Both the position numbers and the translations under genes were made by a program. Source: Bryobacterales bacterium (GTDB lineage: Bacteria; Acidobacteriota; Terriglobia; Bryobacterales; Bryobacteraceae). Taken from it: a DNA stretch of 64,000 bases. The notes beneath the pieces were generated by a model that saw only the letters and a program-made list of their open reading frames with translations, was not told where the DNA came from and did not search any database. The first letter of the stretch is position 1, and each line of letters starts with the position of its first letter. Shown piece after piece: positions 1 to 64,000 of this stretch. The stretch is taken from contig CAVQLV010000004.1 of the NCBI GenBank assembly GCA_963713415.1, positions 945,517-1,009,516 on the forward strand. Direction: 5' to 3'.

Positions 1-1129
1 GCGCCTTCTCCCATTTCTCAAAGTCGACGGTGCCCGGAAACGGCGTCAGCATAACGAACTGCGCGAAAGTGAGACGGGCTCTTTGGGCAAGATCATGTGT
101 GGCGTCAAACGTGTCCGGACGATCGCTCGGCAGGCCGAAGATAAACGAACCAAGAACATGAACGCCGTGATCGGAAAACGTCTTGAGCTGTTTTACCAGA
201 TCGTCGCCAGACAAGTTGAAATCCTTGTAGACCGATTTCAAGCCTTCGGGGGTAACGGCTTCCACACCCACCAGGGCGCCCTTGATCCGGGCTTTCTTCA
301 TGGCATCCAGAAACCCGGTGTCTTCCGCGGCCTCCATGGTGATCTGCGTGAAGAAGGTCATGTCTTTCGGCAGTTCCGACAGCCTCTCCATGAGTTCGAA
401 CCGTTCCTTGCGCATAGCCTCAAGCTGAGCGACCCTTGCCTGATTGTTCTGTCGCTTTGCAAGTTCGATGTCTGTCAGGGTGACGGGATAAAAATTGTCG
501 TCCGCCAAAGCGATGAAGCTGAAACCTCGGCGGCGCAGCTCTACAATTTCCTCGACGACGCTGTCGGTCGCCCGCTGCCGGGGGCGTTGTCCATCCGTGC
601 GCCATACCGAACAAAACGAGCAGTGTTTGGCGCATCCGCGCACCGTCTGCACGGATGCCCACATATAGCTGTTCGTGGGCAGCAGATCCCACCGGGCCGG
701 CTTCAGGTCAGCCGGTTCTACTTTTCCGCCGTTGTAAATGCGTTGAGGAACGCCGGCTGCGCAGTCACTGAGAACGCGGTTCCAGATAAGGTCGCCATCG
801 CCCTTCACCACCACATGTGCACCGCCCTGCTCAAATGGCTCCTCTGGATACAGTGTGGAATGGATTCCCCCGAACACAACCCAGGCGCCCCGCTCGCGTG
901 CCGCGCGGCCCACTTCGTATCCTCGTAATGCGTTGCCGGTGTGAATCCCAATGCCCACGACGTCGCCTCGCTGAACGCGCCCCAGATCCAGGTGTACCAG
1001 AGTCTCATCGCAGATTTCGGGATCTCCGAAGGATTGGGTAGTCGCTGCGGCCAGCACATAAAGCCATCGTGGCGTGATCACTGCGGTTCCGAAGGAGGTA
1101 TCGCTTGGATTGACGAGGTGTATGGTCAT
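1..1129 (-). CDS. B12-binding-domain radical SAM protein, C-terminus cut by the window edge
   Basis: Own translation from the ATG at 1129..1127: MTIHLVNPSDTSFGTAVITPRW...VVGIGIHTGNA...VVFGGIHSTLYPEE...VQTVRGCAKHCSFCSVW, which contains the CxxxCxxC radical SAM motif. The frame stays open to position 1, so it is absent from the ORF track. The + ORFs 83..928 and 941..1195 are its antisense shadows. Confidence 0.85.
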   Translation of the reverse strand, partial: MTIHLVNPSDTSFGTAVITPRWLYVLAAATTQSFGDPEICDETLVHLDLGRVQRGDVVGIGIHTGNALRGYEVGRAARERGAWVVFGGIHSTLYPEEPFEQGGAHVVVKGDGDLIWNRVLSDCAAGVPQRIYNGGKVEPADLKPARWDLLPTNSYMWASVQTVRGCAKHCSFCSVWRTDGQRPRQRATDSVVEEIVELRRRGFSFIALADDNFYPVTLTDIELAKRQNNQARVAQLEAMRKERFELMERLSELPKDMTFFTQITMEAAEDTGFLDAMKKARIKGALVGVEAVTPEGLKSVYKDFNLSGDDLVKQLKTFSDHGVHVLGSFIFGLPSDRPDTFDATHDLAQRARLTFAQFVMLTPFPGTVDFEKWEKA

Positions 1130-1271
1130 TGTTCGCTGAAATCAAAATGGGTTACCGGCACTTACGTCCTCAGCTATTCTATAGTCCGTAACTGAAATTT
1201 ACCTGAGGAATCGCGACCGAAGGAACGAGTAGAATAACAGAGAGTAGTTTGACGGGTCACGCCAGCCGTCT

Positions 1272-2609
1272 TTATTTCCCTCTCTTCCTGAACTCGCGCT
1301 TAAGAAATCTTGCGAGCTTGGCTTCGAGCTCCGCCCGCGGCCTCGTCCATCTCTCGGCGCTCGTGCGAATGATATTTCCACGCCGCGCACGATGCTGAGA
1401 AGGCGCAAAGGGCTGGTAGCCGTTCACGAGTTGCGGTGTCGTGGGGGATGCCGAGGTGCCCGTTCTCCGTTCGCGAGGTTTCAGCGTGCGTACATAAAAC
1501 GCGTAATCAGGCAGCGTTTGGAGGCTCGAAGCCGGGATCTCCAGAGCGAACTCGCTTGCAAGGCGGAGTGCATCCGTTCCGCTCACCCGGAAGCTTACGA
1601 GCGTTCCGCAATTTGTAAATACCGCTGCGGCATCGTCCGGGGAAAGGGACTCGATTCCCTGCGTAGCGATCGTGAGGGGCACGAGAAATTTACGGGTCTC
1701 TGAAAAGAACGATTCAAAGTCGCCGATAAAGTTCTGCGCCTCTTCGGCGTAGAGCGGATGCGGTACACGATCTTCCTCCGGCACGTCATAGCGCGAGAGC
1801 GCGGCGATCTTGTGCTGCAAAAGGATGAGCGATCCCAAGAGCCGCGCATTATCGGACCCGATCGCGCCTTTCGAGAGATCACAAAGCAGAATCTTCTTGC
1901 CATCGATAACATCACGAAATCGGAACGTGGACTGGGCCGGACCGATCACGGCCCGGATGCGGGGATCGGTAAGGAACGGTCGCACTTTGTTCAACACCGG
2001 AGAAATCGCTTCTTCCCGGAACTGCGGCGTCCATTTGTTGAACGTGCTTTCAAAGAAGCTCTTCACGGCCGGATTCTTCACCTTGCGCAAGATGACGTCA
2101 CGGTATGACGCGTCGTTGAGAAAGCGGGGCAGATTCCAGAGCGACGTTGGGGAGGGGTGTTCGATAAGGGCGTAGAAACTGTTCCTGAAGATGTCTTCCA
2201 TGCGCGCGCCCACGGTGAATGCCTCCGGCCACAGCTTTTTGAAAATCCCCATCATGTTATCAACCACCAGACCGTCGAACTCCTGGCCCGGCGAATCGAG
2301 CAGGTTCAGCGGGATCGCGCGGGTGGAATCCTTCGGATCAAAATAAATCACGTCGCCGGTCCGTGAGCTCGGAATATGGTTGTCGAGGATGTCGTCCACA
2401 AGTTGGCCGTGCGGGTCGACGACTGAAACACCAGCGCCGGAGTCGATATCCCACGCGATCATGTTGCGCATGAGGGTACTTTTGCCAGCTCCGGTGGCGC
2501 CAAAAATAGCGAGATGCTTCCGGCGCGTCTCGGGTGAGATGGTGAAGATGCCATCTTCTTCTTGAAACCAATTCTCGTCTTTGGTGCCGATAGGGACGTG
2601 GTCGAGCAT
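1272..2609 (-). CDS. Short TraD/VirD4-like (type IV coupling protein / FtsK-HerA superfamily) P-loop ATPase
   Basis: ORF 1272..2966 trimmed to the internal ATG at 2609 (MLDHVPIGTKDENWF), because the upstream 119 codons overlap the divergent antitoxin gene. Walker A FGATGAGKST, Walker-B-like PLYAEEAQNF, and ATQGIESL. Motif order matches the ATPase core of 8112..11231. Confidence 0.7.
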   Translation of the reverse strand: MLDHVPIGTKDENWFQEEDGIFTISPETRRKHLAIFGATGAGKSTLMRNMIAWDIDSGAGVSVVDPHGQLVDDILDNHIPSSRTGDVIYFDPKDSTRAIPLNLLDSPGQEFDGLVVDNMMGIFKKLWPEAFTVGARMEDIFRNSFYALIEHPSPTSLWNLPRFLNDASYRDVILRKVKNPAVKSFFESTFNKWTPQFREEAISPVLNKVRPFLTDPRIRAVIGPAQSTFRFRDVIDGKKILLCDLSKGAIGSDNARLLGSLILLQHKIAALSRYDVPEEDRVPHPLYAEEAQNFIGDFESFFSETRKFLVPLTIATQGIESLSPDDAAAVFTNCGTLVSFRVSGTDALRLASEFALEIPASSLQTLPDYAFYVRTLKPRERRTGTSASPTTPQLVNGYQPFAPSQHRARRGNIIRTSAERWTRPRAELEAKLARFLKREFRKRGK

Positions 2610-2681
2610 GGTGGGTGACCGTTGAATTTTAACTGGAGATGGCGAACTGAAGAATGCACAGGGGCTGACGTAGTGCGTGGG

Positions 2682-2709
2682 TTGACGAATGTTGCCTATT
2701 TGGTATTGT
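2682..2709 (+). promoter_or_regulatory. Candidate sigma70 promoter of the toxin-antitoxin operon
   Basis: TTGACG (2682-2687), a 16-nt spacer, then TATTGT (2704-2709), about 55 nt upstream of the antitoxin ATG. Confidence 0.35.
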
Positions 2710-2763
2710 TCAGATGCGACAAATCTTTCAATTGGAGAAGTCGCGCCAGCTGTACTCACCGAT

Positions 2764-2976
2764 ATGAATCGCACTGCTACTAAACCGAATAATCCGCACG
2801 TCTTTGAAGAGGCGCGGGAGGCCATCATCAAGCTCACGACGTTGAGCCGCGTTTTGACGCGTGCGGAACTCGAAACACTCGAACTGCTGTTCGATAAGCG
2901 GGCGATGACGATCATCGGCAAGAGTCTGGAGGAAGCAGAGCGCGGAACGTATGAGCCGATTACCACAATCCGGTAA
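2764..2976 (+). CDS. Type II antitoxin (Phd/YefM- or RelB-like)
   Basis: ATG at 2764 inside ORF 2689..2976. 70 aa. C-terminal ELETLELLFDKRAMTIIGKSLEEAERG is typical of antitoxin tails. The stop codon abuts the toxin start (TAA then ATG). Confidence 0.65.
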   Translation: MNRTATKPNNPHVFEEAREAIIKLTTLSRVLTRAELETLELLFDKRAMTIIGKSLEEAERGTYEPITTIR

Positions 2977-3270
2977 ATGGACGAACGCTATCGCGTCTAC
3001 ATCACCCCATCGGCCCGCAAAGAAGTGAAGCGCTTTCCGAAGCGTGTGAAAGACGCCATTCTCGACGCAAGCGCCATTCTTGAGCGGGAGCCGTTTGTCG
3101 GCGAGCGCCTCACGGGCTCGCTTCATATGCTCTACTCGTTCCATTTCGCTGCTGGCGAATCACAGTATCGGATCGCTTACAGCCTGGACCATCCGCGGCA
3201 ACTGGTGATCGTGCATCTGATCCACAACCGCGAGAATTTCTATGAGAAGCTCAAGCGGATCTTTCACTGA
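2977..3270 (+). CDS. RelE/ParE-family type II toxin
   Basis: 97 aa. MDERYRVYITPSARKEVKRFPKRVKDAI...YRIAYSLDHPRQLVIVHLIHNRENFY is the classic RelE/ParE pattern, placed directly after a small antitoxin ORF. Confidence 0.8.
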   Translation: MDERYRVYITPSARKEVKRFPKRVKDAILDASAILEREPFVGERLTGSLHMLYSFHFAAGESQYRIAYSLDHPRQLVIVHLIHNRENFYEKLKRIFH

Positions 3271-3389
3271 AGGTTGCAGCTGGCGGGTTGGTACCCACTT
3301 ATGCCGGACGGGCCAAATGTCAGCTCAACCGTTAACTGAGGTCTCACTGCGGCCTTAACAATTAACGCTCCCATCGCGGAGAGCCATCT

Positions 3390-3938
3390 TTACCGTAAAA
3401 CCGCTTGCCCTATTACTCTAGTTGCTTCAACAATAAAATTTAAGAATTCCTGGCGCACGAGGAAAAAGCTTGGCTCCACAAGCCTGCGGAGTTCAGCAGC
3501 TTTGTGTACGTCATCGTGAAAATAGTGGCCGTTGATCCATAGGTCTGCAATCTGCTCCGGCTTTACCTCTTGCCCGTGAAATTTTAGGCTAAGTTGACTT
3601 CGCTGAACGTGCCGCTTCCATCCCTCTTGGTAGGTGACGATATGGCTCTTCAACTCATCGCTTGTGAAGTGCTTATGGCAGAGTCCATGGATGGAGCGGA
3701 TGAAAACTGGCTCGGTTGGACTGACAAACTTACGGAAGCTTATGAGATACGATCGGAGGTCTTCCTCATCTGGTTCAACGGACCGAAACATGGTCGGCTG
3801 ATTGACCCCAAATGACACCTGCCATTCGCTCGATAAGCCAGAAGAACGGAGAATGCGCATGCGGCTAAGTTCGTCCGTCCGCGTTACGAACAGTTCAAGC
3901 GTTTCCCGAGCCGATAAACCTGAGGCATGATGTCGCAT
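3390..3938 (-). CDS. Hypothetical protein (no recognisable motif)
   Basis: 182-aa ORF in a locally AT-richer stretch, with no competing ORF. Function unknown. Confidence 0.45.
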   Translation of the reverse strand: MRHHASGLSARETLELFVTRTDELSRMRILRSSGLSSEWQVSFGVNQPTMFRSVEPDEEDLRSYLISFRKFVSPTEPVFIRSIHGLCHKHFTSDELKSHIVTYQEGWKRHVQRSQLSLKFHGQEVKPEQIADLWINGHYFHDDVHKAAELRRLVEPSFFLVRQEFLNFIVEATRVIGQAVLR

Positions 3939-4052
3939 ACTAAGCCAAATAACCTAGGAACACAACTTTTCCCGTTGTTGAGCTCCTCTATAAACATAAT
4001 ACCAGTGCAATGTTCAATGGATTTGAATGCGAATGCATTGGCGTTGGCGCTC

Positions 4053-4841
4053 CTATCGGAGTAGGGCGTCCAAGGATAGCTCGTCCAACGATAGAAAATG
4101 GTATGCTCGCCGCTGCGCCGTAGACATCGTGGGATAGAGCGATGCCCGAAGTTTGTCGGCCCTCGCCGTGGTTTGGGTGACGATCGCGACTTGAAAATAG
4201 TCGATACCGAACTTCGCGACATGGCGCTGCTGTTGGTGATATGTGGCATAGGCGTTGATCTTCTGGGCGATGCGGGCGTGGGACATCGTGCCCACGTCCG
4301 CCTCTAGGAAGAAATGCAGTCTATTCTTCGCGGTTGGCGGGTTCGCGTACCGGAGAGTGAAATAGGCGTCCGGACGGATCGGGAGCTTTCCGTCCGTCGT
4401 CTCTACGCTGTCCCACAGTTTGGGCTGATCATGCTGCCAGGCTTCGAGCCGGATTTGGCCACTGCGAGGGAGAATCAGGAGTTTCGTATGGATGCTCGCG
4501 ACCAGAAGCGCGTGGGGGATCATGAGGTCCTTCCATTCCGTCTCCCGGCGTCGCCGATCGGTAAGCTCTTGGGGCGCATATCCGCCGTTTATGAGTACGG
4601 GGAAACCCTCGGAGCCAATCACGTACAGTCCCTTATGTGGCCTAGGCTTCAGGCGCGTGAGATACCGCTCCTCCCGGAGCTTCGGCAGGCGACGCTCCAG
4701 TGCTTTCTGCGAACGATTGGTGAGCACAGCCAGGTGGTCGATGGTCGCCACGCGAAGCTGGTAGACGTAATGCACGATCTCCGCGTCCCGCTCATTAAAT
4801 TGGAAACCGGTGCTGCTCATTGGTGGGGGGGATATGCCCAA
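4053..4841 (-). CDS. Replication-relaxation (Replic_Relax-like) family protein
   Basis: N-terminal wHTH-like FNERDAEIVHYVYQLRVATIDHLAVL...RRLPKLREERYLTRL and central LHFFLEADVGTMS match my recollection of PF13814 proteins from plasmids and ICEs. Needs an HMM check. The true start may be the Met at 4820. Confidence 0.6.
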   Translation of the reverse strand: MGISPPPMSSTGFQFNERDAEIVHYVYQLRVATIDHLAVLTNRSQKALERRLPKLREERYLTRLKPRPHKGLYVIGSEGFPVLINGGYAPQELTDRRRRETEWKDLMIPHALLVASIHTKLLILPRSGQIRLEAWQHDQPKLWDSVETTDGKLPIRPDAYFTLRYANPPTAKNRLHFFLEADVGTMSHARIAQKINAYATYHQQQRHVAKFGIDYFQVAIVTQTTARADKLRASLYPTMSTAQRRAYHFLSLDELSLDALLR

Positions 4842-5133
4842 CGGGTTGGTCTCGAAATTCTACCATCCATCGCGAAGTTTGATAATCGACGCCAACTTGA
4901 CCCATGTCCCAATCCGGTGTTCAATACGCGAGCTGCCTGCTCCTCTCTGCCTCCGGACGCGTCGAGTGTCCGCGCAATCGTGCAAGCGCCTTTCGCCAGC
5001 GACGAAATCGCACAACACCCGTTGCTGTAGAGGGCGCTTGCGCCCGCACGACGGCAGAGACAATCGGAACCGCTCTCAACGGCGGTTGGAGCAGACGCTT
5101 GCGTCATTGAGAGATGCTTCGCCTGCTTGGAGC

Positions 5134-5475
5134 GGGCAGCCCCCGTTGGGGGCTGCCCTCCCGTTCATTATTTTGAAAATCGTCGGAATCGGTTTGCCGG
5201 ATCTTTCCGGCAATCTTTTGAATTTTTTCCGGCTCGGCGTTGCCGAGCCGTGCACAACACCATTTGGAGAAGCGGCAATTGCCGCTTTCTCGGCTCACCA
5301 AGTAATTAGTTGTCGCCCACCAGGAGCCCGGAGCGGTTAGCGGAGGCCGCAGCCAGGCGGTTACGCCATGGCAAGGCGGCGATAGCGCCGGCTGATGCCG
5401 ATTTGGTCGATTCCCCACCTATTAGGTGGGCGACCCGAACGAAGTGAGCCGGTAGGAAAGCGGCATCAGCCGGCG
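5134..5475. repeat. Cluster of perfect hairpins and palindromes in a non-coding region
   Basis: GGGCAGCCCCC-GTT-GGGGGCTGCCC (5134-5158). GGCTCGGC-GTT-GCCGAGCC (5231-5249). GAAGCGGCAATTGCCGCTTC (5269-5288). CGCCGGCTGATGCCG (5386-5400) pairs with CGGCATCAGCCGGCG (5461-5475) and encloses CCCACCTA-T-TAGGTGGG (5414-5430). Confidence 0.8.
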
Positions 5476-5561
5476 GTTAAGCCGGCGACTGGTGGGCGTG
5501 CTAGTTACGCGATAGCACACGTTTTGCGGGCCTTTTGGCACGCGCGGTAGTTTACCAGGGT

Positions 5562-5602
5562 GTAGGAATGATTCCTACAGGCATTCCTACATGGATTCCT
5601 AC
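5562..5602. repeat. Iteron-like array of ATTCCTAC boxes
   Basis: GTAGGAAT-G-ATTCCTAC palindrome (5562-5578), followed by ATTCCTAC at 5583-5590 and 5595-5602. The three direct copies are phased at exactly 12 bp. There is an extra GTAGGAA at 5452-5458. Confidence 0.8.
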
Positions 5603-5655
5603 GGCTCCAAACATAGGTTTCACATAAGGATGAATTCTCTCAAGCGTAAGAGCGC

Positions 5656-7059
5656 TTACTTAATTTTCTTTACCAGCTCGACCAAAAGTTCGAGAAGCTG
5701 CTTGCCTTCTTTGCTGTTGGCTAGGGCAAAGAGCGTGGCGGGACTCTTCTCGCCTGCGGCCGCGATAATCTCCTCCTGGCCGAATGACTTCTCGCCTATC
5801 TGGACGCGGAATTTGTTCTGTTCGTCCGTAGGAAGAGGAGCAAGGTACGGGCCGATTGCTTCAAGCTCCAAGGCAAGCCTGCGGTTACGCCTTTCCGAGT
5901 TGAATAACTTGTCTGCCTGGGTTCCCGCATAGGCGGCGATGACCCCGAGCGATGCGAGAAAGACGACTCTTCCGGCAAATCCACCCCAGTTGAAGGCCCC
6001 CTTATCGTCCGAGAGAAGATAGAGCGTTTTGTACGCCATGAAGCTTAAGGAAATCATCGCGGCAACGGTGATGCTCTGCCACATCCACATCGTGCGTCGC
6101 GCATGATTGGCGGCGCGAAGATACCCCGAAGTAACGCCAAGGTTGCCGATAACGCCGACCAGCTTTTCGACGCGGAGTTTGTCGGATTCGATTTCCGAGA
6201 GGAGTTTCTGTGACTTGGCCGCATACTCCTGGTGAAGATCTTCCGTCTTCTGTGCGGAAGCTGAACGCAGTTCCGCTTCATCCTTAGCGAAAACGGCGTC
6301 ACGGTCCGATAGCGTTGAGCGAAAGGTCTCCAGCATCTCCTTGAACGAGTTCTCCTGCTGGCTCGAAACAGCGACGAACTGAGTGCTTCGTTGGTCCTGC
6401 CCTGCCGAAAACTGGGCCTGATGCTCCGATGTCAAACGAGTAAGCTCTTGCTGAGAGCTGGCTAGTGTTGTGGCGAATTCCTGATTTCTCTTCTCCTGTC
6501 CCTCGGAAAACTGACGCTGATGGTCGCTTACTACTTGGGTGAGCTGCTCGCGTTCTCTTTGAAAAGCATTCGACAATTCGCCGAAACTCTCCTTCAATCG
6601 GTTGGCCTCGATTGTGCTTTGCTGGCGGAATTCCTGTGCTTCCTTGAGTTGGCGCTCGAAGTCAGCCCTAGACGCGATCGCGGATCTGGCAAGTGCGCCG
6701 AGCTCCTCAGGTGTTTCAAGGGTCGGAACCTTCATGACTTCGCCGAGCGCCGAGTCTACCGCTGTATTGGCGTTGGCGACTCCGGAAGCATCCCTGCCCC
6801 CGGTGAATGCCTGAATTGCTTCCCGCGCCTGACTAAGTAGCGATGCAATGGCGTCAAAGGGCGCCGGGAACGCAATCAGTGGGTCGGTAGCCGCGAGCCT
6901 CTTACCGATGAAAGCCAAGGCTGCGCGCACACGTTCGAGTCCTGCCAAGCCAACGGCGTCAAGCTGGGAGAGGGGGATAGCTTGGTCAATGGCCGGTCCC
7001 AGCAAACCCATCTGCTGCCAGACGGCATGGTCCCGTATGCGTTCATCCCATTGACTCAT
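5656..7059 (-). CDS. Coiled-coil protein with a C-terminal two-TM hairpin, function unknown
   Basis: 467 aa. Long Q/E/R-rich heptad-like region (EFRQQSTIEANRLKESFGELSNAFQREREQL...). Two hydrophobic helices: TMWMWQSITVAAMISLSFMAY and WGGFAGRVVFLASLGVIAAYAG. Divergent from 7403..11231. Confidence 0.7.
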   Translation of the reverse strand: MSQWDERIRDHAVWQQMGLLGPAIDQAIPLSQLDAVGLAGLERVRAALAFIGKRLAATDPLIAFPAPFDAIASLLSQAREAIQAFTGGRDASGVANANTAVDSALGEVMKVPTLETPEELGALARSAIASRADFERQLKEAQEFRQQSTIEANRLKESFGELSNAFQREREQLTQVVSDHQRQFSEGQEKRNQEFATTLASSQQELTRLTSEHQAQFSAGQDQRSTQFVAVSSQQENSFKEMLETFRSTLSDRDAVFAKDEAELRSASAQKTEDLHQEYAAKSQKLLSEIESDKLRVEKLVGVIGNLGVTSGYLRAANHARRTMWMWQSITVAAMISLSFMAYKTLYLLSDDKGAFNWGGFAGRVVFLASLGVIAAYAGTQADKLFNSERRNRRLALELEAIGPYLAPLPTDEQNKFRVQIGEKSFGQEEIIAAAGEKSPATLFALANSKEGKQLLELLVELVKKIK

Positions 7060-7402
7060 TGAATGCCTCCAATAACTGCCTAAAGTGTTGTTGGAACAAC
7101 ATAAATGATAACCAAATCAGATCGTTTGCTGGGGAATCATCGTGATGTGTATTGGGTCGTCGCGGGGGTCGAAATCTGATCCGCAACAACACCTGAACGC
7201 GAATCTTGTTTTGGAAGTTGGAACGCTTGTTGGCAGGCATGCTGAGTCAGCGAGTATGATTGAAAAGCGAAACGGCCATAAGGCAAGATTACAAGTCTCT
7301 AGTCCGCGTAGTACTTTCCCGCTTGAGATTAGGCTGGTAGGCGTTGTGACTATTTCATAATGGAAGTACAATATTGAGAATTGCTCCACTAAGCGAGGGA
7401 TA

Positions 7403-8101
7403 ATGGCCAAACAAGCGAACGTTATTTCCCATTGGGATCAGCTCATCGAGAATTTCCAAGCGTCATCGCTCGAATTCTACAACTCAGTCGAGAAGGCTCT
7501 TGAAGGACGGGCGGTGCCTGAGATCCACTGGTCGCGAGTTGAACACAAAGAGGGCGGCCTCGCGAGTGCCAAGCGGCAATACTTGCGCACGCACCGAGGC
7601 AAGTACGCATTCGATATCTGCGCCGCACCGTTTGGCACGGGATTCTTCGTTTCCTGGTGGTTTACGGAGCCGCCGCTCCCGTTTGCGTTCCTCTACACGC
7701 TCGCGTTTCTGTTTGCCGTCGTGATCGCGATGAATATTGCCTTCGGCGTTGGCATGGCGATCGGAGCTGCGATGAATGGCTATGCTCTCGGCCTCTTCCT
7801 TGGCGGATGCGTCGCCATCTTTGGTGTGCCGGCATTCTTGTGGCTCATCGGCAATGGTATCCGGCAAGGAACGATACCGGGGGAACGGACAGTGTTCGCG
7901 ATGCCGCTCGTTGGTTGGATCTATGAACGGATCTTTGCACGGTCGACCTTCTATGCCATGGACACGGCGCTCATGTTCCAGAAGGCGGTGCACCAGGCCG
8001 TCCAAGAGGTGATCGAGTGCATGACGGCGAATAAAGGCGTTCGGGCGCTCACCGAAGCCGAGCGCAAACCGATCATGAGGCAATTTGGGGCTTCCGCCTG
8101 A
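7403..8101 (+). CDS. Integral membrane protein, function unknown (first gene of a two-gene operon)
   Basis: 232 aa. Soluble N-terminal region of about 85 aa, a hydrophobic block FFVSWWFTEPPLPFAFLYTLAFLFAVVIAMNIAFGVGMAIGAAMNGYALGLFLGGCVAIFGVPAFLWLIG, and a soluble C-terminal tail. It ends 10 nt before the 8112 ATG. Confidence 0.7.
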   Translation: MAKQANVISHWDQLIENFQASSLEFYNSVEKALEGRAVPEIHWSRVEHKEGGLASAKRQYLRTHRGKYAFDICAAPFGTGFFVSWWFTEPPLPFAFLYTLAFLFAVVIAMNIAFGVGMAIGAAMNGYALGLFLGGCVAIFGVPAFLWLIGNGIRQGTIPGERTVFAMPLVGWIYERIFARSTFYAMDTALMFQKAVHQAVQEVIECMTANKGVRALTEAERKPIMRQFGASA

Positions 8102-8111
8102 GTTCTAGGTC

Positions 8112-11100
8112 ATGGCGTGCAACGGTCCTGCCTGGGAAGCGCTCACGCGCCAATTCTATGACTGGGAAACGCGAGGGAGAGGATGGCAGGTCTTTGACGC
8201 CCCCGTGGCGCTGGAACCGCCATTCCGGCAGTTCTTCGGTCACTTCGTATCGGCTCCGCCGGGAACTCCAGTAGATGATGGCCGCCGACCGACCTTCCTA
8301 AGCTCCGTTATCGACGGCATCTTCAAGCCGCCTGGGCGTCCGGAGATTGCCCCGCACGAGGAGACGGAACAGGAGCCGGTTTACGTAGCGAGCGATACTC
8401 GCCTCATTGAAGTACGCGCCGTCTTGCCACCTGAAACGAAGATCACGAAAGATGCCGCCACTCAATTCCTTATGAGCCTTGGCCATGGGTCTCGGCCGGC
8501 AAGCTTTGAGATTGTGGGAACCGATGAAGCAGTCATCGTGCAACTTGCCGCGGCCGAAAGCGACCGCAGGCAGGTGCGCGAACAGCTCCGAGCATACTTC
8601 CCGGAGGCATTACTCTCGGAATCGCGCGGCTACCTGGAAGCCCTCTGGGACACGACGGGCGCGAAAGCGACAGCGGTCGTCGACTTTGGCCTTTCGAAGG
8701 AATTCATGCGGCCGCTGCGCTCGTTCGAGCGTTTTGATCCCGATCCCTTGGCGGGACTCATTGGTGCCATGTCGGAGCTTGGTGCCGGTGAAGTTGCACT
8801 ATTCCAAGTGCTCTTTGTCCCCGTGCGCCATCCGTGGCCGGAGAGCATCATGCGCGCTGTGACCGACGGTGCGGGGGATTCGTTCTTCGTTGACGATCCC
8901 GTGATCGTGAAACTCGCGGAAGAGAAGATATCCTCGCCGCTCTTTGCGGCGATAATCCGCGTGGCTGCCCAGAGTCCGAAGAGCAAACAGGCTTGGCGGA
9001 TTGCTCAAGCTATAGGAAAATCGCTGCGGCAGTTCACGGAAGCCGGGAGCAACGAACTGATCCCGCTCGCAAATGATGGTTATGACGACGCGCAACATTC
9101 AGATAATGTGATCGCGCGGCGGAGCTGTCGCGCCGGGCTCATTGTGAACCGCGATGAATTGGTGTCGCTCGTTCATCTGCCCTCTGCCTCCGCGCGGTCG
9201 GCGAAGCTGAAGCGCGAAGAGCGCAAGACCAAAGGTGCGCCCTCGCTCGCGTTTGGCCATGCACTGATCCTTGGTGAAAACCATAACGTGGGCAAAACGG
9301 TGCGCGTTTCGATGAGCACCGAACAGCGTGTCCGGCATATGCACCTCATCGGTGCTTCGGGCAGTGGTAAATCCACCTTGCTCTTGAACCTCATCGTTCA
9401 AGACATCGAACAGGGGAGCGGGCTCGCCGTTCTCGATCCGCACGGCGATCTTATCGACCAAGTGATCACCCGTATTCCCGAGGAGCGAATCAAGGATGTG
9501 GTGCTTCTCGATCCGTCTGACGAAGCGTATCCCGTCGGCTTCAACATACTTTCGGCGCATTCCGATCTTGAGCGCAACCTTCTGGCTTCGGATTTAGTTT
9601 CAGTTTTCAAGCGGCTCTCGACGAGTTTCGGCGATCAGATGACGACGGTCCTGGGGAACGCGATTCTCGCGTTTCTTGAGAGCACGGAGGGAGGGACGCT
9701 GTCGGACTTGCGACGATTCTTAGTTGAGCCAGGCTTCCGGCGAGCGGTTTCTTCAACCGTCCAGGATTCCGAAATCGTCTATTACTGGCAGAAGGAATTC
9801 TCGCTCCTTACCGGCAAACCGCAAGGGCCGATCCTCACGCGGCTCGATACCTTCCTTCGGCCGAAGGTGATCCGGTATATGGTTTCGCAAAAAGAGAACC
9901 GGCTGGATTTTGCGGAGATCATGAACGGCCGGAAGATCCTGCTCGCAAAGCTCTCGCAAGGCCTGATCGGAGAGGAGAACTCCTATCTCTTGGGCACGCT
10001 CATCGTATCGAAGCTGAACCAAATCGCGACGAGTCGGCAGAACATGGCGGCGTCACTCCGCCAGCCGTTCTATCTCTACATCGATGAGTTCCATAACTTC
10101 ATGACGCCTTCGCTTGCGGCGATCCTGTCCGGCGCCCGGAAATACAATTTGGGGTTGGTGCTCGCGCATCAAGAATTGCATCAGCTCTCGAACCGCGACG
10201 GAGACATCGCTTCGGCCGTCATTTCAAATCCGTACACCCGCGTTTGCTTTCGCCTCGGGGACTTCGATGCGAAGAAACTCGAAGACGGATTCTCGTTCTT
10301 CAAAGCGAAGGATCTCCAAAACCTGAGTGTGGGCGAAGCGATCGTTCGTATGGAGCGGGCGGAATATGATTTCAATTTGAAAACCGTTCCGATGTCTTTG
10401 GTTGAGCCATCGCTTGCGGCAAGCCGCCGCGAAAGGATCGTTGCCTCTTCACGGGAACGATATGCGAGAAGCCGAGAAGAGGTGGAGACGGTTATCCGGG
10501 CTGGTCGCGAAGCGGCGGAGTCGGAGGTGGTTTCTCATGGGAAGCGGGCCAGATTGCGCGTGGAGATCCCGCTTCCTTCCACAAAGGGAGCGCGGGCGTC
10601 GGAAGCTCCGAACCAAACCGCAGAGCCACAAGCTCCCGGACGGGGAGGGGAACATCATAAGTATCTACAGCAGCTCATCAAACGTTGGGCGGAAGGCAGA
10701 GGATACCAGGTGACGCTCGAAAAGCCGGTACTCGACGGCATGGGTATCATCGATGTCGTTTTGGAGAAGGGCGGGCTCGCTCCCATTGCGTGCGAAATTT
10801 CCATCACAACACCGGTTGAACATGAACTGAAGAATGCAGAGAAGTGCCTGGTTGCCGGATACGAGCATGTCTTTCTCGTTGCCCCGGATAGGGATACACT
10901 CGCCCGCGTGAGGGCTCGCGCTACTTCGGTGTTGACTCCAGCCCAACTGAAGAAAGTTCGGTTCGTGCTACCCGAGGAAGTGTTTGCTTCAGTTTCAGTG
11001 CTCGATGCCGGGGCCACGTCGCGGGAAGGGGACGGGGCGAAGCAAGACTCAAAGGAACTGCTCACCGCCAAAGAGGTAGAAGAGCTCGTCCGGATCGATG

Positions 11101-11231
11101 TGAAGACAATCTATGGCTATGTGCAAAAGGGACTGATACCCTATGTTCGGATTCAGTCGAACCTGCGGTTTTTGAAGTCAGAAGTGCTCGCGTGGGTGGC
11201 GGACCACAGTTCGAAAAGGCGGAGAAGGTGA
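8112..11231 (+). CDS. Multidomain protein: unknown N-domain + TraD/VirD4-like ATPase + restriction-endonuclease-like module + excisionase/MerR-type HTH
   Basis: 1039 aa. Walker A GASGSGKST (aa 414-422). Walker B FYLYIDEFHNF (aa 653-663). LVLAHQELHQL. aa 845-927, HHKYLQQLIKRW...GIIDVVLEKGG...IACEISITT...EKCLVAGYEHVFLV, resembles a PD-(D/E)xK-type fold. aa 982-1030, LLTAKEVEELVRIDVKTIYGYVQKGLIPYVRIQSNLRFLKSEVLAWV, resembles an excisionase-family HTH. Confidence 0.75.
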   Translation: MACNGPAWEALTRQFYDWETRGRGWQVFDAPVALEPPFRQFFGHFVSAPPGTPVDDGRRPTFLSSVIDGIFKPPGRPEIAPHEETEQEPVYVASDTRLIEVRAVLPPETKITKDAATQFLMSLGHGSRPASFEIVGTDEAVIVQLAAAESDRRQVREQLRAYFPEALLSESRGYLEALWDTTGAKATAVVDFGLSKEFMRPLRSFERFDPDPLAGLIGAMSELGAGEVALFQVLFVPVRHPWPESIMRAVTDGAGDSFFVDDPVIVKLAEEKISSPLFAAIIRVAAQSPKSKQAWRIAQAIGKSLRQFTEAGSNELIPLANDGYDDAQHSDNVIARRSCRAGLIVNRDELVSLVHLPSASARSAKLKREERKTKGAPSLAFGHALILGENHNVGKTVRVSMSTEQRVRHMHLIGASGSGKSTLLLNLIVQDIEQGSGLAVLDPHGDLIDQVITRIPEERIKDVVLLDPSDEAYPVGFNILSAHSDLERNLLASDLVSVFKRLSTSFGDQMTTVLGNAILAFLESTEGGTLSDLRRFLVEPGFRRAVSSTVQDSEIVYYWQKEFSLLTGKPQGPILTRLDTFLRPKVIRYMVSQKENRLDFAEIMNGRKILLAKLSQGLIGEENSYLLGTLIVSKLNQIATSRQNMAASLRQPFYLYIDEFHNFMTPSLAAILSGARKYNLGLVLAHQELHQLSNRDGDIASAVISNPYTRVCFRLGDFDAKKLEDGFSFFKAKDLQNLSVGEAIVRMERAEYDFNLKTVPMSLVEPSLAASRRERIVASSRERYARSREEVETVIRAGREAAESEVVSHGKRARLRVEIPLPSTKGARASEAPNQTAEPQAPGRGGEHHKYLQQLIKRWAEGRGYQVTLEKPVLDGMGIIDVVLEKGGLAPIACEISITTPVEHELKNAEKCLVAGYEHVFLVAPDRDTLARVRARATSVLTPAQLKKVRFVLPEEVFASVSVLDAGATSREGDGAKQDSKELLTAKEVEELVRIDVKTIYGYVQKGLIPYVRIQSNLRFLKSEVLAWVADHSSKRRRR

Positions 11232-11390
11232 CACTCTCAGCCATTTTGGTGTCTGTTTGGTGTCTATTTTGAAAGGGCACCGGAGAGTTCTCTGGAGACT
11301 ATAGAGACTGTGCAGACTCGGCGTAAGAGAATGGAATGAACGGGATGCGCACCTGGTGCCGAAAGCTCAATGGTTTGCGTGAGCGCTGAG

Positions 11391-11413
11391 TTCGAATCCC
11401 CCCCTCTCCGCCA
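11391..11413 (+). other. tRNA-Ser-like 3' end (T-loop, T-stem 3' strand, acceptor 3' strand, GCCA), a probable att remnant
   Basis: TTCGAATCCCCCCTCTCCGCCA: T-loop TTCGAAT, CCCCC, CCTCTCC, discriminator G, CCA. The 5' T-stem partner (CTGAG) does not pair, so this is not an intact tRNA. Confidence 0.5.
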
Positions 11414-11477
11414 TTGTTATTTTCAATGGTTTAAAGCCAATCAACTCCCTTCGTGGTGCAATATGGTACGACGAAGC

Positions 11478-11648
11478 ATGGCGCTCAGCCTCTATCGCCG
11501 TCACCGCCGGGAGTGTAAAGCCGGGCATCCTCATAACCATCTCTCGAGCGAATTTGACGAACGGAAGCGCGGCTGGAAACGTTGCGAATGCCCGATCGTA
11601 ATCTCGGGAACGCTCGCCGGAAAGTTCCGCCGCCACAGCACCGGCAAG
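11478..11648 (+). pseudogene. 5' fragment (57 codons) of a tyrosine-type integrase
   Basis: MALSLYRRHRRECKAGHPHNHLSSEFDERKRGWKRCECPIVISGTLAGKFRRHSTGK matches my recollection of the Cys/His-rich N-terminus of acidobacterial site-specific integrases. It lies 65 nt downstream of the tRNA-like end. Similarity stops at 11648, where phoU-derived sequence begins on the other strand. Confidence 0.5.
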
Positions 11649-12174
11649 TTATCAGTTCCCTTGAGACCAGCTCCTTCAGAAAATCCACTTCGTCGTCGGA
11701 AATCAGAACCGTGCGAGCCAACTCTTCGTCACCATGCGCCAGCGCATCCAGGCTCCTGCGAACCATATTTTCGACCAGGCCTGCCATCCGCGGAATATCG
11801 ATCAATGGATTTACCGGCGCATGCCGCATCAGCGAGAGAGCCCGATGCGTGATGTTGACGGCCAGATCGCCCATCCGCTCCAGGTCGCCATTGATCTTGA
11901 TCGCGGCAGTCAGATAACGCATGTCCCCGGCCATAGGCTGATATAGCGCCAGCAGGCGGGTGGCAAACTCATCGATCTCAAGGTCCTTCTGATTGATGAG
12001 GGCCTCTTTCCAAAACACGTCCTTCGCCGCCGCCTCGTCGCGATGAACCAGCGCCACGATGCTTTGATGGATCGCCGATTCCACCAGTCCTGCCATCTCC
12101 AGAAGCCGGTTCTGCAATTCGTCCAGTTGTTCTCGAAAGCGAATCAACGTCTTGCTATGTCGCCCTTCCCGCAT
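11485..12174 (-). pseudogene. phoU: phoU, 3'-truncated (the homologous part is 11647..12174)
   Basis: The first PhoU repeat is intact (IRFREQLDELQNRLLEMAGLVESAI...INGDLERMGDLAVNITHRAL). The second repeat starts (LISDDEVDFLKELVSRELIT), then switches to unrelated CRCCGGGTFRRAF. The second ERxGDxxxNI motif is missing. Confidence 0.65.
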
Positions 12175-12369
12175 AACCAGTACAGCACGAATTACCGCCG
12201 GGTCGGCTTGTTAATCGCAATGCTACACTGGCGAAAGCTGGTATGACGCACAGACTCTGAAATGTTGAAGTGCCCGGCGTGACCGGGTCACGAGCCGAGA
12301 CCATCGACCCGTAGGCGGCTATCTTCGCGCGTACTGCGGGCCAGGATGCCCGGCAGAATGCGAGGAAAG

Positions 12370-13500
12370 ATGACCACCACTGCAGAAACCTACGAATCCA
12401 TGCTTGAGCGGGTGTGCACCGATAGTGTCTGCCCCCACGCTGCTGCTGTCGATCGAGACAGCGCTTTTCCAACGGAGTCGATCCGGGTTCTCGCTGCGGC
12501 CGGACTTCTGGGCGCGCTCAGTTCCACCGGCTCCGGCGGCCTGGACCTCGGACTTCCCGGCGCCGCGCGCATCGTACGACGCATCGCCGAAGAGTGCGGG
12601 TCGACGGCCATGGTTTTGACGATGCACTATTGCGGTGTCGCGGTACTGGAGGCGCACGGGCCAAAGGAGGTTCGCGCTGCTGCAGCGTCGGGAGCACACC
12701 TCAGCACGCTGGCATTTAGCGAATCTGGAACGCGGAGCCATTTCTGGGCACCTGTCGGCACCGCATCCTCGCTCGATGGAAAGGTCCAACTGAACGCCAG
12801 CAAGAGCTGGATCACATCGGCTGCGCACGCTACGGCCTACGTCTGGTCATCGCGTCCGCTCGCGGCAGAGGGCGCGAGCACCATCTGGCTGGTTCCCGCG
12901 TCGTCGCCCGGACTTACCGTGGCAGGCCCGTTCGAAGGCTTGGGGCTTCGCGGCAACGACTCGTCACCGGTCCGAGCGGAGGATGTCCACGTCCCTCCGG
13001 CCGCGATGCTCGGGGGCGACGGCCAAGGATTCGAAATGATGATGAACATCGTGCTGCCGACGTTCGCGGTTTTGACCGCGGCCTGCTCGAACGGTCTGAT
13101 GTCGGGCGCCATCCGCCGGACAGTGGAGCACGTCACCAGCACGCGCCACAGCGATACGGGCGCTGCTTTGTCGGAGCTGCCCACGATCCGAAACTACGTC
13201 GCACGAATGCGCGTGAAGGCAGATCTTTCAGACGCTCTGCTCGGCGACACTATCGCGGCAATCACCGCCAAGCGGGCCGACGCCATGCTGCGCGTACTGG
13301 AGTGCAAGGCGGCGGCCGGAGAATCCGCCAACGAAGTGCTCGATCTGGCGATGAGGGTATGCGGTGGCTCTGCGTTTCGGAAAGAGGTTGGAGTCGAGCG
13401 ATTCTTTCGCGATGCGCGGGCGGCCGGCGTCATGGCGCCCACCACCGACGTCCTCTACGATTTTCTGGGGAAAGCCGTCTGCGGCATGCCGCTGTTCTGA
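12370..13500 (+). CDS. Acyl-CoA dehydrogenase-fold flavoprotein lacking the catalytic Glu (oxygenase/oxidase-type)
   Basis: ATG at 12370 with GAGGAAAG upstream. ACAD-like throughout (GLLGAL..., WITSAAHA, GFEMMMNIVLP, RFFRDARA). The position of the usual YEGT catalytic Glu reads GVMAPTTDVLYDF. Confidence 0.75.
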   Translation: MTTTAETYESMLERVCTDSVCPHAAAVDRDSAFPTESIRVLAAAGLLGALSSTGSGGLDLGLPGAARIVRRIAEECGSTAMVLTMHYCGVAVLEAHGPKEVRAAAASGAHLSTLAFSESGTRSHFWAPVGTASSLDGKVQLNASKSWITSAAHATAYVWSSRPLAAEGASTIWLVPASSPGLTVAGPFEGLGLRGNDSSPVRAEDVHVPPAAMLGGDGQGFEMMMNIVLPTFAVLTAACSNGLMSGAIRRTVEHVTSTRHSDTGAALSELPTIRNYVARMRVKADLSDALLGDTIAAITAKRADAMLRVLECKAAAGESANEVLDLAMRVCGGSAFRKEVGVERFFRDARAAGVMAPTTDVLYDFLGKAVCGMPLF

Positions 13501-13513
13501 ACGGAATCAAGAC

Positions 13514-14371
13514 ATGACCGAGAATCCACTTCTGTTGGGCGCTGTCGCCTATGACCCGAAAGTCGTCACGATCTGGGATGGTTTTCAGAGTTATTTCAAT
13601 TCGCACGGACTTGAATTCGATTACGTGCTCTATACCAACTACGAACGTCAGGTGGAGGCGCTTTTGGCCGGCCACATTGACGTCGCCTGGAATTCGCCGC
13701 TGGCCTGGCTACAGGCCGAACGGATCGCAGGCCAGCTCGGGCAACGTGCCGCGGCCATTTGCATGCGTGACACGGACCGCGACCTTGTTTCCGTGATCGT
13801 GACGCGCGAGGGCGGTCCTGTTCGGAGCGTAAGCGACCTGAAGGGCCGCCGTGTCGCGGTTGGCGCGAAGGATTCACCGCAAGCGACGCTTATTCCGCTT
13901 TATCACATCGCGCAACAAGGTCTTGAGCCGAATCGCGACTTTGAGGTGCTCCCTTTCGACCAGTTGGCCGGCAAGCACGGGGACCACATCGGAGGGGAAC
14001 GCGATGCCGTGCGGGCACTCATTCGCGGAGACTGCGATGCCGCCTGCCTGATCGACGGCAACCTTCTTCTGTTCGCGCAGGAGGGCACTCTTCCGGCGGG
14101 GTCCGTCCGCACGATTGCGGCCACGCCTTTGTACGATCATTGCAACTTCACTGTAATCGATGGCAGAATGTCCAGTTCACTGGAACTTTTCCGGAAACTC
14201 CTGCTCGCCATGTCCTACGAAGATCCCGATGTTCGCCGGCTTCTCGACCTGGAGGGCTTAAAACGCTGGCTGCCCGGCCGAACAGATGGCTACCAGCTCC
14301 TGTCGAATGCAGTCGGTCATTTTGGGTACCTCGACGAGTTCGTCCGGGCCGTGGCCGCGAGATGCGCGTAG
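13514..14371 (+). CDS. PhnD/SsuA-type substrate-binding-fold protein without a signal peptide
   Basis: ATG at 13514. MTENPLLLGAVAYDPKVVTIWDGFQSYF...HIDVAWNSPLAWL...GRRVAVGAKDSPQATLIPL is typical of PhnD-like periplasmic-binding-fold proteins, but there is no hydrophobic leader. Confidence 0.7.
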   Translation: MTENPLLLGAVAYDPKVVTIWDGFQSYFNSHGLEFDYVLYTNYERQVEALLAGHIDVAWNSPLAWLQAERIAGQLGQRAAAICMRDTDRDLVSVIVTREGGPVRSVSDLKGRRVAVGAKDSPQATLIPLYHIAQQGLEPNRDFEVLPFDQLAGKHGDHIGGERDAVRALIRGDCDAACLIDGNLLLFAQEGTLPAGSVRTIAATPLYDHCNFTVIDGRMSSSLELFRKLLLAMSYEDPDVRRLLDLEGLKRWLPGRTDGYQLLSNAVGHFGYLDEFVRAVAARCA

Positions 14372-15558
14372 ATCTTGATGATCTCGGATTCAACAGCGGC
14401 GGCGCGCTGCTAGTGAAGCGCGCATTGCGCCTGGCGGGGCCGGCGGAGTCGGTCACTGTGACGGGTCGTTCTCCCGATTTAGCGGTACACGTACGAGCCT
14501 GGAGCCGTGCTGAGGGACATGATTTCCGATGGGTGGAAGATTCCGCGAACGGTTACGCGCAACTCGTCAAAGGGCCCACGGCGGACCAACGCTGGTCCGG
14601 CGCGGAGCGAGCAGGTGGCGCTGATCCTCGCGAACGTACAGCCGTGCTTGACCGCCCGCCCCACCGCTGGGGCCTGGCAGGCCGAGGAGCTCTGGTCGAG
14701 GCGGGCTCACCAGAGTTTCATTTTTCTCTCGATCGCAAAGCGGAGATCTGGTCTGCCGACGCGATCCGGATGTACGCACAGGCTGCTGCGGCTCAGTGGG
14801 ATCCGGCGAAGGCCGTGCCCTGGGATGTGAAGTTCGATCTGCCGGAAGAGGTAGAAGACGCAATCGTACAAATCATGACGTACCTCGTCGAGAATGAGAC
14901 TGCCGCGCTGGTGGTGCCCAGCCGCTTCGTCGCACAGATCCACCCGCATTTTCGTGAAGTCATGCAGGTGCTTGCCATCCAGGCCGCGGACGAGGCGCGG
15001 CATATCGAGGTATTCACACGGCGCGCTCTGTTAAAACGCAAGGAACTCGGCCTCTCGACAACCGGCGGGCAGGCTTCGCTTCAGACGTTGGTGGAGGAGC
15101 CGAACTTTGCCATCGCGTCGTTCCTGCTGTCCGTGCTGGGTGAGGGGACCTTTCTGAACCTGCTCTGGTTTCTGGAACGTGTCGCGCCCGATCCGATCAC
15201 TTCGGCCGTCTGCCGCCTTGCCGCCCAGGACGAGGCGCGCCACGTGGCATTCGGCATGTCGCATCTGCGTGAACACATTCAACGCGAACCATCGACTCGA
15301 CAGACACTGATGAACGCGGTTCGGCGCAGGCACGAAACGCTCCGTCATACCGCTGGACTGAACGCCGAGGTCTTCGATGCTCTGGTGCTGCTTGCGGCTG
15401 GATCGTGGGAAGGCGCGGATATCGCCATGGGTCACGCTTCCGTTTCGGCTCTCAACCAGGAGATGCATATTGGGCGCAAAAGACGCCTCCTGAAGCTTGG
15501 CTTCGAAGACGCGGATGCGGATGAGATGTCCACTCTCCATACGCGGAATTTCATGTAG
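14362..15558 (+). CDS. Degenerate TusA-like N-domain fused to a ferritin-like diiron (ExxH x2) oxygenase domain
   Basis: ATG at 14362 overlaps the upstream stop by 10 nt. Two DEARH motifs (AADEARHIEVF and AQDEARHVAFG) with upstream Glu residues (YLVENETAA, SVLGEGTF). The N-terminal 70 aa are TusA/SirA-like but lack the Cys-Pro motif. Confidence 0.7.
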   Translation: MRVDLDDLGFNSGGALLVKRALRLAGPAESVTVTGRSPDLAVHVRAWSRAEGHDFRWVEDSANGYAQLVKGPTADQRWSGAERAGGADPRERTAVLDRPPHRWGLAGRGALVEAGSPEFHFSLDRKAEIWSADAIRMYAQAAAAQWDPAKAVPWDVKFDLPEEVEDAIVQIMTYLVENETAALVVPSRFVAQIHPHFREVMQVLAIQAADEARHIEVFTRRALLKRKELGLSTTGGQASLQTLVEEPNFAIASFLLSVLGEGTFLNLLWFLERVAPDPITSAVCRLAAQDEARHVAFGMSHLREHIQREPSTRQTLMNAVRRRHETLRHTAGLNAEVFDALVLLAAGSWEGADIAMGHASVSALNQEMHIGRKRRLLKLGFEDADADEMSTLHTRNFM

Positions 15559-16067
15559 ACAGTCCGTTGTTTAGCGAGCACCTTACGCGTTATTCGGAAA
15601 TAACCCGCCGATGTACAACACCCTGTCGCTTTGGAACCCAGCTCACTGGGACTGTGTAGCGCGAGGTTCACCCCGGATTGCAATCTGGGAGATGAGATTC
15701 GGAGGGCCGTGTGGGCGCGATCCTGCACTCCATTTTCGCTCCATTGAGAACACCTCAAGATAGTCGCGGCGGCAGAATCATTTCGCGTGCCGTCTCCCGA
15801 AGATCGGTCCTGTTGCGGAGAATGGCTTACGAATCCCCATGTCCTGGATCTCCACAACCGGACCCCGAACCGTAAAGGACTTGCGAAGCTGAATGAACGA
15901 ACTGCTTTGCAGTTCTCGCTGGCTCCGCAACTCCTACATCTGTGGGGTGCGGTAGATGTGATAAACGTACCCTCCACCGGTGTGATGTCGCTCGCCAGTG
16001 CTCGGGTCGTGGCGGGGGATAGTGTCTATTTGAAAACAACGCTGTCGAAAGAGAGCGAAAGCAGTTG

Positions 16068-16511
16068 CTACACTAAATTGCCACTTCGGAGCGTCTGGCG
16101 GGGATTGGCTTCATAACTCACCTCGATTCTTCGGACGACGATTTCACCGGATGGACCGCCCGACTGATTCGGAAAAAGGACGAGGTGTTTGAAATAAGTC
16201 GGCGCCTTCGTCTGCCCGCGACCGATCCCGGCACCGAAATCGTTGAAACCAGTGTGGGGGAACCATACCTTTTGCTTCAGTAAATTGTGAGCAAGTTTCC
16301 GATCACTGTACGGATTTTGTACAAAGCGTCTCCCCGCGCAACTATACGATGGGATGTTAGCCATCAGGGCATGGATTCGAAAATCGAATTCGGAGTGCTG
16401 CGAGGCTGCGGTCCTAATGGGAAGCATGGCTTGCACCTCCAACTCTTCATAGTTACGCGACCCATATATGGCGATCGGTAGCGCCCTCAGCTCACGGCAA
16501 CACGGCCACAA
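16068..16511 (-). CDS. Hypothetical protein (weak call)
   Basis: 147-aa ORF with no motif I recognise. It may itself be a fragment of a decayed gene extending toward 15600. Confidence 0.25.
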   Translation of the reverse strand: MWPCCRELRALPIAIYGSRNYEELEVQAMLPIRTAASQHSEFDFRIHALMANIPSYSCAGRRFVQNPYSDRKLAHNLLKQKVWFPHTGFNDFGAGIGRGQTKAPTYFKHLVLFPNQSGGPSGEIVVRRIEVSYEANPRQTLRSGNLV

Positions 16512-16521
16512 TCAAGTATCC

Positions 16522-17544
16522 CTACGTCCCAAAATTCTCGTTGAGTGCGGCGATTGTCCTCCAGAACGCGCGCCAAAGGCTGAAGTGGTCAGCCGGCAAA
16601 CCAAGCGCCGTAATCGTCAAGTTGTAGCAGAGCTTTCGAATAGGCTTTATGAATGCCCACCCGTAAGCGCGGAGCATCAGGACGTTGTCTGTTGTATCGA
16701 TTAAGGACATGCCCGCGGCGAAGAGCGCCGGGAAGACCAGGATTGTCCACAATGGCAGTCCCGTTGACGCTTCCGAGGCGGATAGCCCAAGAGTCCGATC
16801 TCCGTTGCTGTATCGAAGCCGAGGCCAAACAGCAAACCCAGCGGGTACATATGAGAACTCTTGCGAATCAGCGCAAACATCGGACGGAAGAAGCGAAACA
16901 GCAAGCCTCGGCTATTGAGCAGCAAGTCGAAGTCTTCTTCGCGGTATCGCTCACCGCGCCGGACCCGACGGAAAGCGAGATAGGTCCAACAGAGTACAAA
17001 TGCGTTGACGATGGCTATTCCGAAAAGGAACAGAGAAGACACGAGCGTTCCAATGACGCCCCCGATTTGTTTTGCGGATTCGACGTGGTGCTGCAGACAG
17101 AGAGCTGCGCCGGCAATCATGATCGACCCGAGGATCACGATTCGTGGAATGTCCGAGCGAGAACATGAAGCCGGCGGCGACGGGGTGCTTTCCCTCCTGC
17201 ATCAGCTTGCGGGTTACGTTGTCGATGCCTGCAATGTGATCGGCATCCACCGCGTGACGCAGCCCAAAACTGTAGGCAAGAAAAGCGGTTCCCAGGAGAA
17301 CCGGAAAATGGCGAAACGCCACGACGGCCCAAATTCACACTCCACAATTTAGCGCAAGAAGGAATCCGTAGAGTGCAAGACCTTTGGCTCGGACGTTGTC
17401 CGTTGCGTCGTCGAGGACGCTCAGCAATAGCCGATGCATGGAGTTCTTGGTCAGAGCCTCACTGAGAACAGCTTCGATGGGCTGTGCGACGGGATTGTTA
17501 GCTGGTGGTGTCACTCGTCTCGATATGGCCGACAACTGCGACAT
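16522..17544 (-). pseudogene. hoxN: NiCoT (HoxN/NixA) nickel/cobalt permease with at least 3 frameshifts
   Basis: Four consecutive minus-strand ORFs in different frames tile one NiCoT protein: 17335..17544 (RAKGLALYGFLLALN), 16951..17322 (LGTAFLAYSFGLRHAVDADHIAGIDNVTRKLMQEGK...FSLGHST, the HX4DH signature), 16701..17138 (HMYPLGLLFGLGFDTATEIGLLG) and 16522..16752 (FPALFAAGMSLIDTTDNVLMLRAYGWAF). Confidence 0.85.
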
Positions 17545-17547
17545 CCA

Positions 17548-20008
17548 TCAAAAACTCCTTCGTATCCCGAATCGTATCTGAAACGGTTCTACCGGGTGGA
17601 AAACGTCTGTGAATGCCGCATCGGCCGTTGGTGTTATCCGGGCTGTAATAGGCGTAGTCGATCTCGTGATCCTTGCCGTTCCGCAAATTCAAAGCCTCGA
17701 CGACAAAACTCCATTTCCTGGTGATTCGATAACGGACCTCGGCATTGAGCAGTACCGTCGAAGCAGAACGATAAATTCCGTCCGAAGTCAGATCCCGGGG
17801 ACCAAAGGCGCGCAGGCGCAAACTCGCCGAAAAGCGTTTGTAATCATGCATCGTGGCGCCTGCTGACGCCACCAATCCCACCGCTTCGGGTACCCGCTTG
17901 CCACCGGGGCTGTTCGGCGCCGCGTCATCCGCGTCGATATGGGTAAAAAAGGCTCTGGAATCCGCAAAGTCAAAATCAAAAGCCCAATGTTCGAGCGGCG
18001 TGTAGTAGTTCGCCCATTCAATGCCATAACGGTTGCTCGGCGACAACGAAGCGACCGTTCCTCCGGTGTCGCCATCCTGCAGCAGTTCGGATTGACTGTG
18101 GAGGTACCAGAGTGAAAATGTGCTTTGCAGATGTGGAGCGGCGGTAGTGCGCACGCCGACTTCCGACCCCTTCGTTTGGATTAGGGCCGGGATTCTCGAC
18201 GTGGCCGTGGGAAATGGATTGTCCGGCGAAATCGGTTCCTCCTTCTGCGTTGCACCACGCGCGTCGTTGCTGTGGAAACTGAATCCGCCCTGTACATAGA
18301 ACTCAGTCTTGGACCAGGGGCCGAAAATCAAACTCGCTTTGGGTTCGGGCATGAATTGGGTGACCGTGCCCGAATTGGCGGCCGCAAAGTTGACTACCGG
18401 AGCGCCGGGTAATTCGGTGGCGGTGTAACTCGGCGTCAGGCTGGTGACGTTATCGAATACTTCGTCGCCGCGGAAGGCGAGGACTGTGCGGAATCTTTCC
18501 GCCCACTGAAGTTTGTTCTCCACGTAAAAGCCGAACATCGTCTCGGTGAACCGATTCACATCCGTGTCCGCGGGCAAGACGGCTACCAGGTTCGGATCGC
18601 TGTTACATGCGTCGATGGGTTCGTCATTGCACGCGTTGATATCGTTCTTGTCCGTGCGCGCGCGGTTGTCGGTCCGGTAAAGGCCGTTGTGCACCCAATC
18701 GTTGCGGACCTGCAGGCCGAAGGTATTCTCCACCTTGCGGCCGAACCAATTGTTGAAAAGTGTATGGCGTACGTCGACTCCAAGCACAAAGCGGCTGTCC
18801 TGCTGTTCGAACTGATCACCCTTGACGGGGTCATCCAGGTAGTAAGTGAAATCCGAAAACAGATCGAGGTAGTAGTAGAAACCGTAGGCCATGATCTGCG
18901 TTCTGGAATGATCGTTCTGGCGATGCCATTCCGCCTGCAGGCTATGACGCTGCGAATTGCCGCCGTCAGTGGGGTTCAGCGCGCCGAAGAAACCAACCAG
19001 GGGCACCGCGGCGATCGGGATCTGGTCGCTTGAGTACCAGTTTCCGTGATAAGTGTGGGCCGTGATACTGAACCCATTGGCTTCATCGCCCTGGCTGTAG
19101 GTCAGGAGGCCGTTTAACTTGGAATAATTGTCCGAATATGTCCATGGACCGTCGTCGTGATAGAACTCGCCGCCGAAGAGCAAGTTGCCCGAGCCGACCT
19201 TTTCCGATACGCCGAAGACGGCCCGCTCATACCCATACATGCCGCCTTCCACCTGGAAGAAGTTCTCGGGCAGCGTCTTGTAGAATTCCAGATGGGCCGA
19301 CCCGGCTGAGCCATAATCGCCGACATCGGCGTAATAGGGACCTTTCTCGTAATTCACCCGCTGCACAAGCTCCGGGATGACGATGTTCATGTCCGCGTAC
19401 CCCTCGCCGTGCGCATGCGACGGCAGGTTCAGTGGCATATCATCGAGGAAAACGGCAAAATCCGTGCCGTGGTCGAGGTTGAAGCCCCGAAGGAAATATT
19501 GGTTCGCCTTGCCACCGCCGGCGTGTTGCGTGATGATGACGCCGGGTACCGTCTCCAAAACTTCCCCTGAACGAAGAATGGGACGATCCTCAAGTTCCGT
19601 TTGGCCCACCGTTCCCTGGGTGGCGGACTGGGCGATTCCGGTAAGGTCATCCGCGCGACCTTGCACGTTTACGCTGGGTCTCACAGACCCCAGGGCCAAA
19701 GAGATGCGGAATGGGGCGGGCGCCTCGGCGCCTATCGTGACGGGAATTTCTTTGGTTTCAAAATCGGCGTGAGATACCACGAGCCGATAATTACCTGCCG
19801 AGAGTCCGGAGATTGTGAAGGAGCCATTCGTATCCGACTCGGTCGTTTTGAGTACGGTACGGTTCGCGCTTTGAACCTGCACGGCGGCCCCGGCGACCCC
19901 GGCGCCAGAGGAATCGACGACAGTTCCCGATACAACCACGTCCGCGGCCCAGGCACACCACATTGTCGCGAAGAGGATGGAAGTGATGACGACCGGGCGT
20001 CGGGGCAT
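17548..20008 (-). CDS. TonB-dependent receptor with a CarboxypepD_reg N-domain; frameshift about 30 codons from the 3' end
   Basis: Signal peptide, VSGTVVDSSGAGVAGAAV...NGSFTISGLSAGNYRLVV, plug and barrel motifs. The annotated frame ends in unrelated sequence at 17498. The adjacent frame reads ...ADAAFTDVFHPVEPFQIRFGIRRSF*, a canonical TBDR C-terminus, stopping at 17548. The shift lies near the C/G run at about 17640-17650. Confidence 0.85.
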
Positions 20009-20042
20009 AGGCTCCTTTCATCTGCGCTACAGATGTGAGAAA

Positions 20043-20071
20043 CGTGCTACTGGCCTAAAAAGGGTAGCACG
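20043..20071. promoter_or_regulatory. Candidate NikR operator (8-bp inverted repeat, 13-nt spacer)
   Basis: CGTGCTAC-N13-GTAGCACG lies between the divergent TBDR (start 20008) and nikR (start 20141). This geometry resembles known NikR two-half-site operators. Confidence 0.4.
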
Positions 20072-20140
20072 ACGTATCAAACGGTGTTACGCACCAGGCG
20101 GGTGCTTCGGATTTCTGACCCGTCGGACAGGAGCCCGACA

Positions 20141-20280
20141 ATGGGTGGATTGGCGCGCATTGGAATTGCGATTCCCGAAGAGCTATTGGAGGACTTCGAC
20201 CGGCTGATCGAGAAACGCGGCCATGCAACTCGGTCTGAGGCCGTGCGCGACCTTGTGCGCCAGGAGTTCGCAAACGATCA
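20141..20280 (+). pseudogene. nikR: nikR, only the ribbon-helix-helix N-terminal ~45 codons remain
   Basis: [43 protein letters not shown] is a NikR/CopG RHH domain. The reading frame then runs straight into IstB sequence. No metal-binding C-domain was found in the flanking sequence I read. Confidence 0.7.
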
Positions 20281-21035
20281 GCAATGGACCTGGCGCGAGA
20301 ATCAGGCCCTCGCGCGGCGGTTGCACGCCGCCAAACTCAAGGACGGCGCCTGCGTGGAAGAGATCGACTATCGCGCAACTCGTGGCTTGGACAAAAGCGC
20401 CATCCGTGCTTTGGCGCAGAAATTGGTCTGGGCTCAGAATCACGAAAACATTTTCGTGCTCGGGCCCACAGGTGTTGGCAAGAGCTTCGTGGCTTGCGCA
20501 CTGACACAGAAGGCGTGCAGCGATGGATACTCGGCGCTTTACACTAGCGCCGCCGCGCTGTTTCGCGATCTGGCCATCGCGCCGGCCGACGGTAGCCTGC
20601 GCAGTTTGCTGGCCCGCCTGAGCCGCATCGACGTGCTGGTGATCGACGACTGGGCCCTCGCTCCACTCGCCGAACCGAGCGCCGCGACTTCCGGGAGTTC
20701 TGCGAGGATCGCTATCAACCTCGCTCGACCATCCTGACTTCGCAGCTTCCCGTCTCGCGCTGGCACGAGCAAGTCGGCGATCCAACCGCCGCCGACGGCC
20801 TGGTTCACAACGCTCATCGCATCGAAATGCGCGGCGATTCTATGCGCGAGAAACGCAGTCCTGAGCCGTCGGGCTAGCGCTAGCGCTCCGGATCGGTTTC
20901 TCTTGGCGAAGACGAACACTTTTTGCAAAATCGAGTTGCCAGCATCGCGACGCTCCGAGATCTGTTCGCCTTCGGCCCGGAATGCCGTTCGCGCTCCCTT
21001 CGGAATCAGCGTTCGCCTTCGGCGGAATCCTCAAC
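20281..21035 (+). mobile_element. istB: IS21-family remnant: 5'-truncated, frameshifted istB plus terminal repeat array
   Basis: [16 protein letters not shown]...[12 protein letters not shown]...[19 protein letters not shown]...[14 protein letters not shown], then a frameshift near 20680 into [59 protein letters not shown] (stop 20876). Three ~22-bp direct repeats (C)GTTCGCnnTCnnGGAAT lie at 20963-21030, like IS21 multiple terminal repeats. No istA. Confidence 0.75.
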
Positions 21036-21203
21036 CAGCCTCATGACTAGCGGCAGAGCCAGCGACGATGCCAACAGAATGTATCTAAAGATTTGGGTAA
21101 CGCTTTTGGCCCGAGGGGATGGTTGAGATGATGTAAAGAGTTTTCTCCATATCGATATAACCGAGAGCATGATCGGACGATGTAGATAAAATCCTTTCTC
21201 GCG

Positions 21204-22186
21204 CTATCCCCCGTCGTGTGATGAAGATGTTGGGAGCAGCAACACGATCTCTCGTGCGGCATCCTGAATTTCGCGGCTTTGGACGTAAACATGCGCGGAC
21301 TGCTGAGGATCTAATTGTTCGCTGAGGAATTCGTGCAGAAAATGCGGCTGATAGTACGCATAGACCCGCGCGCCGAACCGGAACAGATCGGATGCCAACT
21401 TCCGAAAGCGATCGACGCCGCGTCGTTCCCACTCACGCACGAGCGCCAATCCCTCGTCGGCGAGATCTGTCGCTTCGTGGACGTCCGCCATTACTGTTTC
21501 GCTTTCCGCCTGGACTGACAAACGGCGTGCGGCAACGTGACAGAGCACGTGACGCGCTTTGAGGCCGGCCTCCGCCGCTGCGGCATCCTCATGTTCTTGT
21601 GTCATCACCAAAGCAAGCGCTCGCCGCGCTGCCTCGCGCCCTGCGCGGTCCGACACGTCGTCGCCTCCGACGCCTGAATGTTCGCGAGGTTCATCCACAC
21701 GACTGCGAGTAGATAGTCGCGCTCAGGCATGTCCATCGCCTCGGCGTGGTCGAGGACCGCAATGGCGTCGACCAGGGCGGCGATGGCGTCCGCCGTCGCC
21801 GGCGGGTTCCGCGCGGCAAGGACCAACGCCCGATTCTGATGGGCGATCGCTAAGCGTTTGGAAAAACGCGTGTCGTCGCCGAGCGGTAGGGGACGCAGGA
21901 GTGCCAACGCTTCGTCGTAGGCGCTAAGCGCCAGCGCATGGTGGGCGGGGCCAAGACGCGTGAGCGCCTCAGCGCGATTAAGCCAGCAGGCGGCCAAGCC
22001 GTAGGCGTGAATGGGCACATCCGTCGGCAGCCGGCGTCGCAGTTCGAGCGCACGATCGAAATAGGGAAGCGCGTCCGCGTCGTTGCCGGACTGCATCAGA
22101 CGGATGCCTTTCTTCATGAACACAGACGCGTGCGCGTCGATGGCTTGGATCTCCAGAGGGTCCAGAGTTCTGGCGGATGAGGTCAC
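21204..22186 (-). pseudogene. TPR-like helical-repeat protein with one frameshift (about 21650)
   Basis: ORFs 21605..22186 and 21204..21698 overlap and join as ...VVWMNLANIQASE/DDVSDRAGREAARRALAL.... The GTG start overlaps the piuC stop (GTGA). Confidence 0.55.
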
Positions 22187-22870
22187 AGCTCCGCCCAGTA
22201 ACGGATGATGTTGTGGTAGATGTTCGTGAGTTTGCGGACCTCGGGGTCGTTGCGGCCAAGGCGTGGGACCAGTGCCTGGATCGCATTGTCCATGTCGAAG
22301 GTCATCCGCCGCGCAAGCGGGTCCTTGATCATGCTCTGCAGCCAGAAGAAGGAGCAGATGCGCGCGCCCCTCGTGACCGGAGTCACCAGGTGCAGGCTAG
22401 TCGACGGGTAGAGGACGAGATGGCCCGCCGGCAGCTTGACCCGGTGGGAGCCATAGTAGTCGTCGACCACCAGTTCGCCGCCATCGTACTCCTCAGGCTC
22501 CGACAGGAACAGGGTGACCGAAAGATCGGTGCGGATGCGCAGGCCGGTAAGACGGTCGCCCCGGATGCAGTTATCGACGTGCTCGCCGAAGAACTGCCCC
22601 GGGACGTACTTGTTGAACAGCGGTGGGAAGATGTGCAGCGGCACCGCGGCGGAAACGAACAGGGGGTTGGCGGCGAGCGCACGGAGAATGCGCTCGCCGA
22701 GTTGCCGGGACGTCTTGCCGTCGGGCGGCAGCTGTTCGTTCTTCTTCACCTCCGCCGATTGCGCCCCAGCCGTCGAGCGGCCATCCTCCCAGGCTTCGGC
22801 GTCCATGATGCGGCGGAAATCCGCCACATCATCTTTGCTCAGGACATCGGGGATGAGATCAGCATGCGTG
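22183..22870 (-). CDS. piuC: PiuC/YbiX-type Fe(II)/2-oxoglutarate PKHD hydroxylase; apparent frameshift in the first ~5 codons
   Basis: FFGEHVDN...[69 protein letters not shown] is close to E. coli YbiX. The conserved N-terminus [13 protein letters not shown] is in frame but has no start codon. The ATG CTG ATC at 22866 sits in another frame. Confidence 0.8.
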
Positions 22871-22876
22871 GATCAC

Positions 22877-25536
22877 CTACCGCTTATTAAAGTTAAAGGC
22901 CAGGCTCAGATAGACCGCCCGGCCGGGGGCGACTTTAACGAACGGCTGCGAGCTCTGGTACAGGGAGTCGTAGTAGGTCTTGTTAGTCAGGTTCTGCCCA
23001 TAGAGCTTTCAGGCTCGCGAGCGCGTTGATCTTGGACTCGGCGAAGGCGTCGAACCGCCAATATGAGGGTAGGAAGGTCGGGTTCGGCGCGCCGGGGTAG
23101 GCGATACCGCCGTTCGCAGCGAGCAGCGAGCCGCCTTCGATCTTCGAGGCGTAGACGCTCTGCCCGCCGAGTCTCCAGCCGTCTCGTAAGCTGGTATTTG
23201 GTCAGGAGGTTGAACGATTGGGGTGCGATGTTGGCCAATTGCAGGCCCACGTTGGTCGGCACGATCGACTTGGTGACCTTGGGGTCCATCAGCACGAGGC
23301 CGCCCATCACGCTCCACTTGTTGGTGATCTTGCCGGCCAGTCTCGAAGTCGCACCCCGTTGACGCGATAGGCTGCGCCGGCGACGATCTGGCCGCTGGTG
23401 TAGCCGGGCAGGCCGGCCGGCGCCGTTTCCCGTGCGTTGGTCACGTCGGTCTTGAATGCGGCGGCGGTCGCCAGCAAGTGTCGTTGGAACAGCTCCCACT
23501 TGGTGCCGGCCTCATAGGACCTGCTCTTCTGAGGTCCGAAGATTTGCGTTGCGTTCTGGGTCGCCGCCAGGCCGCCGTAGCTGCTCGACGTCGCGTCCAG
23601 TTCGTCGCCGACCGGATCGGCCGCGGTGGCGTAGGCGAAGTAGAGGCTGCCAATCTTCACCGGCTTGACCACCAGGTTGCCGTTCTAGCTGGTGATGCCG
23701 TCGTTCGCCGACTGTGAGCTCGTATTGTTCGCGGCGCTGATGTGGTAGTCGTCGTACCGGATTCCGGCGTTCAGGATGATGAAGTCGTGGTAGTTCGCCG
23801 TGTCCATCAGGTAGCCGGCGTTGGTGTCCACGTTATATTTCAGGGGATTTCCGGCCAGAGTGAATGGGGCCCGACCCGTATAATCATTGTGGCGGATTGT
23901 AGACGCTGACGATCGGCGCCCCGGTCGACGTGAAGGCGACAGGTCCCGTCGTCAGTTCGGACGTCAGGCCGCTATAGCCCTGGATGCTGATCCGCTCGTT
24001 GGAGAACTCTCCGCCGACGATCGCCGTGTGACGGATTTCGCCCGTGTCGAATTTGAATACGCATCTCGGGCTGATCGTTGATGACACTCACCGGCTCGTA
24101 ACGGCTTTGCGCATTGAGCTGGACGTAGCCCGAGAAGAACGTCAGCGTCGAGGAATAGGGCGCGGTCGCGCCGCTGGCGCTCGGGTTCTCGGGGATCGTG
24201 CCGATGTAGTTCAGGAGGGAATGGCTTGCCCGGAACTTGTTCTCGAGCGTGATATGGTCGTTGAGCTTCCACTCGGCGTCGAGCGTGCCGATATCCTGCG
24301 TCGACTTGAGTGAAGTCCCGATTGACGGCGCCGTAGTAGGTGTCGCGCGGCACGCCGCTCTCGGTGACCGGCTCGCGTGTCACCTGGTCGGTCGGAACGC
24401 CAAAATCCGGAATGCCCCAAAGATAGGTATGAGAGTAGTTCGCCGTCAGCTTGAAGTTCGTCCGTCGGGTGGTAGAGCACGTTGCCGGCGAGGCCCCAGC
24501 GATTGTCGGTCGTGATCTGCGGCCGGCGACGTCGGCGTACTGGACCATGCCGTTGAAACGCACGTCCAGCACCGGGCTGATCTCCTTATTGATGTCGACG
24601 GTGCCACGCCTGGTAGAGTCGCCGAAGCCCGCCCTCCACGCCGAAGTGATAGAAGTCGGTGTTCTGGGCTTCCTTGGTGACGACGTTCAGCGCGCCGCCC
24701 GTCGTGCCCCGCCCGGCGAACGAGGAGGCCGGCCCGCGCAGGATCTCGACCTGCTCGTCGTCGAAGTTCTCGCGGATGCTGACGCCGGGGTCCCGAACGC
24801 CGTCGACGAAGACGTCGTTGCGCGCATCAAAGCCGCGGATGAAGAAGCGGTCACCGAAGGCGTTGCCGCCTTCGCCCGATCCCAAGGTGATACCGGCCGT
24901 CGACCGCAACACTTCACGGAGGGTCGTCGCGTTCTTATCTTCGAGCGCCTCCTGAGTAAGAATCGTCTCGGTCCTTGCCGTGTTAAGGACCGGCTCGGTG
25001 AATTTGTCCGAAGATAGGCGATCAGCCTTGTAGGGCGCGTCCGGGTCTGCATAGGGGTCTGCGCCGGGAGCAAGTCCCGTCACATTGACGGACTCGTGTT
25101 GGGAACGAAGTTCGAAGGTCACAGCGGCCGGCGCCGTGAAGCGGAACGTCACGCTGGTCCCTTTGAGCAGATGCTGGAGCGCGTCGTGAATCGTAAATGT
25201 CCCAGAAACCCCCGGCGATGCGACGGTGCCGATTGAATCGGGGGACAGCGTAAATGTAATACCCGCGATACGCGCCAACTGCGTAAGCACCTCCGAAAGC
25301 GGTCCGGGCGCGACGTCAAACTGCTGAGCCTGCGAGGACGGGCCGCCCTGCGTTTTTGATATCGAACCGCCGGCCTGCGGCAAGCTTTGTGCTCGAGCCA
25401 CATTCATCGTCTTACTGCCTACTGCGGAACATGCAACGACAGCTCCGATCGCCGTCCATCGATACGTGACCGGCCAACTATTCTGGCTATTCGCAGTCTC
25501 TTTCCTTTTGCCAGCCATCTTGGATTCGAACTTCAT
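22877..25536 (-). pseudogene. TonB-dependent siderophore receptor with an STN signalling domain, at least 5 frameshifts
   Basis: 24586..25536 encodes signal peptide + STN (FDVAPGPLSEVLTQLARIAGITFTL...) + plug (FIRGFDARNDVFVDGVRD...EILRGPASSFAGRGTTGGALNVVTK). The barrel is scattered over ORFs 23964..24572, 24211..24480, 23884..24087, 23307..23672 and 22987..23499. The C-terminus YGQNLTNKTYYDSLYQSSQPFVKVAPGRAVYLSLAFNFNKR* stops at 22877. Confidence 0.8.
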
Positions 25537-27049
25537 TCCATTCTTCTCCCTATATAAATTTCGTGCGAGGCGCGTATTTGTATTTCGCTTCCTAAAGGCA
25601 AATAAATCTCACTATGGAGCGGATAAGATCACAGCTTGGTTCAGGAGACGAGTGCTGCCTGCGCCTCCTTGATGACAACCCGACACTGACAGTAAGAAGA
25701 TCATCGAGAAACGGACAATGTGCGTTTGCGACTGTGCCGCACATTCGCAAGAGGTTTTCGAACCAGCCGCCGTGCGATGGTCGTAGGTAGTAAGCCAAGC
25801 CATATCGGACCTCTTTGGTCCATATTAGGCAACTGCACTTCTCCTGTCAAGAAATTTCCGCAACTGATTTGCACAGGGGGATAGCCGTAAGAAAAACTGG
25901 ATGTAGAGCAGGATCACTTTTCCAGGGCAGTTGGCCTGCTATCACGGAGGATCTAAGACCTACGGTGTGCGCACGGGTCCAACGCCATCGTGAGCCAATG
26001 CGGACGTCTGCTCGCAACCAGGTTGCAAATACCATGGCAAGTGATATAGGATCGAAATGGTCTGGTTTCTCGTCATGAGACCCATAACAACATGAAGCCG
26101 GCCCGAGAACGAAAGAGCTCTTGGCCCCAGCCTTCGGGTGCCTATAAGTGAGAAAACTGAAAAGTGATTACGCAACAAGAAACATCGGTGATTATGGTGC
26201 GAACGATCTGCTGCGAGTCCTACAAGGTCTGTGGCCGACGGTGTTCTTTGTGTCCTGGGCGCGTCGAAAACCAAGCCGCGATCCTTCGGTACAAAGAAGC
26301 CATCGCGGCCGGAGAGCTGAGAAGGCGCCCAAATCGGGAGGGTTCAACGCATGATCCGACACTCCCCGGCTGCTTAGGATAATTTTCGTGATCTTTCTGA
26401 ACCAAGGTTGCGACCATTGTCATGGTCTCGCGCCTGAATTACCAGAGTTAGCTCCTCGCCGTCTCTAGAGCTGTTTGGATAGCCAAATGCGATTCGGGTC
26501 CAAAACAATGCGCATGATGGGGCATACGGGTGGCCAGTTGGGAGTTGGACTGCGGCATTACGCTATGAGGCCCTCAACCGTCCGATCAGAGCATCAGAGG
26601 TGGCTACCAAGTTGGACACGGCCACCTGGTCGGAAGCTATACCAATACGCTGACCGAAAATCGCTCGCTGACTTCCAAGAGAGCAGCGTTTAGCCCGACG
26701 CGCCAGCATAATCCCGGGTCGCTTCCCAGTTGATCTGACCCATGCAGAGGTCGCTGGGTGGCCCCGACGCACTGCTCAGCAGCCCCTGGCGGCGGATTCG
26801 GCTGCGATTTCCGACCGACCGATCTCTTAGTTCACCGCGGAAGCGGAGCGCGCCCCTCCGGAAGCCTCGTCGAGCATATCGCGGAAGCTCCGTTCGATTC
26901 AGACGTTCAGGAATCGGCGTTTCGTGTTAGTGATCCTGCCCCTCCTTCTAATACCGGTCGCGAATTATTCGATGCGCCACCGTCGCGCCGATTTGAAGAG
27001 AATGCCAAAGTACGAGGGATAACTTTTTTGAGCCGGGCACGAGCGAGTT

Positions 27050-27375
27050 CGCATCGAGATGCCAGTGTGCTAATACCCTTCGACCAGACCCACAACCCTG
27101 GACACGGGGGCAGCAGTTCAAATCCCTTGCGAATTCCCGACGGAACCAAGGCGAAAAGGCCCGCACCAAGCTCAATATTACGCGCCCAAGAGAACTGGCG
27201 TATGGTGCGAGCCCAAATCCGTAACGACAGTGGACTCGGCTTATGCCACGATCGAGGCCAACCGCACCCCTTTGCGCCCCTATAGGACGCAAGTGTCTGG
27301 AACCGGCTGCGCGGGTTCGCGAGACGTTCACCTTCGCGTACCAGCACGGCGGGGCCCTCGCTGTTCGATGTATGG
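27050..27375 (+). pseudogene. 3' relic of a second czcC-like outer-membrane factor gene
   Basis: The nucleotide stretch ccgacggaaccaaggcgaaaaggcccgcaccaagct parallels czcC ccggaaccaaggcgaaaaagcccgcacgaaact. The peptide EPAARVRETFTFAYQHGGALAV parallels czcC EQAVRVRESVTLAYQHGGASLL. Frames are broken. Confidence 0.6.
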
Positions 27376-27407
27376 CACGCATTAATAGGCAAAATGGGGG
27401 CGATAAA

Positions 27408-28667
27408 ATGCGGTGTTGGTGGCGCCTGTCGAGGGCAATTTGGATTGCGGCGTGGACGGTCGGTAGCATTTGGGCCCAGCAGAAGAACTTGACCTGGGAG
27501 GCAGCTAAAACGGAATTCCTGGCCATCAACCCCACCATGCAAGCCGGCCAGTTGGGCGTCCAGGAATCCCGCGCTGACGAGATCACAGCATTCCTCCGCC
27601 CCAATCCGGACCTCACGGTTGCCGTCGACCAAATCAATCTCTTCACCGGCAACCCGTATCGGCCGTTTGGGCAAGCTCTGACCTTCGTCGCCAGCAGCTA
27701 CCTGATCGAGAGGCGTCATAAGCGCGAGTTGAGACTGGAAAGCGCTAAGGAAGGCACTGCGATCGCAGTATCGCAACTTGCAGATCAGGAACGGAACTTG
27801 CTTTTCAACGTGCGCACCGCGTTCGTGCAGGTGCTGCAGCAAAAAGCAGTGCTGGCGGTGGCGCGGGAGAACCTCAGCTTCTATGACCGCGTGCTGGACG
27901 TCAGCCGCGATCGCTTCAAAGTGGGTGACATCGCCCAGATGGATCTCGACCGTCTGGAATTGCAGCGGGCGCAGTTCGAATCGGACGTGGAAACCGCTGC
28001 AGTAAACCTGCGCACCGGGAAGATTCAACTCCGGGCGTTGCTCAACGATCACACGCCGGTAGATCAACTGGACGTGGCCGGCGCGTTCGAATATGAGGAA
28101 GTTCGCACACAGCTGGAGGAATTCCGCCAGATGGCGTTCGATAACCGGCCCGACTTGCTGGCGGCAGTGCAGTCAGTCACCCAGGCGAATACGAATTACG
28201 CCCTGGCCGTGGCGAACGGCTCTACCGATCCTACCGTCGGTTGGGACTACGGCCGCGAGGCGCCGGACATCCCGTCCTTCGTGGGCATTAGTATGAATAT
28301 CCCACTGCGCATCTTTGACCGGAACCAAGGCGAAAAAGCCCGCACGAAACTTGACATCACCCGCAACGAGCGTCTGGTGGACGCAGCCAAGTTGCAGGTC
28401 GTGAACGATGTCGACTCCGCTTACGCCACTCTTCAGAGTGCTTTGATATTGCTGCGGCCCTACAAAAGCAAGTATCTGGAGCAAGCGGTCCGCGTGCGGG
28501 AGTCGGTTACGCTCGCTTACCAACACGGCGGCGCATCCCTGCTGGATTTTCTACAAGCCCAGCAAGATTACCGCGGCATTCAACTCAGCTACCTGAATCT
28601 GGTGGGTTCTTTTCTGAGCGCCGCCGCTCAGCTTAATCTTGCCCTGGGCAAGGAGGTCATCCAATGA
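27408..28667 (+). CDS. czcC: TolC-family outer membrane factor of a heavy-metal RND pump
   Basis: ATG at 27408 (MRCWWRLSRAIWIAAWTVGSIWAQQ is a signal peptide). It has OMF repeats and overlaps the next gene (ATGA). Confidence 0.85.
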   Translation: MRCWWRLSRAIWIAAWTVGSIWAQQKNLTWEAAKTEFLAINPTMQAGQLGVQESRADEITAFLRPNPDLTVAVDQINLFTGNPYRPFGQALTFVASSYLIERRHKRELRLESAKEGTAIAVSQLADQERNLLFNVRTAFVQVLQQKAVLAVARENLSFYDRVLDVSRDRFKVGDIAQMDLDRLELQRAQFESDVETAAVNLRTGKIQLRALLNDHTPVDQLDVAGAFEYEEVRTQLEEFRQMAFDNRPDLLAAVQSVTQANTNYALAVANGSTDPTVGWDYGREAPDIPSFVGISMNIPLRIFDRNQGEKARTKLDITRNERLVDAAKLQVVNDVDSAYATLQSALILLRPYKSKYLEQAVRVRESVTLAYQHGGASLLDFLQAQQDYRGIQLSYLNLVGSFLSAAAQLNLALGKEVIQ

Positions 28668-29959
28668 ACCGGGTTACGATTCTGGCTGGCGCGCAAAATG
28701 CGCGCGGGAGCTCTCGTCATGAGGGAGTAACCTGCCCGCGTAATCCATTTTGCGGCCTTTGGCTTTGGTGCGCTGTCGGCATCGTCCTCAACGTCCTGTT
28801 GCTGACCGCCTGCGCCTCGAGCGCGAAAAGCGATCTCGGGCCAGAAGGGCCGCCGCAGGCGCAAATTGAGCACGCCCCGGGTGCCGACTGGCTAAAGGTT
28901 GACCATCTGGGGGACTTCCCGCTCGCCGTCGCCACGGTGCATACCATCACGCCGGAGTTGAGCGTGACCGGTGTCGTCAGCCCCGATGTCTCCCGCCAGG
29001 TTCCGGTGCCTTCCCTGGCCTCGGGGCGAATTACCGAAATCGATGCCCGGCTTGGCGCGGAAGTGAAGAAGGGCCAGCTCTTGTTCAAGGTCAGGAGCTC
29101 GGATATCGCCGACGCGTATTCCGATTATCAGAAAGCTGTCAAGAACGAGAAGCTTGCTGTCGACAACGAACGCCTAACGAAGATCCAGCACGAGCGCGCC
29201 CATTACCTGTACGATCATGGGGCTATTCCCAAGAGCAACCTCGAAATCGCGGACAACGCCGAGGTCGGGGCTCAGACCGCGCTGGAAGACGCCAAAGTCG
29301 ATACGTCGACCGCTGCTGAGCATCTGCGTCTGCTTGGAACGGACTTGGACCACCCTTCTGGGATTGTCGAAGTTACCGCTCCAGTTTCCGGTGTGATCAC
29401 GGATCAGCAGATTAGCGAAGGAAGCGGCGTGGAGGCGCTGACGGCACCGAATCCTTTCACTATCTCCGATATGTCCCACGTCTGGATCATTTGCGACGTT
29501 TACGAGAACGACCTCTCAAGGGTCCGTCTTAACGAGGCCGCCGATATCCGGCTCAACGCATATCCAGGAAGGGTTTTTCGGGGACGAATCAGCAATATCG
29601 GTGCGATCCTCGACCCAAGTGTCCGCACGGCCAAGGCTCGCATCGACGTGGAAAACCCCGGGGTGATACGGCTTGGCATGTTTGCAACAGCCACGTTGCA
29701 TGATCCGCAGAAGCAGGAAAGTGTCCTCGTACCGGCCTCAGCGATTCTGCACCTCCACGACCGGGATTGGGTTTTTGTCCCGCATCATAGCGATGCGATG
29801 TTCCACCGTGTCGAAGTGCAAGCCGGAGGGATGGTTTCTGGACAGCAGGTGGTCCTGTCAGGAATCCAACCCGGCGACCAAGTGGTCAAGGACGCTCTCA
29901 TGCTGCAAAACACCGGGAACAATAGCCCGGGGGAGCCAGCATCCCCCAAGGAGCAGTAA
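28664..29959 (+). CDS. czcB: RND periplasmic adaptor (membrane fusion protein)
   Basis: HlyD/CzcB-like: SGRITEIDARLGAEVKKGQLLFKVRSSDI, a coiled-coil segment, VTAPVSGVITDQQISEGSGV, and a beta-barrel tail. Start and stop are coupled to both neighbours. Confidence 0.85.
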   Translation: MNRVTILAGAQNARGSSRHEGVTCPRNPFCGLWLWCAVGIVLNVLLLTACASSAKSDLGPEGPPQAQIEHAPGADWLKVDHLGDFPLAVATVHTITPELSVTGVVSPDVSRQVPVPSLASGRITEIDARLGAEVKKGQLLFKVRSSDIADAYSDYQKAVKNEKLAVDNERLTKIQHERAHYLYDHGAIPKSNLEIADNAEVGAQTALEDAKVDTSTAAEHLRLLGTDLDHPSGIVEVTAPVSGVITDQQISEGSGVEALTAPNPFTISDMSHVWIICDVYENDLSRVRLNEAADIRLNAYPGRVFRGRISNIGAILDPSVRTAKARIDVENPGVIRLGMFATATLHDPQKQESVLVPASAILHLHDRDWVFVPHHSDAMFHRVEVQAGGMVSGQQVVLSGIQPGDQVVKDALMLQNTGNNSPGEPASPKEQ

Positions 29960-32900
29960 TGATCCGCGCGCTCGTCAATTTCGCACTCAATAACCGCCTG
30001 CTGATCCTGGCGGCGGCTGCTGCGCTAATGGTCTGGGGCATTGTCTCTTTTCACAACTTGCCTGTCCAGGCCTACCCCGACATCGCCAACAATTATGTCG
30101 AGATCATTACGCAGTGGCCCGGACGGGCGGCCGAAGAAGTGGAGCAGCAGGTCACCATTCCCATCGAAATCGCGGTCAACGGAATCCCCCACCTTCAGCA
30201 CCTGCGCTCCTTCTCGCTCTTCGGCCTTTCCAATCTAGTTCTTATCTTCGACGACGACTCCGTTAACGACTGGAACCGGCAGAAGGTGGTTGAGCGGCTT
30301 ACACAAGCCGAGCTCCCTGACGGCCTGGCGCCGGAGATCGGAACGGACTACTCGCCAATCGGCGAGATCTACAATTACACGATCGAGAGCACAAATCCGC
30401 AATACGACCTGATGGAGGCGAAATCGCTCAACGATTGGGTGCTCCCGAAGTATTTCTTGTCGGTGCCGAACGTGGTCGACGTATCGGGCTTCGGTGGGCT
30501 CACAAAGGAATATCAGGTGCGCGTCGACCCGGATAAGCTTATCTCCTACGGCTTGAGCTTGAGCCAGGTGGAACAGCAGTTAGCCGGAAACAACGACAAC
30601 AACGGCGGGAGCTTCGTGGAAGCCGGCCTTCAGCAGGTCAACGTGCGCATGGTCGGTCTGGTCCGCACTGTGGACGACATCCGCAGAACCGTGATCAAAA
30701 CACAAAATGGGACGCCGCTCCGGATCGAGGACATTGCCACCGTTGAGCAAGGTGAAAAGATCCGGCTTGGCCGGATTGGAAAAGCAATTCACCGGGCAGA
30801 CGGCAAGATCATCGACGACGACGACGTGGTGGAAGGCACCGTGTTTCTGCGTAAGGGCGCCAACGCAGAAGCAACACTTCAAGGGATACACAAGAAGGTC
30901 GCGGAACTCAACGATCACATTTTGCCGCCGGGCGTGAAGATTGTGCCGTGGCTGGACCGAAGCGATCTGTCCCGCTACACCACCAATACCGTGCTGGGCA
31001 ACCTGACCAAGGGCTTTGTGTTGGTGGCCATTGTGCTGCTTATCTTCTTGGGAAGCGCGCGTAGCGCGCTCATCGTCGCTCTAACCATTCCGTTTGCATT
31101 GCTGTTCGCGTGCATCTTCCTGAATCTTAGAAATATTCCCGCCAATCTCCTGTCCCTGGGTGCTCTGGACTTCGGAATGGTGGTGGACGGCGCGGTGGTT
31201 ATGGTCGAAAATATCGTTCGCCACTTGGGCCGGGACGAATCGGGGGTGCCAATTCCCGATCGAATTCGCACAGCCGCGCACGAAGTACAACGGCCGGTGT
31301 TTTATGCCATCGCGATCATCATTACGGCCTACCTGCCCATTTTCACCCTGCGACAGGTGGAGGGCCGACTCTTCCGGCCGATGGCCTGGACGGTGGGCTT
31401 CGCACTACTGGGCGCCCTGGTCTTTTCCATCCTCATTGCGCCAGCCCTGTCCAGCCTTCTGTTCCGGAAAGAGATTGACGCGTGGGAAAACCCGGTGCTT
31501 CGTCTTCTCACCCGAGAGTATCGGCGGGCACTGATCTGGACGGTTCGGCATCGTTGGGTGATGGTCGGAGTCGCTCTCATCGCCGTGTGTTCCAGCTTTT
31601 ATCTGTTGTCTGGCGATCGAATTGGCCGGGAGTTCCTGCCGCACCTGAACGAGGGCGCAATCTATGTGCGTGGCACTGCGGCTCCCAGCATCGGGCCGAG
31701 CGAAGGAACCGAGGTGATGAACCAGGCGCGGCTTATGTTCGCCGCCTTCCCCGAGGTCACCCAAGTGGTTTCCCAAGTGGGTCGTCCCGACGACGGCACG
31801 GATACCACCCTGTTTAACAACACCGAATACTTTGTCGGTATTAAGCCCAAAGAGCAATGGCGCCCAGTGTTCCGCCAAGACAAGGAAAGACTGATCGCCG
31901 CCATGAACCGCGAGCTGGAAAAAATCCACGGGGTTCTCTGGAGTTTCACACAGCCGATTGCGGACGATGTGGATGAGGCGGTGAGCGGGGTGAAAGGGCA
32001 ACTGGCCGTCAAGATCTACGGCGATGATCTGAAAACTCTCGAACAGAAGGGCGACGAGGTGATCGAAGCAATGCGCACCGTGCCGGGCATTGCGGACCTG
32101 GGAATGTTCCGTGCCCTGGGGCAGCCGAACCTGAACATAACCGTGGACCGCGATGCCGCAGGTCGCTTTCAGATTAATGTCGCAGATGTGGAGGACGCGG
32201 TCCTGACGGCTGTGGGAGGGAATGCCGTCGGAGAGGTGCTACAGGGTGAGCAGCGGTTCGACTTGGTAGTGCGCTATCCCGCCCGGTACCGCGGAACGAA
32301 AGAGGCCATCGGTGCTATCCGCCTCCTGTCCCCCTCCGGCGAGCGTGTATCGCTGGCGCAGCTCTGCAACATCAAAGTGGTGGATGGCGCCTCTGAGCTC
32401 TACCGCGAGGCCAACTCGCGTTACGTCGCCATCATCTACAGAGTGCGCGGGCGCAACCTGGGCGGCACCGTGGAGGAGGCAATCAGCAAGGTCGCCAAAC
32501 AGGTAAAGCTGCCCCCGCGTTACCACATCGAATGGGCAGGCGAGTACGAGAGTGAAAAACGCGCGGAGAGGCGGCTGCTCCTCATCGTACCTTCTACGAT
32601 TTTTCTGATTTTCTTGATCATCTATGCTGCTTTCGGCTCCGCCAAATGGGCGTGCCTGCATCTGGTGAATGTGGCCGTGGCGCGCGTAGGCGGCCTGCTG
32701 GCCCTGTACATTACCGGGACGTATTTCAGCATATCTTCGGGCGTGGGCTTCCTGGCTTTGTTCGGCGCTTCGGTTCAGACCGGTGTAATTATGGTCGACT
32801 TTATCAACCAGCTTCGCGCGCGAGGTCTCTCCGTGGAAGAAGCCGCTATTGAAGGCGCCGTACGCAGGCTGCGGCCGATCATGATGACTATGCTGGTGGC

Positions 32901-33078
32901 GACTCTCGGCCTACTCCCCGCGGCCATGTCCCATGCCATCGGATCGGATTCGCAACGACCGTTTGCCATTGTGATCGTGGGCGGATTGCTGGTGGACTTG
33001 ATCATGAGCATTTTCCTTTTACCCACGTTCTACGTTTGGTGGGCACGGCCTACCGATCGTCTGCCGTCACCGGCCTAA
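29959..33078 (+). CDS. czcA: CzcA-type heavy-metal efflux RND permease
   Basis: 1039 aa, 12-TM RND architecture. TM4 reads LDFGMVVDGAVVMVEN, i.e. the DFG-X3-DGA-X3-VEN signature that I recall as diagnostic of divalent-cation (Co/Zn/Cd/Ni) HME pumps rather than Cus-type. Confidence 0.9.
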   Translation: MIRALVNFALNNRLLILAAAAALMVWGIVSFHNLPVQAYPDIANNYVEIITQWPGRAAEEVEQQVTIPIEIAVNGIPHLQHLRSFSLFGLSNLVLIFDDDSVNDWNRQKVVERLTQAELPDGLAPEIGTDYSPIGEIYNYTIESTNPQYDLMEAKSLNDWVLPKYFLSVPNVVDVSGFGGLTKEYQVRVDPDKLISYGLSLSQVEQQLAGNNDNNGGSFVEAGLQQVNVRMVGLVRTVDDIRRTVIKTQNGTPLRIEDIATVEQGEKIRLGRIGKAIHRADGKIIDDDDVVEGTVFLRKGANAEATLQGIHKKVAELNDHILPPGVKIVPWLDRSDLSRYTTNTVLGNLTKGFVLVAIVLLIFLGSARSALIVALTIPFALLFACIFLNLRNIPANLLSLGALDFGMVVDGAVVMVENIVRHLGRDESGVPIPDRIRTAAHEVQRPVFYAIAIIITAYLPIFTLRQVEGRLFRPMAWTVGFALLGALVFSILIAPALSSLLFRKEIDAWENPVLRLLTREYRRALIWTVRHRWVMVGVALIAVCSSFYLLSGDRIGREFLPHLNEGAIYVRGTAAPSIGPSEGTEVMNQARLMFAAFPEVTQVVSQVGRPDDGTDTTLFNNTEYFVGIKPKEQWRPVFRQDKERLIAAMNRELEKIHGVLWSFTQPIADDVDEAVSGVKGQLAVKIYGDDLKTLEQKGDEVIEAMRTVPGIADLGMFRALGQPNLNITVDRDAAGRFQINVADVEDAVLTAVGGNAVGEVLQGEQRFDLVVRYPARYRGTKEAIGAIRLLSPSGERVSLAQLCNIKVVDGASELYREANSRYVAIIYRVRGRNLGGTVEEAISKVAKQVKLPPRYHIEWAGEYESEKRAERRLLLIVPSTIFLIFLIIYAAFGSAKWACLHLVNVAVARVGGLLALYITGTYFSISSGVGFLALFGASVQTGVIMVDFINQLRARGLSVEEAAIEGAVRRLRPIMMTMLVATLGLLPAAMSHAIGSDSQRPFAIVIVGGLLVDLIMSIFLLPTFYVWWARPTDRLPSPA

Positions 33079-34622
33079 GGTTCCTAAGAGGATTTGCGCT
33101 AGTCCCTAGGCTGAGAAAAGCGTTTAAGACAATAGTAGCCGTTCCGCTGAAAAAACATCGACCGGCACATTGACCGTGCGCATACTGGCGCTCGTCTACA
33201 AACGTGAAGGCGGCGCTCGATTTGCGATCAGCCGTCAATGACTCCGCTTGGGAAGAAGTTCTGGTCTATCTCCTTGTTGAGTGAAGGCGTTCTCGACTGT
33301 ATCGGACGCCCGGCGGGTCGCATGGCTTGGACCGTGTTCACAGCATGTTTGTCATAAGAAGATGGCCAGATGGGGTCTACCAGGCCTGTAACGGACCGTG
33401 TTTTGCATCGCCCGCTCTTCCGTTTTCTACTTGCGCGTTCCGATTCACTTTCGCTTGCGCTGGAACAGCGCCTTTATGCGGAGGAAAACAAGGTTGTAAC
33501 GCAACGTTATCGAAACTTTTAAAATAGGAGCCGCCGTCCAGAAGGAACAGGGCGAAAGCTGGTGCTTTTCAATCTTTCGCGTCTCTCGATCTTTCCATCG
33601 ATCGAGAGGCCCAGGCGTAGCCACCAATCCGGCCAAGCTGCCGCCCACGGACATGTTCTCTTTTTCGTCAGATGGAATCGAACGCAAGCGATGTTGCACC
33701 TCTTAGCTCAAGGCAATCCTAGTGACGTGGGGCTGGTGCAGGAAGCAATCCTAACGTTGTTTGACCATATTCAAGCGCAGCGGTTTCGTGATGGTCGTGC
33801 ATCGCTTTTAACACCTCTATCTAGCGGCATGGCAACATTGATGGCAATGGGCGGCGGCGAAAAAGTCTCGGATTCGGAGCTTCGGCGCCCTTTCGAACTG
33901 ATATTTGGCAAATTCTAGAATCTCGCCAGACCCGGCATTCTGTATCTCCAATGGGATCTTGAACGTTCCAACAATACAAGGCAAAGCGAACCGTGTTCTT
34001 CTTCGTGGGTTCGCCGTTCCGGAACAGCGACCTTGCTGTCATTAATCCGGGAGAATGGCGGCCATGGCACGGCGACGAATGTCAGCGCCATATCCGCAGC
34101 CAGCCCTGAGTTCTCGTCGCGTCTTAGCTGAATCCGGTAAGGTCTCAATTATGCGTTGCTGAAAATCTTCATCTGGCGTGATGATTCTTCCCGTTTCGTC
34201 GCCCCAAACAAAAACGGCCTTGCTCCCCAGAGGCCTCCGTGGTGGTCTTTTGAATCAACGTTTCCTTGAGTTCAGCTTTTTATAAGTCAGGCGCTCCGCC
34301 TCTGACTTAACGCTCAAACAATACTGTGGAAGGTCTCGGGAAAGGCTCCTATGCGGCCTCCGTTTTTGTGTGGAACTACGTCTTGGCGAGCAGAACCACC
34401 GTTCACTGCCACGCATATTGGCTGCTCCGACGCGTGATCGCACAATCGCCCGATGAGCGGGAAGCTACCACACGTAATTCACAACACCCGAAGCAGCGAT
34501 TTCACCCCAAAAAATTAAGTCGTTCGGGGTCGAGATTCAATCAACACGACGGTTGTGTCTGTGAAATCAACGGTTGGGACAGAGCTGGCTGTGCACCCCC
34601 CTTATCTAAAGGACATTTGCGA

Positions 34623-34766
34623 ATGAAGAGAACCATCGCCCTCATTGTAGGGGTCCATTTGTTGGCGTTAGTGGCTGGTGCGGCGGATGTACCGCGGCTT
34701 GAAAACTTCCTGGACTACACCTATATGCGTACTGACCTCGGACGGAAATGCCCGGATCTCCGTTGA
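34623..34766 (+). pseudogene. 5' fragment of an outer-membrane beta-barrel protein gene, cut by IS256
   Basis: MKRTIALIVGVHLLALVAGAADVPRLENFLDYTYMRTD is a signal peptide plus a typical first strand (xYSYxRxD type). The frame ends at the IS256 left end. Confidence 0.4.
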
Positions 34767-36170
34767 AACTAGCGGCTCCCGTGCAACCCACTCTACGACG
34801 CCTTTCTTTTTTTGACAACCTCCGATTTCGACGGTGCCAGCGCTTCTAATTCTCTGATGAGCGCCGGAATCTGTTTGTGTCCGGTGACCTTGCGGAACTG
34901 TTTTTGTGCAACCAGGAGTCCCGACCCGACCCAGCGCTCTCGCTGGTCGCCGCCATGCCAGCGTTTCACATTTTTGCAAACCTGCTCCACGATCGAGAAC
35001 GCCGATTCGATCACGTTGGTGCTGGCCAACGTTTTTCGCAGTTGCATGGGGACGTGAAGCCGGTGCACGGTCAGGGTCTCCTCCATTCCTTCGCCCAAGC
35101 TCCGCGCCGCACTGGGATTGAGGTCCATCAGTTCGCGATGGAGTGCGTTCAACGCCTGCTTGGCAGCAGCGTGGTCCTCCAGGGCATAAGCCGCATGGAG
35201 CCTTTTAGCCACCGCCGGTTTGTGTTCGTCGGTCAGATGATCGAGCACATTCCGGCGCTTATGGACCTGGCAGCGCTGGATCGCCGCCGAGTCGCCGGCG
35301 TGCTTTTTTACTGCGGCAGTGAGTGCCTTGCCGCCATCCAGAATATAGAGTCTCGGCTCGGTAAAATCGAGCCCGCGACTGACCAAGTCGCCGAGCAACT
35401 CTCCGACTACGGTGGCGTTTTCGGTGGCGCCTTGCCGAATGCCTAAGATCATTTTCCGCCCGTCCTGGGCGATTCCCAATGCGACCACCATCTGCTGCCC
35501 TTGGAATGGCGTTGCATCAATCAGCAATGCACACAGCCGCGTCTTGTCCAGCCGCCGCTCCATCATATCCTTCAACTTTTCCCGGCTCGCTTCGATAAAG
35601 TGCTCGCTGACGGCGCTCTTCTCCAAGCCGTAGGCTTCCGTGAACTCGCGCACCGCTTGGCCGTATTTCCTCGTGCTCAGGCCGAGCATCAACTTCTCCC
35701 AAACCGTTTCCGTCAGCGGCTCGCCTCGATGGAACAGCTCGTAGCTACCCAGGCGCACTTCCTGGTCATCGGTGCTGCGAACGCGCGGCCGCTTCACTGG
35801 AACCTTCTGCCCCATCACTACGCAATAGCCCCGCTCGCTGCCCCACCGATTGGCCGTCCTTTCCGCTATCCGGTGGCTGCGCTCGCCGACCAGTTCCCGG
35901 ACTTCTTCTTGCATCAGCAGATCCATCAACCGCAACCCGGCTTGACGAATTAATTCGCCCACGCCTTGCCGCAACCAGCCCACCATCTCCGCCATCGGCA
36001 GTACCATCTGCACCGCCGGATTTCCGTCCGCGGCCATTGCCTCGAGCTCCTTCACAGCTCGCTGCGTTTCAATTTGATATGGTTTCTTCATAGCGACTCT
36101 CCTTTTTCTCGCGAAAGAAAATTTGCTCTCAGCCTATCAAGGCTGCGAGCGGGAGTCGCTAATTTCTACG
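34761..36170 (-). mobile_element. IS256-family insertion sequence
   Basis: Imperfect terminal inverted repeats: CGTTGAAACTAGCGGCTCCCG (34761-) pairs with the reverse complement of CGGGAGTCGCTAATTTCTACG (-36170). They enclose a single transposase gene. I could not find a clean 8-9 bp target duplication. Confidence 0.8.
34793..36091 (-). CDS. IS256-family (mutator-type) transposase
   Basis: 432 aa. ...LLIDATPFQGQQMVVALGIAQDGRKMILGIRQGATENATVVGELL..LYILDGGKALTAAV...IQRCQVHKRRNVLDHL...TNVIESAF is the typical DDE mutator-family layout. Confidence 0.9.
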   Translation of the reverse strand: MKKPYQIETQRAVKELEAMAADGNPAVQMVLPMAEMVGWLRQGVGELIRQAGLRLMDLLMQEEVRELVGERSHRIAERTANRWGSERGYCVVMGQKVPVKRPRVRSTDDQEVRLGSYELFHRGEPLTETVWEKLMLGLSTRKYGQAVREFTEAYGLEKSAVSEHFIEASREKLKDMMERRLDKTRLCALLIDATPFQGQQMVVALGIAQDGRKMILGIRQGATENATVVGELLGDLVSRGLDFTEPRLYILDGGKALTAAVKKHAGDSAAIQRCQVHKRRNVLDHLTDEHKPAVAKRLHAAYALEDHAAAKQALNALHRELMDLNPSAARSLGEGMEETLTVHRLHVPMQLRKTLASTNVIESAFSIVEQVCKNVKRWHGGDQRERWVGSGLLVAQKQFRKVTGHKQIPALIRELEALAPSKSEVVKKRKAS

Positions 36171-36212
36171 ATCTACCGGGCATTCCCCCTCGGACCCAAT
36201 CCTACCGCGATC

Positions 36213-37097
36213 ATGCGTACGAATGAACAAGCGCCTAGCGCATCGATATACGTCGTGCCGACGTCAGGATCGATCACGTCTCTTGGCTTACTTGCGCAAA
36301 GCGGATGGACTTTGGACGCGGTCTCCACGGGCGCCACCACTCGGGACCTGCCTCAGCACCCGGATCGCGTGCAAGAAAAGAGCCGCATCCACTGGGATCC
36401 CTTGATCGGCGAGGAATTGCTATACATAGGCGCGAAGAATGCATTCCGCCTCGACCAGAACAAAACGCGCAGCGATCTTGGGGGACCTTTCTTCAACGAT
36501 TGGGGATACATTCTCCAACACATTGACATCGACCAATGGAGCGACGGAGGAAAATGGTTCACAAACAATGTCGGCCACCCATTGGATGGCTCAATTGCCG
36601 CATTCATTTATCGCCGTAATGACGACAATACCCGGAACCTAAGATTGGACCTCCACAATCGCGAGTATCGCAAAGGCATTCTCAAAGCCTTTCTGATAGC
36701 TGCCCTAGTCAGCACTGAGTCTGAGATAGGGCCACTCAGCGAAGCCACTATCGGACACGTAGGCTTAAAGGCAGAGTGGTGGTTGCGCTTGCCAGACGGC
36801 CACTTAGAAGGTCCGGTTCCACAAGACCTCATCGGACTTAATGAGCTGACAAAGAGCCCGTGGTGGGTACGCGGCAACAACGGCACTGGCATGACCGACT
36901 TTATTATGACGCCGTTTGGCGGAGCGGCTGTAATGGTGGGTGAGGATGCGGTGGACAAGTATGTGATCGAAAGACTTGAGCGACACGTTCACAATCGATA
37001 TTTGGTCGCGACGATGCGTTGCTTCATGAATCCAACACGTTCTGCGGGTAACTTCTTCTCCTTCACCACTCCGTGGCACCGTGATAATCGCCCATAA
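36213..37097 (+). CDS. Hypothetical protein, possibly N-terminally truncated by the IS
   Basis: ORF 36123..37097 trimmed to the first ATG outside the IS (36213). No signal peptide. Contains FTNNVGHPLDGS and W-rich motifs. Family not recognised with confidence. Confidence 0.45.
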   Translation: MRTNEQAPSASIYVVPTSGSITSLGLLAQSGWTLDAVSTGATTRDLPQHPDRVQEKSRIHWDPLIGEELLYIGAKNAFRLDQNKTRSDLGGPFFNDWGYILQHIDIDQWSDGGKWFTNNVGHPLDGSIAAFIYRRNDDNTRNLRLDLHNREYRKGILKAFLIAALVSTESEIGPLSEATIGHVGLKAEWWLRLPDGHLEGPVPQDLIGLNELTKSPWWVRGNNGTGMTDFIMTPFGGAAVMVGEDAVDKYVIERLERHVHNRYLVATMRCFMNPTRSAGNFFSFTTPWHRDNRP

Positions 37098-37099
37098 CC

Positions 37100-37578
37100 T
37101 CAGGCTGCGAAATCGTATTTCAGTCCGAACTGCATAGACGATCACCTCGACTCTGACCATTCCGACTCTTGTGAACCGGGACGGCACGTCGCTCAGAGCG
37201 CCGATCAGCGAGGATCTTCACGCGGCCGTGGCAGTGCGCTGGATAGGCAGGAATGGCGACACGGTTCGTAAGGATTGCCTCCGGATGCCCGCAGACTGCG
37301 CTAGTGGTAAGAACGGCGGGAAGCATGCTGGTCGAAAGGCTTTCAGAGCAGGGGAGGAACTACGCGTCCCAATCAACGGTTGGTCCGAAAACTCCCTGCG
37401 AATCGGTCGAGGGACCCTCTCCATCGGGGCCCACTTGGGATGAATTGATGCCGCCGGACGGCCCCGGCTCGAACGCGATTTCCAGCCCGTAAATAAATCG
37501 GCTAATCCCGAGGTGGATTACTGCAGTGTCACCGACAGTAGCTTCTTCGAAAATATATTGAACAAAGGGGAACTGCAA
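37100..37578 (-). pseudogene. Frameshifted 3' part of an outer-membrane beta-barrel protein gene
   Basis: The minus-strand frame ends ...MQFGLKYDFAA* (stop at 37100-37102), a typical barrel C-terminus. Upstream ORF 37360..37578 (..AVIHLGISRFIYGLEIAFEPG..) is strand-like but sits in a different frame and has no signal peptide. Confidence 0.35.
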
Positions 37579-37622
37579 GGACTATATACATAGGAAACGC
37601 AGTAAACTGCCTCAATGTTAGA

Positions 37623-38180
37623 TTGCCCGCCGGAATCGTCGTGACCCCCATGGAGGAGGTCAGAAGCACTCCACAGTCGGTGGTCGAAGCTGAGATCATC
37701 CGGTTGTTCGATGAGGTGCGGGTTCCTTTGATGCGCTATTTGTCGGCGTTCCCACTCAGTGTTTCCGACTCGGAAGACGTGATCCAGGAGGCATTTCTAT
37801 CGCTTTTCATGAACTTGCAGAAGGGAAACAAGCATGAAAATCTTCGAGGCTGGCTGTTTCGGGCGGCCCATCATCTGGCGTTGAAGAAGCGGCTGCGCTC
37901 GCGAAGCGATCCTGAGAACGGAGCATCTCTCGCCACAGTGGAGGCATTCGTGGCCGACCCCGGAATGAACCCCGAGGATCAGATGGCCTTCCGTCAGACC
38001 CAGCGGCGTCTGTTGTCGGTCGTGCGGGCTCTGCCAGAGCAGCATCGTTGGTGTCTTTACCTGAGGGCAGAAGGGCTGCGCTACCGTGAAATAGCCGAGA
38101 TTGTGGGTATCTCTCTCGGATCCGTTTCGATGTCGTTGGAGAGATCCCTGGCGCTGATCGCGCGGGCCGCGCAACGGTGA
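37623..38180 (+). CDS. ECF-type RNA polymerase sigma-70 factor
   Basis: Region 2 EDVIQEAFLSLF...LRGWLFRAAHHLALKKR and region 4 LPEQHRWCLYLRAEGLRYREIAEIVGISLGSVSMSLERS. Confidence 0.85.
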   Translation: MPAGIVVTPMEEVRSTPQSVVEAEIIRLFDEVRVPLMRYLSAFPLSVSDSEDVIQEAFLSLFMNLQKGNKHENLRGWLFRAAHHLALKKRLRSRSDPENGASLATVEAFVADPGMNPEDQMAFRQTQRRLLSVVRALPEQHRWCLYLRAEGLRYREIAEIVGISLGSVSMSLERSLALIARAAQR

Positions 38181-38986
38181 TTGTTATGTCGCATGAATTT
38201 CATTTGTCGGATCGAGAATTGCTAATGGCGGTAGATGGCGAACTCCCGGCGCGTGACGCCGAGCAGGTGGAATCCCATCTAGAGGCGTGCTGGGCGTGCC
38301 GGGCGCGTAAACAGGAGATGGAGGGCGCGATCGGGGAGTTTATCCGCTTCCAGCGGGGCAGCTTTGACAGCCTGGTTCCTCCCTCGGATGGCCCGCGAGC
38401 GCTGCTGAAGGCGCAGTTAGAGCGCTTGGCTGAAACCGAGGGTGAGGTGCGTCCGCGCTGGCTACGATCGCTTACGCGCCGCTTGAGCTGGGCGGCTGTC
38501 GCGGCGTTGTTGCTGGCGGGGAGCTCCGCCCTGGTTTTCCGCGCGTTGTCACCTCGGTTCGCCCCGCACGCGATGGCGGTGACGGTGCCCGATCCGGGTT
38601 TCACGCCGGGCGCCACGGTTCTTGAGGACCAGCGCGAGGTCTGCCGGGAGACGAGCGTCAATAACAAGCCCGTGCCGGTGGCGCTTCAGAGAAGAGTCTT
38701 CGCCGAATATGGAATCGGGTCGGTGCTCCCCGGCGCATACGAAGTGGATTACCTAATCACGCCGGGGCTCGGAGGCGCGGACGACATTCACAACCTCTGG
38801 CCCCAGTCCAGCCGGTCGACAGTCTGGAATGCTCAGGTGAAGGACGCTCTCGAGGATCATCTTCGCCATTTAGTTTGTGACGGACAACTGGACTTGGTCA
38901 CCGCGCAGCGCGACATTGCTGGCAACTGGATCGAGGCCTACAAGAAGTACTTTCACACGGACCGGCCGTTAGCCATCTCGCGTTAA
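38177..38986 (+). CDS. Anti-sigma factor (zf-HC2) with one TM helix and a periplasmic domain
   Basis: HLEACWACRARKQE (H-x3-C-x2-C). TM helix LSWAAVAALLLAGSSALVF. The GTG start overlaps the sigma gene stop (GTGA). Confidence 0.8.
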   Translation: MIVMSHEFHLSDRELLMAVDGELPARDAEQVESHLEACWACRARKQEMEGAIGEFIRFQRGSFDSLVPPSDGPRALLKAQLERLAETEGEVRPRWLRSLTRRLSWAAVAALLLAGSSALVFRALSPRFAPHAMAVTVPDPGFTPGATVLEDQREVCRETSVNNKPVPVALQRRVFAEYGIGSVLPGAYEVDYLITPGLGGADDIHNLWPQSSRSTVWNAQVKDALEDHLRHLVCDGQLDLVTAQRDIAGNWIEAYKKYFHTDRPLAISR

Positions 38987-39063
38987 TTGCGAGCCGGTGG
39001 GCTGCGGCCATATCTTCGCCGAAAAAACCTTGAACAAAATCGCCGCTGAGCGACCGTTCACAT

Positions 39064-41857
39064 ATGCAGACTTCGAAACCTCGCCGCTGGCGATCAACGG
39101 CTCAACGTGTCTGGCTGGGTGTCTGTTCCCTATTGTTCCTCGCTGTCGTCCACGCTCAACCGCCGCGCGGAGAAATCCGTCTCCAGGTCAACGATCCCTC
39201 CGGTGCTCCCATGACAGCTTCGGGAAGACTGGAAAATCTCGCTGCAGGCGTGGCGAGAGATTTTCAAACTGACGCGCAAGGGATGGCCAATCTGCCGGAT
39301 CTGCCATTCGGCCGCTACCGGCTCCTGGTTTCGAAATCCGGATTCACGACGCAATCCGTCTCCATTGACGTTCGGTCTACCACGGCAATCAAAAGCGTGA
39401 TTTCGATGGAAATCGGCGCGCAGACGGCTGCCGTGAGTGTGGTTTCGGAGACTCCCTTGGCGGGAACAGACTTGCAGATCGACCAAATTGCCGCACCCGT
39501 GCAGACCGCAACGGCCGCCGATATCGAGAATAGCGGCGCGCTCGATCTGAGCGATTTCCTGAATCGGGGGCTGAATGGCGTCTACATCAACGAAATGCAG
39601 GAAAACCCCTTTCAGCCGGACGTCAACTTTCGCGGGTATACGGCTTCGCCGCTTCTTGGCACGCCGGAAGGGATTTCGGTGTACGTGGATGGCGTACGGC
39701 AGAATCAGCCGTTTGGCGACGTCGTAAGCTGGGATCTGATCCCGAAAGATGCGATCTCGGAAATGGCGCTGATACCGGGATCGGATCCGCTGTACGGACT
39801 GAACACGCTGGGCGGAGCGATCTCGGTTACCACCAAGAGCGGACTCACCAATCCCGGATGGGCCGGTCATGTCCTGTATGGATCGAGCGGCCGCAAGGAA
39901 GTGGAAGGCGAGTGGGGCGGCGGCAAAGCCACTGGCTTCAACTGGTTTCTCTCGGGGCTCGGATTTCACGAATCGGGCTGGCGCTATGCCTCCCCGTCCG
40001 ATGTCCGCCAGGGATTCGCGCGGCTAGGCTGGCGCACCAACAAGACGGATCTCGCGCTGACCATGTCGTACGCCTACAACACGCTGCTCGGTAACGGCGT
40101 CCAGGATTACCGGCTGCTCGCCGCAAACTACACCAGCGGCTATTCGGTGTCCGATAGCACAGCCAATCGTTCCCCATCATTTAATTTCGTCGCGCGCCAT
40201 TCCTTTAGCGACAATCTCACCTTCACCGGCAACGCCTGGTATCGCAACATTCGAACGGAAACCATCAATCCTAACTTTAACGGCGACGTGGTAGGAAATG
40301 ACATCTATCAGCCCACGCCGGATGAACAGGCGGTTCTCGCCGCAGCCGGATATACGGGCTTTCCGACCAGCGGGGCTGACATCAACAACACCCCCTTTCC
40401 CTACTGGCCCTGCATTGCCGAAGCACTGACACCGGGAGGCAGTCCGGACAGCACGTGCGATGGCGTGAACGTCTATTCGAAAGAAGTGCAGAACGAATAC
40501 GGGTTTTCGGGGCAGTTCACCTGGATCACCAATCGCGGCATTGGGCGCAACCAATTCGCCGCCGGAGCGTCCCTTGACCGCAACAACATCACGTATTCGC
40601 AGACCACCGATTTTTCCTATGTTCTTCCGAACTACTCCTTCATCAGCGTTCCAGCCTGGCAGGACGGATCCACCGTGGATGGCGATGGCAATCCGATCGA
40701 TACTCAGGTAGGGTTCAAAGGTCACGCCCCGAACTGGAGCCTTTACTTCGCTGACACGCTCACGCTTTGGAAGAAGGTAAACGTGACTGTCTCCAGCCGG
40801 TACAACTACGACCGTGTCAATAATCTTGACCTGCTCAACCCAATCGCGGGCCCGGGCTCTCTCACCGGCGATTATACGTTCCAGCGCTTCAATCCCTCTG
40901 TCGGAATCACCTGGAGTCCGATCGCGAGCGTGAACGCCTACGCGAGATTCGCGCAAGGCAGCCGCGCGCCAACATCTATCGAGCTTGGCTGCGCCGATCC
41001 CGACGCTCCTTGCAGCTCTGCCGAACTCGCTGTCATCCGATCCCCCGCTCCAGCAGGTGGTCACCGATACCTGGGAGGTGGGGCTGCGCGGCAAGCCGGA
41101 GATTCCGGGACTTCACAATCTGAGCTGGAACGCCGGCGCATTCCGGGACGAGAATCACAACGACATTCTGTTCATCGCTGCGCCGGAAATCGGCACCGGT
41201 TATTTCCAGAATTTCGCGAAGACCTTGCGCGAAGGGGTTGACGCGGATCTGGACGGGCGCACAGGGCCCGTCACTTGGGGCTTCGATTGGACTTTTCTTT
41301 CGGCTACCTATCAAAGTGTCGAAACGCTGGATGGCTCCGCGAACAATACAAACAATGTTGCATTGCAGGGATATTCGGGACTCGACGGCAACATCACGGT
41401 GCATCCGGGAAATCGAATCCCCCTCATTCCGAAGCACACCGGGAAAGCGTATGCGATTTGGCAGGCAACTCACAGATTGATGTTCGAAATGAACGAAGTG
41501 ATTGCGTCGAGCTCGTACGCCAGAGGCAACGAAAACAATGCCTATACCGCGGACGGTGTTTATTACGTTGGGCCCGGCGTCTCGCCCGGCTACGCCGTCA
41601 CGAATTTCCGCGCCCACTATGACCTGACGCGCCACCTTCAAGTAGCGCTCCAGATCGACAATCTTTTCAACCACGAATACTACACCGCGGCGTGGCTCTC
41701 GGGTACCGTGTTGACGGCGCAAGGCGCGTTTCAATCCCTGCCGTTCCAGGCCTACACCGATGGACCATATGCGGGGAATGTTCCCTCCCAAAGCGTGACG
41801 TTTTTCGCGCCGGGTCCCCCCCGGCGGGCATGGGTGGAACTGAGAGTGAGATTCTAA
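39064..41857 (+). CDS. TonB-dependent receptor with a CarboxypepD_reg N-domain; one frameshift near 41010
   Basis: ORFs 39064..41241 and 40985..41857 join as ...SIELGCADPDAPCS / LPNSLSSDPPLQQVVTDTWEVGLRGK.... A single extra nucleotide between AGC and CTG explains the shift. The C-terminus is ...RRAWVELRVRF*. Confidence 0.85.
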
Positions 41858-41873
41858 TAGCTGTGGTTCACTT

Positions 41874-42872
41874 ATGCTTCGCGGTGTCCTGCTGATCGGT
41901 CTTGCATCGGCGGCTTGGTGGCCGGCCGTTGCCTGCCAGTGCGAAGCATCGTTCGGCGCGTGCAAAGAGGTTCGAGTGAGCGATCTGGTCTTTATCGGCG
42001 TGGTGCAGTCGATTCAGCCTCTCTTTCTGAGTCGCTGGTACGGCACGAACCAATCCGCCATGACTTCTCTTAACGACGCCTTCCTTCAGGCCCAGGAGCA
42101 TCCGTCGGCCGATTCGCTGCGCCAAGTCAAGGATGCATATCTCGCGACGTTTCCGCAATTGGATGAGCGGCAGAAAACATTGGTGGAAACCGCGGACAGC
42201 CTCCAGCAGATGACTTCTTTTTTCGATTCCTCGCTCGATCGCGGCATGCAGGTTCATTTCCAGGTCAAATCGCTCTACAAGCGCGAAGACGATGATGACG
42301 ACGCGGCAAACAAGACCGGCGGCAAAGACAAGAAGGACGACAACGATGACGACAAGAATAGTCCGCGGTTTCTTGATGTTTGGACCGCGGCTGGCGATTG
42401 CGGCTACGACTTCCAGCTCGGCGAAACCTATCTGGTGTATGCCAACAACGAAGAGGGCGCCGACTACTACTTCACCAGTAGTTGCATGAGGACCAAGCGT
42501 CTATCGGAAGCGGGCGAGGATTTGGGGTATCTCTATTTCTACAAAAACCAGCTGGACGCGTCGTCTAGGATCGAAGGATTTGCCACCAGCGACTTGAGAA
42601 ACCAAGCCATCGATCCGCTGCACGAACCTTCCGCGATCGGCTCACCAGTCAAGGATATCGTCGTTCAGTTGCAGTCGGATCGATTTACGCGATACGCCGA
42701 AACCGACACCACTGGCAGGTTCGTGTTCGACGGCTTGCCCAACGGGAGCTATCAGTTCTCTGCGTTCGCCCCCGGATACCCGAAGACGGACCGGTTGCTG
42801 GCTGGTCCGCGGCATCTAACCATGAAAGACAAAAGCTGCGTCCGGCAAGTTTTCGTATTGCCGAAACCATAA
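41874..42872 (+). CDS. Secreted TIMP/NTR-module-like protein with an acidic insert and a C-terminal CarboxypepD_reg-like domain
   Basis: Signal peptide ...WWPAVA, then CQCEASFGACKEVRVSDLVFIGVV (Cys-x-Cys at the predicted mature N-terminus). Later AAGDCGYDFQLGETYLVYANNEEGADYYFTSSCMRTKRL, which follows the TIMP N-domain layout. Insert KREDDDDDAANKTGGKDKKDDNDDDK. Tail TDTTGRFVFDGLPNGSYQFSAFAPGY. Confidence 0.6.
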   Translation: MLRGVLLIGLASAAWWPAVACQCEASFGACKEVRVSDLVFIGVVQSIQPLFLSRWYGTNQSAMTSLNDAFLQAQEHPSADSLRQVKDAYLATFPQLDERQKTLVETADSLQQMTSFFDSSLDRGMQVHFQVKSLYKREDDDDDAANKTGGKDKKDDNDDDKNSPRFLDVWTAAGDCGYDFQLGETYLVYANNEEGADYYFTSSCMRTKRLSEAGEDLGYLYFYKNQLDASSRIEGFATSDLRNQAIDPLHEPSAIGSPVKDIVVQLQSDRFTRYAETDTTGRFVFDGLPNGSYQFSAFAPGYPKTDRLLAGPRHLTMKDKSCVRQVFVLPKP

Positions 42873-42891
42873 TGGCAGAAGGAGAATTCGC

Positions 42892-44685
42892 GTGCCGAGA
42901 CCGAATCGTCTGAATTTGTGGCTCACAATTGCAATCGCGGTTGCCGCCTATGGCCAGACCCCGAAACGGATCGATGACAAGGCGCTGCGTAACGCATCCG
43001 AGAGCAAGGAGTGGTTGACGTACGGCGGCGATTACGCGGAAACCCACTATAGTCCGTTGAAGCAGATCGACGCCTCGAATGTCTCCCGGCTGGGGTTGGC
43101 ATGGTCTTGGGAGACCGAGTCACCCATGGGCGGCCGGGTGGAAGGAACGCCCTTGGAGTCGAACGGCGTGCTTTATGGGAGCCTGGCGTGGGATGTTATG
43201 TTCGCCGTGGATGCCCGCACGGGAAAAATGAAATGGCGCTGGGACCCGGAGATTGAGCGTAAACATATCTCGGAGATTTGTTGCGGTCCGGTGAATCGCG
43301 GAGTTGCCATTTATGACGGGAAGGTCTACGCCGGCTTACTGGACGGAAGGCTGGTGGCGCTGAATCAGGAAACCGGCAAACCGGTGTGGCAGGTTCAGAC
43401 CACCGATAATCCAGGGACGATTCTCACCTCAGCGGTGCGAGTCGTAAAGGGAAAAGTCATCGTGGGAACGAGCGGCGCTGAGCAGGCCGTGAGGGGCTAC
43501 TTCTCCGCGTACGACGCCGAAACCGGGGAAATGGCATGGCGATTCTATACTGTGCCGGGCGATCCTTCGAAACCCTTCGAACATCCTGAGCTTGCCATGG
43601 CGGCCAAGACCTGGACAGGCGAATGGTGGAAGATGGGCGGCGGGGGGACGGTGTGGGATTCGATGGCTTACGATCCCGATGCCGATATTCTCTACATCGG
43701 CACAGGCAATGGCGGACCGTGGGATCGCAATGTTCGGAGCCCGCTAGGCGGCGACAATTTGTTTCTGGGATCGGTAGTCGCGGTGAAGCCGGATACCGGC
43801 CGGATGGTCTGGTATTTCCAGGAAACACCGGGCGACACGTGGGATTACACGTCCACGCAGCCCATGATCCTGGCCGATCTTGCGATCAATGGCAAGCTGC
43901 GCAAGGTTTTGCTGCACGCGCCCAAGAATGGCTTCTTCTATGTCCTGGACCGGATCACCGGTGCGTTCATCTCCGGCGACAAGTACGTCAAGCGCGTCAC
44001 CTGGGCCACAGGCCTGGACAAGAACGGTCGGCCTATCGAAGCCGATGGAGCGCGCTGGGGCACCGATCCGGTGCTACTCTCGCCCGGTCCTGGGGGCGCT
44101 CACAATTGGCAGCCGATGTCGTTCAATCCGCTCACTGGATTGGTTTATATTCCAGGGCAGGAGAGCAGCGGAACCTATACGCCCGATCCGAATTTCGTCT
44201 TCCGTTACGGCTACCCCAACCTGGCTATGGCGATGGGATTGAATGGGCCGCGCACTCCCGACGGCCGGCTCACCCCCGGCGCTGCACCGCCAACACCGCG
44301 GAAACCGGCCAAGGAACCCGCTGGCGCCGAGAATCAGCCGAAAGCCACGGGCGGTTTCTTGCTGGCGTGGGACCCGGTGATTCGGAAAGAGCGCTGGCGC
44401 ATCCCAGGAGCCGGAGGCTTTGGCGGTGGCGGGACGCTGGCAAGCGCCGGCAATCTGGTGTTTCACGGAGCTACCGCGTACAACGCCGAGACCGGTGAGA
44501 AACTCTGGGATGGCAATATCGGCGGGCTTCCGGTGACACCAATTGCCTACATGCTGGACGGCAAGCAGTATGTGACGCTGATCGGCCGCGCATATCCGGG
44601 CAATCGGCTATTTGCTTTTGTGTTGGACGGCAACGCGCCCATGCCGCCGTTACCTTCCACAGATTCCTCTTCGGCGCAGAAGTGA
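42892..44685 (+). CDS. PQQ-dependent alcohol (methanol/ethanol family) dehydrogenase, Ca-type
   Basis: WLTYGGDYAETHYSPL, the vicinal disulfide ICCGPVNRG, W-repeat propeller motifs and GDTWDYTST. The residue two positions after the catalytic Asp is Thr, not the Asp I recall for lanthanide-dependent enzymes. Confidence 0.9.
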   Translation: MPRPNRLNLWLTIAIAVAAYGQTPKRIDDKALRNASESKEWLTYGGDYAETHYSPLKQIDASNVSRLGLAWSWETESPMGGRVEGTPLESNGVLYGSLAWDVMFAVDARTGKMKWRWDPEIERKHISEICCGPVNRGVAIYDGKVYAGLLDGRLVALNQETGKPVWQVQTTDNPGTILTSAVRVVKGKVIVGTSGAEQAVRGYFSAYDAETGEMAWRFYTVPGDPSKPFEHPELAMAAKTWTGEWWKMGGGGTVWDSMAYDPDADILYIGTGNGGPWDRNVRSPLGGDNLFLGSVVAVKPDTGRMVWYFQETPGDTWDYTSTQPMILADLAINGKLRKVLLHAPKNGFFYVLDRITGAFISGDKYVKRVTWATGLDKNGRPIEADGARWGTDPVLLSPGPGGAHNWQPMSFNPLTGLVYIPGQESSGTYTPDPNFVFRYGYPNLAMAMGLNGPRTPDGRLTPGAAPPTPRKPAKEPAGAENQPKATGGFLLAWDPVIRKERWRIPGAGGFGGGGTLASAGNLVFHGATAYNAETGEKLWDGNIGGLPVTPIAYMLDGKQYVTLIGRAYPGNRLFAFVLDGNAPMPPLPSTDSSSAQK

Positions 44686-45009
44686 GCTTGGCAAACTTCG
44701 GTTAAAGTAACAACGGATGCGTTTTGCCGCCGCGATACCAGCTTGCCTCACCTTGCTGCAGGCATTCTTTGTAGCGCCGTTTTAGCACGTGCATCCCGGC
44801 TCAGACCACGATCAGGGCGCGACGATCCACGCGCATTTCTACCACCTTGCGGCGCCGGGTAAGCAGCACACGGGCCCCGGGCTGGAAAATGCCGACGAGG
44901 ACAATCACGATGCGGTGTGGTCAGTCGATTTTTTACGCTTGTCCAGGCTGCCCCACTGACGCTTTCTGCTCCCGCCCACGCCCGCCTGCCTGCGCAGGCC
45001 TGCCGCGAT

Positions 45010-45719
45010 GTCAAAGGCGGATCGTCGTCATGTCGAACGTTCGGGGCCGCGACTTGGGAAGCTTCGTCGCTGAGGTCCGCTCGAAGATCGATCGCGACCT
45101 CGCACTGCCCACCGGCTACTTCATTGAATATGGCGAACAGTTCGAGAACCAGGAGCGCGCCACGCGGCGCTTGCTTTCGATCGTGCCGCTGGCAATCGCC
45201 CTGATCTTCGTACTCCTTTACCTGACGTTTGCCTCAGCCAGGCTTGCGTTGCTGGTGATAGCGAATTTGCCCTTTGCCTTGGTGGGCGGAATCGCGGCGC
45301 TTTCGATACGGGGGATGAACCTCAACCTTTCGGCATCCGTCGGGTTCAGCGCTCTCTTCGGAGTCGCGATGCTGAATGGCGTGCTGCTGGTGAGCTCCAT
45401 ACGTCAGCTCCATCAAACCGGCTCATCGTTCCACGACGCAGTGATTATGGGCGCCCAGCGGCGATTGCGTCCGGTTTTGATGACCGCCTGTGTCGCCAGC
45501 TTCGGATTCATTCCCATGGCACTGGCTACATCGACGGGAGCTGAAGTTCAGCGGCCCTTGGCGAGCGTGGTCATCGGCGGACTGGCGAGTTCCACGATGC
45601 TGACTCTGTTCCTGTTGCCGGTGCCGTTGACTGGCTTGGTTCGGGAAAATCTGCTCGGTCGCCTGTTGAGGGAGGGCTCGTCAATCCGGTTGTTACCGCT
45701 CATTAAGACCCGTCAGTAA
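45010..45719 (+). pseudogene. 3' fragment (last ~230 codons) of a second CzcA-family RND permease
   Basis: RRIVVMSNVRGRDLGSFVAEVRSKI...LSIVPLAIALIFVLLYLTF...MLNGVLLVSSIRQL...RLRPVLMTACVASFGFIPMALATSTGAEVQRPLASVVIGGL aligns to the C-terminal fifth of czcA (29959..33078). Nothing RND-like lies upstream of about 45010. Confidence 0.75.
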
Positions 45720-45768
45720 TCTGACTACACAGGTCACCGCTAGGTGTGGCCAATGGCACTCTCTGGCC

Positions 45769-46950
45769 TTACTCGATGCCTTTCTGAGAATTAATGATTT
45801 CCCTGTGAAAAGGGATCGAAATGTCAATCGGCATGCTGTCCATGGAGCGAACCCGCAACACCGCTTGATAGAAACGCGGAACATGGCCGTCGGGCGCCTT
45901 GAGTTTCGCAACCAACTGACGTGCCAGCATTGGATCGGTCAATGCCTTCACAGCAGCCAGCGTGCTGGAGATCTCGGTGCCAGCGAGATACAACACATCA
46001 CCTTTCTGATATATACCTGGCAGGTGACTGATGAGCGCCAAACTCTGGTATGTTTCGGAGCCTCCCTCCGGAGGCGGATGCGGAATGAACTGGGGTTCGC
46101 CTGCTTTCGGATGCGGGATTCGGATGCCGTCGCGTTCCCAGATGTATTGGCCGCTGGACCACACCGCCTGAATCGCTTTATTGTCGGAGCTTGAGCCCAG
46201 CACTACGACATTGTCCATCAGAAGTTCCGGCATCGAAAGCCATTCGCTCCGCGTCAGCAGCACGTTATCTTTCCGATTTGAAAGAAACTGTCCCAGCAAG
46301 AAGGATGCCGTGGCCGTCCCGGTCTGGGCGGCTCCCTCGGAGGACGTGAGACAAACCATCAGTGGACGATTCGTTTCGAGGATTGGCCCCCAGAGTTGCT
46401 GCAACTCGATCGGGAGATCGCTTATGCCAACGGGCGCGGCCGGTTGCACACGGCTTGACGCGGCCCCTCTGGATCGCCATAAGATCAGGCTCAAACTGAC
46501 CGTACACATAACGGTTACGATAAGAAGCGCCTTTAGTACTTTCTCGGGGCGCCAGGACTTCCGGACGACAGGATTTTCCGCGATTACCGCAACGACAGGC
46601 TCAAATGGGATGTTCCGGGGCTCAAACGTGACACGAAAGCCGCCTTTCGGGACATCGACGAAAATCGGATCTTCCTTCCCCTCCAACCTATAGTATTCGG
46701 CTAGTTTCTGACGCAACCGAGCAACATGCATTCGAACGACTGACTCTTGGCGGGGATCATAGGACTCGGGTTTTGCGAAGACGTCCAGGCCGATCGTGTA
46801 TTCCTTTAAACTATCCGCGTCACCCGCGAGCGATTTGCCGGCAAGGTATTGCAGAAGGTTACGATGAACTTCCGAAGTCCGAAACGACTTGCTTTGAAGG
46901 ATTCGATCAATCTGGGTCTGGCTCGCTTCCTGCGCTGATACCATCGACAA
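45769..46950 (-). CDS. CadC/OmpR-type winged-helix regulator with a single TM anchor and an extracytoplasmic domain
   Basis: SFRTSEVHRNLLQYLAGKS...LKEYTIGLDVFAKPESYDPRQESVVRMHVARLRQKLAEYY...DPIFVDVPKGGFRVTFE, followed by TM helix ALLIVTVMCTVSLSLILW. Confidence 0.7.
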   Translation of the reverse strand: MSMVSAQEASQTQIDRILQSKSFRTSEVHRNLLQYLAGKSLAGDADSLKEYTIGLDVFAKPESYDPRQESVVRMHVARLRQKLAEYYRLEGKEDPIFVDVPKGGFRVTFEPRNIPFEPVVAVIAENPVVRKSWRPEKVLKALLIVTVMCTVSLSLILWRSRGAASSRVQPAAPVGISDLPIELQQLWGPILETNRPLMVCLTSSEGAAQTGTATASFLLGQFLSNRKDNVLLTRSEWLSMPELLMDNVVVLGSSSDNKAIQAVWSSGQYIWERDGIRIPHPKAGEPQFIPHPPPEGGSETYQSLALISHLPGIYQKGDVLYLAGTEISSTLAAVKALTDPMLARQLVAKLKAPDGHVPRFYQAVLRVRSMDSMPIDISIPFHREIINSQKGIE

Positions 46951-46964
46951 CCATCATACGGCAA

Positions 46965-47807
46965 TCAGCCGAGTCCTGGTCCGAGGCGGCGCGGTCTGAT
47001 CTTGGGCCTGCGGGCCCTCTGCCGGTTCATTCGGACGAAGGCTATTTCCGATTCGGCGATCATTGCATCTGCCAGCATTTCCCGCCGGCGAGGGCGGCGC
47101 CGCAGGGTTGGTAGGATCGATCCGTTCCACCACATCAGCACCCCAGTGACGTAGAGAGTCGCCGGCGCTAGACCAGCGAGAATCCAAAGGACGCGGGTGA
47201 AGTTGCCTTCAAAGGTGCCGAAATGAAGCGGGTAGAGATCACGCGTGAAACGAATGGGCCACGAAAGGTCACGGTGGTAGTTGATGCGGGTCACTTGCCC
47301 GGTGTACTGGTCGATGTACACCAAATTATCTCCCGCCCTTCTCCAGTCTCCGGGCAGCATCCGTCGAAGTGAATAGGGCGCATCCTTCTGTTGGGGGAAA
47401 GTGAATAGTGTGGTTTCTCCAACTGGCAACGCGTGCACGGCAGTCGCATAGATCGCGTCCAGATTGATTCGGCGGCTTGCGCCGACTCGCGTCCGCGGCG
47501 CCAGGAGCACGGACGGTTTCCGCGCCGCCCAGCCGGCGATGGCCTCATAAGTCTTCGGGAAAGCAAAGTAGGCTCCGGTCACTGCGACGAACATCAGCAG
47601 CAGGCTCGCGAAGAACCCCGTAAGCCGGTGCAGGTCGTAATTCTTGCGCCGCCACCGCGCCCGCGACTCAAAGCGAAGGGCGGACCTCCAGTGCTTTACG
47701 CCGGGCCACCATACCACCAGCCCGGTGGATGCCAGAACCACCAGCAGAAGGGCGCCAATTCCATTTACAGTCTCGCCCCTTGGACGCAGTGGATCTACGA
47801 TCTTCAT
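46965..47807 (-). CDS. PepSY-associated TM-helix protein, probably 5'-truncated
   Basis: GALLLVVLASTGLVVWWPG...RKNYDLHRLTGFFASLLLMFVAVTGAYFAF...YPLHFGTFEGNFTRVLWILAGLAPATLYVTGVLMWW. The N-terminal TM1 + PepSY part expected for this family is absent. Only 63 nt separate it from the divergent oxidase gene. Confidence 0.65.
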   Translation of the reverse strand: MKIVDPLRPRGETVNGIGALLLVVLASTGLVVWWPGVKHWRSALRFESRARWRRKNYDLHRLTGFFASLLLMFVAVTGAYFAFPKTYEAIAGWAARKPSVLLAPRTRVGASRRINLDAIYATAVHALPVGETTLFTFPQQKDAPYSLRRMLPGDWRRAGDNLVYIDQYTGQVTRINYHRDLSWPIRFTRDLYPLHFGTFEGNFTRVLWILAGLAPATLYVTGVLMWWNGSILPTLRRRPRRREMLADAMIAESEIAFVRMNRQRARRPKIRPRRLGPGLG

Positions 47808-47870
47808 GTGCGTTTGCTATCGGGACCAAGCCGCGAACGAAGTTTCGAACATCCGATACGATGGGATCGA

Positions 47871-49161
47871 ATGCACCGCAGGCGTTTCCTGGCTTCGCTC
47901 GGCGTCGCCGCAGCTCAAAAAGCTATCTTCAGCTCGGAAAAGCCCGACTACACTCTGCGCATAGCGCCTCCTAGCATTGAGATCGCCCCTGGCACGGTGG
48001 TCAAAACGATCGCATACAACGGCTCGGCGCCGGGGCCACTCTTACGGATGGCGGAAGGCAAACCCGTCACCACTCAAGTGTTCAACGACACGCATGAGGC
48101 CGAGTTGGTTCACTGGCACGGATTGCACATCCCGTCGGCAGTCGATGGGTCCAAGGAGGAGGGGACGCCCATGCTTCCTCCGCACGGCTCGGCGGTCTAC
48201 ACATTCACGCCGAAATCGAGCGGCACGCGCTGGTATCACTCGCATGTCCGCGCCGGACAAATCTCAAACGCGCCACTTACACCGGACCGTTCGGGTTTAT
48301 TTTTATAAAGCCTGTGAGCGAGCCTGGTGAGTACGATCAGGAGGTCTTTATCGCGCTTAAAGAGTAGGAGCCTTACCTGTCGAGTGCGGGCGGGGTGAGG
48401 AACTCGCTGGAAGTGGCCTACAACTTTTCGATCAACGGCCAGGCCCTGGGCCACGGAGATCCAATCCGTGTCAAAGCGGGGCAGCGCGTACTTTTCCGCA
48501 TCCTCAATGCCAGCGCAGCCGTGACCCGGCGCATCGCTGCCGCAGCCGTTCCGCAGCAAGTGGGAGCGCTGGGACTCGGGCCGGCCGAGCGTATCGATGC
48601 CATCGTTGAAATGAATCAGCCGGGTGTCTGGATTCTAGGTGCCACTGATGACCACGACCGGGAACATGGGATGGGCACCGTCATCGAGTACTCCGGGCGA
48701 GGTGGCCAACCGCGCTGGACACCTCCGAGCACGGAGCGCTGGGATTACAGAATCTTCGGAAATCCGGGCCACGAAGAGCGGTCATCGTCACCTTTTGAGC
48801 GCATCCTCCGGTCTTCGAGAAGAAGTTTGCCGGCCATCATTGGGTGGATAAGTGGACCATCAACGGCAAAGAATTCCCGAAGACTGATCCAATTCGAGTT
48901 CGGGCCAACCAGGGATATCGCCTGGTATTCGATAATCGCAGTAACGAGGCGCATCCACTGCACCTGCACCGGCACACTTTCGAGCTGACGAAGGTCTAAG
49001 GGAGCGACACTGCCGGAGTATTCAAGGACGTGGTGGTTATTCAGCCCAATTCCAAGCTGGAAGTGAGCTTGACCGCAAATAATCCCGGACTTACCCTGTT
49101 CCACTATCAGCAAATGCATATGGATTACGACTTCACGGCGCTGATGAAATACGCGGGTTAG
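47871..49161 (+). pseudogene. Multicopper oxidase with frameshifts, two nonsense codons and loss of the type-1 Cu cysteine
   Basis: Tat leader MHRRRFLASLG. HWHGLH and WYHSH are present. There is a frameshift near 48255. KE-TAG-EPY at 48365-48367 sits where KEWEPY is expected (a TGG to TAG change). HPLHLHRHTFELTKV is followed by TAA at 48997-48999. The final motif reads LFHYQQMHMDYDF instead of FHCHxxxHMDxGM. Confidence 0.85.
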
Positions 49162-49986
49162 CGGCAAAGCTGGTTCGATCGCTTTGCTCCGCCAAACCGG
49201 CGGCCAAGGATCATTTTGATCAGCAAATGATCGGTCCCGCGAGTGACGCCGACTCCAACGCCAAAGTTGAACTCCCATTTTGGCGATAGGTTCAAATCTA
49301 TTGCCGGCACGATTTGCTGCTCCTGCTGGTACAGGGGATCAAAGTTTCCCACCGGGCCCAAACTGCCGTAGTACTCCAACCCGGCATTGATCTTCGGCGT
49401 GAAATCGTAACCAGTCTTGAAGTCCGGCGCGAATACCACGCCTTGACTCACGCCCGGCCCGTGGAAGCTCCGATCGAAAACGGGATTGAAAGCCAGATAC
49501 CAGCGCCCGACCTGCTTGTCGATGATTGGCCGGACCTCCAGCGTCCAGGTATCGGGAGAACGACGTAACGTTGATAGCCAAACTCGAGAGAAAGGCTCAC
49601 TCCCACCGGCCATTGCCAGGATTCGGGTATGCGCGCCCTCGCCTGATATGATCTCCCACCCACTGCCAGCCGCCTTGATTGGGATTGACACCGGTGAAGA
49701 TGTAAAGTCCGGTCTCAAACCAACCGGTGATGCCCCTGGTGATTTCGACCGTCTCATGCAACTGGTGCTCGGTCCCGTAGACGCCATCCACTACGCCCTT
49801 GCTGCCCTCAACGGCGAAGTTGCTATGCAACTCGATCATGGTTGTGCCTGGGTCTTGAGTTGCCGAAGGATAGACCTGGAGTTCGTAATTTCCCCGGCCG
49901 AGCGCGCACGCCGCGGAGGCGAGAAAAAGAAGTGCGCCAAGCGCCGCATTGTCGCTGAATCTACCGGGCCACAACGTTTTGACCAT
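49158..49986 (-). pseudogene. Outer-membrane beta-barrel protein (paralog of 53600..54422), 2 frameshifts
   Basis: ORFs 49597..50040, 49448..49663 and 49158..49787 tile one protein: signal peptide, NYELQVYPSAT..., ...RIPESWQWPVGVSLSLEFGYQR..., ...LEYYGSLGPVGNFDPLYQQEQQIVPAIDLNLSPKWEFNFGVGVGVTRGTDHLLIKMILGRRF. Confidence 0.65.
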
Positions 49987-50368
49987 CGACGACACCGGAG
50001 AGAAGAATCTTGCCGTCCGTGGATAAAATGCTGGTTGCATTTCCGTGAGTTAAGCCATCCTTCGCACGGCAGCCTTTGACGATGATCTGCTCGCCGATCT
50101 TGAGCGTTGTCCGGGTCCATCCGGATTTCATCAACGTGTTCGGGCTGCCTGCTTCGAAATCCCAGTTCTCTACCTTGCCGGAGTCTTCCTTCACATCAAT
50201 GTAGAAATGGACATGCGGGTTCATCCAGTCGACGCGGGTGACGGTACCGTGTAGCAAGACGGGCCTTGAAGCGTCGTAGTCTGCTGCGAACGAATGATGC
50301 GCTCGTACAGGAGAGGCAACGATACAAAGTACGCAGGAAAGGATCAGTAAGTAGGGAAGGTTTTCCAA
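49961..50368 (-). CDS. Small periplasmic protein (DUF6152-like), predicted mature N-terminus His-His
   Basis: Signal peptide ...IVASPVRA, then HHSFAADYDASRPVLLHGTVTRVDWMNPHVHFYIDVKEDSGKVENWDFEAGSPNTLMKSGW. Paralog at 58377..58781. Confidence 0.8.
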   Translation of the reverse strand: MENLPYLLILSCVLCIVASPVRAHHSFAADYDASRPVLLHGTVTRVDWMNPHVHFYIDVKEDSGKVENWDFEAGSPNTLMKSGWTRTTLKIGEQIIVKGCRAKDGLTHGNATSILSTDGKILLSGVVDGQNVVAR

Positions 50369-50384
50369 GGTCTGGTCAGCTTCC

Positions 50385-50915
50385 TCAGCGCTTCGTGACG
50401 GTTTGAGGGGCCTTCCCCTCGTGCGGCTCGTAGTATCCGATCAGCCGGCCGCAAATCGGTATACTCACCCACAGTATCAGCGAAAGGACGGCGGCAGCTT
50501 TCGCACGTGTGGGTATCGCTGGGGCCTTGTCCAACTCCTCGGGGTGATCGTACACGATGGGTTTAAAAATTAGCGCATGAACTCCAACTAGCAGCAGCAG
50601 CGTCATCTTTGTCCAGAAATAAGGATTGGGATAGTACGTCGGAGCCTCCGAGCCGGCCATGAGAAGCCCGCAAGTGACTATAATCACAAAGCCAATGCGC
50701 TTATAGGGCCGCAGACCTCCTACAACTTCCGCTATGCTCTGATCGCGCAAGGCTAAGCCGAGCAGGCGCAGATCGGTCATCAAGATCATGCCGCCGAACA
50801 CGGCAATGCAACTCACATGCGTGGCCATGATGATGGGATAGACCCACGGAGTCTGCTCAATGCCGGTCATCAAGCTGGTGCTCTGGATCGATTGAAAGAT
50901 GGAATAAAGCGACAT
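50385..50915 (-). CDS. Polytopic membrane protein, type B (B1) of a repeated A/B pair
   Basis: YPIIMATHVSCIAVFGGMILMTDLRLLGLAL...YYPNPYFWTKM...LVGVHALIF...RAKAAAVLSLILW...GRLIGYYEP. Paralogs at 59600..60133 and 60558..61187. Confidence 0.8.
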   Translation of the reverse strand: MSLYSIFQSIQSTSLMTGIEQTPWVYPIIMATHVSCIAVFGGMILMTDLRLLGLALRDQSIAEVVGGLRPYKRIGFVIIVTCGLLMAGSEAPTYYPNPYFWTKMTLLLLVGVHALIFKPIVYDHPEELDKAPAIPTRAKAAAVLSLILWVSIPICGRLIGYYEPHEGKAPQTVTKR

Positions 50916-50921
50916 TGGATA

Positions 50922-51398
50922 TTACGCCAGAAGTCCGGTGAAGAGCCCACCCGTCACCACTGAGACCCACAGCAATACCGAGATGGCTCCCACCACGACG
51001 CCCACTCCAGGGGGCGGGGACGACGAAGCCACCTTGTAGTGGACGGTGTAGTTATAGAGGATCGCGAGGAGCAGCGCCGCTGCCTTGAACCGGAACCAGG
51101 GGCTGAAGTAATACATGCGCGGATCCGTCAAAAACAGCCCCATCCCTGCAAGCACCGTGACCGACAACCCGATCAACGTGTACGCCCAAGTTTCGTGCAG
51201 CAGTTTGGCGGGAGTTGTTCTTGGAAACGCCAAGCCAAGAAGACGCAGGTCTACGATCATAATCGTCCCTATAGCCACGGCGAAAAAGACGATGTGAAAA
51301 CACTCCGCCACCGCGAAGCCCCATTCGGTGTTGTTCAGCAGGTCGGCTATTGCATTCGATTGGAGAAAAGCCGGGGAAGCTACAAATAGATGCATCAC
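50922..51398 (-). CDS. Polytopic membrane protein, type A (A1) of a repeated A/B pair
   Basis: NNTEWGFAVAECFHIVFFAVAIGTIMIVDLRLLGLAF...FLTDPRMYY...YNYTVHYKV...LLWVSVVTGGLF. Paralogs at 60149..60601 and 61208..61663. The ATGA overlaps the upstream gene. Confidence 0.8.
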   Translation of the reverse strand: MMHLFVASPAFLQSNAIADLLNNTEWGFAVAECFHIVFFAVAIGTIMIVDLRLLGLAFPRTTPAKLLHETWAYTLIGLSVTVLAGMGLFLTDPRMYYFSPWFRFKAAALLLAILYNYTVHYKVASSSPPPGVGVVVGAISVLLWVSVVTGGLFTGLLA

Positions 51399-52033
51399 TT
51401 CGCGTCTTGGATCTCCAGATCCGTCTTCTCGTCGCCCGCCATCATCTTCGCGTTGTCGTAGAATCCCGCGGTCACCAGATGAATCTCGACCTCCTTCTTA
51501 CCTTTGTTTTCCCAGAACCAGCCGTGGATGCCAGTGGAAGGCGCGGTGAATGAGCCGCCGGAATGATCTGAGCCGCCCTGATCATTAAGTTCGTAGCTCT
51601 CGAAATAGTCCTTGTTCGGCTTGTTGTCCGGCTCACCGTGGAATTCGAACGCTACTGGCCCCGTGGCTTTCCAGGAGTAAAGCATGCCGGCGGCTTTCTG
51701 CATATGATACTTGACTTCGACGCCTTCGCCGGGCATCAGTGAAAGATCCTCGCTGTCGGTTTTGAAAATTCCGGGCTGCGCGGTGTAAATGCCCGCCGGC
51801 GCGGCGACGGGCCGTGCGCCAACGGGCTTCGATTCCGCCGTCGATTCGGTGGCTTTCGCAAGATCGGTCAAATGCAGTAGCTTGCCTGTCTTCAGCGGAT
51901 CGATCCCATATTCGGCGGGCAGCACGGCCGTCAATAGAATCACGAGCGCGACTGCTAGCGCGATCCCGGTGGCTTTCGCGATTGCTTGCTTCGACGGTGC
52001 CTCCGCCCGCTGAATGTTTTCCTGTTTAACCAT
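51395..52033 (-). CDS. Membrane-anchored periplasmic protein, function unknown
   Basis: ATG at 52033 with AAGGA 6 nt upstream. TM anchor GIALAVALVILLTAVL. Beta-rich domain with FEFHGEPDN and GIHGWFWEN. Confidence 0.7.
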   Translation of the reverse strand: MVKQENIQRAEAPSKQAIAKATGIALAVALVILLTAVLPAEYGIDPLKTGKLLHLTDLAKATESTAESKPVGARPVAAPAGIYTAQPGIFKTDSEDLSLMPGEGVEVKYHMQKAAGMLYSWKATGPVAFEFHGEPDNKPNKDYFESYELNDQGGSDHSGGSFTAPSTGIHGWFWENKGKKEVEIHLVTAGFYDNAKMMAGDEKTDLEIQDAK

Positions 52034-52040
52034 ATAATCC

Positions 52041-52748
52041 TTACGCGGCGGCAAAATAGCCAGTGATCTGATAACCCACCAGTATGAATCCTACGGTCAT
52101 CAGCACCGCGTTCGTCGCAAACGCGTCCCGCAAGAAACTGCCGCGTGTGCGCCAGACGCTCAACACGATCAATATGGCGGTCAACGCCAGCACCTGGCCC
52201 ACTTCCACGCCGACATTAAAGCTTACGATGTTCGTAATCAAGCCGTTCTTTGAGAGAGCCAACTCCTGCAGTTTGGTGGCGAGTCCAAATCCATGAAACA
52301 GGCCGAAAATGAGCACCGCCACTTTCGCATTCGGCTCGAACCCCAGAAACCGCCGAAAGCCATCCATGTTGTCGAACGCTTTGTAGACCACCGAAAAGCC
52401 GATGATCGCATCAATGACGTAGGGGTTGGCATGAGCTCCTCCGAGGACTCCACCCAGCAGCGTGATGCTGTGACCCAGCGTGAACAGACTGACATACTGA
52501 ACGATCTCTTTGAGCCGGTATAAGAAAAAGATGACTCCCACCAGGAAGGCGATGTGGTCATACCCGGTCACCATGTGCTTCGCGCCCAAGTAGACGAAAG
52601 CAGGGATTGCGGCCCCCTGATTCGATTCGACAAAAGACGCATCGCGTTTCGAGACGTTGTGCGCCATGGCGGCGCCGGGAAACACGAGCATCGCGAGGAT
52701 GAAGAGAATCGCCGCAGCCGCGGCCAAGCGGCGAGATAGGGCGGTCAT
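52041..52748 (-). CDS. hupE: HupE/UreJ-family membrane protein
   Basis: Signal peptide ...GAAMA, then HNVS..., GYDHIAFLVGVIFFL, FTLGHSITLL, FGLFHGFGLA, NVGVEVGQ. The start at 52748 overlaps the upstream stop (ATGA). Confidence 0.8.
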   Translation of the reverse strand: MTALSRRLAAAAAILFILAMLVFPGAAMAHNVSKRDASFVESNQGAAIPAFVYLGAKHMVTGYDHIAFLVGVIFFLYRLKEIVQYVSLFTLGHSITLLGGVLGGAHANPYVIDAIIGFSVVYKAFDNMDGFRRFLGFEPNAKVAVLIFGLFHGFGLATKLQELALSKNGLITNIVSFNVGVEVGQVLALTAILIVLSVWRTRGSFLRDAFATNAVLMTVGFILVGYQITGYFAAA

Positions 52749-53296
52749 TTGCACCGATCCGCCAGGTCCGGCTTTTCGCGCCATTTATCGTGGCAGTTGG
52801 AGCAAGCCGTGCTCAAGTCTCCCGCCGCCGTTACGATGTCGTCCTTCTTGGACTGTGCGGCCTTGTAGCTCTCAAGGCTCGCGGCCCGCAGACCCTGGAC
52901 GAATTTAGGCCAATCCGGGTTGTTGATCGGAACTGGAAGCCCGTTACCGCATTTGCGCCCGGGAAGAATCAGAAGATTGGCGGCTTCCGAAAGAGCTCTT
53001 GCACTGTTCTCCACAGCCGTCCAGCCGCCGTAGGTACTGGCAAGAGGATTCGGCGACAGCGAGGGGTCCTTCGCCGGCGGCACCTTGGCGGGATCGTCTT
53101 CTTGAGCGAAAAAGATCACATTAGAGTTGGGGAAGAGGATACCGCGCATGAGCTGGCGCAAGTCTGCAACGACCTCCGGTTTCATGGCCGCCGATTTGGG
53201 AGCCTTGGCCGCGTTGGAGCGGGCTGGCCCCGGCGATTGCGCCTGGCAGACTCCCAAGATGGTTAGAGAGAAGAAAGCTGTTACTATGCGAGACAT
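52745..53296 (-). CDS. Class II (cytochrome c'-like) c-type cytochrome
   Basis: Signal peptide. Single CSNCHDKWR heme motif about 15 residues from the C-terminus, preceded by long helical segments. This is the class II cytochrome c layout. Confidence 0.65.
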   Translation of the reverse strand: MSRIVTAFFSLTILGVCQAQSPGPARSNAAKAPKSAAMKPEVVADLRQLMRGILFPNSNVIFFAQEDDPAKVPPAKDPSLSPNPLASTYGGWTAVENSARALSEAANLLILPGRKCGNGLPVPINNPDWPKFVQGLRAASLESYKAAQSKKDDIVTAAGDLSTACSNCHDKWREKPDLADRCK

Positions 53297-53583
53297 TCCT
53301 GGTGACCTTTCATACCAGCAGACTTACTCTGGCGGTTCGCCTTTCCACGACTTCATGGCCTGCCACATCGGTGGGCTGGGGCGCCTAAAAAAATCCCTCA
53401 TCCATTTGCTTTTCCCACCCGCGTTCGAGGCTCTGCGAGTGCGCCTCGTCCCCTTCACCGAAACCTTTGAGCGGCGTCGCACGCTGTGCCCCTCCCCGAG
53501 AGTTGATTTGTTCATGGACAGACAGACCTGGAAAGGGTATCACTGAGTTACCCGAAATCCATGGCTCTCATAGTCATCGAGCG

Positions 53584-53603
53584 GTCAGTGACCGGTCACT
53601 CAC
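53584..53603. promoter_or_regulatory. 20-bp palindrome, copy 1 (GTCAGTGACCGGTCACTCAC)
   Basis: Near-perfect inverted repeat, about 290 bp upstream of the cytochrome c' operon start. Related copies at 61782-61801 and 62704-62723. Confidence 0.55.
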
Positions 53604-54422
53604 CATTGCGATTCATGGGTTTGCCGCCTATCGTGCTTCCGGCCGAACTCATATTCCAATCGCGACTTGAGCACCAGCTCATGACTCCCGTCCGTAGTGC
53701 CGAACCCCGCTCCGAAGCTCCAGGCGAACCGTGCTCCGATCTTCCAATCTGCTCCGGGAAACACCAGGTGGGTCTGATTTGCCAGTGGCGAGAAATTTCC
53801 GAGCGGTCCCAGCGCTGAGTAGTACTCGACGCTCGGCGTCAGGGTTCGCCATTGTTGCCATCCCAGCCTGGCCGATGGCTCCACGCCCCAGCCGAGCGAG
53901 GTCCCCGTGCCGTGCAGCGCCCGGGCGAAGACGATATTTCCGTCCATTTGCAACCGTCCGATGTGCTTCTCAACGATCCCGCGCAGCTCCACCTGCCGCG
54001 TGTCCTGATCGAAGACCGGACGTTCGAACGAAAACTCGGCCACGAACCCCAAGTTCAACGGCAAGCCCCAGGACTTCGGCGCGTAGAAATGCGGAAGCAC
54101 CCGAAAGCCGGCATACTGCCAGCCGAGGCCGGGAACCCACGCGGTCAGAACAACGGCGCCAAAGCGTACTTCGTCGGTCAGGCCGGCTGTCCATTCCGAG
54201 CTCGCATGCAACTGATTCTGCTCCGGTGCCACAGGCCCATCGAATTTCGCCGTCCCATCGGCCACATAATGTAACATGCGACTCATAGGTAAGTGAGCCG
54301 AGCGGCAGAGGCTCATATTCAAATACTTGAATCTCAAATGGATCTTGTGCATAAGCAGCAAGACCGATCGACAGCAATAGCCATCGACAGCAATACATAG
54401 ATCCTCCTAATCGCGAACTCAA
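53600..54422 (-). pseudogene. Outer-membrane beta-barrel protein (paralog of 49158..49986), 1 frameshift
   Basis: ORF 53970..54422 (signal peptide, DPFEIQVFEYEPLPLGSLTYESH) joins ORF 53600..54361 (LHYVADGTAKFDG...VEYYSALGPLGNFSPLANQTHLVFPGADWKIGARFAWSFGAGFGTTDGSHELVLKSRLEYEF) near 54270. Confidence 0.65.
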
Positions 54423-54437
54423 GAATCGAGCGGGCGA

Positions 54438-54731
54438 TTAGGAGCGGGGAGGATGATCGAGACGCGGCGCAGGCTTTTCGGTCAGCTGGGGGACAGGGGC
54501 CGGGGTGACGCGCTCGATGAGAGACGCGACAAAGCTATGCGTGCGCGCCGGAAACCCGGTATGGAGCGAGCAATAGGCGCAATCGTGGCAGGAACAATCG
54601 GAACCGCTTGGCGTCGTAGACCCAGCGTAGTGGTCGTGATAGTCCTCGGCCATGCACACGGCCATCTGGGTGCAGATGGCCATGAGCACAAGTAGCGCCA
54701 GCCAGCGAATGAGGCTCCTCCTCCGAGGCAT
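54438..54731 (-). CDS. Small membrane-anchored Cys/His-rich protein
   Basis: 97 aa. TM helix IRWLALLVLMAICTQMAV, then EDYHDHYAGSTTPSGSDCSCHDCAYCSLH. It lies directly downstream of the TBDR. Confidence 0.6.
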   Translation of the reverse strand: MPRRRSLIRWLALLVLMAICTQMAVCMAEDYHDHYAGSTTPSGSDCSCHDCAYCSLHTGFPARTHSFVASLIERVTPAPVPQLTEKPAPRLDHPPRS

Positions 54732-54757
54732 TCTTGAAAACCCGTTCTGCGAGCCGC

Positions 54758-57700
54758 TCAGAAGCGCAGCTTCACGGCAGCCTGCATTAAACGAGGCGCG
54801 GCCGCGCTGACCACGTGTCCGAAATCGGGATCGGAGTCCACGCCCTCCACGGATTGCGGTCCATAAAACTGCGCATGGTTGAAGACATTGAAGGCTTCCA
54901 TCCGGATATCCAGGGTCATCGATTCTCTAAGCCGGATGATCTTGCTGAGCTGCACATCGAAGTTTTCGATGCCGGGCCCTTGGAAGCTGCGCCGGCTGGA
55001 ATTGCCCAATACTCCCAAGGGCTCCACCTCGAAAGCGCTGGTATTGAATACCGGCTTGCCGTTGCGGGGATTCTCGTTTAGGTTGAGCGGGCCGCCCAAG
55101 TACTCGGGCGTGTCTAACAAATAGTTATTCACGCCGTTGCCGAGGGTTCCCAAGAGTGAGTTGTCGGAGTTGTCAATGAGCGTCACGGGCAGCCCAGAGG
55201 AAAAACGGCTGGTGCCGGACAAGCTCCATCCATCGGTCAGGCGATTCCGCCCAAAGAAGCGCTCGAATGGCAGATTGTACGTGTACGTGATGACGACATT
55301 CTGAGGGATGTTCCAGGCCGAAATCGCGCGAGTCAATCCCAGGTTGAAGGGGTTAGTGTCCTCGCCGAGGTACGATGCATCATCGATGGACTTGGACCAG
55401 GTATAGCCTACCAGGAGCGTGGAGCGTGAGCCGATGGTCGCGCGAAGGGTAATTTCCAGCGAGTTATAGTTGGAATTTCCGATGGTCTTTTGCAGCGTGA
55501 CCGATCCGTAATCCGGTCCAAGGCCGACACGCGTGCCCTGGTACGTCTGTCCGGATGCGGATGTATAGCTGGCGTCCTCACCGTAGGGACCGCAAGTCAG
55601 TGTGCCCGGAGCTACCTGGCTCGGTTGGCTCAGGCTCAGGCATAGTGCCGCGTTTCCGTTATTGGCTGGCTGTAACACCAGGATGTGATGGCCCTGGTTC
55701 CCTGCATAGCTAACCGTGAGCAAAGTGTTCTGGCCGAACTGCCGTTGAACGGAAAACATGTAATTTTCCGTGTAGGGCACGGTGTCTTTGGAATAGAATT
55801 CGGGCGCCGCGCTGATCGGCGTAACCGCGGCCCAATCAAATCCGGTATAGGGGTCCTTTTGAGAGACGTTGTTGGGAGGAAAATGAAATGGATAGGGATC
55901 GGTTTGCACCACTCCGTCGCCCGAATCGATGAAGGGCTGGGCGAACTCGGGAGGAGCGGGGCTCAAGTAGTTGTATCCCCACGGTGGCACGCCGTACATG
56001 ATGCCGGCGTCGATGCCCTGGAAGGCGGTGTAGAAGATTCCGTAGCTGGCCCGGATGCTGCTCTTGCCCGATTCGCCAAAAATCGCCTTCAAAAATCTAT
56101 TTCCAAAATTTGGAGAATAGGCTAGTCCGATCCTGGGCGCGAAGGCGTGATTGTCTGGAGGCGAGAGAGTGGGAGGAATGCCAGGGTCGCCGGGCACCAG
56201 AAGGTCAGGCAATGCGTTGGGGAAAAGAACCGACTGCCGGCCGGGAACGATGGTCTGAAGGTTGTTGTATTTGTCCGACCAGGGCTCGATCCGCTCCCAC
56301 CGCAACCCGTAATTCACCGTCAGGTTCGGCCGCGCTTTCCAGCTATCCTCAACGAACGCGGCGTAATAGCGATTTCGCAGATAGAAATGCTGGCCGGTGG
56401 TCTGGGTGAAATTGCTCGGCAAGCCCAGCAGATAATCGGCGAACGGCGATCCGGTCTCGGACCCAAGGAAGCTGAACGTTCCGTTAAAGGTGCCGTTCGG
56501 ACTTTCATTGACCTGGTTGTTATGAAATTGAGCGCCAAACTTAATCGTGTGCGCGCCCCACACCTTTGAGATGGCATCGCTCAGATAAAGCGTATTGTTC
56601 CATTGATCCGCGTTGGTAATAGGAACGCCCATGACGAAGTCTGGGAAGACCAGGTTCTCCACGCCTTCAAACTGCGGCGCTTGCACCACGAGGCCCCCGT
56701 TTTGAGGTCCTTGGACGAATCCCTGCGAGGCTATGGATACTCCGGTTCCTCCGTGAGGTTGTCCAATGAAATTCACGTTCCGCAGGAAGCCGGCATGAGC
56801 TTCGTTGACCATGGTCGGGCTTAGGATCTTGGTGTCGCCAATGCTGATCTCCTGCGCCTGTCCGGGGGTCAGGGCGTCAAAGCCAGGAACGCTTGCACCG
56901 CCCTGTCCGCCCGGATATGGATTGTCCACTATGTAGTTGTCGACGAAATAGTAGCCGAAGATATTGCCGGCGCGCGTGTTGGCGTCGATGCGGGCGCCAG
57001 CCTTGTCGTCCCGGTCTGTTTCAGGGAAGGCCGACGTAGAAAAAAGGTTGGAACCGATGTTCGCAGTGGGAATGTATTTCAGCAGGTTATGCGCGACCGG
57101 CGACCAAACCGATTGGGGAATGATTGCTCCGGGGAATACGCATTGAGAGCTGGACCCGCAGCCCGGTGTATAAAAGGGTTCGCCCACGTTCACGTTATAG
57201 CCGAGCTTGGATGCCAATTGGCCCGCCTGGTAGGCCGCAGGCACGGTCCCGGTCAACAGGCTGGCCGAATCGCTAAAGTTGCCGGCGCGCTCCTGATTCG
57301 ACATAACCGTGGTTACCGGCGATGTGATGCCTTGCGTGGTCTTGGTGTGCTGATAGTCCAGGAAAAAGAAAAGCTTGTTTTTTAGGATCGGCCCGCCGAT
57401 GGTACCGCCGGGCTGATTCTGCTGGTAGAGCCCTCGCTTCGCGTCAAAGAAGTTCTTGGCATCCAGGTCGGTGTTCCTAAGGAACTCGAAAGCGCTGCCA
57501 TGGAATTGGTTGCTCCCGGACCGGGTAATGACGTTGACCATTCCGCCGTTGTAATTGCCGTACTCCGTGTCGAAGTTGTTAGTTAGGACCCGGAACTCCT
57601 CGATCGAATCCAGGTTCGGAATCACGGACGTTCCGCCGTTCATCCCTTCCTGGACGTCGATCGCATTCACCATGAAGCCATTGGCAGATTCGCGTTGTCC

Positions 57701-58291
57701 ATCGATGGAAATGTTACCGGGATTCAAGGCGCCGGATGGATTGATGGTGCCAGTGACGCCCGCCATGATGATGGACGTTGGGGTCGAGGTTGTGACAGGG
57801 GTGACGCCTGGTTGGATAGCAAGAAGGTCGGTATAACTACGACCGTTCAGAGGAATCGCCTGAATCTGCTGCTCTGATACCACCTCGCCGAGGTGGGTCG
57901 CCACCGTATCAGGCTGGGTTTGCAAGTTCTCTTCCGAGGCGGACACCGTGACCGTCTCGGTTTGCTCACCGACCGATAATTCTGCGTCTAGCGTTACGGC
58001 GGCGTCTGTGTCGATGGCAATATTGGTCTTCTTCTGTGGCTTGAAGCCGGTGGCGTCGATGGTCAGGTCGTACTTGCCGACCGGAAGTGCGGGAAAAGAA
58101 TAGGATCCGCGGGCGTCTGAGATGGTCGTAAACTGTGCCTTGGTGTCCACGTTCACTAAGGTGAGCTTGCCGCCGGAGATCACGGCGCCAGTGGGGTCTT
58201 TCAGCACGCCGGAGAGGCTGCCAGCGGCGAACCCCCACAATACGGAGGCACAAAAGAGTGACAACGCGATCTGCACCAGACGTTCGATCAT
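54758..58291 (-). CDS. Large TonB-dependent receptor with a CarboxypepD_reg N-domain (1177 aa), intact
   Basis: Start trimmed to the ATG at 58291 (MIERLVQIALSLFCASVLWGFAAGSLSGVLKDPTGAVISGGKLTLVN...). Plug and barrel motifs. C-terminus ...LMQAAVKLRF*. Confidence 0.9.
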   Translation of the reverse strand: MIERLVQIALSLFCASVLWGFAAGSLSGVLKDPTGAVISGGKLTLVNVDTKAQFTTISDARGSYSFPALPVGKYDLTIDATGFKPQKKTNIAIDTDAAVTLDAELSVGEQTETVTVSASEENLQTQPDTVATHLGEVVSEQQIQAIPLNGRSYTDLLAIQPGVTPVTTSTPTSIIMAGVTGTINPSGALNPGNISIDGQRESANGFMVNAIDVQEGMNGGTSVIPNLDSIEEFRVLTNNFDTEYGNYNGGMVNVITRSGSNQFHGSAFEFLRNTDLDAKNFFDAKRGLYQQNQPGGTIGGPILKNKLFFFLDYQHTKTTQGITSPVTTVMSNQERAGNFSDSASLLTGTVPAAYQAGQLASKLGYNVNVGEPFYTPGCGSSSQCVFPGAIIPQSVWSPVAHNLLKYIPTANIGSNLFSTSAFPETDRDDKAGARIDANTRAGNIFGYYFVDNYIVDNPYPGGQGGASVPGFDALTPGQAQEISIGDTKILSPTMVNEAHAGFLRNVNFIGQPHGGTGVSIASQGFVQGPQNGGLVVQAPQFEGVENLVFPDFVMGVPITNADQWNNTLYLSDAISKVWGAHTIKFGAQFHNNQVNESPNGTFNGTFSFLGSETGSPFADYLLGLPSNFTQTTGQHFYLRNRYYAAFVEDSWKARPNLTVNYGLRWERIEPWSDKYNNLQTIVPGRQSVLFPNALPDLLVPGDPGIPPTLSPPDNHAFAPRIGLAYSPNFGNRFLKAIFGESGKSSIRASYGIFYTAFQGIDAGIMYGVPPWGYNYLSPAPPEFAQPFIDSGDGVVQTDPYPFHFPPNNVSQKDPYTGFDWAAVTPISAAPEFYSKDTVPYTENYMFSVQRQFGQNTLLTVSYAGNQGHHILVLQPANNGNAALCLSLSQPSQVAPGTLTCGPYGEDASYTSASGQTYQGTRVGLGPDYGSVTLQKTIGNSNYNSLEITLRATIGSRSTLLVGYTWSKSIDDASYLGEDTNPFNLGLTRAISAWNIPQNVVITYTYNLPFERFFGRNRLTDGWSLSGTSRFSSGLPVTLIDNSDNSLLGTLGNGVNNYLLDTPEYLGGPLNLNENPRNGKPVFNTSAFEVEPLGVLGNSSRRSFQGPGIENFDVQLSKIIRLRESMTLDIRMEAFNVFNHAQFYGPQSVEGVDSDPDFGHVVSAAAPRLMQAAVKLRF

Positions 58292-58376
58292 TCTAGTACG
58301 CTCATCATTTGTAAAATCCTTTGGCGTTTTGCGCCAATTTCTAAGCAAGACCGCGAGCCCACTGCGATTGTGTGAC

Positions 58377-58781
58377 TTAGTGCCCAGGGGTTGACTCAGG
58401 GGCGATGCCATCCAATACCTTGTGCCCGTTCGCCAGAATTACTTTCCTGGCGGTTGCAACGTTCGCCCCATCGCGCGCCGGGAAGGCTACGACCGTGACC
58501 CGGTCGCCGACCTTCAGCGTGTCGCGCAGCCAGCCCATCCGGGCCAAGGTATTCGGGCCCGCTCCCTCAAAGGCCCAATTTGTAACTTTCTGACGGGCGT
58601 CCTTCACGTCCACATAAAAGTAGATATGCGGGTTGCTCCAATCCACCCGCGTAATTACACCGGAGTAGGTAATCTGCCGATTCACATCGAACTCAGCCGA
58701 AACGGAATGGTGAGCAAAGATGGGGGCCGCTGCTACCAGCAACAGCCCCGAGGGGAAGAGAATCGCTAACTTATGTTTCAT
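58377..58781 (-). CDS. Small periplasmic protein (DUF6152-like), predicted mature N-terminus His-His
   Basis: ATG at 58781. Signal peptide ...AAAPIFA, then HHSVSAEFDVNRQITYSGVITRVDWSNPHIYFYVDVKDARQKVTNWAFEGAGPNTLARMGW. Confidence 0.8.
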   Translation of the reverse strand: MKHKLAILFPSGLLLVAAAPIFAHHSVSAEFDVNRQITYSGVITRVDWSNPHIYFYVDVKDARQKVTNWAFEGAGPNTLARMGWLRDTLKVGDRVTVVAFPARDGANVATARKVILANGHKVLDGIAPESTPGH

Positions 58782-58883
58782 CTGGCACAAACCTCGTGAA
58801 GTCTGCAGAGCGAGGCTACCACGCGGGCGGCGCAAATTAGACGAATCGAAGGTCAACTTTTGGTCATTGACGCTCGAAACGTG

Positions 58884-58910
58884 GTCACTGACCCGTGCAA
58901 ATCATTTGCA
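58884..58910. promoter_or_regulatory. Operator candidates upstream of the DUF6152-TBDR operon: palindrome half-site + 7-1-7 Fur-family-like box
   Basis: GTCACTGACC (58884-58893) equals the left half of the 20-bp palindrome. TGCAAAT-C-ATTTGCA (58896-58910) is a perfect 7-1-7 inverted repeat, 115 bp upstream of the ATG at 58781. Confidence 0.45.
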
Positions 58911-59599
58911 TCAAGGGAGATAGCGCAGCGAGTCCACGGGGGCGTGCGGCAAGGGATGAACGATCCAAGTTTCGGTTTTAGCTTGCGTTCACGTCGTCAC
59001 CTCGGCCGCAGGAATGATGGGTGCGAAACCTGCGCTTGCTTCTAACCCTTCGTCACTGAACGGCAAACGACCCGTTGAAGAGTAAGGTCTTAAGGTTGCC
59101 CGCGCTCCTGGTGCGAGTGAACGACACCTCCGATTCAGCCCTGTACATCGACCTGAAAACCGTGCGCCTGGTGGAAGCGTACGGACGGCGGTCTCGCATC
59201 AACCGGTTCCCGCTGGGGCGTAGGCACTTGTCTAAGCATCAATTCAGTGATTCTTGGCTTCGAGCTACAAAGGGCGGTCAAGTGGCTGTGACGTGCTTCA
59301 TGGGTACCCAAAGCAATCCGCGCCAACAGATCGCGCTTTCGCACGGCGGCGGGACCAGGTTTACCAAGCCGATAGTGTTGAACACCGGCCAAGCGTTCGG
59401 CTATACCTCGATGGCGCTGAAGCAGGATGGCGCGAAGGCCCAGGTACGACAAGTGAGCTCCCAGGGAGTCGCTGGGACGGTTGCAGAAGTTGCCAAAGGA
59501 GGCTTTTGGCAGCCCGGCGACTCTTTGATCGCTTCCGGCAGCGCCAAGCACATCGAGACAGCCAGTCTCGGCGTCAAGCAGCGAGCGCTGTTGCGGTCG

Positions 59600-60133
59600 C
59601 TATTTGGTTTGCGCGGTCGAAACCACGTGGCCTTTTTGCTGAGGCGGTTCGTAGTAGCCGATGAGGCGGCCATTACAAAGGACAGCGGTCCAGATGATTA
59701 GCGAAAGCGCCCCCGCAACCTTGGCGCGCGTGGGAATCACCGGAGACGCATCCAGCTCCTCGGGATGATTGTAGACCAGGGGCCGGAAGATAATCGCGTG
59801 GATCAAAACCAGCACCAGACACGACATCTTAACCCAGAAGTAGGGATTCGGATAGTAATCAGCGGCCTTTGAGCCGAAGAGCGTGAATCCCATGGCGAAC
59901 ATAATGATGAAGCCGGTGCGTTTCCACCAGCGCAATCCGTTTACGACGTCGGCGATGGTTTTATCCTGGAACCCCCACCCGAGCAGCCGCAGATCGGTGA
60001 TCACGATCAGGCCGCCGAAGATCGCGATACACGTCAGATGCGTGCTCATGACGATTGGATATTCCAAACCGGACTCGCGGATAAAGGTCATGAAGCTCAG
60101 GCTTTGAAGCCATTGAAAAAGTTCGAGAATCAC
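59600..60133 (-). CDS. Polytopic membrane protein, type B (B2)
   Basis: YPIVMSTHLTCIAIFGGLIVITDLRLLGWGF...YYPNPYFWVKM...LIHAIIF...RAKVAGALSLIIW...GRLIGYYEP. Confidence 0.8.
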   Translation of the reverse strand: MILELFQWLQSLSFMTFIRESGLEYPIVMSTHLTCIAIFGGLIVITDLRLLGWGFQDKTIADVVNGLRWWKRTGFIIMFAMGFTLFGSKAADYYPNPYFWVKMSCLVLVLIHAIIFRPLVYNHPEELDASPVIPTRAKVAGALSLIIWTAVLCNGRLIGYYEPPQQKGHVVSTAQTK

Positions 60134-60148
60134 ATTTGCCTCCAGGCG

Positions 60149-60601
60149 TTACGCGAACGCGATGAATAGACCACCGAATACGACGCTGATCCATAGCGCC
60201 AAAGAGATGATGGCGGTTGCGACCCGCACCGGCTTGGTCGCGGTGTCCGACTTGGCGATCTTCCAATGAATCGTGAAATTAAAGATGAGCGCGATTGCGA
60301 GCGCGTACATCTTGAAGACGAAAGACGGATTGTTAAGGTACATCCGCACATCCGACAGAAAGAGAATGGGGCCAGACAGGAGCACGACCGCGAGCCCAAT
60401 AATGGTCCAGGGCGCCGTGTCGCGCAAAACCTCCGAGGGTTTGGAATGCTGAATACCGAAGCCCAGCAGCTTGTAATCAACTGCGGCGATCATCCCGATC
60501 GACCAGGCGAAAGCCGCTATGTGAAAGCATTCAGCGATTGGAAAAACCCATTCTGAACTATTCAGCGCGTCCGCTACGGATTGTATTTGCAGAAGCAACA
60601 T
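60149..60601 (-). CDS. Polytopic membrane protein, type A (A2)
   Basis: NSSEWVFPIAECFHIAAFAWSIGMIAAVDYKLLGFGI...FLSDVRMYL...FNFTIHWKI...LALWISVVFGGLF. Confidence 0.8.
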   Translation of the reverse strand: MLLLQIQSVADALNSSEWVFPIAECFHIAAFAWSIGMIAAVDYKLLGFGIQHSKPSEVLRDTAPWTIIGLAVVLLSGPILFLSDVRMYLNNPSFVFKMYALAIALIFNFTIHWKIAKSDTATKPVRVATAIISLALWISVVFGGLFIAFA

Positions 60602-61187
60602 CTTGGTGGTCCTGTCCTTTCACTGTGTGTCTGTTCACCGAGCGCGCCAGCATCGCCCAGCTGGCTCCATGGACTTCCGCATGGATCTTGTCGAGCGGTG
60701 GCTCGATATAGCCGATTCCCCGCCCACAGCAGGCCACCGCAGTCCAAAGGAGGAGGGACAGAGTGGCCGCTACCTTGGCACGCGATGGCGCGGTTGAAAG
60801 ACGGTCGAGCTTGGCGGGATCGGCATAAACGCTCCGGTAGAAAACTACAGCATGCACGATCAGCAAGCCAAAGAGAATCAGCTTGGTTCGAAAAAACGCG
60901 TTGTAGTAGTACTCTTCGGCTTTCGAGCCGAACAGTAGAAATCCGCAGGTAGCGGTGAGCAGCAATCCCCAGCGCTTCGGTACGCGGAACTGGTTGACGA
61001 CGTCGGCGATAGATCTTTTCCGCATAGCCCAGCCGAGAAGCCGCATATCCGTCATCAGGATCATCCCGCCAAAAAAGGCTATCCCCACCATGTGCAGCGA
61101 CATGACGATCGGATAGACGTCGGCTGAGCCGCGGAGCGCAGTAAAAAAGCTGGTGAACTGAAGCCATTGAACCAATGAGAGCAGCAT
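60558..61187 (-). CDS. Polytopic membrane protein, type B (B3) with an extended C-tail
   Basis: YPIVMSLHMVGIAFFGGMILMTDMRLLGWAM...IVHAVVF...RAKVAATLSLLLW...GRGIGYIEP. The 3' end overlaps A2 by 44 nt. Confidence 0.75.
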   Translation of the reverse strand: MLLSLVQWLQFTSFFTALRGSADVYPIVMSLHMVGIAFFGGMILMTDMRLLGWAMRKRSIADVVNQFRVPKRWGLLLTATCGFLLFGSKAEEYYYNAFFRTKLILFGLLIVHAVVFYRSVYADPAKLDRLSTAPSRAKVAATLSLLLWTAVACCGRGIGYIEPPLDKIHAEVHGASWAMLARSVNRHTVKGQDHQDVASANTIRSGRAE

Positions 61188-61207
61188 GGGACATTCAAAT
61201 CTCGTGT

Positions 61208-61663
61208 TCAGATTCCGACACTCAAGCCCGGATAGATGAAGCCGATGAAAATACCGCCAAAAATGACGCCCGCCCAGAGAATAAGAGAGATGCAGGCAAC
61301 CGCCTTCCCGTTATGAGGCGGCGACTCCGATACCAAAGCTCGCCGATGAATGGTGTAATGAAAAACCACGGCCGACACAAAGACAGCCATCTTGATAAGG
61401 AAAGCCCAGTTGAGATAATAGCTGTCCGGGTCCGAGGAGAATAGCAAGAGACCGGAGAACAGCATCAGCACCAAGCCGCTGAGCGTCCACAGCCAGGTAT
61501 CCTTGGCGAGCTCGGCAGGCGATTCGCGCGTCCCGGCAACGCCGAGGAGTGAAAAATCCACGATGGCGATGGTCCCGATCGAAATCGCGAATCCGACGAT
61601 ATGGAAGCACTCCAGGATTGGGAAGACCAGTTCGGATGAGTTTAGCGGATTAGTAATGAACAC
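61208..61663 (-). CDS. Polytopic membrane protein, type A (A3)
   Basis: NSSELVFPILECFHIVGFAISIGTIAIVDFSLLGVAG...FSSDPDSYY...FHYTIHRRA...LILWAGVIFGGIF. Confidence 0.8.
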   Translation of the reverse strand: MFITNPLNSSELVFPILECFHIVGFAISIGTIAIVDFSLLGVAGTRESPAELAKDTWLWTLSGLVLMLFSGLLLFSSDPDSYYLNWAFLIKMAVFVSAVVFHYTIHRRALVSESPPHNGKAVACISLILWAGVIFGGIFIGFIYPGLSVGI

Positions 61664-61781
61664 TTGAGTCGGCGAATAGAACGATCGGCACCACCGCCCG
61701 GTGGTGATATGTCACGCTTTTCACGCGTTTAACTATAGCAAAGCTACCGCCTTTGCTAACGCCTCGTGGGGTCACCTTTCG

Positions 61782-61801
61782 GTCAGTGACCGGTCTGTGA
61801 C
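61782..61801. promoter_or_regulatory. 20-bp palindrome-related motif, copy 2 (GTCAGTGACCGGTCTGTGAC)
   Basis: About 120 bp upstream of A3 (start 61663). 19/20 identical to copy 3. Further inverted repeats flank it: CACCACCG-CC-CGGTGGTG (61689-61706) and TAGCAAAG-N7-CTTTGCTA (about 61735-61757). Confidence 0.55.
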
Positions 61802-62261
61802 CGCATATCCTAAACGGCTTCCGTACCACTGGCCACAAAGCTCTTCAAGCCATTCAATCTCTCGTGCTCCGACCACGCCGCGTTCGCTGCTTGGCAAGTA
61901 CCAGGTTCACAGGAACGCGCTCGACGGCCTGAAACTAGGTACCGAGCTTGCCTTTCTCGGACAGATCAAGCAAGCCCTCGGATTGTGTGCGTCAGTTATC
62001 CGGATGTGATCGAGGAGCGACGAATGTCGTGGTGGTGTAAGGGCGCGGTCCAGGAATCTGTTTGACGGCCCTCTATTTTGATAAAGCCTCCGGACTCCTC
62101 GTTCGGGAAATCCGCTTAGGCCGTGCGCTGATCGCCACAGTGTCGATGGCTTCAATGATGGGTGTTATCCTCCAGCGTGGTGAATGAGAGCCATGCGGTG
62201 ATCGCATTCCAGCCGGCCTGGGGTAAAAGGCGGCAATGCGCACTGCGGAGCCGCAACGCCA

Positions 62262-62640
62262 ACCATACGCCAGTCTCATTGGTTGTTCCAGGCTTTCGAT
62301 GCAATCCCCACAATCGGTATTGTTTGCGTGGGGGGGACCATCGTAGATCTCCGGCTTCTAGTTTCACCTTACGGAGACTTCGGGTGTCGGAAGTCAGGTC
62401 GCGATTGCGCCACTGATTCGGTGGAGCTTTTAACTGGATTGCTCCTGTTCTCGTCCGAGGCCATGCAGATGTATGACAATCCGGCATTGCAATTGTGTTT
62501 CACGGGATCATCTAGCAGGATGTCTCCAACTGGGACGAGGATCCCACGGCTCCTCCTGATGCCGGACTCGCGGATTTGCTATCGCTTGTATTTGGATCGC
62601 AATCATTGGGGCGGGACGTGCAATTGCCTGCCAGGCCATT
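62262..62640 (+). pseudogene. Decayed fourth copy of the type-A membrane protein, on the opposite strand
   Basis: Fragments in three frames: SLVVPGFRC, then FQAFDAIPTIGIVCVGGTIVDLRLLV...LLTGLLLFSSEAMQMYDNPA, then IAIVFHGII...ADLLSLVFGS. These parallel ELVFPILECFH / IGTIAIVDFSLLG / LFSSDPDSYY / FHYTIH / ISLILW of A3. Confidence 0.55.
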
Positions 62641-62703
62641 CCTATGGCGACTCGGAAGATCCGGTCACGATTAGCCGTGCGGTATAAAGTTTCCATACCA
62701 GGA

Positions 62704-62723
62704 GTCACTGACCGGTCTGTGAC
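62704..62723. promoter_or_regulatory. 20-bp palindrome-related motif, copy 3 (GTCACTGACCGGTCTGTGAC)
   Basis: 71 bp upstream of the coxB GTG at 62794. Confidence 0.55.
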
Positions 62724-62793
62724 GTGTCCTGTCAGTTCTCTCCTTGACCCCCGCCGGGTGTGCTGTTTAAACTTATGATCGCCCAGGAAGACG

Positions 62794-63738
62794 GTGCACG
62801 CTCTCTTCAGTTCTCATTCCGCCCAGACCCAATCAATTAACTCGGTTTTCTCGCTCGTTCTCATCATCGCAGCGGTGATTTTTCTGATCGTCGCCGTGGG
62901 CGTCTGCTACAGCATCGTGCGGTTCCGTTCCCGCCGTCCATTCTCCGACGATGCCGCCGCAACCCCTGAGCCACGCCAGATCTTCGGCTCGCCTAAGCTC
63001 GAAGTTCTCTGGACCGTCGTCCCGATCGCCATCGTCACCGGGCTGTTCGTCGTCACCGTCCGCGCCATGGTGTTCATCGACGCGCCGCAGGATTCGCCGC
63101 GTTCGCCCGATATCGTCATCACCGGCCATCAATGGTGGTGGGAAGCCCGCTATCCCAACAGCGTCGTGACCACCTGGGATATCCACATCCCTGACTCGCA
63201 CCGTCCGCGCGCCCGAATCGAGTCGGGCGACGTGATTCACGACTTCTGGGTGCCCGAGCTCGCGCGAAAAATGGACGCCGTCCCCGGACGCTGGGGTTAC
63301 ATCTGGCTGGAAGCCGATTCGCCCGGCGTCTACGCCGGCACATGCTCGGAATTCTGCGGCGCCGAGCACGCCTGGATGCGCTTCCGCGTCATCGCCGACA
63401 GCCAGCCGGACTTCGACGCCTGGATGATGCGCCAGGCCCAGTCTTCGCCCGCGCCTGCCGGAATCGCCGCCGAAGGCGCGCGCCTGTTCCAAACCAAGAA
63501 ATGCGCCGATTGCCACACGGTCGCCGCTACCGCTCCCAGCTCCAGTAAAGGATCCAGCCTCGCGCACCTGGCCACGCACGAGACGCTTGGCGGCGGCATT
63601 TCGCCCAACACGCCCGCGAACGTAACCCTATGGCTCACCGATCCCGAGGCCGCCAAGCCTGGCAATCGGATGCCTTCGACGCCACTCTCAACGGATGAGC
63701 GGTCCGATTTGCTTGCCTGCCTGGAGTCGTTACGATGA
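62794..63738 (+). CDS. coxB: Cytochrome c oxidase subunit II with a fused C-terminal cytochrome c domain
   Basis: Two TM helices. HDFWVPELARKMDAVPG. CuA site CSEFCGAEHAWM. Heme c site CADCH. The stop overlaps the next start (ATGA). Confidence 0.9.
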   Translation: MHALFSSHSAQTQSINSVFSLVLIIAAVIFLIVAVGVCYSIVRFRSRRPFSDDAAATPEPRQIFGSPKLEVLWTVVPIAIVTGLFVVTVRAMVFIDAPQDSPRSPDIVITGHQWWWEARYPNSVVTTWDIHIPDSHRPRARIESGDVIHDFWVPELARKMDAVPGRWGYIWLEADSPGVYAGTCSEFCGAEHAWMRFRVIADSQPDFDAWMMRQAQSSPAPAGIAAEGARLFQTKKCADCHTVAATAPSSSKGSSLAHLATHETLGGGISPNTPANVTLWLTDPEAAKPGNRMPSTPLSTDERSDLLACLESLR

Positions 63739-64000
63739 CCGCCTGGCTCGGCGCCATCGATCACAAACGCGTCGGCATCCTCTACATGCTTTCCGCGCTC
63801 CTATTCTTTCTGGCCGGTGGCATGGAAGCCATGGTGATGCGAGCACAACTCGCCGCCCCGCGTCTCCAGCTCATCACCCCCGAACTCTACGACCAGATGT
63901 TCACCATGCACGGCACCACCATGATTTTCCTGGTCACCGGCACCATCTTCTGGTGGCCCATCTTCGGCCCTCTTCGGGATTGCCATCTCTCCCCGCTCGC
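63735..64000 (+). CDS. ctaD: Cytochrome c oxidase subunit I, N-terminal part (runs off the window)
   Basis: Own translation: MTAWLGAIDHKRVGILYMLSALLFFLAGGMEAMVMRAQLAAPRLQLITPELYDQMFTMHGTTMIFLV.... Not in the ORF track because there is no stop inside the window. Confidence 0.85.
   Translation, partial: MTAWLGAIDHKRVGILYMLSALLFFLAGGMEAMVMRAQLAAPRLQLITPELYDQMFTMHGTTMIFLVTGTIFWWPIFGPLRDCHLSPL

Follow-up and report, generated by a model that had tools for sequence, protein, structure and literature searches.

The 64,000-nucleotide stretch of Bryobacterales DNA analysed here (the window) carries on its minus strand six genes of the membrane protein family DUF6644 (PF20349), three of a type that we call A and three of a type that we call B, in the order A-B-A-B and, further along, A-B (Table 1). 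All six products passed the PF20349 gathering cut-off of 27 bits (31.8-61.9 bits), and the traits of the family were found among them: a length of about 150-180 aa, four transmembrane (TM) helices, a His in TM1 and a D-L-R-L-L-G motif. Within the pairs, A and B are separated by gaps of 6-20 nt or overlap; the stop of A3 and the start of B3 lie 6 nt apart in the same frame, the tail of B1 and the start of A2 overlap by 44 nt, and the start of A3 overlaps the stop of the 219-aa gene 5' of it. A3, for which 225 homologues were found, is 158 aa long versus 153 aa in most orthologues, and an exact-sequence lookup for B3 returned no record. The family is large (6324 cluster representatives at E<=1e-3), and a literature search on DUF6644 and on DUF6152, a neighbouring secreted protein, found no publication.

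Table 1. Genes and other features around the DUF6644 pairs, with positions counted from the first nucleotide of the window.
Feature	Position	Strand	Description
PepSY_TM gene	46965-47807		separate gene in the window
DUF6152 secreted protein	49961..50368	-	16 nt downstream of B3; PF19649 107.9 bits
B3, type B DUF6644	50385..50915	-	176 aa; PF20349 61.9 bits; DUF2214 25.5 bits
A3, type A DUF6644	50922..51398	-	158 aa; PF20349 31.8 bits
219-aa protein	51395..52054	-	single TM helix at the N-terminus, periplasmic domain; directly upstream of A3
HupE/UreJ_2 metal permease-like	52041..52784	-	PF13795 179.7 bits; H-x3-G-x-D-H motif
Secreted class-II (c'/c556-like) cytochrome c	52745..53296	-	C-terminal CSNCH
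DUF2946 (CruR-like), small exported Cys-rich protein	54438..54731	-	PF11162 24.8 bits, cut-off 23.7
1217-aa outer-membrane beta-barrel, TonB-dependent-receptor-like	54758..58411	-	PF25183 604.7 bits, PF13620 68 bits, weak PF00593
Second DUF6152 copy	58377..58856	-	PF19649 104.5 bits; probable start at the MKHKL methionine
B2, type B DUF6644	59600..60133	-	177 aa; PF20349 56.2 bits; B-HMM 294
A2, type A DUF6644	60149..60601	-	150 aa; PF20349 38 bits; A-HMM 200
B1, type B DUF6644	60558..61187	-	209 aa, long C-terminal tail; PF20349 44.8 bits; B-HMM 237, A-HMM 68
A1, type A DUF6644	61208..61663	-	151 aa, 4 TM by hydropathy, E-C-F-H in TM1; PF20349 36.4 bits; A-HMM 190, B-HMM 76
Decayed seventh DUF6644 copy (pseudogene)	62260..62660	+	upstream of COX2

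Sequence comparison indicates that A and B are homologous and descend from one common ancestor, as the initial annotation of this DNA had proposed. We take the homology to be real because the two types matched each other in BLASTP at E=3e-15 (28% identity) and all six proteins, whichever their type under our custom A and B HMMs, lay above the gathering score of the one Pfam family. The motifs that had been quoted for the two types (ECFHI, YPI[IV]M..H, D.RLLG and GY.EP) were all found in window proteins; the type A motif N(S/T)(S/T)E was also found, but not in A3, which has N-N-T-E at that position.

The alternation of A and B noted in the initial annotation applied to the three pairs of the window and extended well beyond it. 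Genes at 75 related loci were typed with the custom HMMs, which gave 95 runs (57 AB, 26 ABAB and one ABABAB), and the (AB)n order was kept in 80 of 87 internal runs, a statistic biased by lineage because the related loci, taken from a narrower alignment, were all from Acidobacteriota. The exceptions were six internal runs, plus five B genes truncated by contig ends. Beyond adjacency, more than 100 natural proteins join A and B to a class-II cytochrome c at the C-terminus, A-B fusions of about 310 aa lacking the cytochrome also occur, and in a remote lineage an A gene is followed by a B-cytochrome c gene. The fusions look independent and come in at least two domain orders. Together with the strict A-then-B adjacency across genomes, they strongly support a 1:1 heteromer, which had been suggested on the strength of the alternation in the window; A and B almost certainly form one eight-helix complex. 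AlphaFold2 models were obtained for one natural fusion (pLDDT 85.5, pTM 0.81) and for B3 (pLDDT 88.5), the latter with four TM helices and N-terminal amphipathic helices.

The C-terminal fusion to a class-II cytochrome c places the N- and C-termini in the periplasm, and basic residues are concentrated in loops 1 and 3. In a conservation sample of 134 DUF6644 representatives clustered at 50% identity, all of which matched PF20349, the only residues invariant family-wide were the TM1 His (133/134) and the TM3 Lys (132/134), both near the periplasmic face. In the D-L-R-L-L-G motif the D was kept in 89%, the R in 86% and the G in 95% of the family, and a conserved Gly lies nine residues after the TM1 His. 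Further conservation follows the two types: the A subfamily has E-C-x-H (E 114/114, C 113/114, H 114/114), with the Glu of E-x-x-H present in 63% of the family, and the B subfamily has M-x-x-H-x-x-C. The residues of A3 invariant within its subfamily were E32, C33, H35 and K105, and those of B3 conserved within its own were H33, C36, K103, H113 and R157. Two invariant intramembrane histidines per subunit had been read as the hallmark of a bis-His site, and here the family departed from the initial annotation: the TM1 His was confirmed, but a His in TM3 occurs in just 19% of the family at the B position and 30% at the A position, is subfamily-specific and is absent from the conserved set of the A-B fusions. 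The family as a whole and the fusions conserve a single His in each subunit; in both halves of the fusions the TM1 His and the TM3 Lys are the sole conserved membrane His and Lys.

A kinship to cytochrome b561, MsrQ and PepSY_TM proteins, also put forward initially, found no counterpart in Pfam, PDB sequence or Foldseek searches. These families were absent from the Pfam matches of the window proteins at E<=0.1 and from the 25 commonest families matched by the 134 relatives at E<=1, an A/B profile had no match to PDB sequences at E<=10, and a relation of sequence or fold between PepSY_TM and DUF6644 is absent. The strongest secondary Pfam match was to DUF2214 (PF09980), with 71 of the 134 members matching (best E 1e-7) and B3 aligning over 112 residues at a score under the gathering value of 34.1; DUF2214 is functionally uncharacterised too, so it adds no mechanism to DUF6644. 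Eleven of the 134 members matched CopD (PF05425) below threshold (best E 5e-6), nine matched HemJ/UPF0093 (PF03653; best E 1e-3) and two matched the PpoB2 copper chaperone. No window protein matched CopD in Pfam at E<=0.1, and A3 scored 12.8 bits against the HemJ model TIGR00701 (E 0.096), for which the cut-off is 138 bits. Comparisons by hmmsearch and hhalign with YebZ and with a small CopD alignment (YebZ, PcoD and two CopDs) were not significant (E 0.2-0.6 for hhalign against the four CopD sequences); in the best of these non-significant alignments, YebZ His154 faced the TM1 His, and K229 faced the TM3 Lys.

Like CopD, YebZ and PcoD, the DUF6644 proteins are inner-membrane four-helix bundles with a His near the periplasmic face, which is essential in the CopD type, and H-x-x-C-x-A-x-(W/V)-F-G-G is common to YebZ TM5 and the TM1 of type B. 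Copper import by YebZ requires two periplasm-proximal His (PMC11923076); these are H135 and H154. Each DUF6644 subunit has one invariant His near that face, which makes two per A-B unit. Four-helix forms with one His make up 35% of CopDs, cytochrome c domains occur in some (PMC11923076), and CopD-type import supports heme-copper oxidases (PMC13344008). DUF6644 likewise has a small secreted His-rich partner and a link to heme-copper oxidases. Unlike in CopD, its eight helices are divided between two paralogous genes, its cytochrome is of class II (c'-like) and not a cbb3-type domain, and its partner is DUF6152 (OB-like, with an N-terminal His-His) in place of periplasmic CopC/YobA. No CopC gene was found in the window operons or sampled loci, and DUF6152 holds that position, up- or downstream, in 26 of 83 AB/ABAB runs.

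Heme proteins provided the other set of resemblances. HemJ is a dimeric b-type hemoprotein (PMC13564367), and HemJ/PgdH2 (protoporphyrinogen dehydrogenase) shares with DUF6644 a length of about 150-190 aa, four TM helices and a His early in TM1; HemJ is a homo-oligomer, however, and its tetrapyrrole-synthesis context is missing at DUF6644 loci. In Foldseek, the A-B fusion model had cytochrome bd subunits as its top matches (among them PDB 7ose_B and 5doq_B; prob 0.97-1.0, TM 0.40-0.54 over 290-400 aligned columns), at a non-significant E of 0.056-0.5. CydA and CydB contain two side-by-side four-helix bundles, as does the fusion model, but a bd subunit is built of nine helices and lacks any sequence similarity to DUF6644, and we regard this as fold resemblance and not as membership. 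With the B3 monomer no Foldseek match fell below E 0.7, the top ones being CcmC and the membrane domain of SpNOX. The cytochrome domain of the fusion matched cytochromes c' (prob 0.99, TM 0.52-0.67), PF01322 is annotated in several fusions, and Met281 and the CxxCH (C406, C409, H410) are invariant.

The genes around A3-B3 form a block that reads 253-aa ORF, cytochrome c', HupE, 219-aa protein, A3, B3 and DUF6152, with DUF2946 encoded 76 nt upstream. Judged by its sequence, the window cytochrome c corresponds, as a separate protein, to the domain that other genomes fuse to A-B: it has its CSNCH at residues 165-169 of 183, scored 19.1 bits with PF01322 (under the cut-off of 26.5) and matched the C-terminus of a fusion around the CxxCH in BLASTP (E=0.003). 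Both the partner and the fused domain have the four-helix bundle and the CxxCH near the C-terminus that characterise class II cytochromes c, and the gene order of the window cytochrome is repeated in three further loci (L001-L003). The 219-aa protein had no Pfam and no PDB match, and 14 of the 57 AB runs have its gene within 2.5 kb on their upstream side; the PDB search with DUF6152 likewise returned nothing useful. Once its signal peptide is removed, the DUF6152 protein after B3 begins with His-His-Ser, and its HH and NPH motifs are >=90% conserved among 47 orthologues. The second DUF6152 copy lies downstream of A1-B1-A2-B2 and overlaps the start of the gene for the outer-membrane receptor, whose N-domain is CarboxypepD_reg and which is present in 40 of 78 loci.

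DUF2946 proteins are described as leaders of Cu operons that respond to Cu, and in such operons PepSY_TM is the inner-membrane partner of the TonB-dependent metal receptor, one member of the PepSY_TM family being reported as a siderophore reductase (PMC9426467); DUF2946 accompanies the cluster in only four of 78 loci. A multicopper oxidase and COX2, the latter divergent and adjoining A1, are also encoded near A/B in the window. Elsewhere an ABAB run directly follows COX2-COX1-CtaG-CtaA-like (locus L004), and a CtaA-like gene adjoins 27 of 83 runs; most AB/ABAB runs are without oxidase genes within 2.5 kb. Across 45-64 kb of the window, Rfam identified no riboswitch or other RNA, which argues against an uptake locus controlled by a cobalamin riboswitch, and a scan for promoters and terminators did not rise above shuffled expectation. 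A PQQ dehydrogenase is encoded nearby. Lanthanide uptake, a candidate prompted by that enzyme, was dropped because the enzyme has W-D-Y-T and not D-Y-D, which we take to be the signature of lanthanide-dependent enzymes.

The matches to DUF2214, CopD, HemJ and PpoB2, together with the alignment of the TM1 His and TM3 Lys with YebZ, suggest that A-B is a CopD-like protein split in two, which faces the periplasm, relays or imports copper and is redox-coupled to a c-type cytochrome, a reading that we favour tentatively and at a little less than an even chance. The data establish the common descent and the pairing of A and B, their fusions, their topology and the pattern of conservation; the identity of the metal, the direction of its transport and the redox coupling are what we infer. 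Copper in particular is suggested by the DUF2946 leader, by the TonB-type receptor, PepSY_TM, multicopper oxidase, COX2 and HupE nearby, by the AB runs beside a COX operon with CtaG or CtaA-like genes, and by the HH and NPH motifs of DUF6152. The initial annotation had offered either electron transfer or a metal relay; the class-II cytochrome c, whether fused or encoded in the operon, supports a link to the former, but the metal relay is somewhat better supported by context.

As we envisage it, A and B would pair 1:1 in the inner membrane and form a pseudo-symmetric module of eight helices with periplasmic termini, a split relative of the CopD-type copper importers. Each subunit would supply its invariant TM1 His and TM3 Lys to a putative site in that half of the membrane which faces the periplasm, and to this site acidobacterial A and B may each add a Cys, along with a Glu (type A) or a Met (type B). 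The metal ion, probably copper, would be received at the periplasmic face, with the secreted His-His DUF6152 as its likely donor in the role of CopC, and would then be relayed or imported. The class-II cytochrome c, fused or separate, would probably set the redox state of the metal, Cu(II) to Cu(I), and the output would go to cuproenzymes, for example the heme-copper oxidase encoded nearby. Several observations argue against a CopD-like protein, namely that the window proteins fall under the CopD threshold, that hhalign was non-significant, that CopC is absent, that the conserved His and Lys are a signature which we take to be shared with HemJ, a heme-b protein, and that the top Foldseek matches of the fusion are heme-binding bd subunits. 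The rarity of DUF2946 among the loci argues against copper, as do the many fusions that are solitary and without metal-related neighbours.

The best of the alternatives, which we think less probable although its chance is not a small one, is that A-B is a heme-b protein that exchanges electrons between quinol in the membrane and the class-II cytochrome c of the periplasm, either through an inter-subunit heme held between the two TM1 His close to the periplasmic face, as in cytochrome b559, or with one heme per bundle, as in CydA. Such a protein might act as the reductase of TonB-dependent metal uptake, replacing the PepSY_TM protein, and HupE, encoded in the A3-B3 operon, may itself be the permease, leaving A-B as a redox accessory. 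The fused or operon-encoded cytochrome, with its invariant Met281 and CxxCH, suggests a low-spin electron carrier, the CtaA-like heme proteins are common neighbours, and the resemblance to HemJ, the bd subunits, CcmC and SpNOX points the same way, as do the Gly nine residues past the His and the Lys with which TM3 reaches the periplasmic side, the place expected for heme propionates. Against this, the structural matches all had E>0.05 and those to HemJ were weak, each subunit conserves a single His and its bundle offers no other conserved axial ligand, the Cys, Met and Glu conserved beside this His are more like metal ligands, and no quinol-site signature was identified. Somewhat less probable again is that A-B and the class-II cytochrome c, tethered or encoded in the operon, constitute an unrecognised kind of membrane redox module, in which a heterodimeric, b559-like heme-b (or Cu) centre between the subunits and a periplasmic heme c wired to it would serve as cupric or metal-chelate reductase and gate in TonB-dependent copper acquisition by Acidobacteria; if so, the whole CopD/HemJ/DUF2214 superfamily would share one His and Lys cofactor site.

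We consider it improbable that A-B is an assembly or cofactor factor of heme-copper oxidases, handing over heme or copper with the CtaA-like protein: the ABAB run behind the COX operon, the CtaA-like genes adjoining other runs and the divergent COX2 beside A1 would fit, but oxidase genes are missing within 2.5 kb of most runs, the fusions are solitary, and A3-B3 sits instead in an operon of metal-uptake type. That A and B are mere tandem paralogues, each acting alone or as a homodimer and alternating through their history of duplication, seems very improbable, for although DUF6644 singletons in remote lineages (locus L090) suggest that one type can suffice, the conserved A-then-B order, the tight spacing or overlap of the genes, the independent-looking fusions and the type-specific conserved residues all speak against it.

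DUF6644, so far a bare DUF, is thus defined well enough to be tested. Its A and B subunits form an obligate pair that nature also fuses to a cytochrome c, the candidate active site lies at the periplasmic face and takes one His and one Lys from every subunit, and DUF6152 with its N-terminal His-His, HupE, the TonB-type receptor and the CtaA/COX genes make up a consistent set of partners. How bacteria import copper, including the redox step, is poorly understood, and a split CopD-like module with its own cytochrome would be a new architecture, with a bearing on the supply of copper to respiratory oxidases in the abundant Acidobacteria of soil. The family could also help to decide whether the site of the CopD/HemJ superfamily binds metal, heme or both. 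The decayed seventh copy in the window has its HMM match spread over three reading frames and carries a Pro in place of the invariant His.

The type A and type B proteins of the window were homologous to each other (BLASTP E=3e-15, 28% identity), all six exceeded the gathering score of DUF6644 (PF20349), and each contained four TM helices. The homology had been proposed in the initial annotation from motifs that were indeed present, with one slip (A3 reads N-N-T-E). DUF6644 is already catalogued but uncharacterised as a family, and a literature search on DUF6644 and DUF6152 suggested that neither this architecture, paired or fused, nor its partners seem to have been described. The nearest genomes were Bryobacterales MAGs, with B3 identities of up to 93%.

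Features of the window. The genes of interest (A1 to the second DUF6152) are all on the minus strand and follow their 5' to 3' order on it.
Feature	Position	Strand	Remark
A1	61208-61663	-	type A DUF6644
B1	60558-61187	-	type B DUF6644
A2	60149-60601	-	type A DUF6644
B2	59600-60133	-	type B DUF6644
Spacer	58856-59600		740 nt, B2 to DUF6152/receptor genes
DUF6152, first	58377-58856	-	
Receptor	54758-58411	-	CarboxypepD_reg/beta-barrel (TonB-type), 1217 aa
DUF2946	54438-54731	-	CruR-like, Cys-rich, exported
253-aa ORF	between DUF2946 and cytochrome genes	-	no family match
c'-like cytochrome	52745-53296	-	secreted, CSNCH
HupE_UreJ_2	52041-52784	-	
219-aa protein	51395-52054	-	single TM
A3	50922-51398	-	type A DUF6644
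B3	50385-50915	-	type B DUF6644
DUF6152, second	49961-50368	-	downstream of B3
COX2	62794-63738		divergent to A1 side
DUF6644 pseudogene	62260-62660	+	just upstream of COX2
PepSY_TM gene	47-49 kb		
Multicopper oxidase, frameshifted	47900-49000	+	Cu-oxidase_3 in ORF 47433-48308, Cu-oxidase in ORF 48395-48988
AcrB/RND match	44847-45719	+	profile positions 811-1015 of 1021
PQQ dehydrogenase	42892-44685		adjoins AcrB/RND match

Every DUF6644 ORF in 75 non-redundant loci was typed with A- and B-type HMMs built from 114 and 119 homologues. The 95 runs comprised 57 AB, 26 ABAB, one ABABAB, five lone B genes at contig ends and only six deviating internal runs, a lineage-biased statistic in that all 75 loci are from Acidobacteriota, and the alternation noticed in the window was thus borne out beyond it. 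Among remote members, locus L091 contained a pair and L090 a singleton, and in L085 a B-cytochrome c gene comes after an A gene. An exhaustive profile search (6324 representatives, two-domain proteins included) recovered a protein, P0243, consisting of A, B and a C-terminal domain ending in CESCH, three others (P0241, P0244 and P0265) with two DUF6644 domains joined in another order, and one (P0360) with a single DUF6644 domain and a CxxCH domain. With P0243 as the query, the search recovered full-length A-B-cytochrome fusions (411-455 aa) in more than 100 clusters at 90% identity, together with A-B fusions of about 310 aa lacking the cytochrome. In the window, no gap wider than 16 nt lies between any of the genes from the cytochrome to the second DUF6152, and some of them overlap. 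Taken with the close spacing and constant order of the genes, the natural fusions are strong Rosetta-stone evidence that A and B form a 1:1 complex of eight helices, in support of the heteromer first suggested by the alternation. In L080 (8001-11000) and L079 (8001-9293), a fused A-B-cytochrome c gene, which in L080 comes after a DUF1800-DUF1501 pair, lies a few hundred bases from a separate DUF6152-A-B cluster, and the coexisting fused and split forms may be non-redundant.

An AF2 model of the fusion, built from a paired alignment of 114 natural fusions, had a pLDDT of 85.5 and a pTM of 0.81, and that of B3 a pLDDT of 88.5. The C-terminal domain of the fusion matched cytochromes c' (Foldseek prob 0.99, TM 0.52-0.67), and its membrane part came closest to subunits of cytochrome bd, with prob reaching 1.0 and TM 0.40-0.54 but E of only 0.056-0.5; the B3 monomer gave nothing significant in Foldseek, nor did the A/B profile match any PDB sequence. 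The fused c-type cytochrome calls for a C-terminus on the periplasmic side, and Lys/Arg residues in loops 1 and 3 formed a positive-inside pattern agreeing with an N-out/C-out topology.

Across 128 representatives (50% identity clusters) and the six window proteins (B3 numbering), the most conserved residues were the TM1 His (133/134) and the Lys opening TM3 (132/134), with G83 (99%), G42 (97%), F100 and G53 (95% each), G156 (92%), W149 (90%), D48 (89%) and R50 (86%); a Glu three residues N-terminal of the TM1 His occurred in 63%. Two invariant intramembrane His per subunit had been claimed, of which the TM1 His stood and the TM3 His did not: family-wide it was found in 19% (B-type position) and 30% (A-type position) of sequences, being well conserved only inside the close subfamilies, in 109/114 A and 119/119 B sequences. 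Across the 114 fusions no membrane His was conserved other than the two in TM1, and each half kept its TM3 Lys. With one membrane His per subunit conserved family-wide, the bis-His argument by likeness to b561, MsrQ and PepSY-TM fails. The acidobacterial A subfamily additionally contained E-C-x-H (114, 113 and 114 of 114), and the B subfamily M/L-x-x-H-x-x-C (Cys in 112/119). Given the N-out/C-out topology, the invariant His and Lys and these extra residues are predicted to lie in the half of the membrane that faces the periplasm. We concluded firmly that A and B make up a pseudo-symmetric eight-helix module, split into two subunits, in which each half has one invariant His-Lys site at the periplasmic face, and that the module is functionally tied to a class-II cytochrome c. 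The originally suggested link to redox or metal chemistry holds.

Neighbours were counted within 2.5 kb on each side of 83 AB and ABAB runs. CtaA/COX15-like genes (Pfam 41.9 bits) accompanied 27/83 runs (upstream of 10/26 ABAB; downstream of 12/57 and upstream of 5/57 AB), DUF6152 accompanied 26/83, and the 219-aa protein, HupE and a c' cytochrome were upstream of 14, 12 and 10 of the 57 AB runs, respectively; in L004 the genes COX2-COX1-CtaG-CtaA-like are directly followed by an ABAB run. In DUF6152 a conserved HH comes after the signal peptide, and an NPH is conserved as well (47 orthologues). By analogy with CopC/YcnI, the HH would suit an N-terminal histidine-brace-type Cu(II) site, and judged from its sequences DUF6152 looks like an undescribed family of N-terminal-histidine (His-brace-like) metal-binding proteins.

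A Pfam scan of 134 DUF6644 members (E<=1) gave secondary matches to DUF2214 (71/134, best E 1e-7), CopD (11/134, 5e-6), UPF0093/HemJ (9/134, 1e-3), SirB (5/134), DUF2269 (3/134) and the PpoB2 copper chaperone (2/134). These profile matches read as a coherent set, several of which we take to be members of Pfam's CopD-like clan, and we place DUF6644 A-B, provisionally, in the CopD-like superfamily. Comparisons of DUF6644 profiles with the E. coli copper importer YebZ, and with a CopD alignment (YebZ, PcoD and two plasmid CopDs), were not significant; in most runs the top, non-significant local alignment paired the TM1 His with YebZ His154 and the TM3 Lys with K229, with H-x-x-C-x-A-x-[WV]-F-G-G in common. 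Copper import by YebZ/CopD needs two periplasm-proximal His, four-helix, one-His forms make up about 35% of CopDs, and some CopDs have cytochrome c domains (PMC11923076). Our favoured, if tentative, reading is that A-B relays or imports copper in a CopD-like manner, redox-coupled to the cytochrome; DUF6152 would then supply the copper on the periplasmic side, and heme-copper oxidases would profit from it. Its main rival, which we consider possible but doubtful, has the TM1 His ligating heme b and A-B acting as an electron conduit; A-B could in that case be the reductase of the uptake route, with HupE as permease. HemJ/PgdH2, the other relative of known function, is a b-type hemoprotein that forms dimers (PMC13564367), and the His+Lys signature appears common to the copper and heme branches of the superfamily; therefore copper and heme b are not decisively separated. 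The CtaA-like neighbours might point to a role in oxidase assembly, which is unlikely, and independent homodimers of A and B are most improbable in view of the fusions.

DUF2946/CruR proteins are Cu-sensing leader peptides encoded first in copper-related operons (PMC9426467), reported mostly in Proteobacteria; the acidobacterial copy here, ending in HPPRS rather than RAPP, is downstream of the TonB-type receptor gene and immediately upstream of the block that includes the cytochrome c', HupE and A3-B3 genes, but DUF2946 accompanied the cluster in only 4/78 loci. Related TonB-dependent transporters deliver copper for heme-copper oxidases (PMC12914433). The spacer contained no convincing ORF, Rfam match or terminator signal above chance, and its equivalents in related loci were shorter (about 160-560 nt). 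Both window DUF6152 proteins have the predicted mature N-terminus His-His-Ser, and the family recurs beside DUF6644 pairs even in the remote lineage L085. The 219-aa protein, which combines a single N-terminal TM helix with a periplasmic domain rich in His, had no Pfam or PDB relative; its gene is translationally coupled to A3 (start/stop overlap), and it is likely a further subunit or partner.

The seventh DUF6644 copy has decayed into a pseudogene: its HMM matches fall in three different frames, and Pro stands in place of the invariant TM1 His; related genomes have intact DUF6644 genes beside the oxidase operon. The multicopper oxidase, split over at least two frames, may be a frameshifted pseudogene or may owe the split to a sequencing error, and the ORF matching only the last ~200 positions of the AcrB/RND profile looks like the remnant of a truncated efflux-pump gene.

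Follow-up and report, generated by a model that had tools for sequence, protein, structure and literature searches.

A putative palindromic operator shared by oxidase and metal-uptake genes in uncultured Bryobacteraceae, and a membrane-anchored candidate for its reader

The DNA analysed here (hereafter the window) is a stretch of 64,000 nucleotides from a MAG of an uncultured Bryobacterales bacterium. It holds three copies of a 20-bp palindrome among the genes of putative target operons, a candidate regulator (c25) and an oxidase cluster:

45769-46950, minus strand: c25, candidate membrane-anchored regulator of 393 aa with a CadC/ToxR-like layout
49961-53296, minus strand: target operon 1, with a cytochrome-c'-like gene, HupE_UreJ_2, a 219-aa protein, DUF6644 A1 and B1, and DUF6152 (ORFs, Pfam)
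53584-53603: putative operator, copy 1, GTCAGTGACCGGTCACTCAC, 1 mismatch from a perfect palindrome
53600-58781, minus strand: target operon 3, with DUF6152_2, a 1217-aa TonB-dependent receptor (TBDR), a DUF2946 (CruR-like) ORF and a 253-aa protein (ORFs, Pfam)
59600-61663, minus strand: target operon 2, with the DUF6644 genes A3, B3, A2 and B2 (ORFs, Pfam)
61782-61801: putative operator, copy 2, GTCAGTGACCGGTCTGTGAC, 2 mismatches from a perfect palindrome
62704-62723: putative operator, copy 3, GTCACTGACCGGTCTGTGAC, 3 mismatches from a perfect palindrome
62794-64000, plus strand: intact coxB (314 aa) and, behind it, a truncated piece of ctaD joined to the ctaG 3' part

A preliminary description had reported these three 20-mers and, in those parts of the window outside 53.5-62.8 kb that had been read closely, no other copy. 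A sequence search recovered all three, with copies 2 and 3 identical at 19 of 20 positions (the sole difference being at position 5), and a pattern search of the whole window returned no further copy; 100 dinucleotide shuffles of the window gave no motif match. The genome-wide search that the same description had suggested yielded seven credible sites in the 8.74-Mb assembly, all of them located in the promoters of operons that are related in function: the three in the window, C4:1010716 (1.2 kb past the window end), C17:34383, C17:39206, and a weaker one at C9:208234. In a PWM scan of the genome, which is partly circular because the matrix was built from pattern-selected sites, six sites reach 28-34 bits, against 22 bits for C9:208234; the other matches do not exceed 19.5 bits, and three of those lie within copies of a repeated coding gene. 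The flanks of the seven genomic copies are unrelated to one another.

The consensus of the 20-mer consists of GTCAC-T-G-ACC directly followed by GGT-C-A-GTGAC, with GTCA...ACCGGT...TGAC as its invariant bases. Variation falls at positions 5-7 and 14-16, symmetrically about the dyad, and complementarity at these paired positions is found in only 42-65% of the sites. Only two of 31 sites are perfect palindromes, and an Rfam search gave no match. Dyad-symmetric variability without covariation argues for a protein, rather than a hairpin, as the reader, as does the placement of the site ahead of the predicted -10, and the 20-mer appears to be the core of a transcription-factor operator, a real control site for a putative binding protein.

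As had been claimed, each of the three copies is found on the 5' side of a transcription unit, although the window unit described as coxB-ctaD is a deletion derivative. Copy 1 precedes the minus-strand target operon 1, and an orthologous site is found before the cytochrome-c'-like gene in genome G003 (L028:600); copy 2 is located 5' of the minus-strand A3-B3-A2-B2 operon. The oxidase genes behind copy 3 are a decayed paralog, without approximately 2.27 kb of ctaD-ctaE-ctaG relative to the paralogous cluster on contig C17, where an intact oxidase operon carries the same motif. Copy 3 has the same sequence as the site that precedes the intact C17 coxB, even though the paralogous clusters are only ~73% identical over coxB, and the DUF6644 cassette of the window is inverted relative to the C17 arrangement.

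Target operon 3 is preceded by a less regular site. The half-site GTCACTGACC noted earlier at 58884-58893 is present, and seems to be part of a degenerate operator:

58851-58893, minus strand: putative degenerate operator, GGTCAGTGACC, N14, AATGACC, N5, TTGACC (read from the sequence, its architecture compared with the aligned sites)

Its TGACC-type units, all on the minus strand, occupy 58883-58893, 58862-58868 and 58851-58856, and a -10-like TAGCCT (58813-58818) follows 32 nt after the last of them. The orthologous TBDR gene is preceded by full sites in five genomes. A separate Fur-like 7-1-7 box, at 58896-58910, adjoins the degenerate operator.

The motif is known from uncultured soil Acidobacteria of the family Bryobacteraceae, where it occurs in about half of the window's genus and in a second genus, g48. 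Among the same-genus genomes, 10 of 24 hold one to three sites, and the motif-less congeners show none even at one mismatch; in other genera of the order, sites were found in 0 of 16 genomes. A family-wide scan (200 genomes, 140 genera) detected good sites only in the window's genus and g48, with a reversed-pattern control matching in ~7 of the 200 genomes. Some 50 additional MAG loci from Bryobacterales also bear the motif. When all GTDB species were scanned, 42 of 53 acidobacterial sites faced an associated gene within 450 bp, compared with 1 of the 30 matches elsewhere, which were counted as chance. At the mapped loci, the site falls between genes and is directed towards the 5' end of coxB, DUF6644, DUF6152, TBDR/HupE, cytochrome-c'-like or CtaA-like genes.

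Phylogenetic footprinting, also suggested at the outset, revealed the 20-mer as a near-invariant block within diverged spacers (9 coxB, 10 orthologous or paralogous DUF6644, and 5 TBDR spacers). The motif thus displays features that define an operator, namely rarity, confinement to promoter regions, and retention at orthologous promoters while the flanks diverge. From the genes it precedes, the regulon common to this Bryobacteraceae subclade is predicted to include the caa3-type cytochrome c oxidase operon (coxB-ctaD-ctaE/G-CtaA-like), CopD-like DUF6644 A/B membrane pairs, DUF6152 periplasmic proteins, TonB-dependent receptors with HupE, and the cytochrome-c'-like protein. The original proposal, a dimeric-regulator operator defining a regulon that couples the DUF6644/DUF6152 module to cytochrome c oxidase, is therefore supported by every computational test that had been put forward for it.

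Around the 20-mer, most promoters share a composite architecture, in which a third TGACC half-site lies 7 nt downstream, on the gene side. TGACC-like bases occupy +8 to +12 in 58-72% of 69 oriented sites, and an extended -10 (TGnTAnnnT) follows ~31 nt beyond the third half-site, with no good -35. In the window, the corresponding elements are as follows:

53534-53542, minus strand: putative extended -10 of copy 1, TGATACCCT, ~32 nt downstream of the third half-site (assigned by its likeness to the TGnTAnnnT block)
53572-53577, minus strand: third half-site of copy 1, ATGACT, separated from the 20-mer by 6 nt (read from the sequence)
61732-61759, minus strand: sigma-70-like promoter TTAGCA-16-TATAGT with a TG extension, just downstream of copy 2 (promoter scan)
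61770-61775, minus strand: third half-site of copy 2, GTGACC (alignment)
62744-62773, plus strand: promoter-like TTGACC-18-TAAACT, downstream of copy 3 (promoter scan)

With this spacing from the -10, the composite operator would span about -76 to -44, a position like that of activator sites. For copy 2, the predicted promoter puts the 20-mer at about -76 to -57; the putative extended -10 of copy 1 was not listed by the promoter scan. Promoters of the coxB class follow another layout, with TTGACC and a TAGACT-type -10 conserved in nine genomes, and with 10 to 60 nt between the 20-mer and the -35. Such a spread is unusual for an activator that depends on the face of the helix.

The preliminary description had named the gene at 45769-46950 as one of two candidate binders. 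The encoded protein, c25, is predicted to hold an N-terminal wHTH-like domain (residues 1-110), a TM helix at 133-159 and, beyond it, an alpha/beta domain in the periplasm (179-385). Its AlphaFold model displays a single long helix at 133-159 between low-confidence linkers, followed by a confident alpha/beta domain, so that the predicted topology shows the single TM helix and extracytoplasmic domain of ToxR/CadC-like regulators. The N-domain is modelled as helices followed by a beta-hairpin. For residues 1-112, the best Pfam match is PF00486 Trans_reg_C (E=0.007, 16.8 bits against a cut-off of 26.2 bits), aligned over the recognition-helix region 66-86, and the top Foldseek match of the N-domain is the CadC DNA-binding domain 5ju7 (E=1.7, TM 0.45-0.47, 92 columns), whereas sequence and profile searches against PDB and NCBIfam returned no matches. 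The wHTH assignment is thus sub-threshold by every method.

The distribution of c25 follows that of the motif, with full-length orthologs detected in no genome that lacks it. Full-length orthologs (49-64% identity) are encoded in nine of the ten motif-bearing congeners, the tenth genome being 69% complete, as well as in G217 and both g48 genomes, while 196 other family genomes gave no match at E<=1e-50 (9 candidates scored per genome), although this pattern might go back to one or two events in evolution, as it is shared by the target genes. In nine further MAG loci, the c25 gene directly adjoins a site and a target operon, and 13 of the 53 sites have it within 4 kb; in G007, c25 is followed by the cytochrome-c'-like gene, the site, DUF6152 and HupE, in that order. 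A 77%-identical relative has a three-unit site ~100 bp upstream of its c25 gene. In the window, c25 lacks a site of its own, the nearest being 6.6 kb away, and is flanked by decayed genes. Co-occurrence and gene adjacency give strong support to the early nomination of c25, which is the most likely binder of the operator and probably its actual one.

The binder probably belongs to the OmpR/PhoB winged-helix class. The pho-box recognised by such proteins is built of head-to-tail direct repeats, phased at 11 bp, that replace the -35. The sites described here similarly show TGACC/GTCA-type elements at an 11-bp phase, in two or three units, upstream of -35-poor promoters. The 20-mer itself reads more as a palindrome than as a head-to-tail repeat, since its conserved and variable columns are mirror-symmetric. 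Unlike in PhoB/OmpR systems, there is neither a receiver domain nor a partner kinase.

Transmembrane regulators of the ToxR/CadC type have been surveyed (PMC10269533). CadC from E. coli places two DNA-binding domains head-to-head on an upstream quasi-palindrome, and activates by recruiting RNA polymerase (PMC5430869). Like CadC and ToxR, c25 would combine a cytoplasmic winged helix, a single TM helix and a periplasmic sensor, and the regulator gene adjoins a target operon. However, c25 has no significant sequence similarity to CadC, and no Pfam, NCBIfam or PDB match for the whole protein; its periplasmic domain is unrelated to the pH and lysine sensor of CadC; and its proposed targets are respiratory and metal-uptake genes. 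The operator also differs, as it is GC-rich (GTCAnnnACCGGTnnnTGAC) rather than AT-rich, holds an extra proximal half-site, and would lie closer to the promoter (about -76 to -44, against -153 to -113 for Cad1).

On this model, c25 would bind the palindrome through two DNA-binding domains in head-to-head arrangement and make an extra contact on the proximal half-site, spanning roughly -76 to -44 on one helix face. Recruitment of RNA polymerase would then activate transcription on a periplasmic cue, probably copper or another metal, or the redox supply for oxidase biogenesis. Copper as the specific signal is a tentative proposal, slightly more apt to be wrong than right, and the link to this metal is drawn solely from family associations (DUF2946/CruR, CopD-like DUF6644, and CtaG).

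Due to the location of the site upstream of the core promoter, activation is favoured over repression, if only by a modest preference. Repression by the same regulator on the same operator, with signal-triggered release, is possible but rather doubtful. Palindromic operators are typical of repressors, the -35 (TTGACC) and -10 (TAGACT) of the coxB class are good enough to need no activator, and the site upstream of c25 in its relative recalls negative autoregulation. However, the DUF6644, DUF6152, TBDR and cytochrome-c'-like promoters bear the signature of activator dependence, an extended -10 without a good -35, and the operator of these non-coxB classes ends ~31 nt upstream of the -10, and therefore leaves both the -10 and the start site uncovered. 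In addition, known ToxR/CadC-type proteins are activators (PMC5430869).

A genuine operator with another reader, either the Fur-family protein encoded divergently from the C17 coxB or some cytoplasmic factor, is unlikely. As with Fur/Zur/Nur boxes, the palindrome precedes TonB-receptor and metal-related genes, the former being classic Fur-family targets, and a Fur-family gene accompanies one class of sites: the spacer separating coxB from a c16/Fur/SpoIIE-phosphatase operon contains the coxB-class site in G000 (C17), G005, G006, G007, G016, G022 and G023. The Fur-like box beside the degenerate site fits this reader as well. Nevertheless, 23 of 24 congeners searched, motif-less ones included, encode this Fur at 82-96% identity, and it recurs at 54-70% identity across the order; in G003, G014 and G015, the Fur gene and the sites are on separate contigs. 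Being universal and unlinked, it makes an unlikely reader, and a universal Fur without any sites in half of the genus is implausible. The motif does not qualify as a Fur-family box either, as it differs in architecture (GC-rich with an even 10-10 centre, against AT-rich 7-1-7 inverted repeats) and in a phyletic pattern that Fur presence does not track. No regulator gene other than c25 recurs near the sites.

A dispersed repeat, recombination site or RNA/DNA hairpin without a specific regulator might be suspected from the near-perfect 20-bp palindrome, the inverted DUF6644 cassette, and the C4:1010716 and C17:39206 class, which directly follows a CtaA-like stop in a possible terminator position, but it is very improbable, with REP/MITE-type repeats and structured RNA largely refuted by the seven copies only, their unrelated flanks, mostly imperfect palindromes without compensatory change or an Rfam family, the absence of a T-run in the flanks read and of terminators listed at the window sites in a scan of 53200-63000, and the strict tie to one set of gene families across genera.

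The best reading, and a probable one, is therefore an operator of a metal-uptake/oxidase regulon read by c25 as a membrane-anchored one-component regulator. In Bordetella, a CruR (DUF2946) uORF, the TonB transporter CrtA/BfrG and the PepSY_TM protein CrpH serve copper acquisition for heme-copper oxidases (PMC9426467, PMC12914433, PMC13038864). The loci described here resemble that system in gene content (TonB-dependent receptor, DUF2946 ORF, PepSY_TM neighbours) and, like it, are functionally tied to cytochrome c oxidase. They differ in the DUF6644 and DUF6152 components, which the Bordetella system does not have, and in the mode of control, which is post-transcriptional in Bordetella, through the nascent DUF2946 peptide, whereas a DNA operator with a dedicated membrane regulator is proposed here. 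The overlap in gene content suggests that the regulon may supply copper to an oxidase in these Bryobacteraceae.

Three copies of a near-palindromic 20-mer stand 5' of genes within the window, and the pattern they follow, GTCAnnnACCGGTnnnTGAC, is very probably a real operator that defines a regulon. With gene content assigned by Pfam, these copies, an additional half-site and the sites found elsewhere in the genome are as follows (C4, C9 and C17 being contigs of this assembly, C4 that of the window):

53584-53603 (site 1), GTCAGTGACCGGTCACTCAC: 5' of a minus-strand operon for a cytochrome-c'-like protein, HupE_UreJ_2, a 219-aa protein (p219), two DUF6644 proteins and DUF6152
58884-58893, half-site: 5' of DUF6152, a 1217-aa TonB receptor, DUF2946 and a 253-aa protein
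61782-61801 (site 2), GTCAGTGACCGGTCTGTGAC: 5' of four DUF6644 genes
62704-62723 (site 3), GTCACTGACCGGTCTGTGAC: 5' of coxB
C4:1010716: 1.2 kb beyond the window end, homolog of C17:39206
C17:34383 and C17:39206: two further sites
C9:208234: a weaker site

The cytochrome-c'-like protein shows a sub-threshold Pfam match and a C-terminal CxxCH. The coordinates of the three 20-mers coincide exactly with those of the preliminary description, and the half-site was also found in place. The window holds no further copies: a search of the 64 kb with the perfect palindrome, allowing up to three mismatches, returned only sites 1-3, and gave 0 matches in 100 dinucleotide-preserving shuffles. Scans of the whole assembly (8.74 Mb, 22 contigs, 59% G+C), in which the window is C4:945517-1009516, added just the four credible sites listed. 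A PWM scan, partly circular in that the training sites had been pattern-selected, placed six sites at 28-34 bits, the C9 site at 22 bits, and all other matches at or below 19.5 bits. The weaker matches at C2:2050, C16:37735 and C15:2888, inside copies of a repeated coding gene, and at C6:172979, with no regulon-type gene nearby, are attributed to chance. A dispersed, REP-like repeat is rejected as a reading of the motif, and the GTCAnTGAC 9-mer shows no genome-wide enrichment (84 observed vs ~116 expected). The C9 site, within a locus at C9:204977-208655, consists of GTCACTTACCGGTTTGTTAC, then TGACC, then TGTTAGGCT. It has a cytochrome-c'-like gene on one side and a pair of DUF6152 and an 857-aa TonB receptor on the other, which is the canonical arrangement of other genomes.

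The full version of the oxidase locus is located on C17, where Fur and a SpoIIE-phosphatase (divergent) are followed by a site, coxB, ctaD, ctaE/CtaG, a CtaA-like gene, a second site and four DUF6644 genes. The oxidase cluster of the window (62794-64000; L001:2806-5221, equal to C4:1008322-1010737) is a rearranged paralog of it, with ~73% identity over coxB plus the CtaA-like part, and 68% over a short ctaG segment. A deletion of ~2.27 kb has eliminated most of ctaD, ctaE, and the 5' half of ctaG, leaving a 168-aa ORF that matches the N-terminus of COX1 and the C-terminus of Caa3_CtaG. The proposed link between the motif and the cytochrome oxidase is supported, with sites before coxB both here and on C17; the oxidase genes of the window are a decaying duplicate, which corrects their annotation. 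The promoter site is still conserved, and the 20-mers before both coxB copies are identical despite the divergence of the paralogs. On C17, ctaD is split over two frames near L002:10677-10700 (L002:10418-12029; C17:35418-37029), through either a real frameshift or an assembly indel error, in both cases within an otherwise intact operon. In-frame stops are also present in DUF6644 genes of several other congeners, and a frame-broken DUF6644-like remnant (…GTIVDLRLL…LLFSSEA…) occupies 62283-62687, within the 0.9 kb that separates site 2 from site 3.

The distribution of the motif is narrow. Pattern GTCANNNACCGGTNNNTGAC occurs in one to three copies in 10 of 24 same-genus genomes and in 0 of 16 genomes of other genera in the order, with 0-1 matches for the reversed-pattern control; the motif-less congeners hold no site even with one mismatch allowed. 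A scan of the family (200 genomes, 140 genera) confined good sites to the window's genus and a second genus of Bryobacteraceae (g48), the two single matches in other genera being equal to the control rate. The g48 sites stand before a DUF6152/DUF6644-like operon and before two TonB receptors. Across all GTDB species, a stricter pattern recovered ~50 loci in Bryobacterales, Bryobacteraceae or Terriglobia MAGs, and ~30 scattered matches in unrelated phyla vs ~35 estimated by chance. The 5' end of a regulon-type gene (DUF6644, DUF6152, TonB-dependent receptor (TBDR), coxB, cytochrome-c'-like or CtaA-like) faces the site within 450 bp in 42 of 53 acidobacterial cases vs 1 of 30 others. The lone exception, labelled Bordetella and carrying a cytochrome-c'-like gene with 64% identity, has probably been mis-binned. 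Phylogenetic footprinting upheld the operator reading, the 20-mer being a near-invariant block amid diverged spacers before coxB (n = 9), DUF6644 (n = 10) and TBDR genes (n = 5).

In 31 distinct sites, selected by a pattern that itself fixes GTCA, ACCGGT and TGAC, the variation at positions 5-7 and 14-16 is mirror-symmetric. The variable pairs are complementary in just 42-65% of these sites and only two of the 31 are perfect palindromes, which indicates selection on base identity and not on pairing. This argues for a dyad-symmetric protein, rather than a hairpin, as the putative reader of the 20-mer; a structured RNA is rejected because the variable pairs do not covary and an Rfam search returned no match for the motif. 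Once 69 non-redundant sites were oriented toward the faced gene, TGACC was observed at +8 to +12 past the 20-mer in 58-72% of them, constituting a third, promoter-proximal half-site in 11-bp phase, and a TGnTAnnnT block (extended -10) lies ~31 nt beyond it. The 31-bp DUF6644 operator is GTCACAGACCGGTCACTGACCGAAAGGTGACC. An independent promoter scan predicted TTAGCA-16-TATAGT with a TG extension directly after site 2, and TTGACC-18-TAAACT after site 3, so that the 20-mers would be placed at ~-76 to -57, with the third unit following at ~-48 to -44. The layout of site 1 is alike, with ATGACT 6 nt past the 20-mer and TGATACCCT ~32 nt further on. The half-site is part of a degenerate operator, in which TGACC-type units are spaced at 0, +21 and +32 and the -10, TAGCCT, follows 32 nt past the last of them. 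The coxB class differs in that TTGACC is the -35 itself, with the 20-mer 10-60 nt upstream of it.

Other conserved elements accompany these promoters. Nearly all coxB leaders keep an 18-nt block, CGATAGTAGACTGAGGCC, 3' of TTGACC (L002:9455-9475 and orthologs), which probably spans the -10 and the transcript start, and whose conservation exceeds the need of a -10 alone. In the TBDR class (L004, L007, L013, L020, L034), a conserved cTGAAAACa ~15-20 nt upstream of the 20-mer could be a second protein site or the tail of the DUF6152 gene upstream. Adjoining the degenerate operator, a perfect 7-1-7 inverted repeat, TGCAAATCATTTGCA, occupies 58896-58910, with 19 genome-wide matches (up to two mismatches) vs 5-9 for two scrambled controls. 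This repeat may be a box of the universal Fur, and the DUF6152/TBDR promoter may consequently be under dual control.

Fur as the main candidate binder of the 20-mer, despite its position beside coxB, was rejected on a phyletic and linkage test. Among the 24 congeners searched, 23 have the Fur found beside coxB at 82-96% identity, whether or not they carry the motif; across the order its identity is 54-70%, and in three genomes it is encoded on a different contig from the sites. As half of the genus is entirely without sites, their distribution is difficult to square with a universal regulator, whereas a clade-specific protein explains the absence. Such a protein is c25 (393 residues, 45769-46950, minus strand), already named as a candidate in the preliminary description, which fits much better than Fur in both co-occurrence and neighbourhood, and is, on these comparative grounds, fairly likely to be the binder. 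Two ORFs of 127 and 160 aa between Fur and coxB showed no coding-like GC pattern and no family match.

Full-length c25 orthologs (59-64% identity) are found in nine of the ten motif-bearing congeners, the exception being a 69% complete genome, and at 49-53% identity in G217, one of the family genomes, and both g48 genomes. The other 196 family genomes gave no match at E ≤ 1e-50, with nine candidates scored per genome. Motif-less congeners gave just frame-broken pieces (G008), an N-terminal piece of 60% identity where a contig ends (G010), or weaker, mostly N-terminal matches alone. Of the 53 sites, 13 have the gene no more than 4 kb away, vs an estimated expectation of ~0.3% given one or two copies in a 6-Mb genome. 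The order in G007 runs c25, cytochrome-c'-like (stop-start adjacent), site, DUF6152 and HupE; in G217, c25, cytochrome-c'-like and DUF6152; and in G023 a TBDR site is 1.4 kb from c25. In nine MAG loci, the c25 stop is followed after ~20-160 bp by a site and, where the locus reaches, by a DUF6152/DUF6644 operon, while a 77%-identical metagenomic relative carries a three-unit site, GGTCACAACCA GGTCATTGACC GGTAACTGACC, ~100 bp upstream of c25. No motif is present near the c25 of the window. A second copy, 62% identical (C4:1459962-1461107), is preceded by a p219-like gene, and has neither motif nor regulon gene within 25 kb; the c25 of G217 is likewise preceded by a p219-like gene, which makes p219 a possible partner of c25.

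Full-length c25 has no match in Pfam, NCBIfam or PDB (single sequence and profile), and all 120 homologs listed are unnamed or "hypothetical protein", none with a Pfam domain. In the structural model, the N-terminal domain is made of helices closed by a beta-hairpin; next come a single long hydrophobic helix (133-159) and, at the C-terminus, a confidently modelled alpha/beta domain. The top Pfam match of residues 1-112 is Trans_reg_C, below threshold (E = 0.007) and over the recognition-helix region, and the best Foldseek match of the N-domain is the E. coli CadC DNA-binding domain (E = 1.7, TM 0.45-0.47). The stretch VVRMHVARLRQKL...PKGGFRVTF is reminiscent of the helix-3/wing signature of OmpR/PhoB effectors. 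A fold search with the whole protein gave only weak, uninformative matches of the predicted periplasmic domain to BcsB and flavodoxin-like proteins (TM < 0.3). Across 37 homologs, Cys198 and the SMDSMP motif (367-372) of this domain (~179-385) do not vary and His307 hardly does; these are possible soft-metal ligands.

With its predicted topology, c25 would resemble CadC and ToxR, one-component membrane regulators with their own operators, and the 20-mer is neither a Fur box nor a REP-like repeat nor a structured RNA. On the palindrome, two copies of the putative cytoplasmic winged-helix domain of the membrane-anchored c25 would sit head-to-head, an arrangement backed for CadC on the quasi-palindromic Cad1 by structural modelling and solution data (PMC5430869). 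An additional protomer or dimer would contact the proximal TGACC at ~-46, and RNA polymerase would be recruited to promoters with an extended -10 and without a good -35; the balance tilts slightly toward activation instead of repression. The cue would be sensed by the periplasmic domain. Hints of a copper or oxidase-biogenesis cue come from DUF2946, DUF6644, the CtaG and CtaA-like assembly genes, and the decayed czcA and multicopper-oxidase genes adjoining c25; copper itself is a plausible signal, at somewhat less than an even chance. DUF6644 proteins are related to DUF2214 and reportedly CopD-like. In Bordetella, CruR, of the DUF2946 family, is a copper-responsive uORF upstream of a copper TonB transporter (PMC9426467; PMC12914433). 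The window has a 97-aa DUF2946 ORF with CSCHDCAYC (54438-54731, minus strand) between the TonB receptor and the 253-aa protein, which might add translational control of the following gene.

These elements probably form an undescribed regulator-operator-regulon triad in uncultured Bryobacteraceae. Literature searches returned nothing on DUF6644 or DUF6152 and nothing describing the motif or the regulator, and to our knowledge no regulon has been mapped in this family. A more specific reading, tentative and rather doubtful as a whole, is that the c25 family represents an undescribed class of transmembrane regulators that would use a new sensor domain to detect copper or redox state in the periplasm, and directly activate, via GTCAnnnACCGGTnnnTGAC, a dedicated regulon for copper acquisition and oxidase biogenesis, with DUF6644 CopD-like pairs, DUF6152 His-His proteins and the cytochrome-c'-like partner as its uncharacterised parts. 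If true, it would provide a functional handle for the DUF6644 and DUF6152 families.

The control logic itself (regulator, operator, regulon) is ordinary, and the value of the finding is practical. Binding and reporter work can now draw on an exactly defined 31-bp DNA probe and on a named candidate protein, and a GC-rich palindromic operator would join the few targets known for one-component regulators anchored in the membrane. Through one common control element, DUF6644, DUF6152, the 219-aa protein and the c25 regulator family, all four of unknown function, are linked to cytochrome c oxidase and TonB/HupE importers, so that scattered "hypothetical" genes of Acidobacteria that are abundant in soil and peat but uncultured become a single functional module open to testing.
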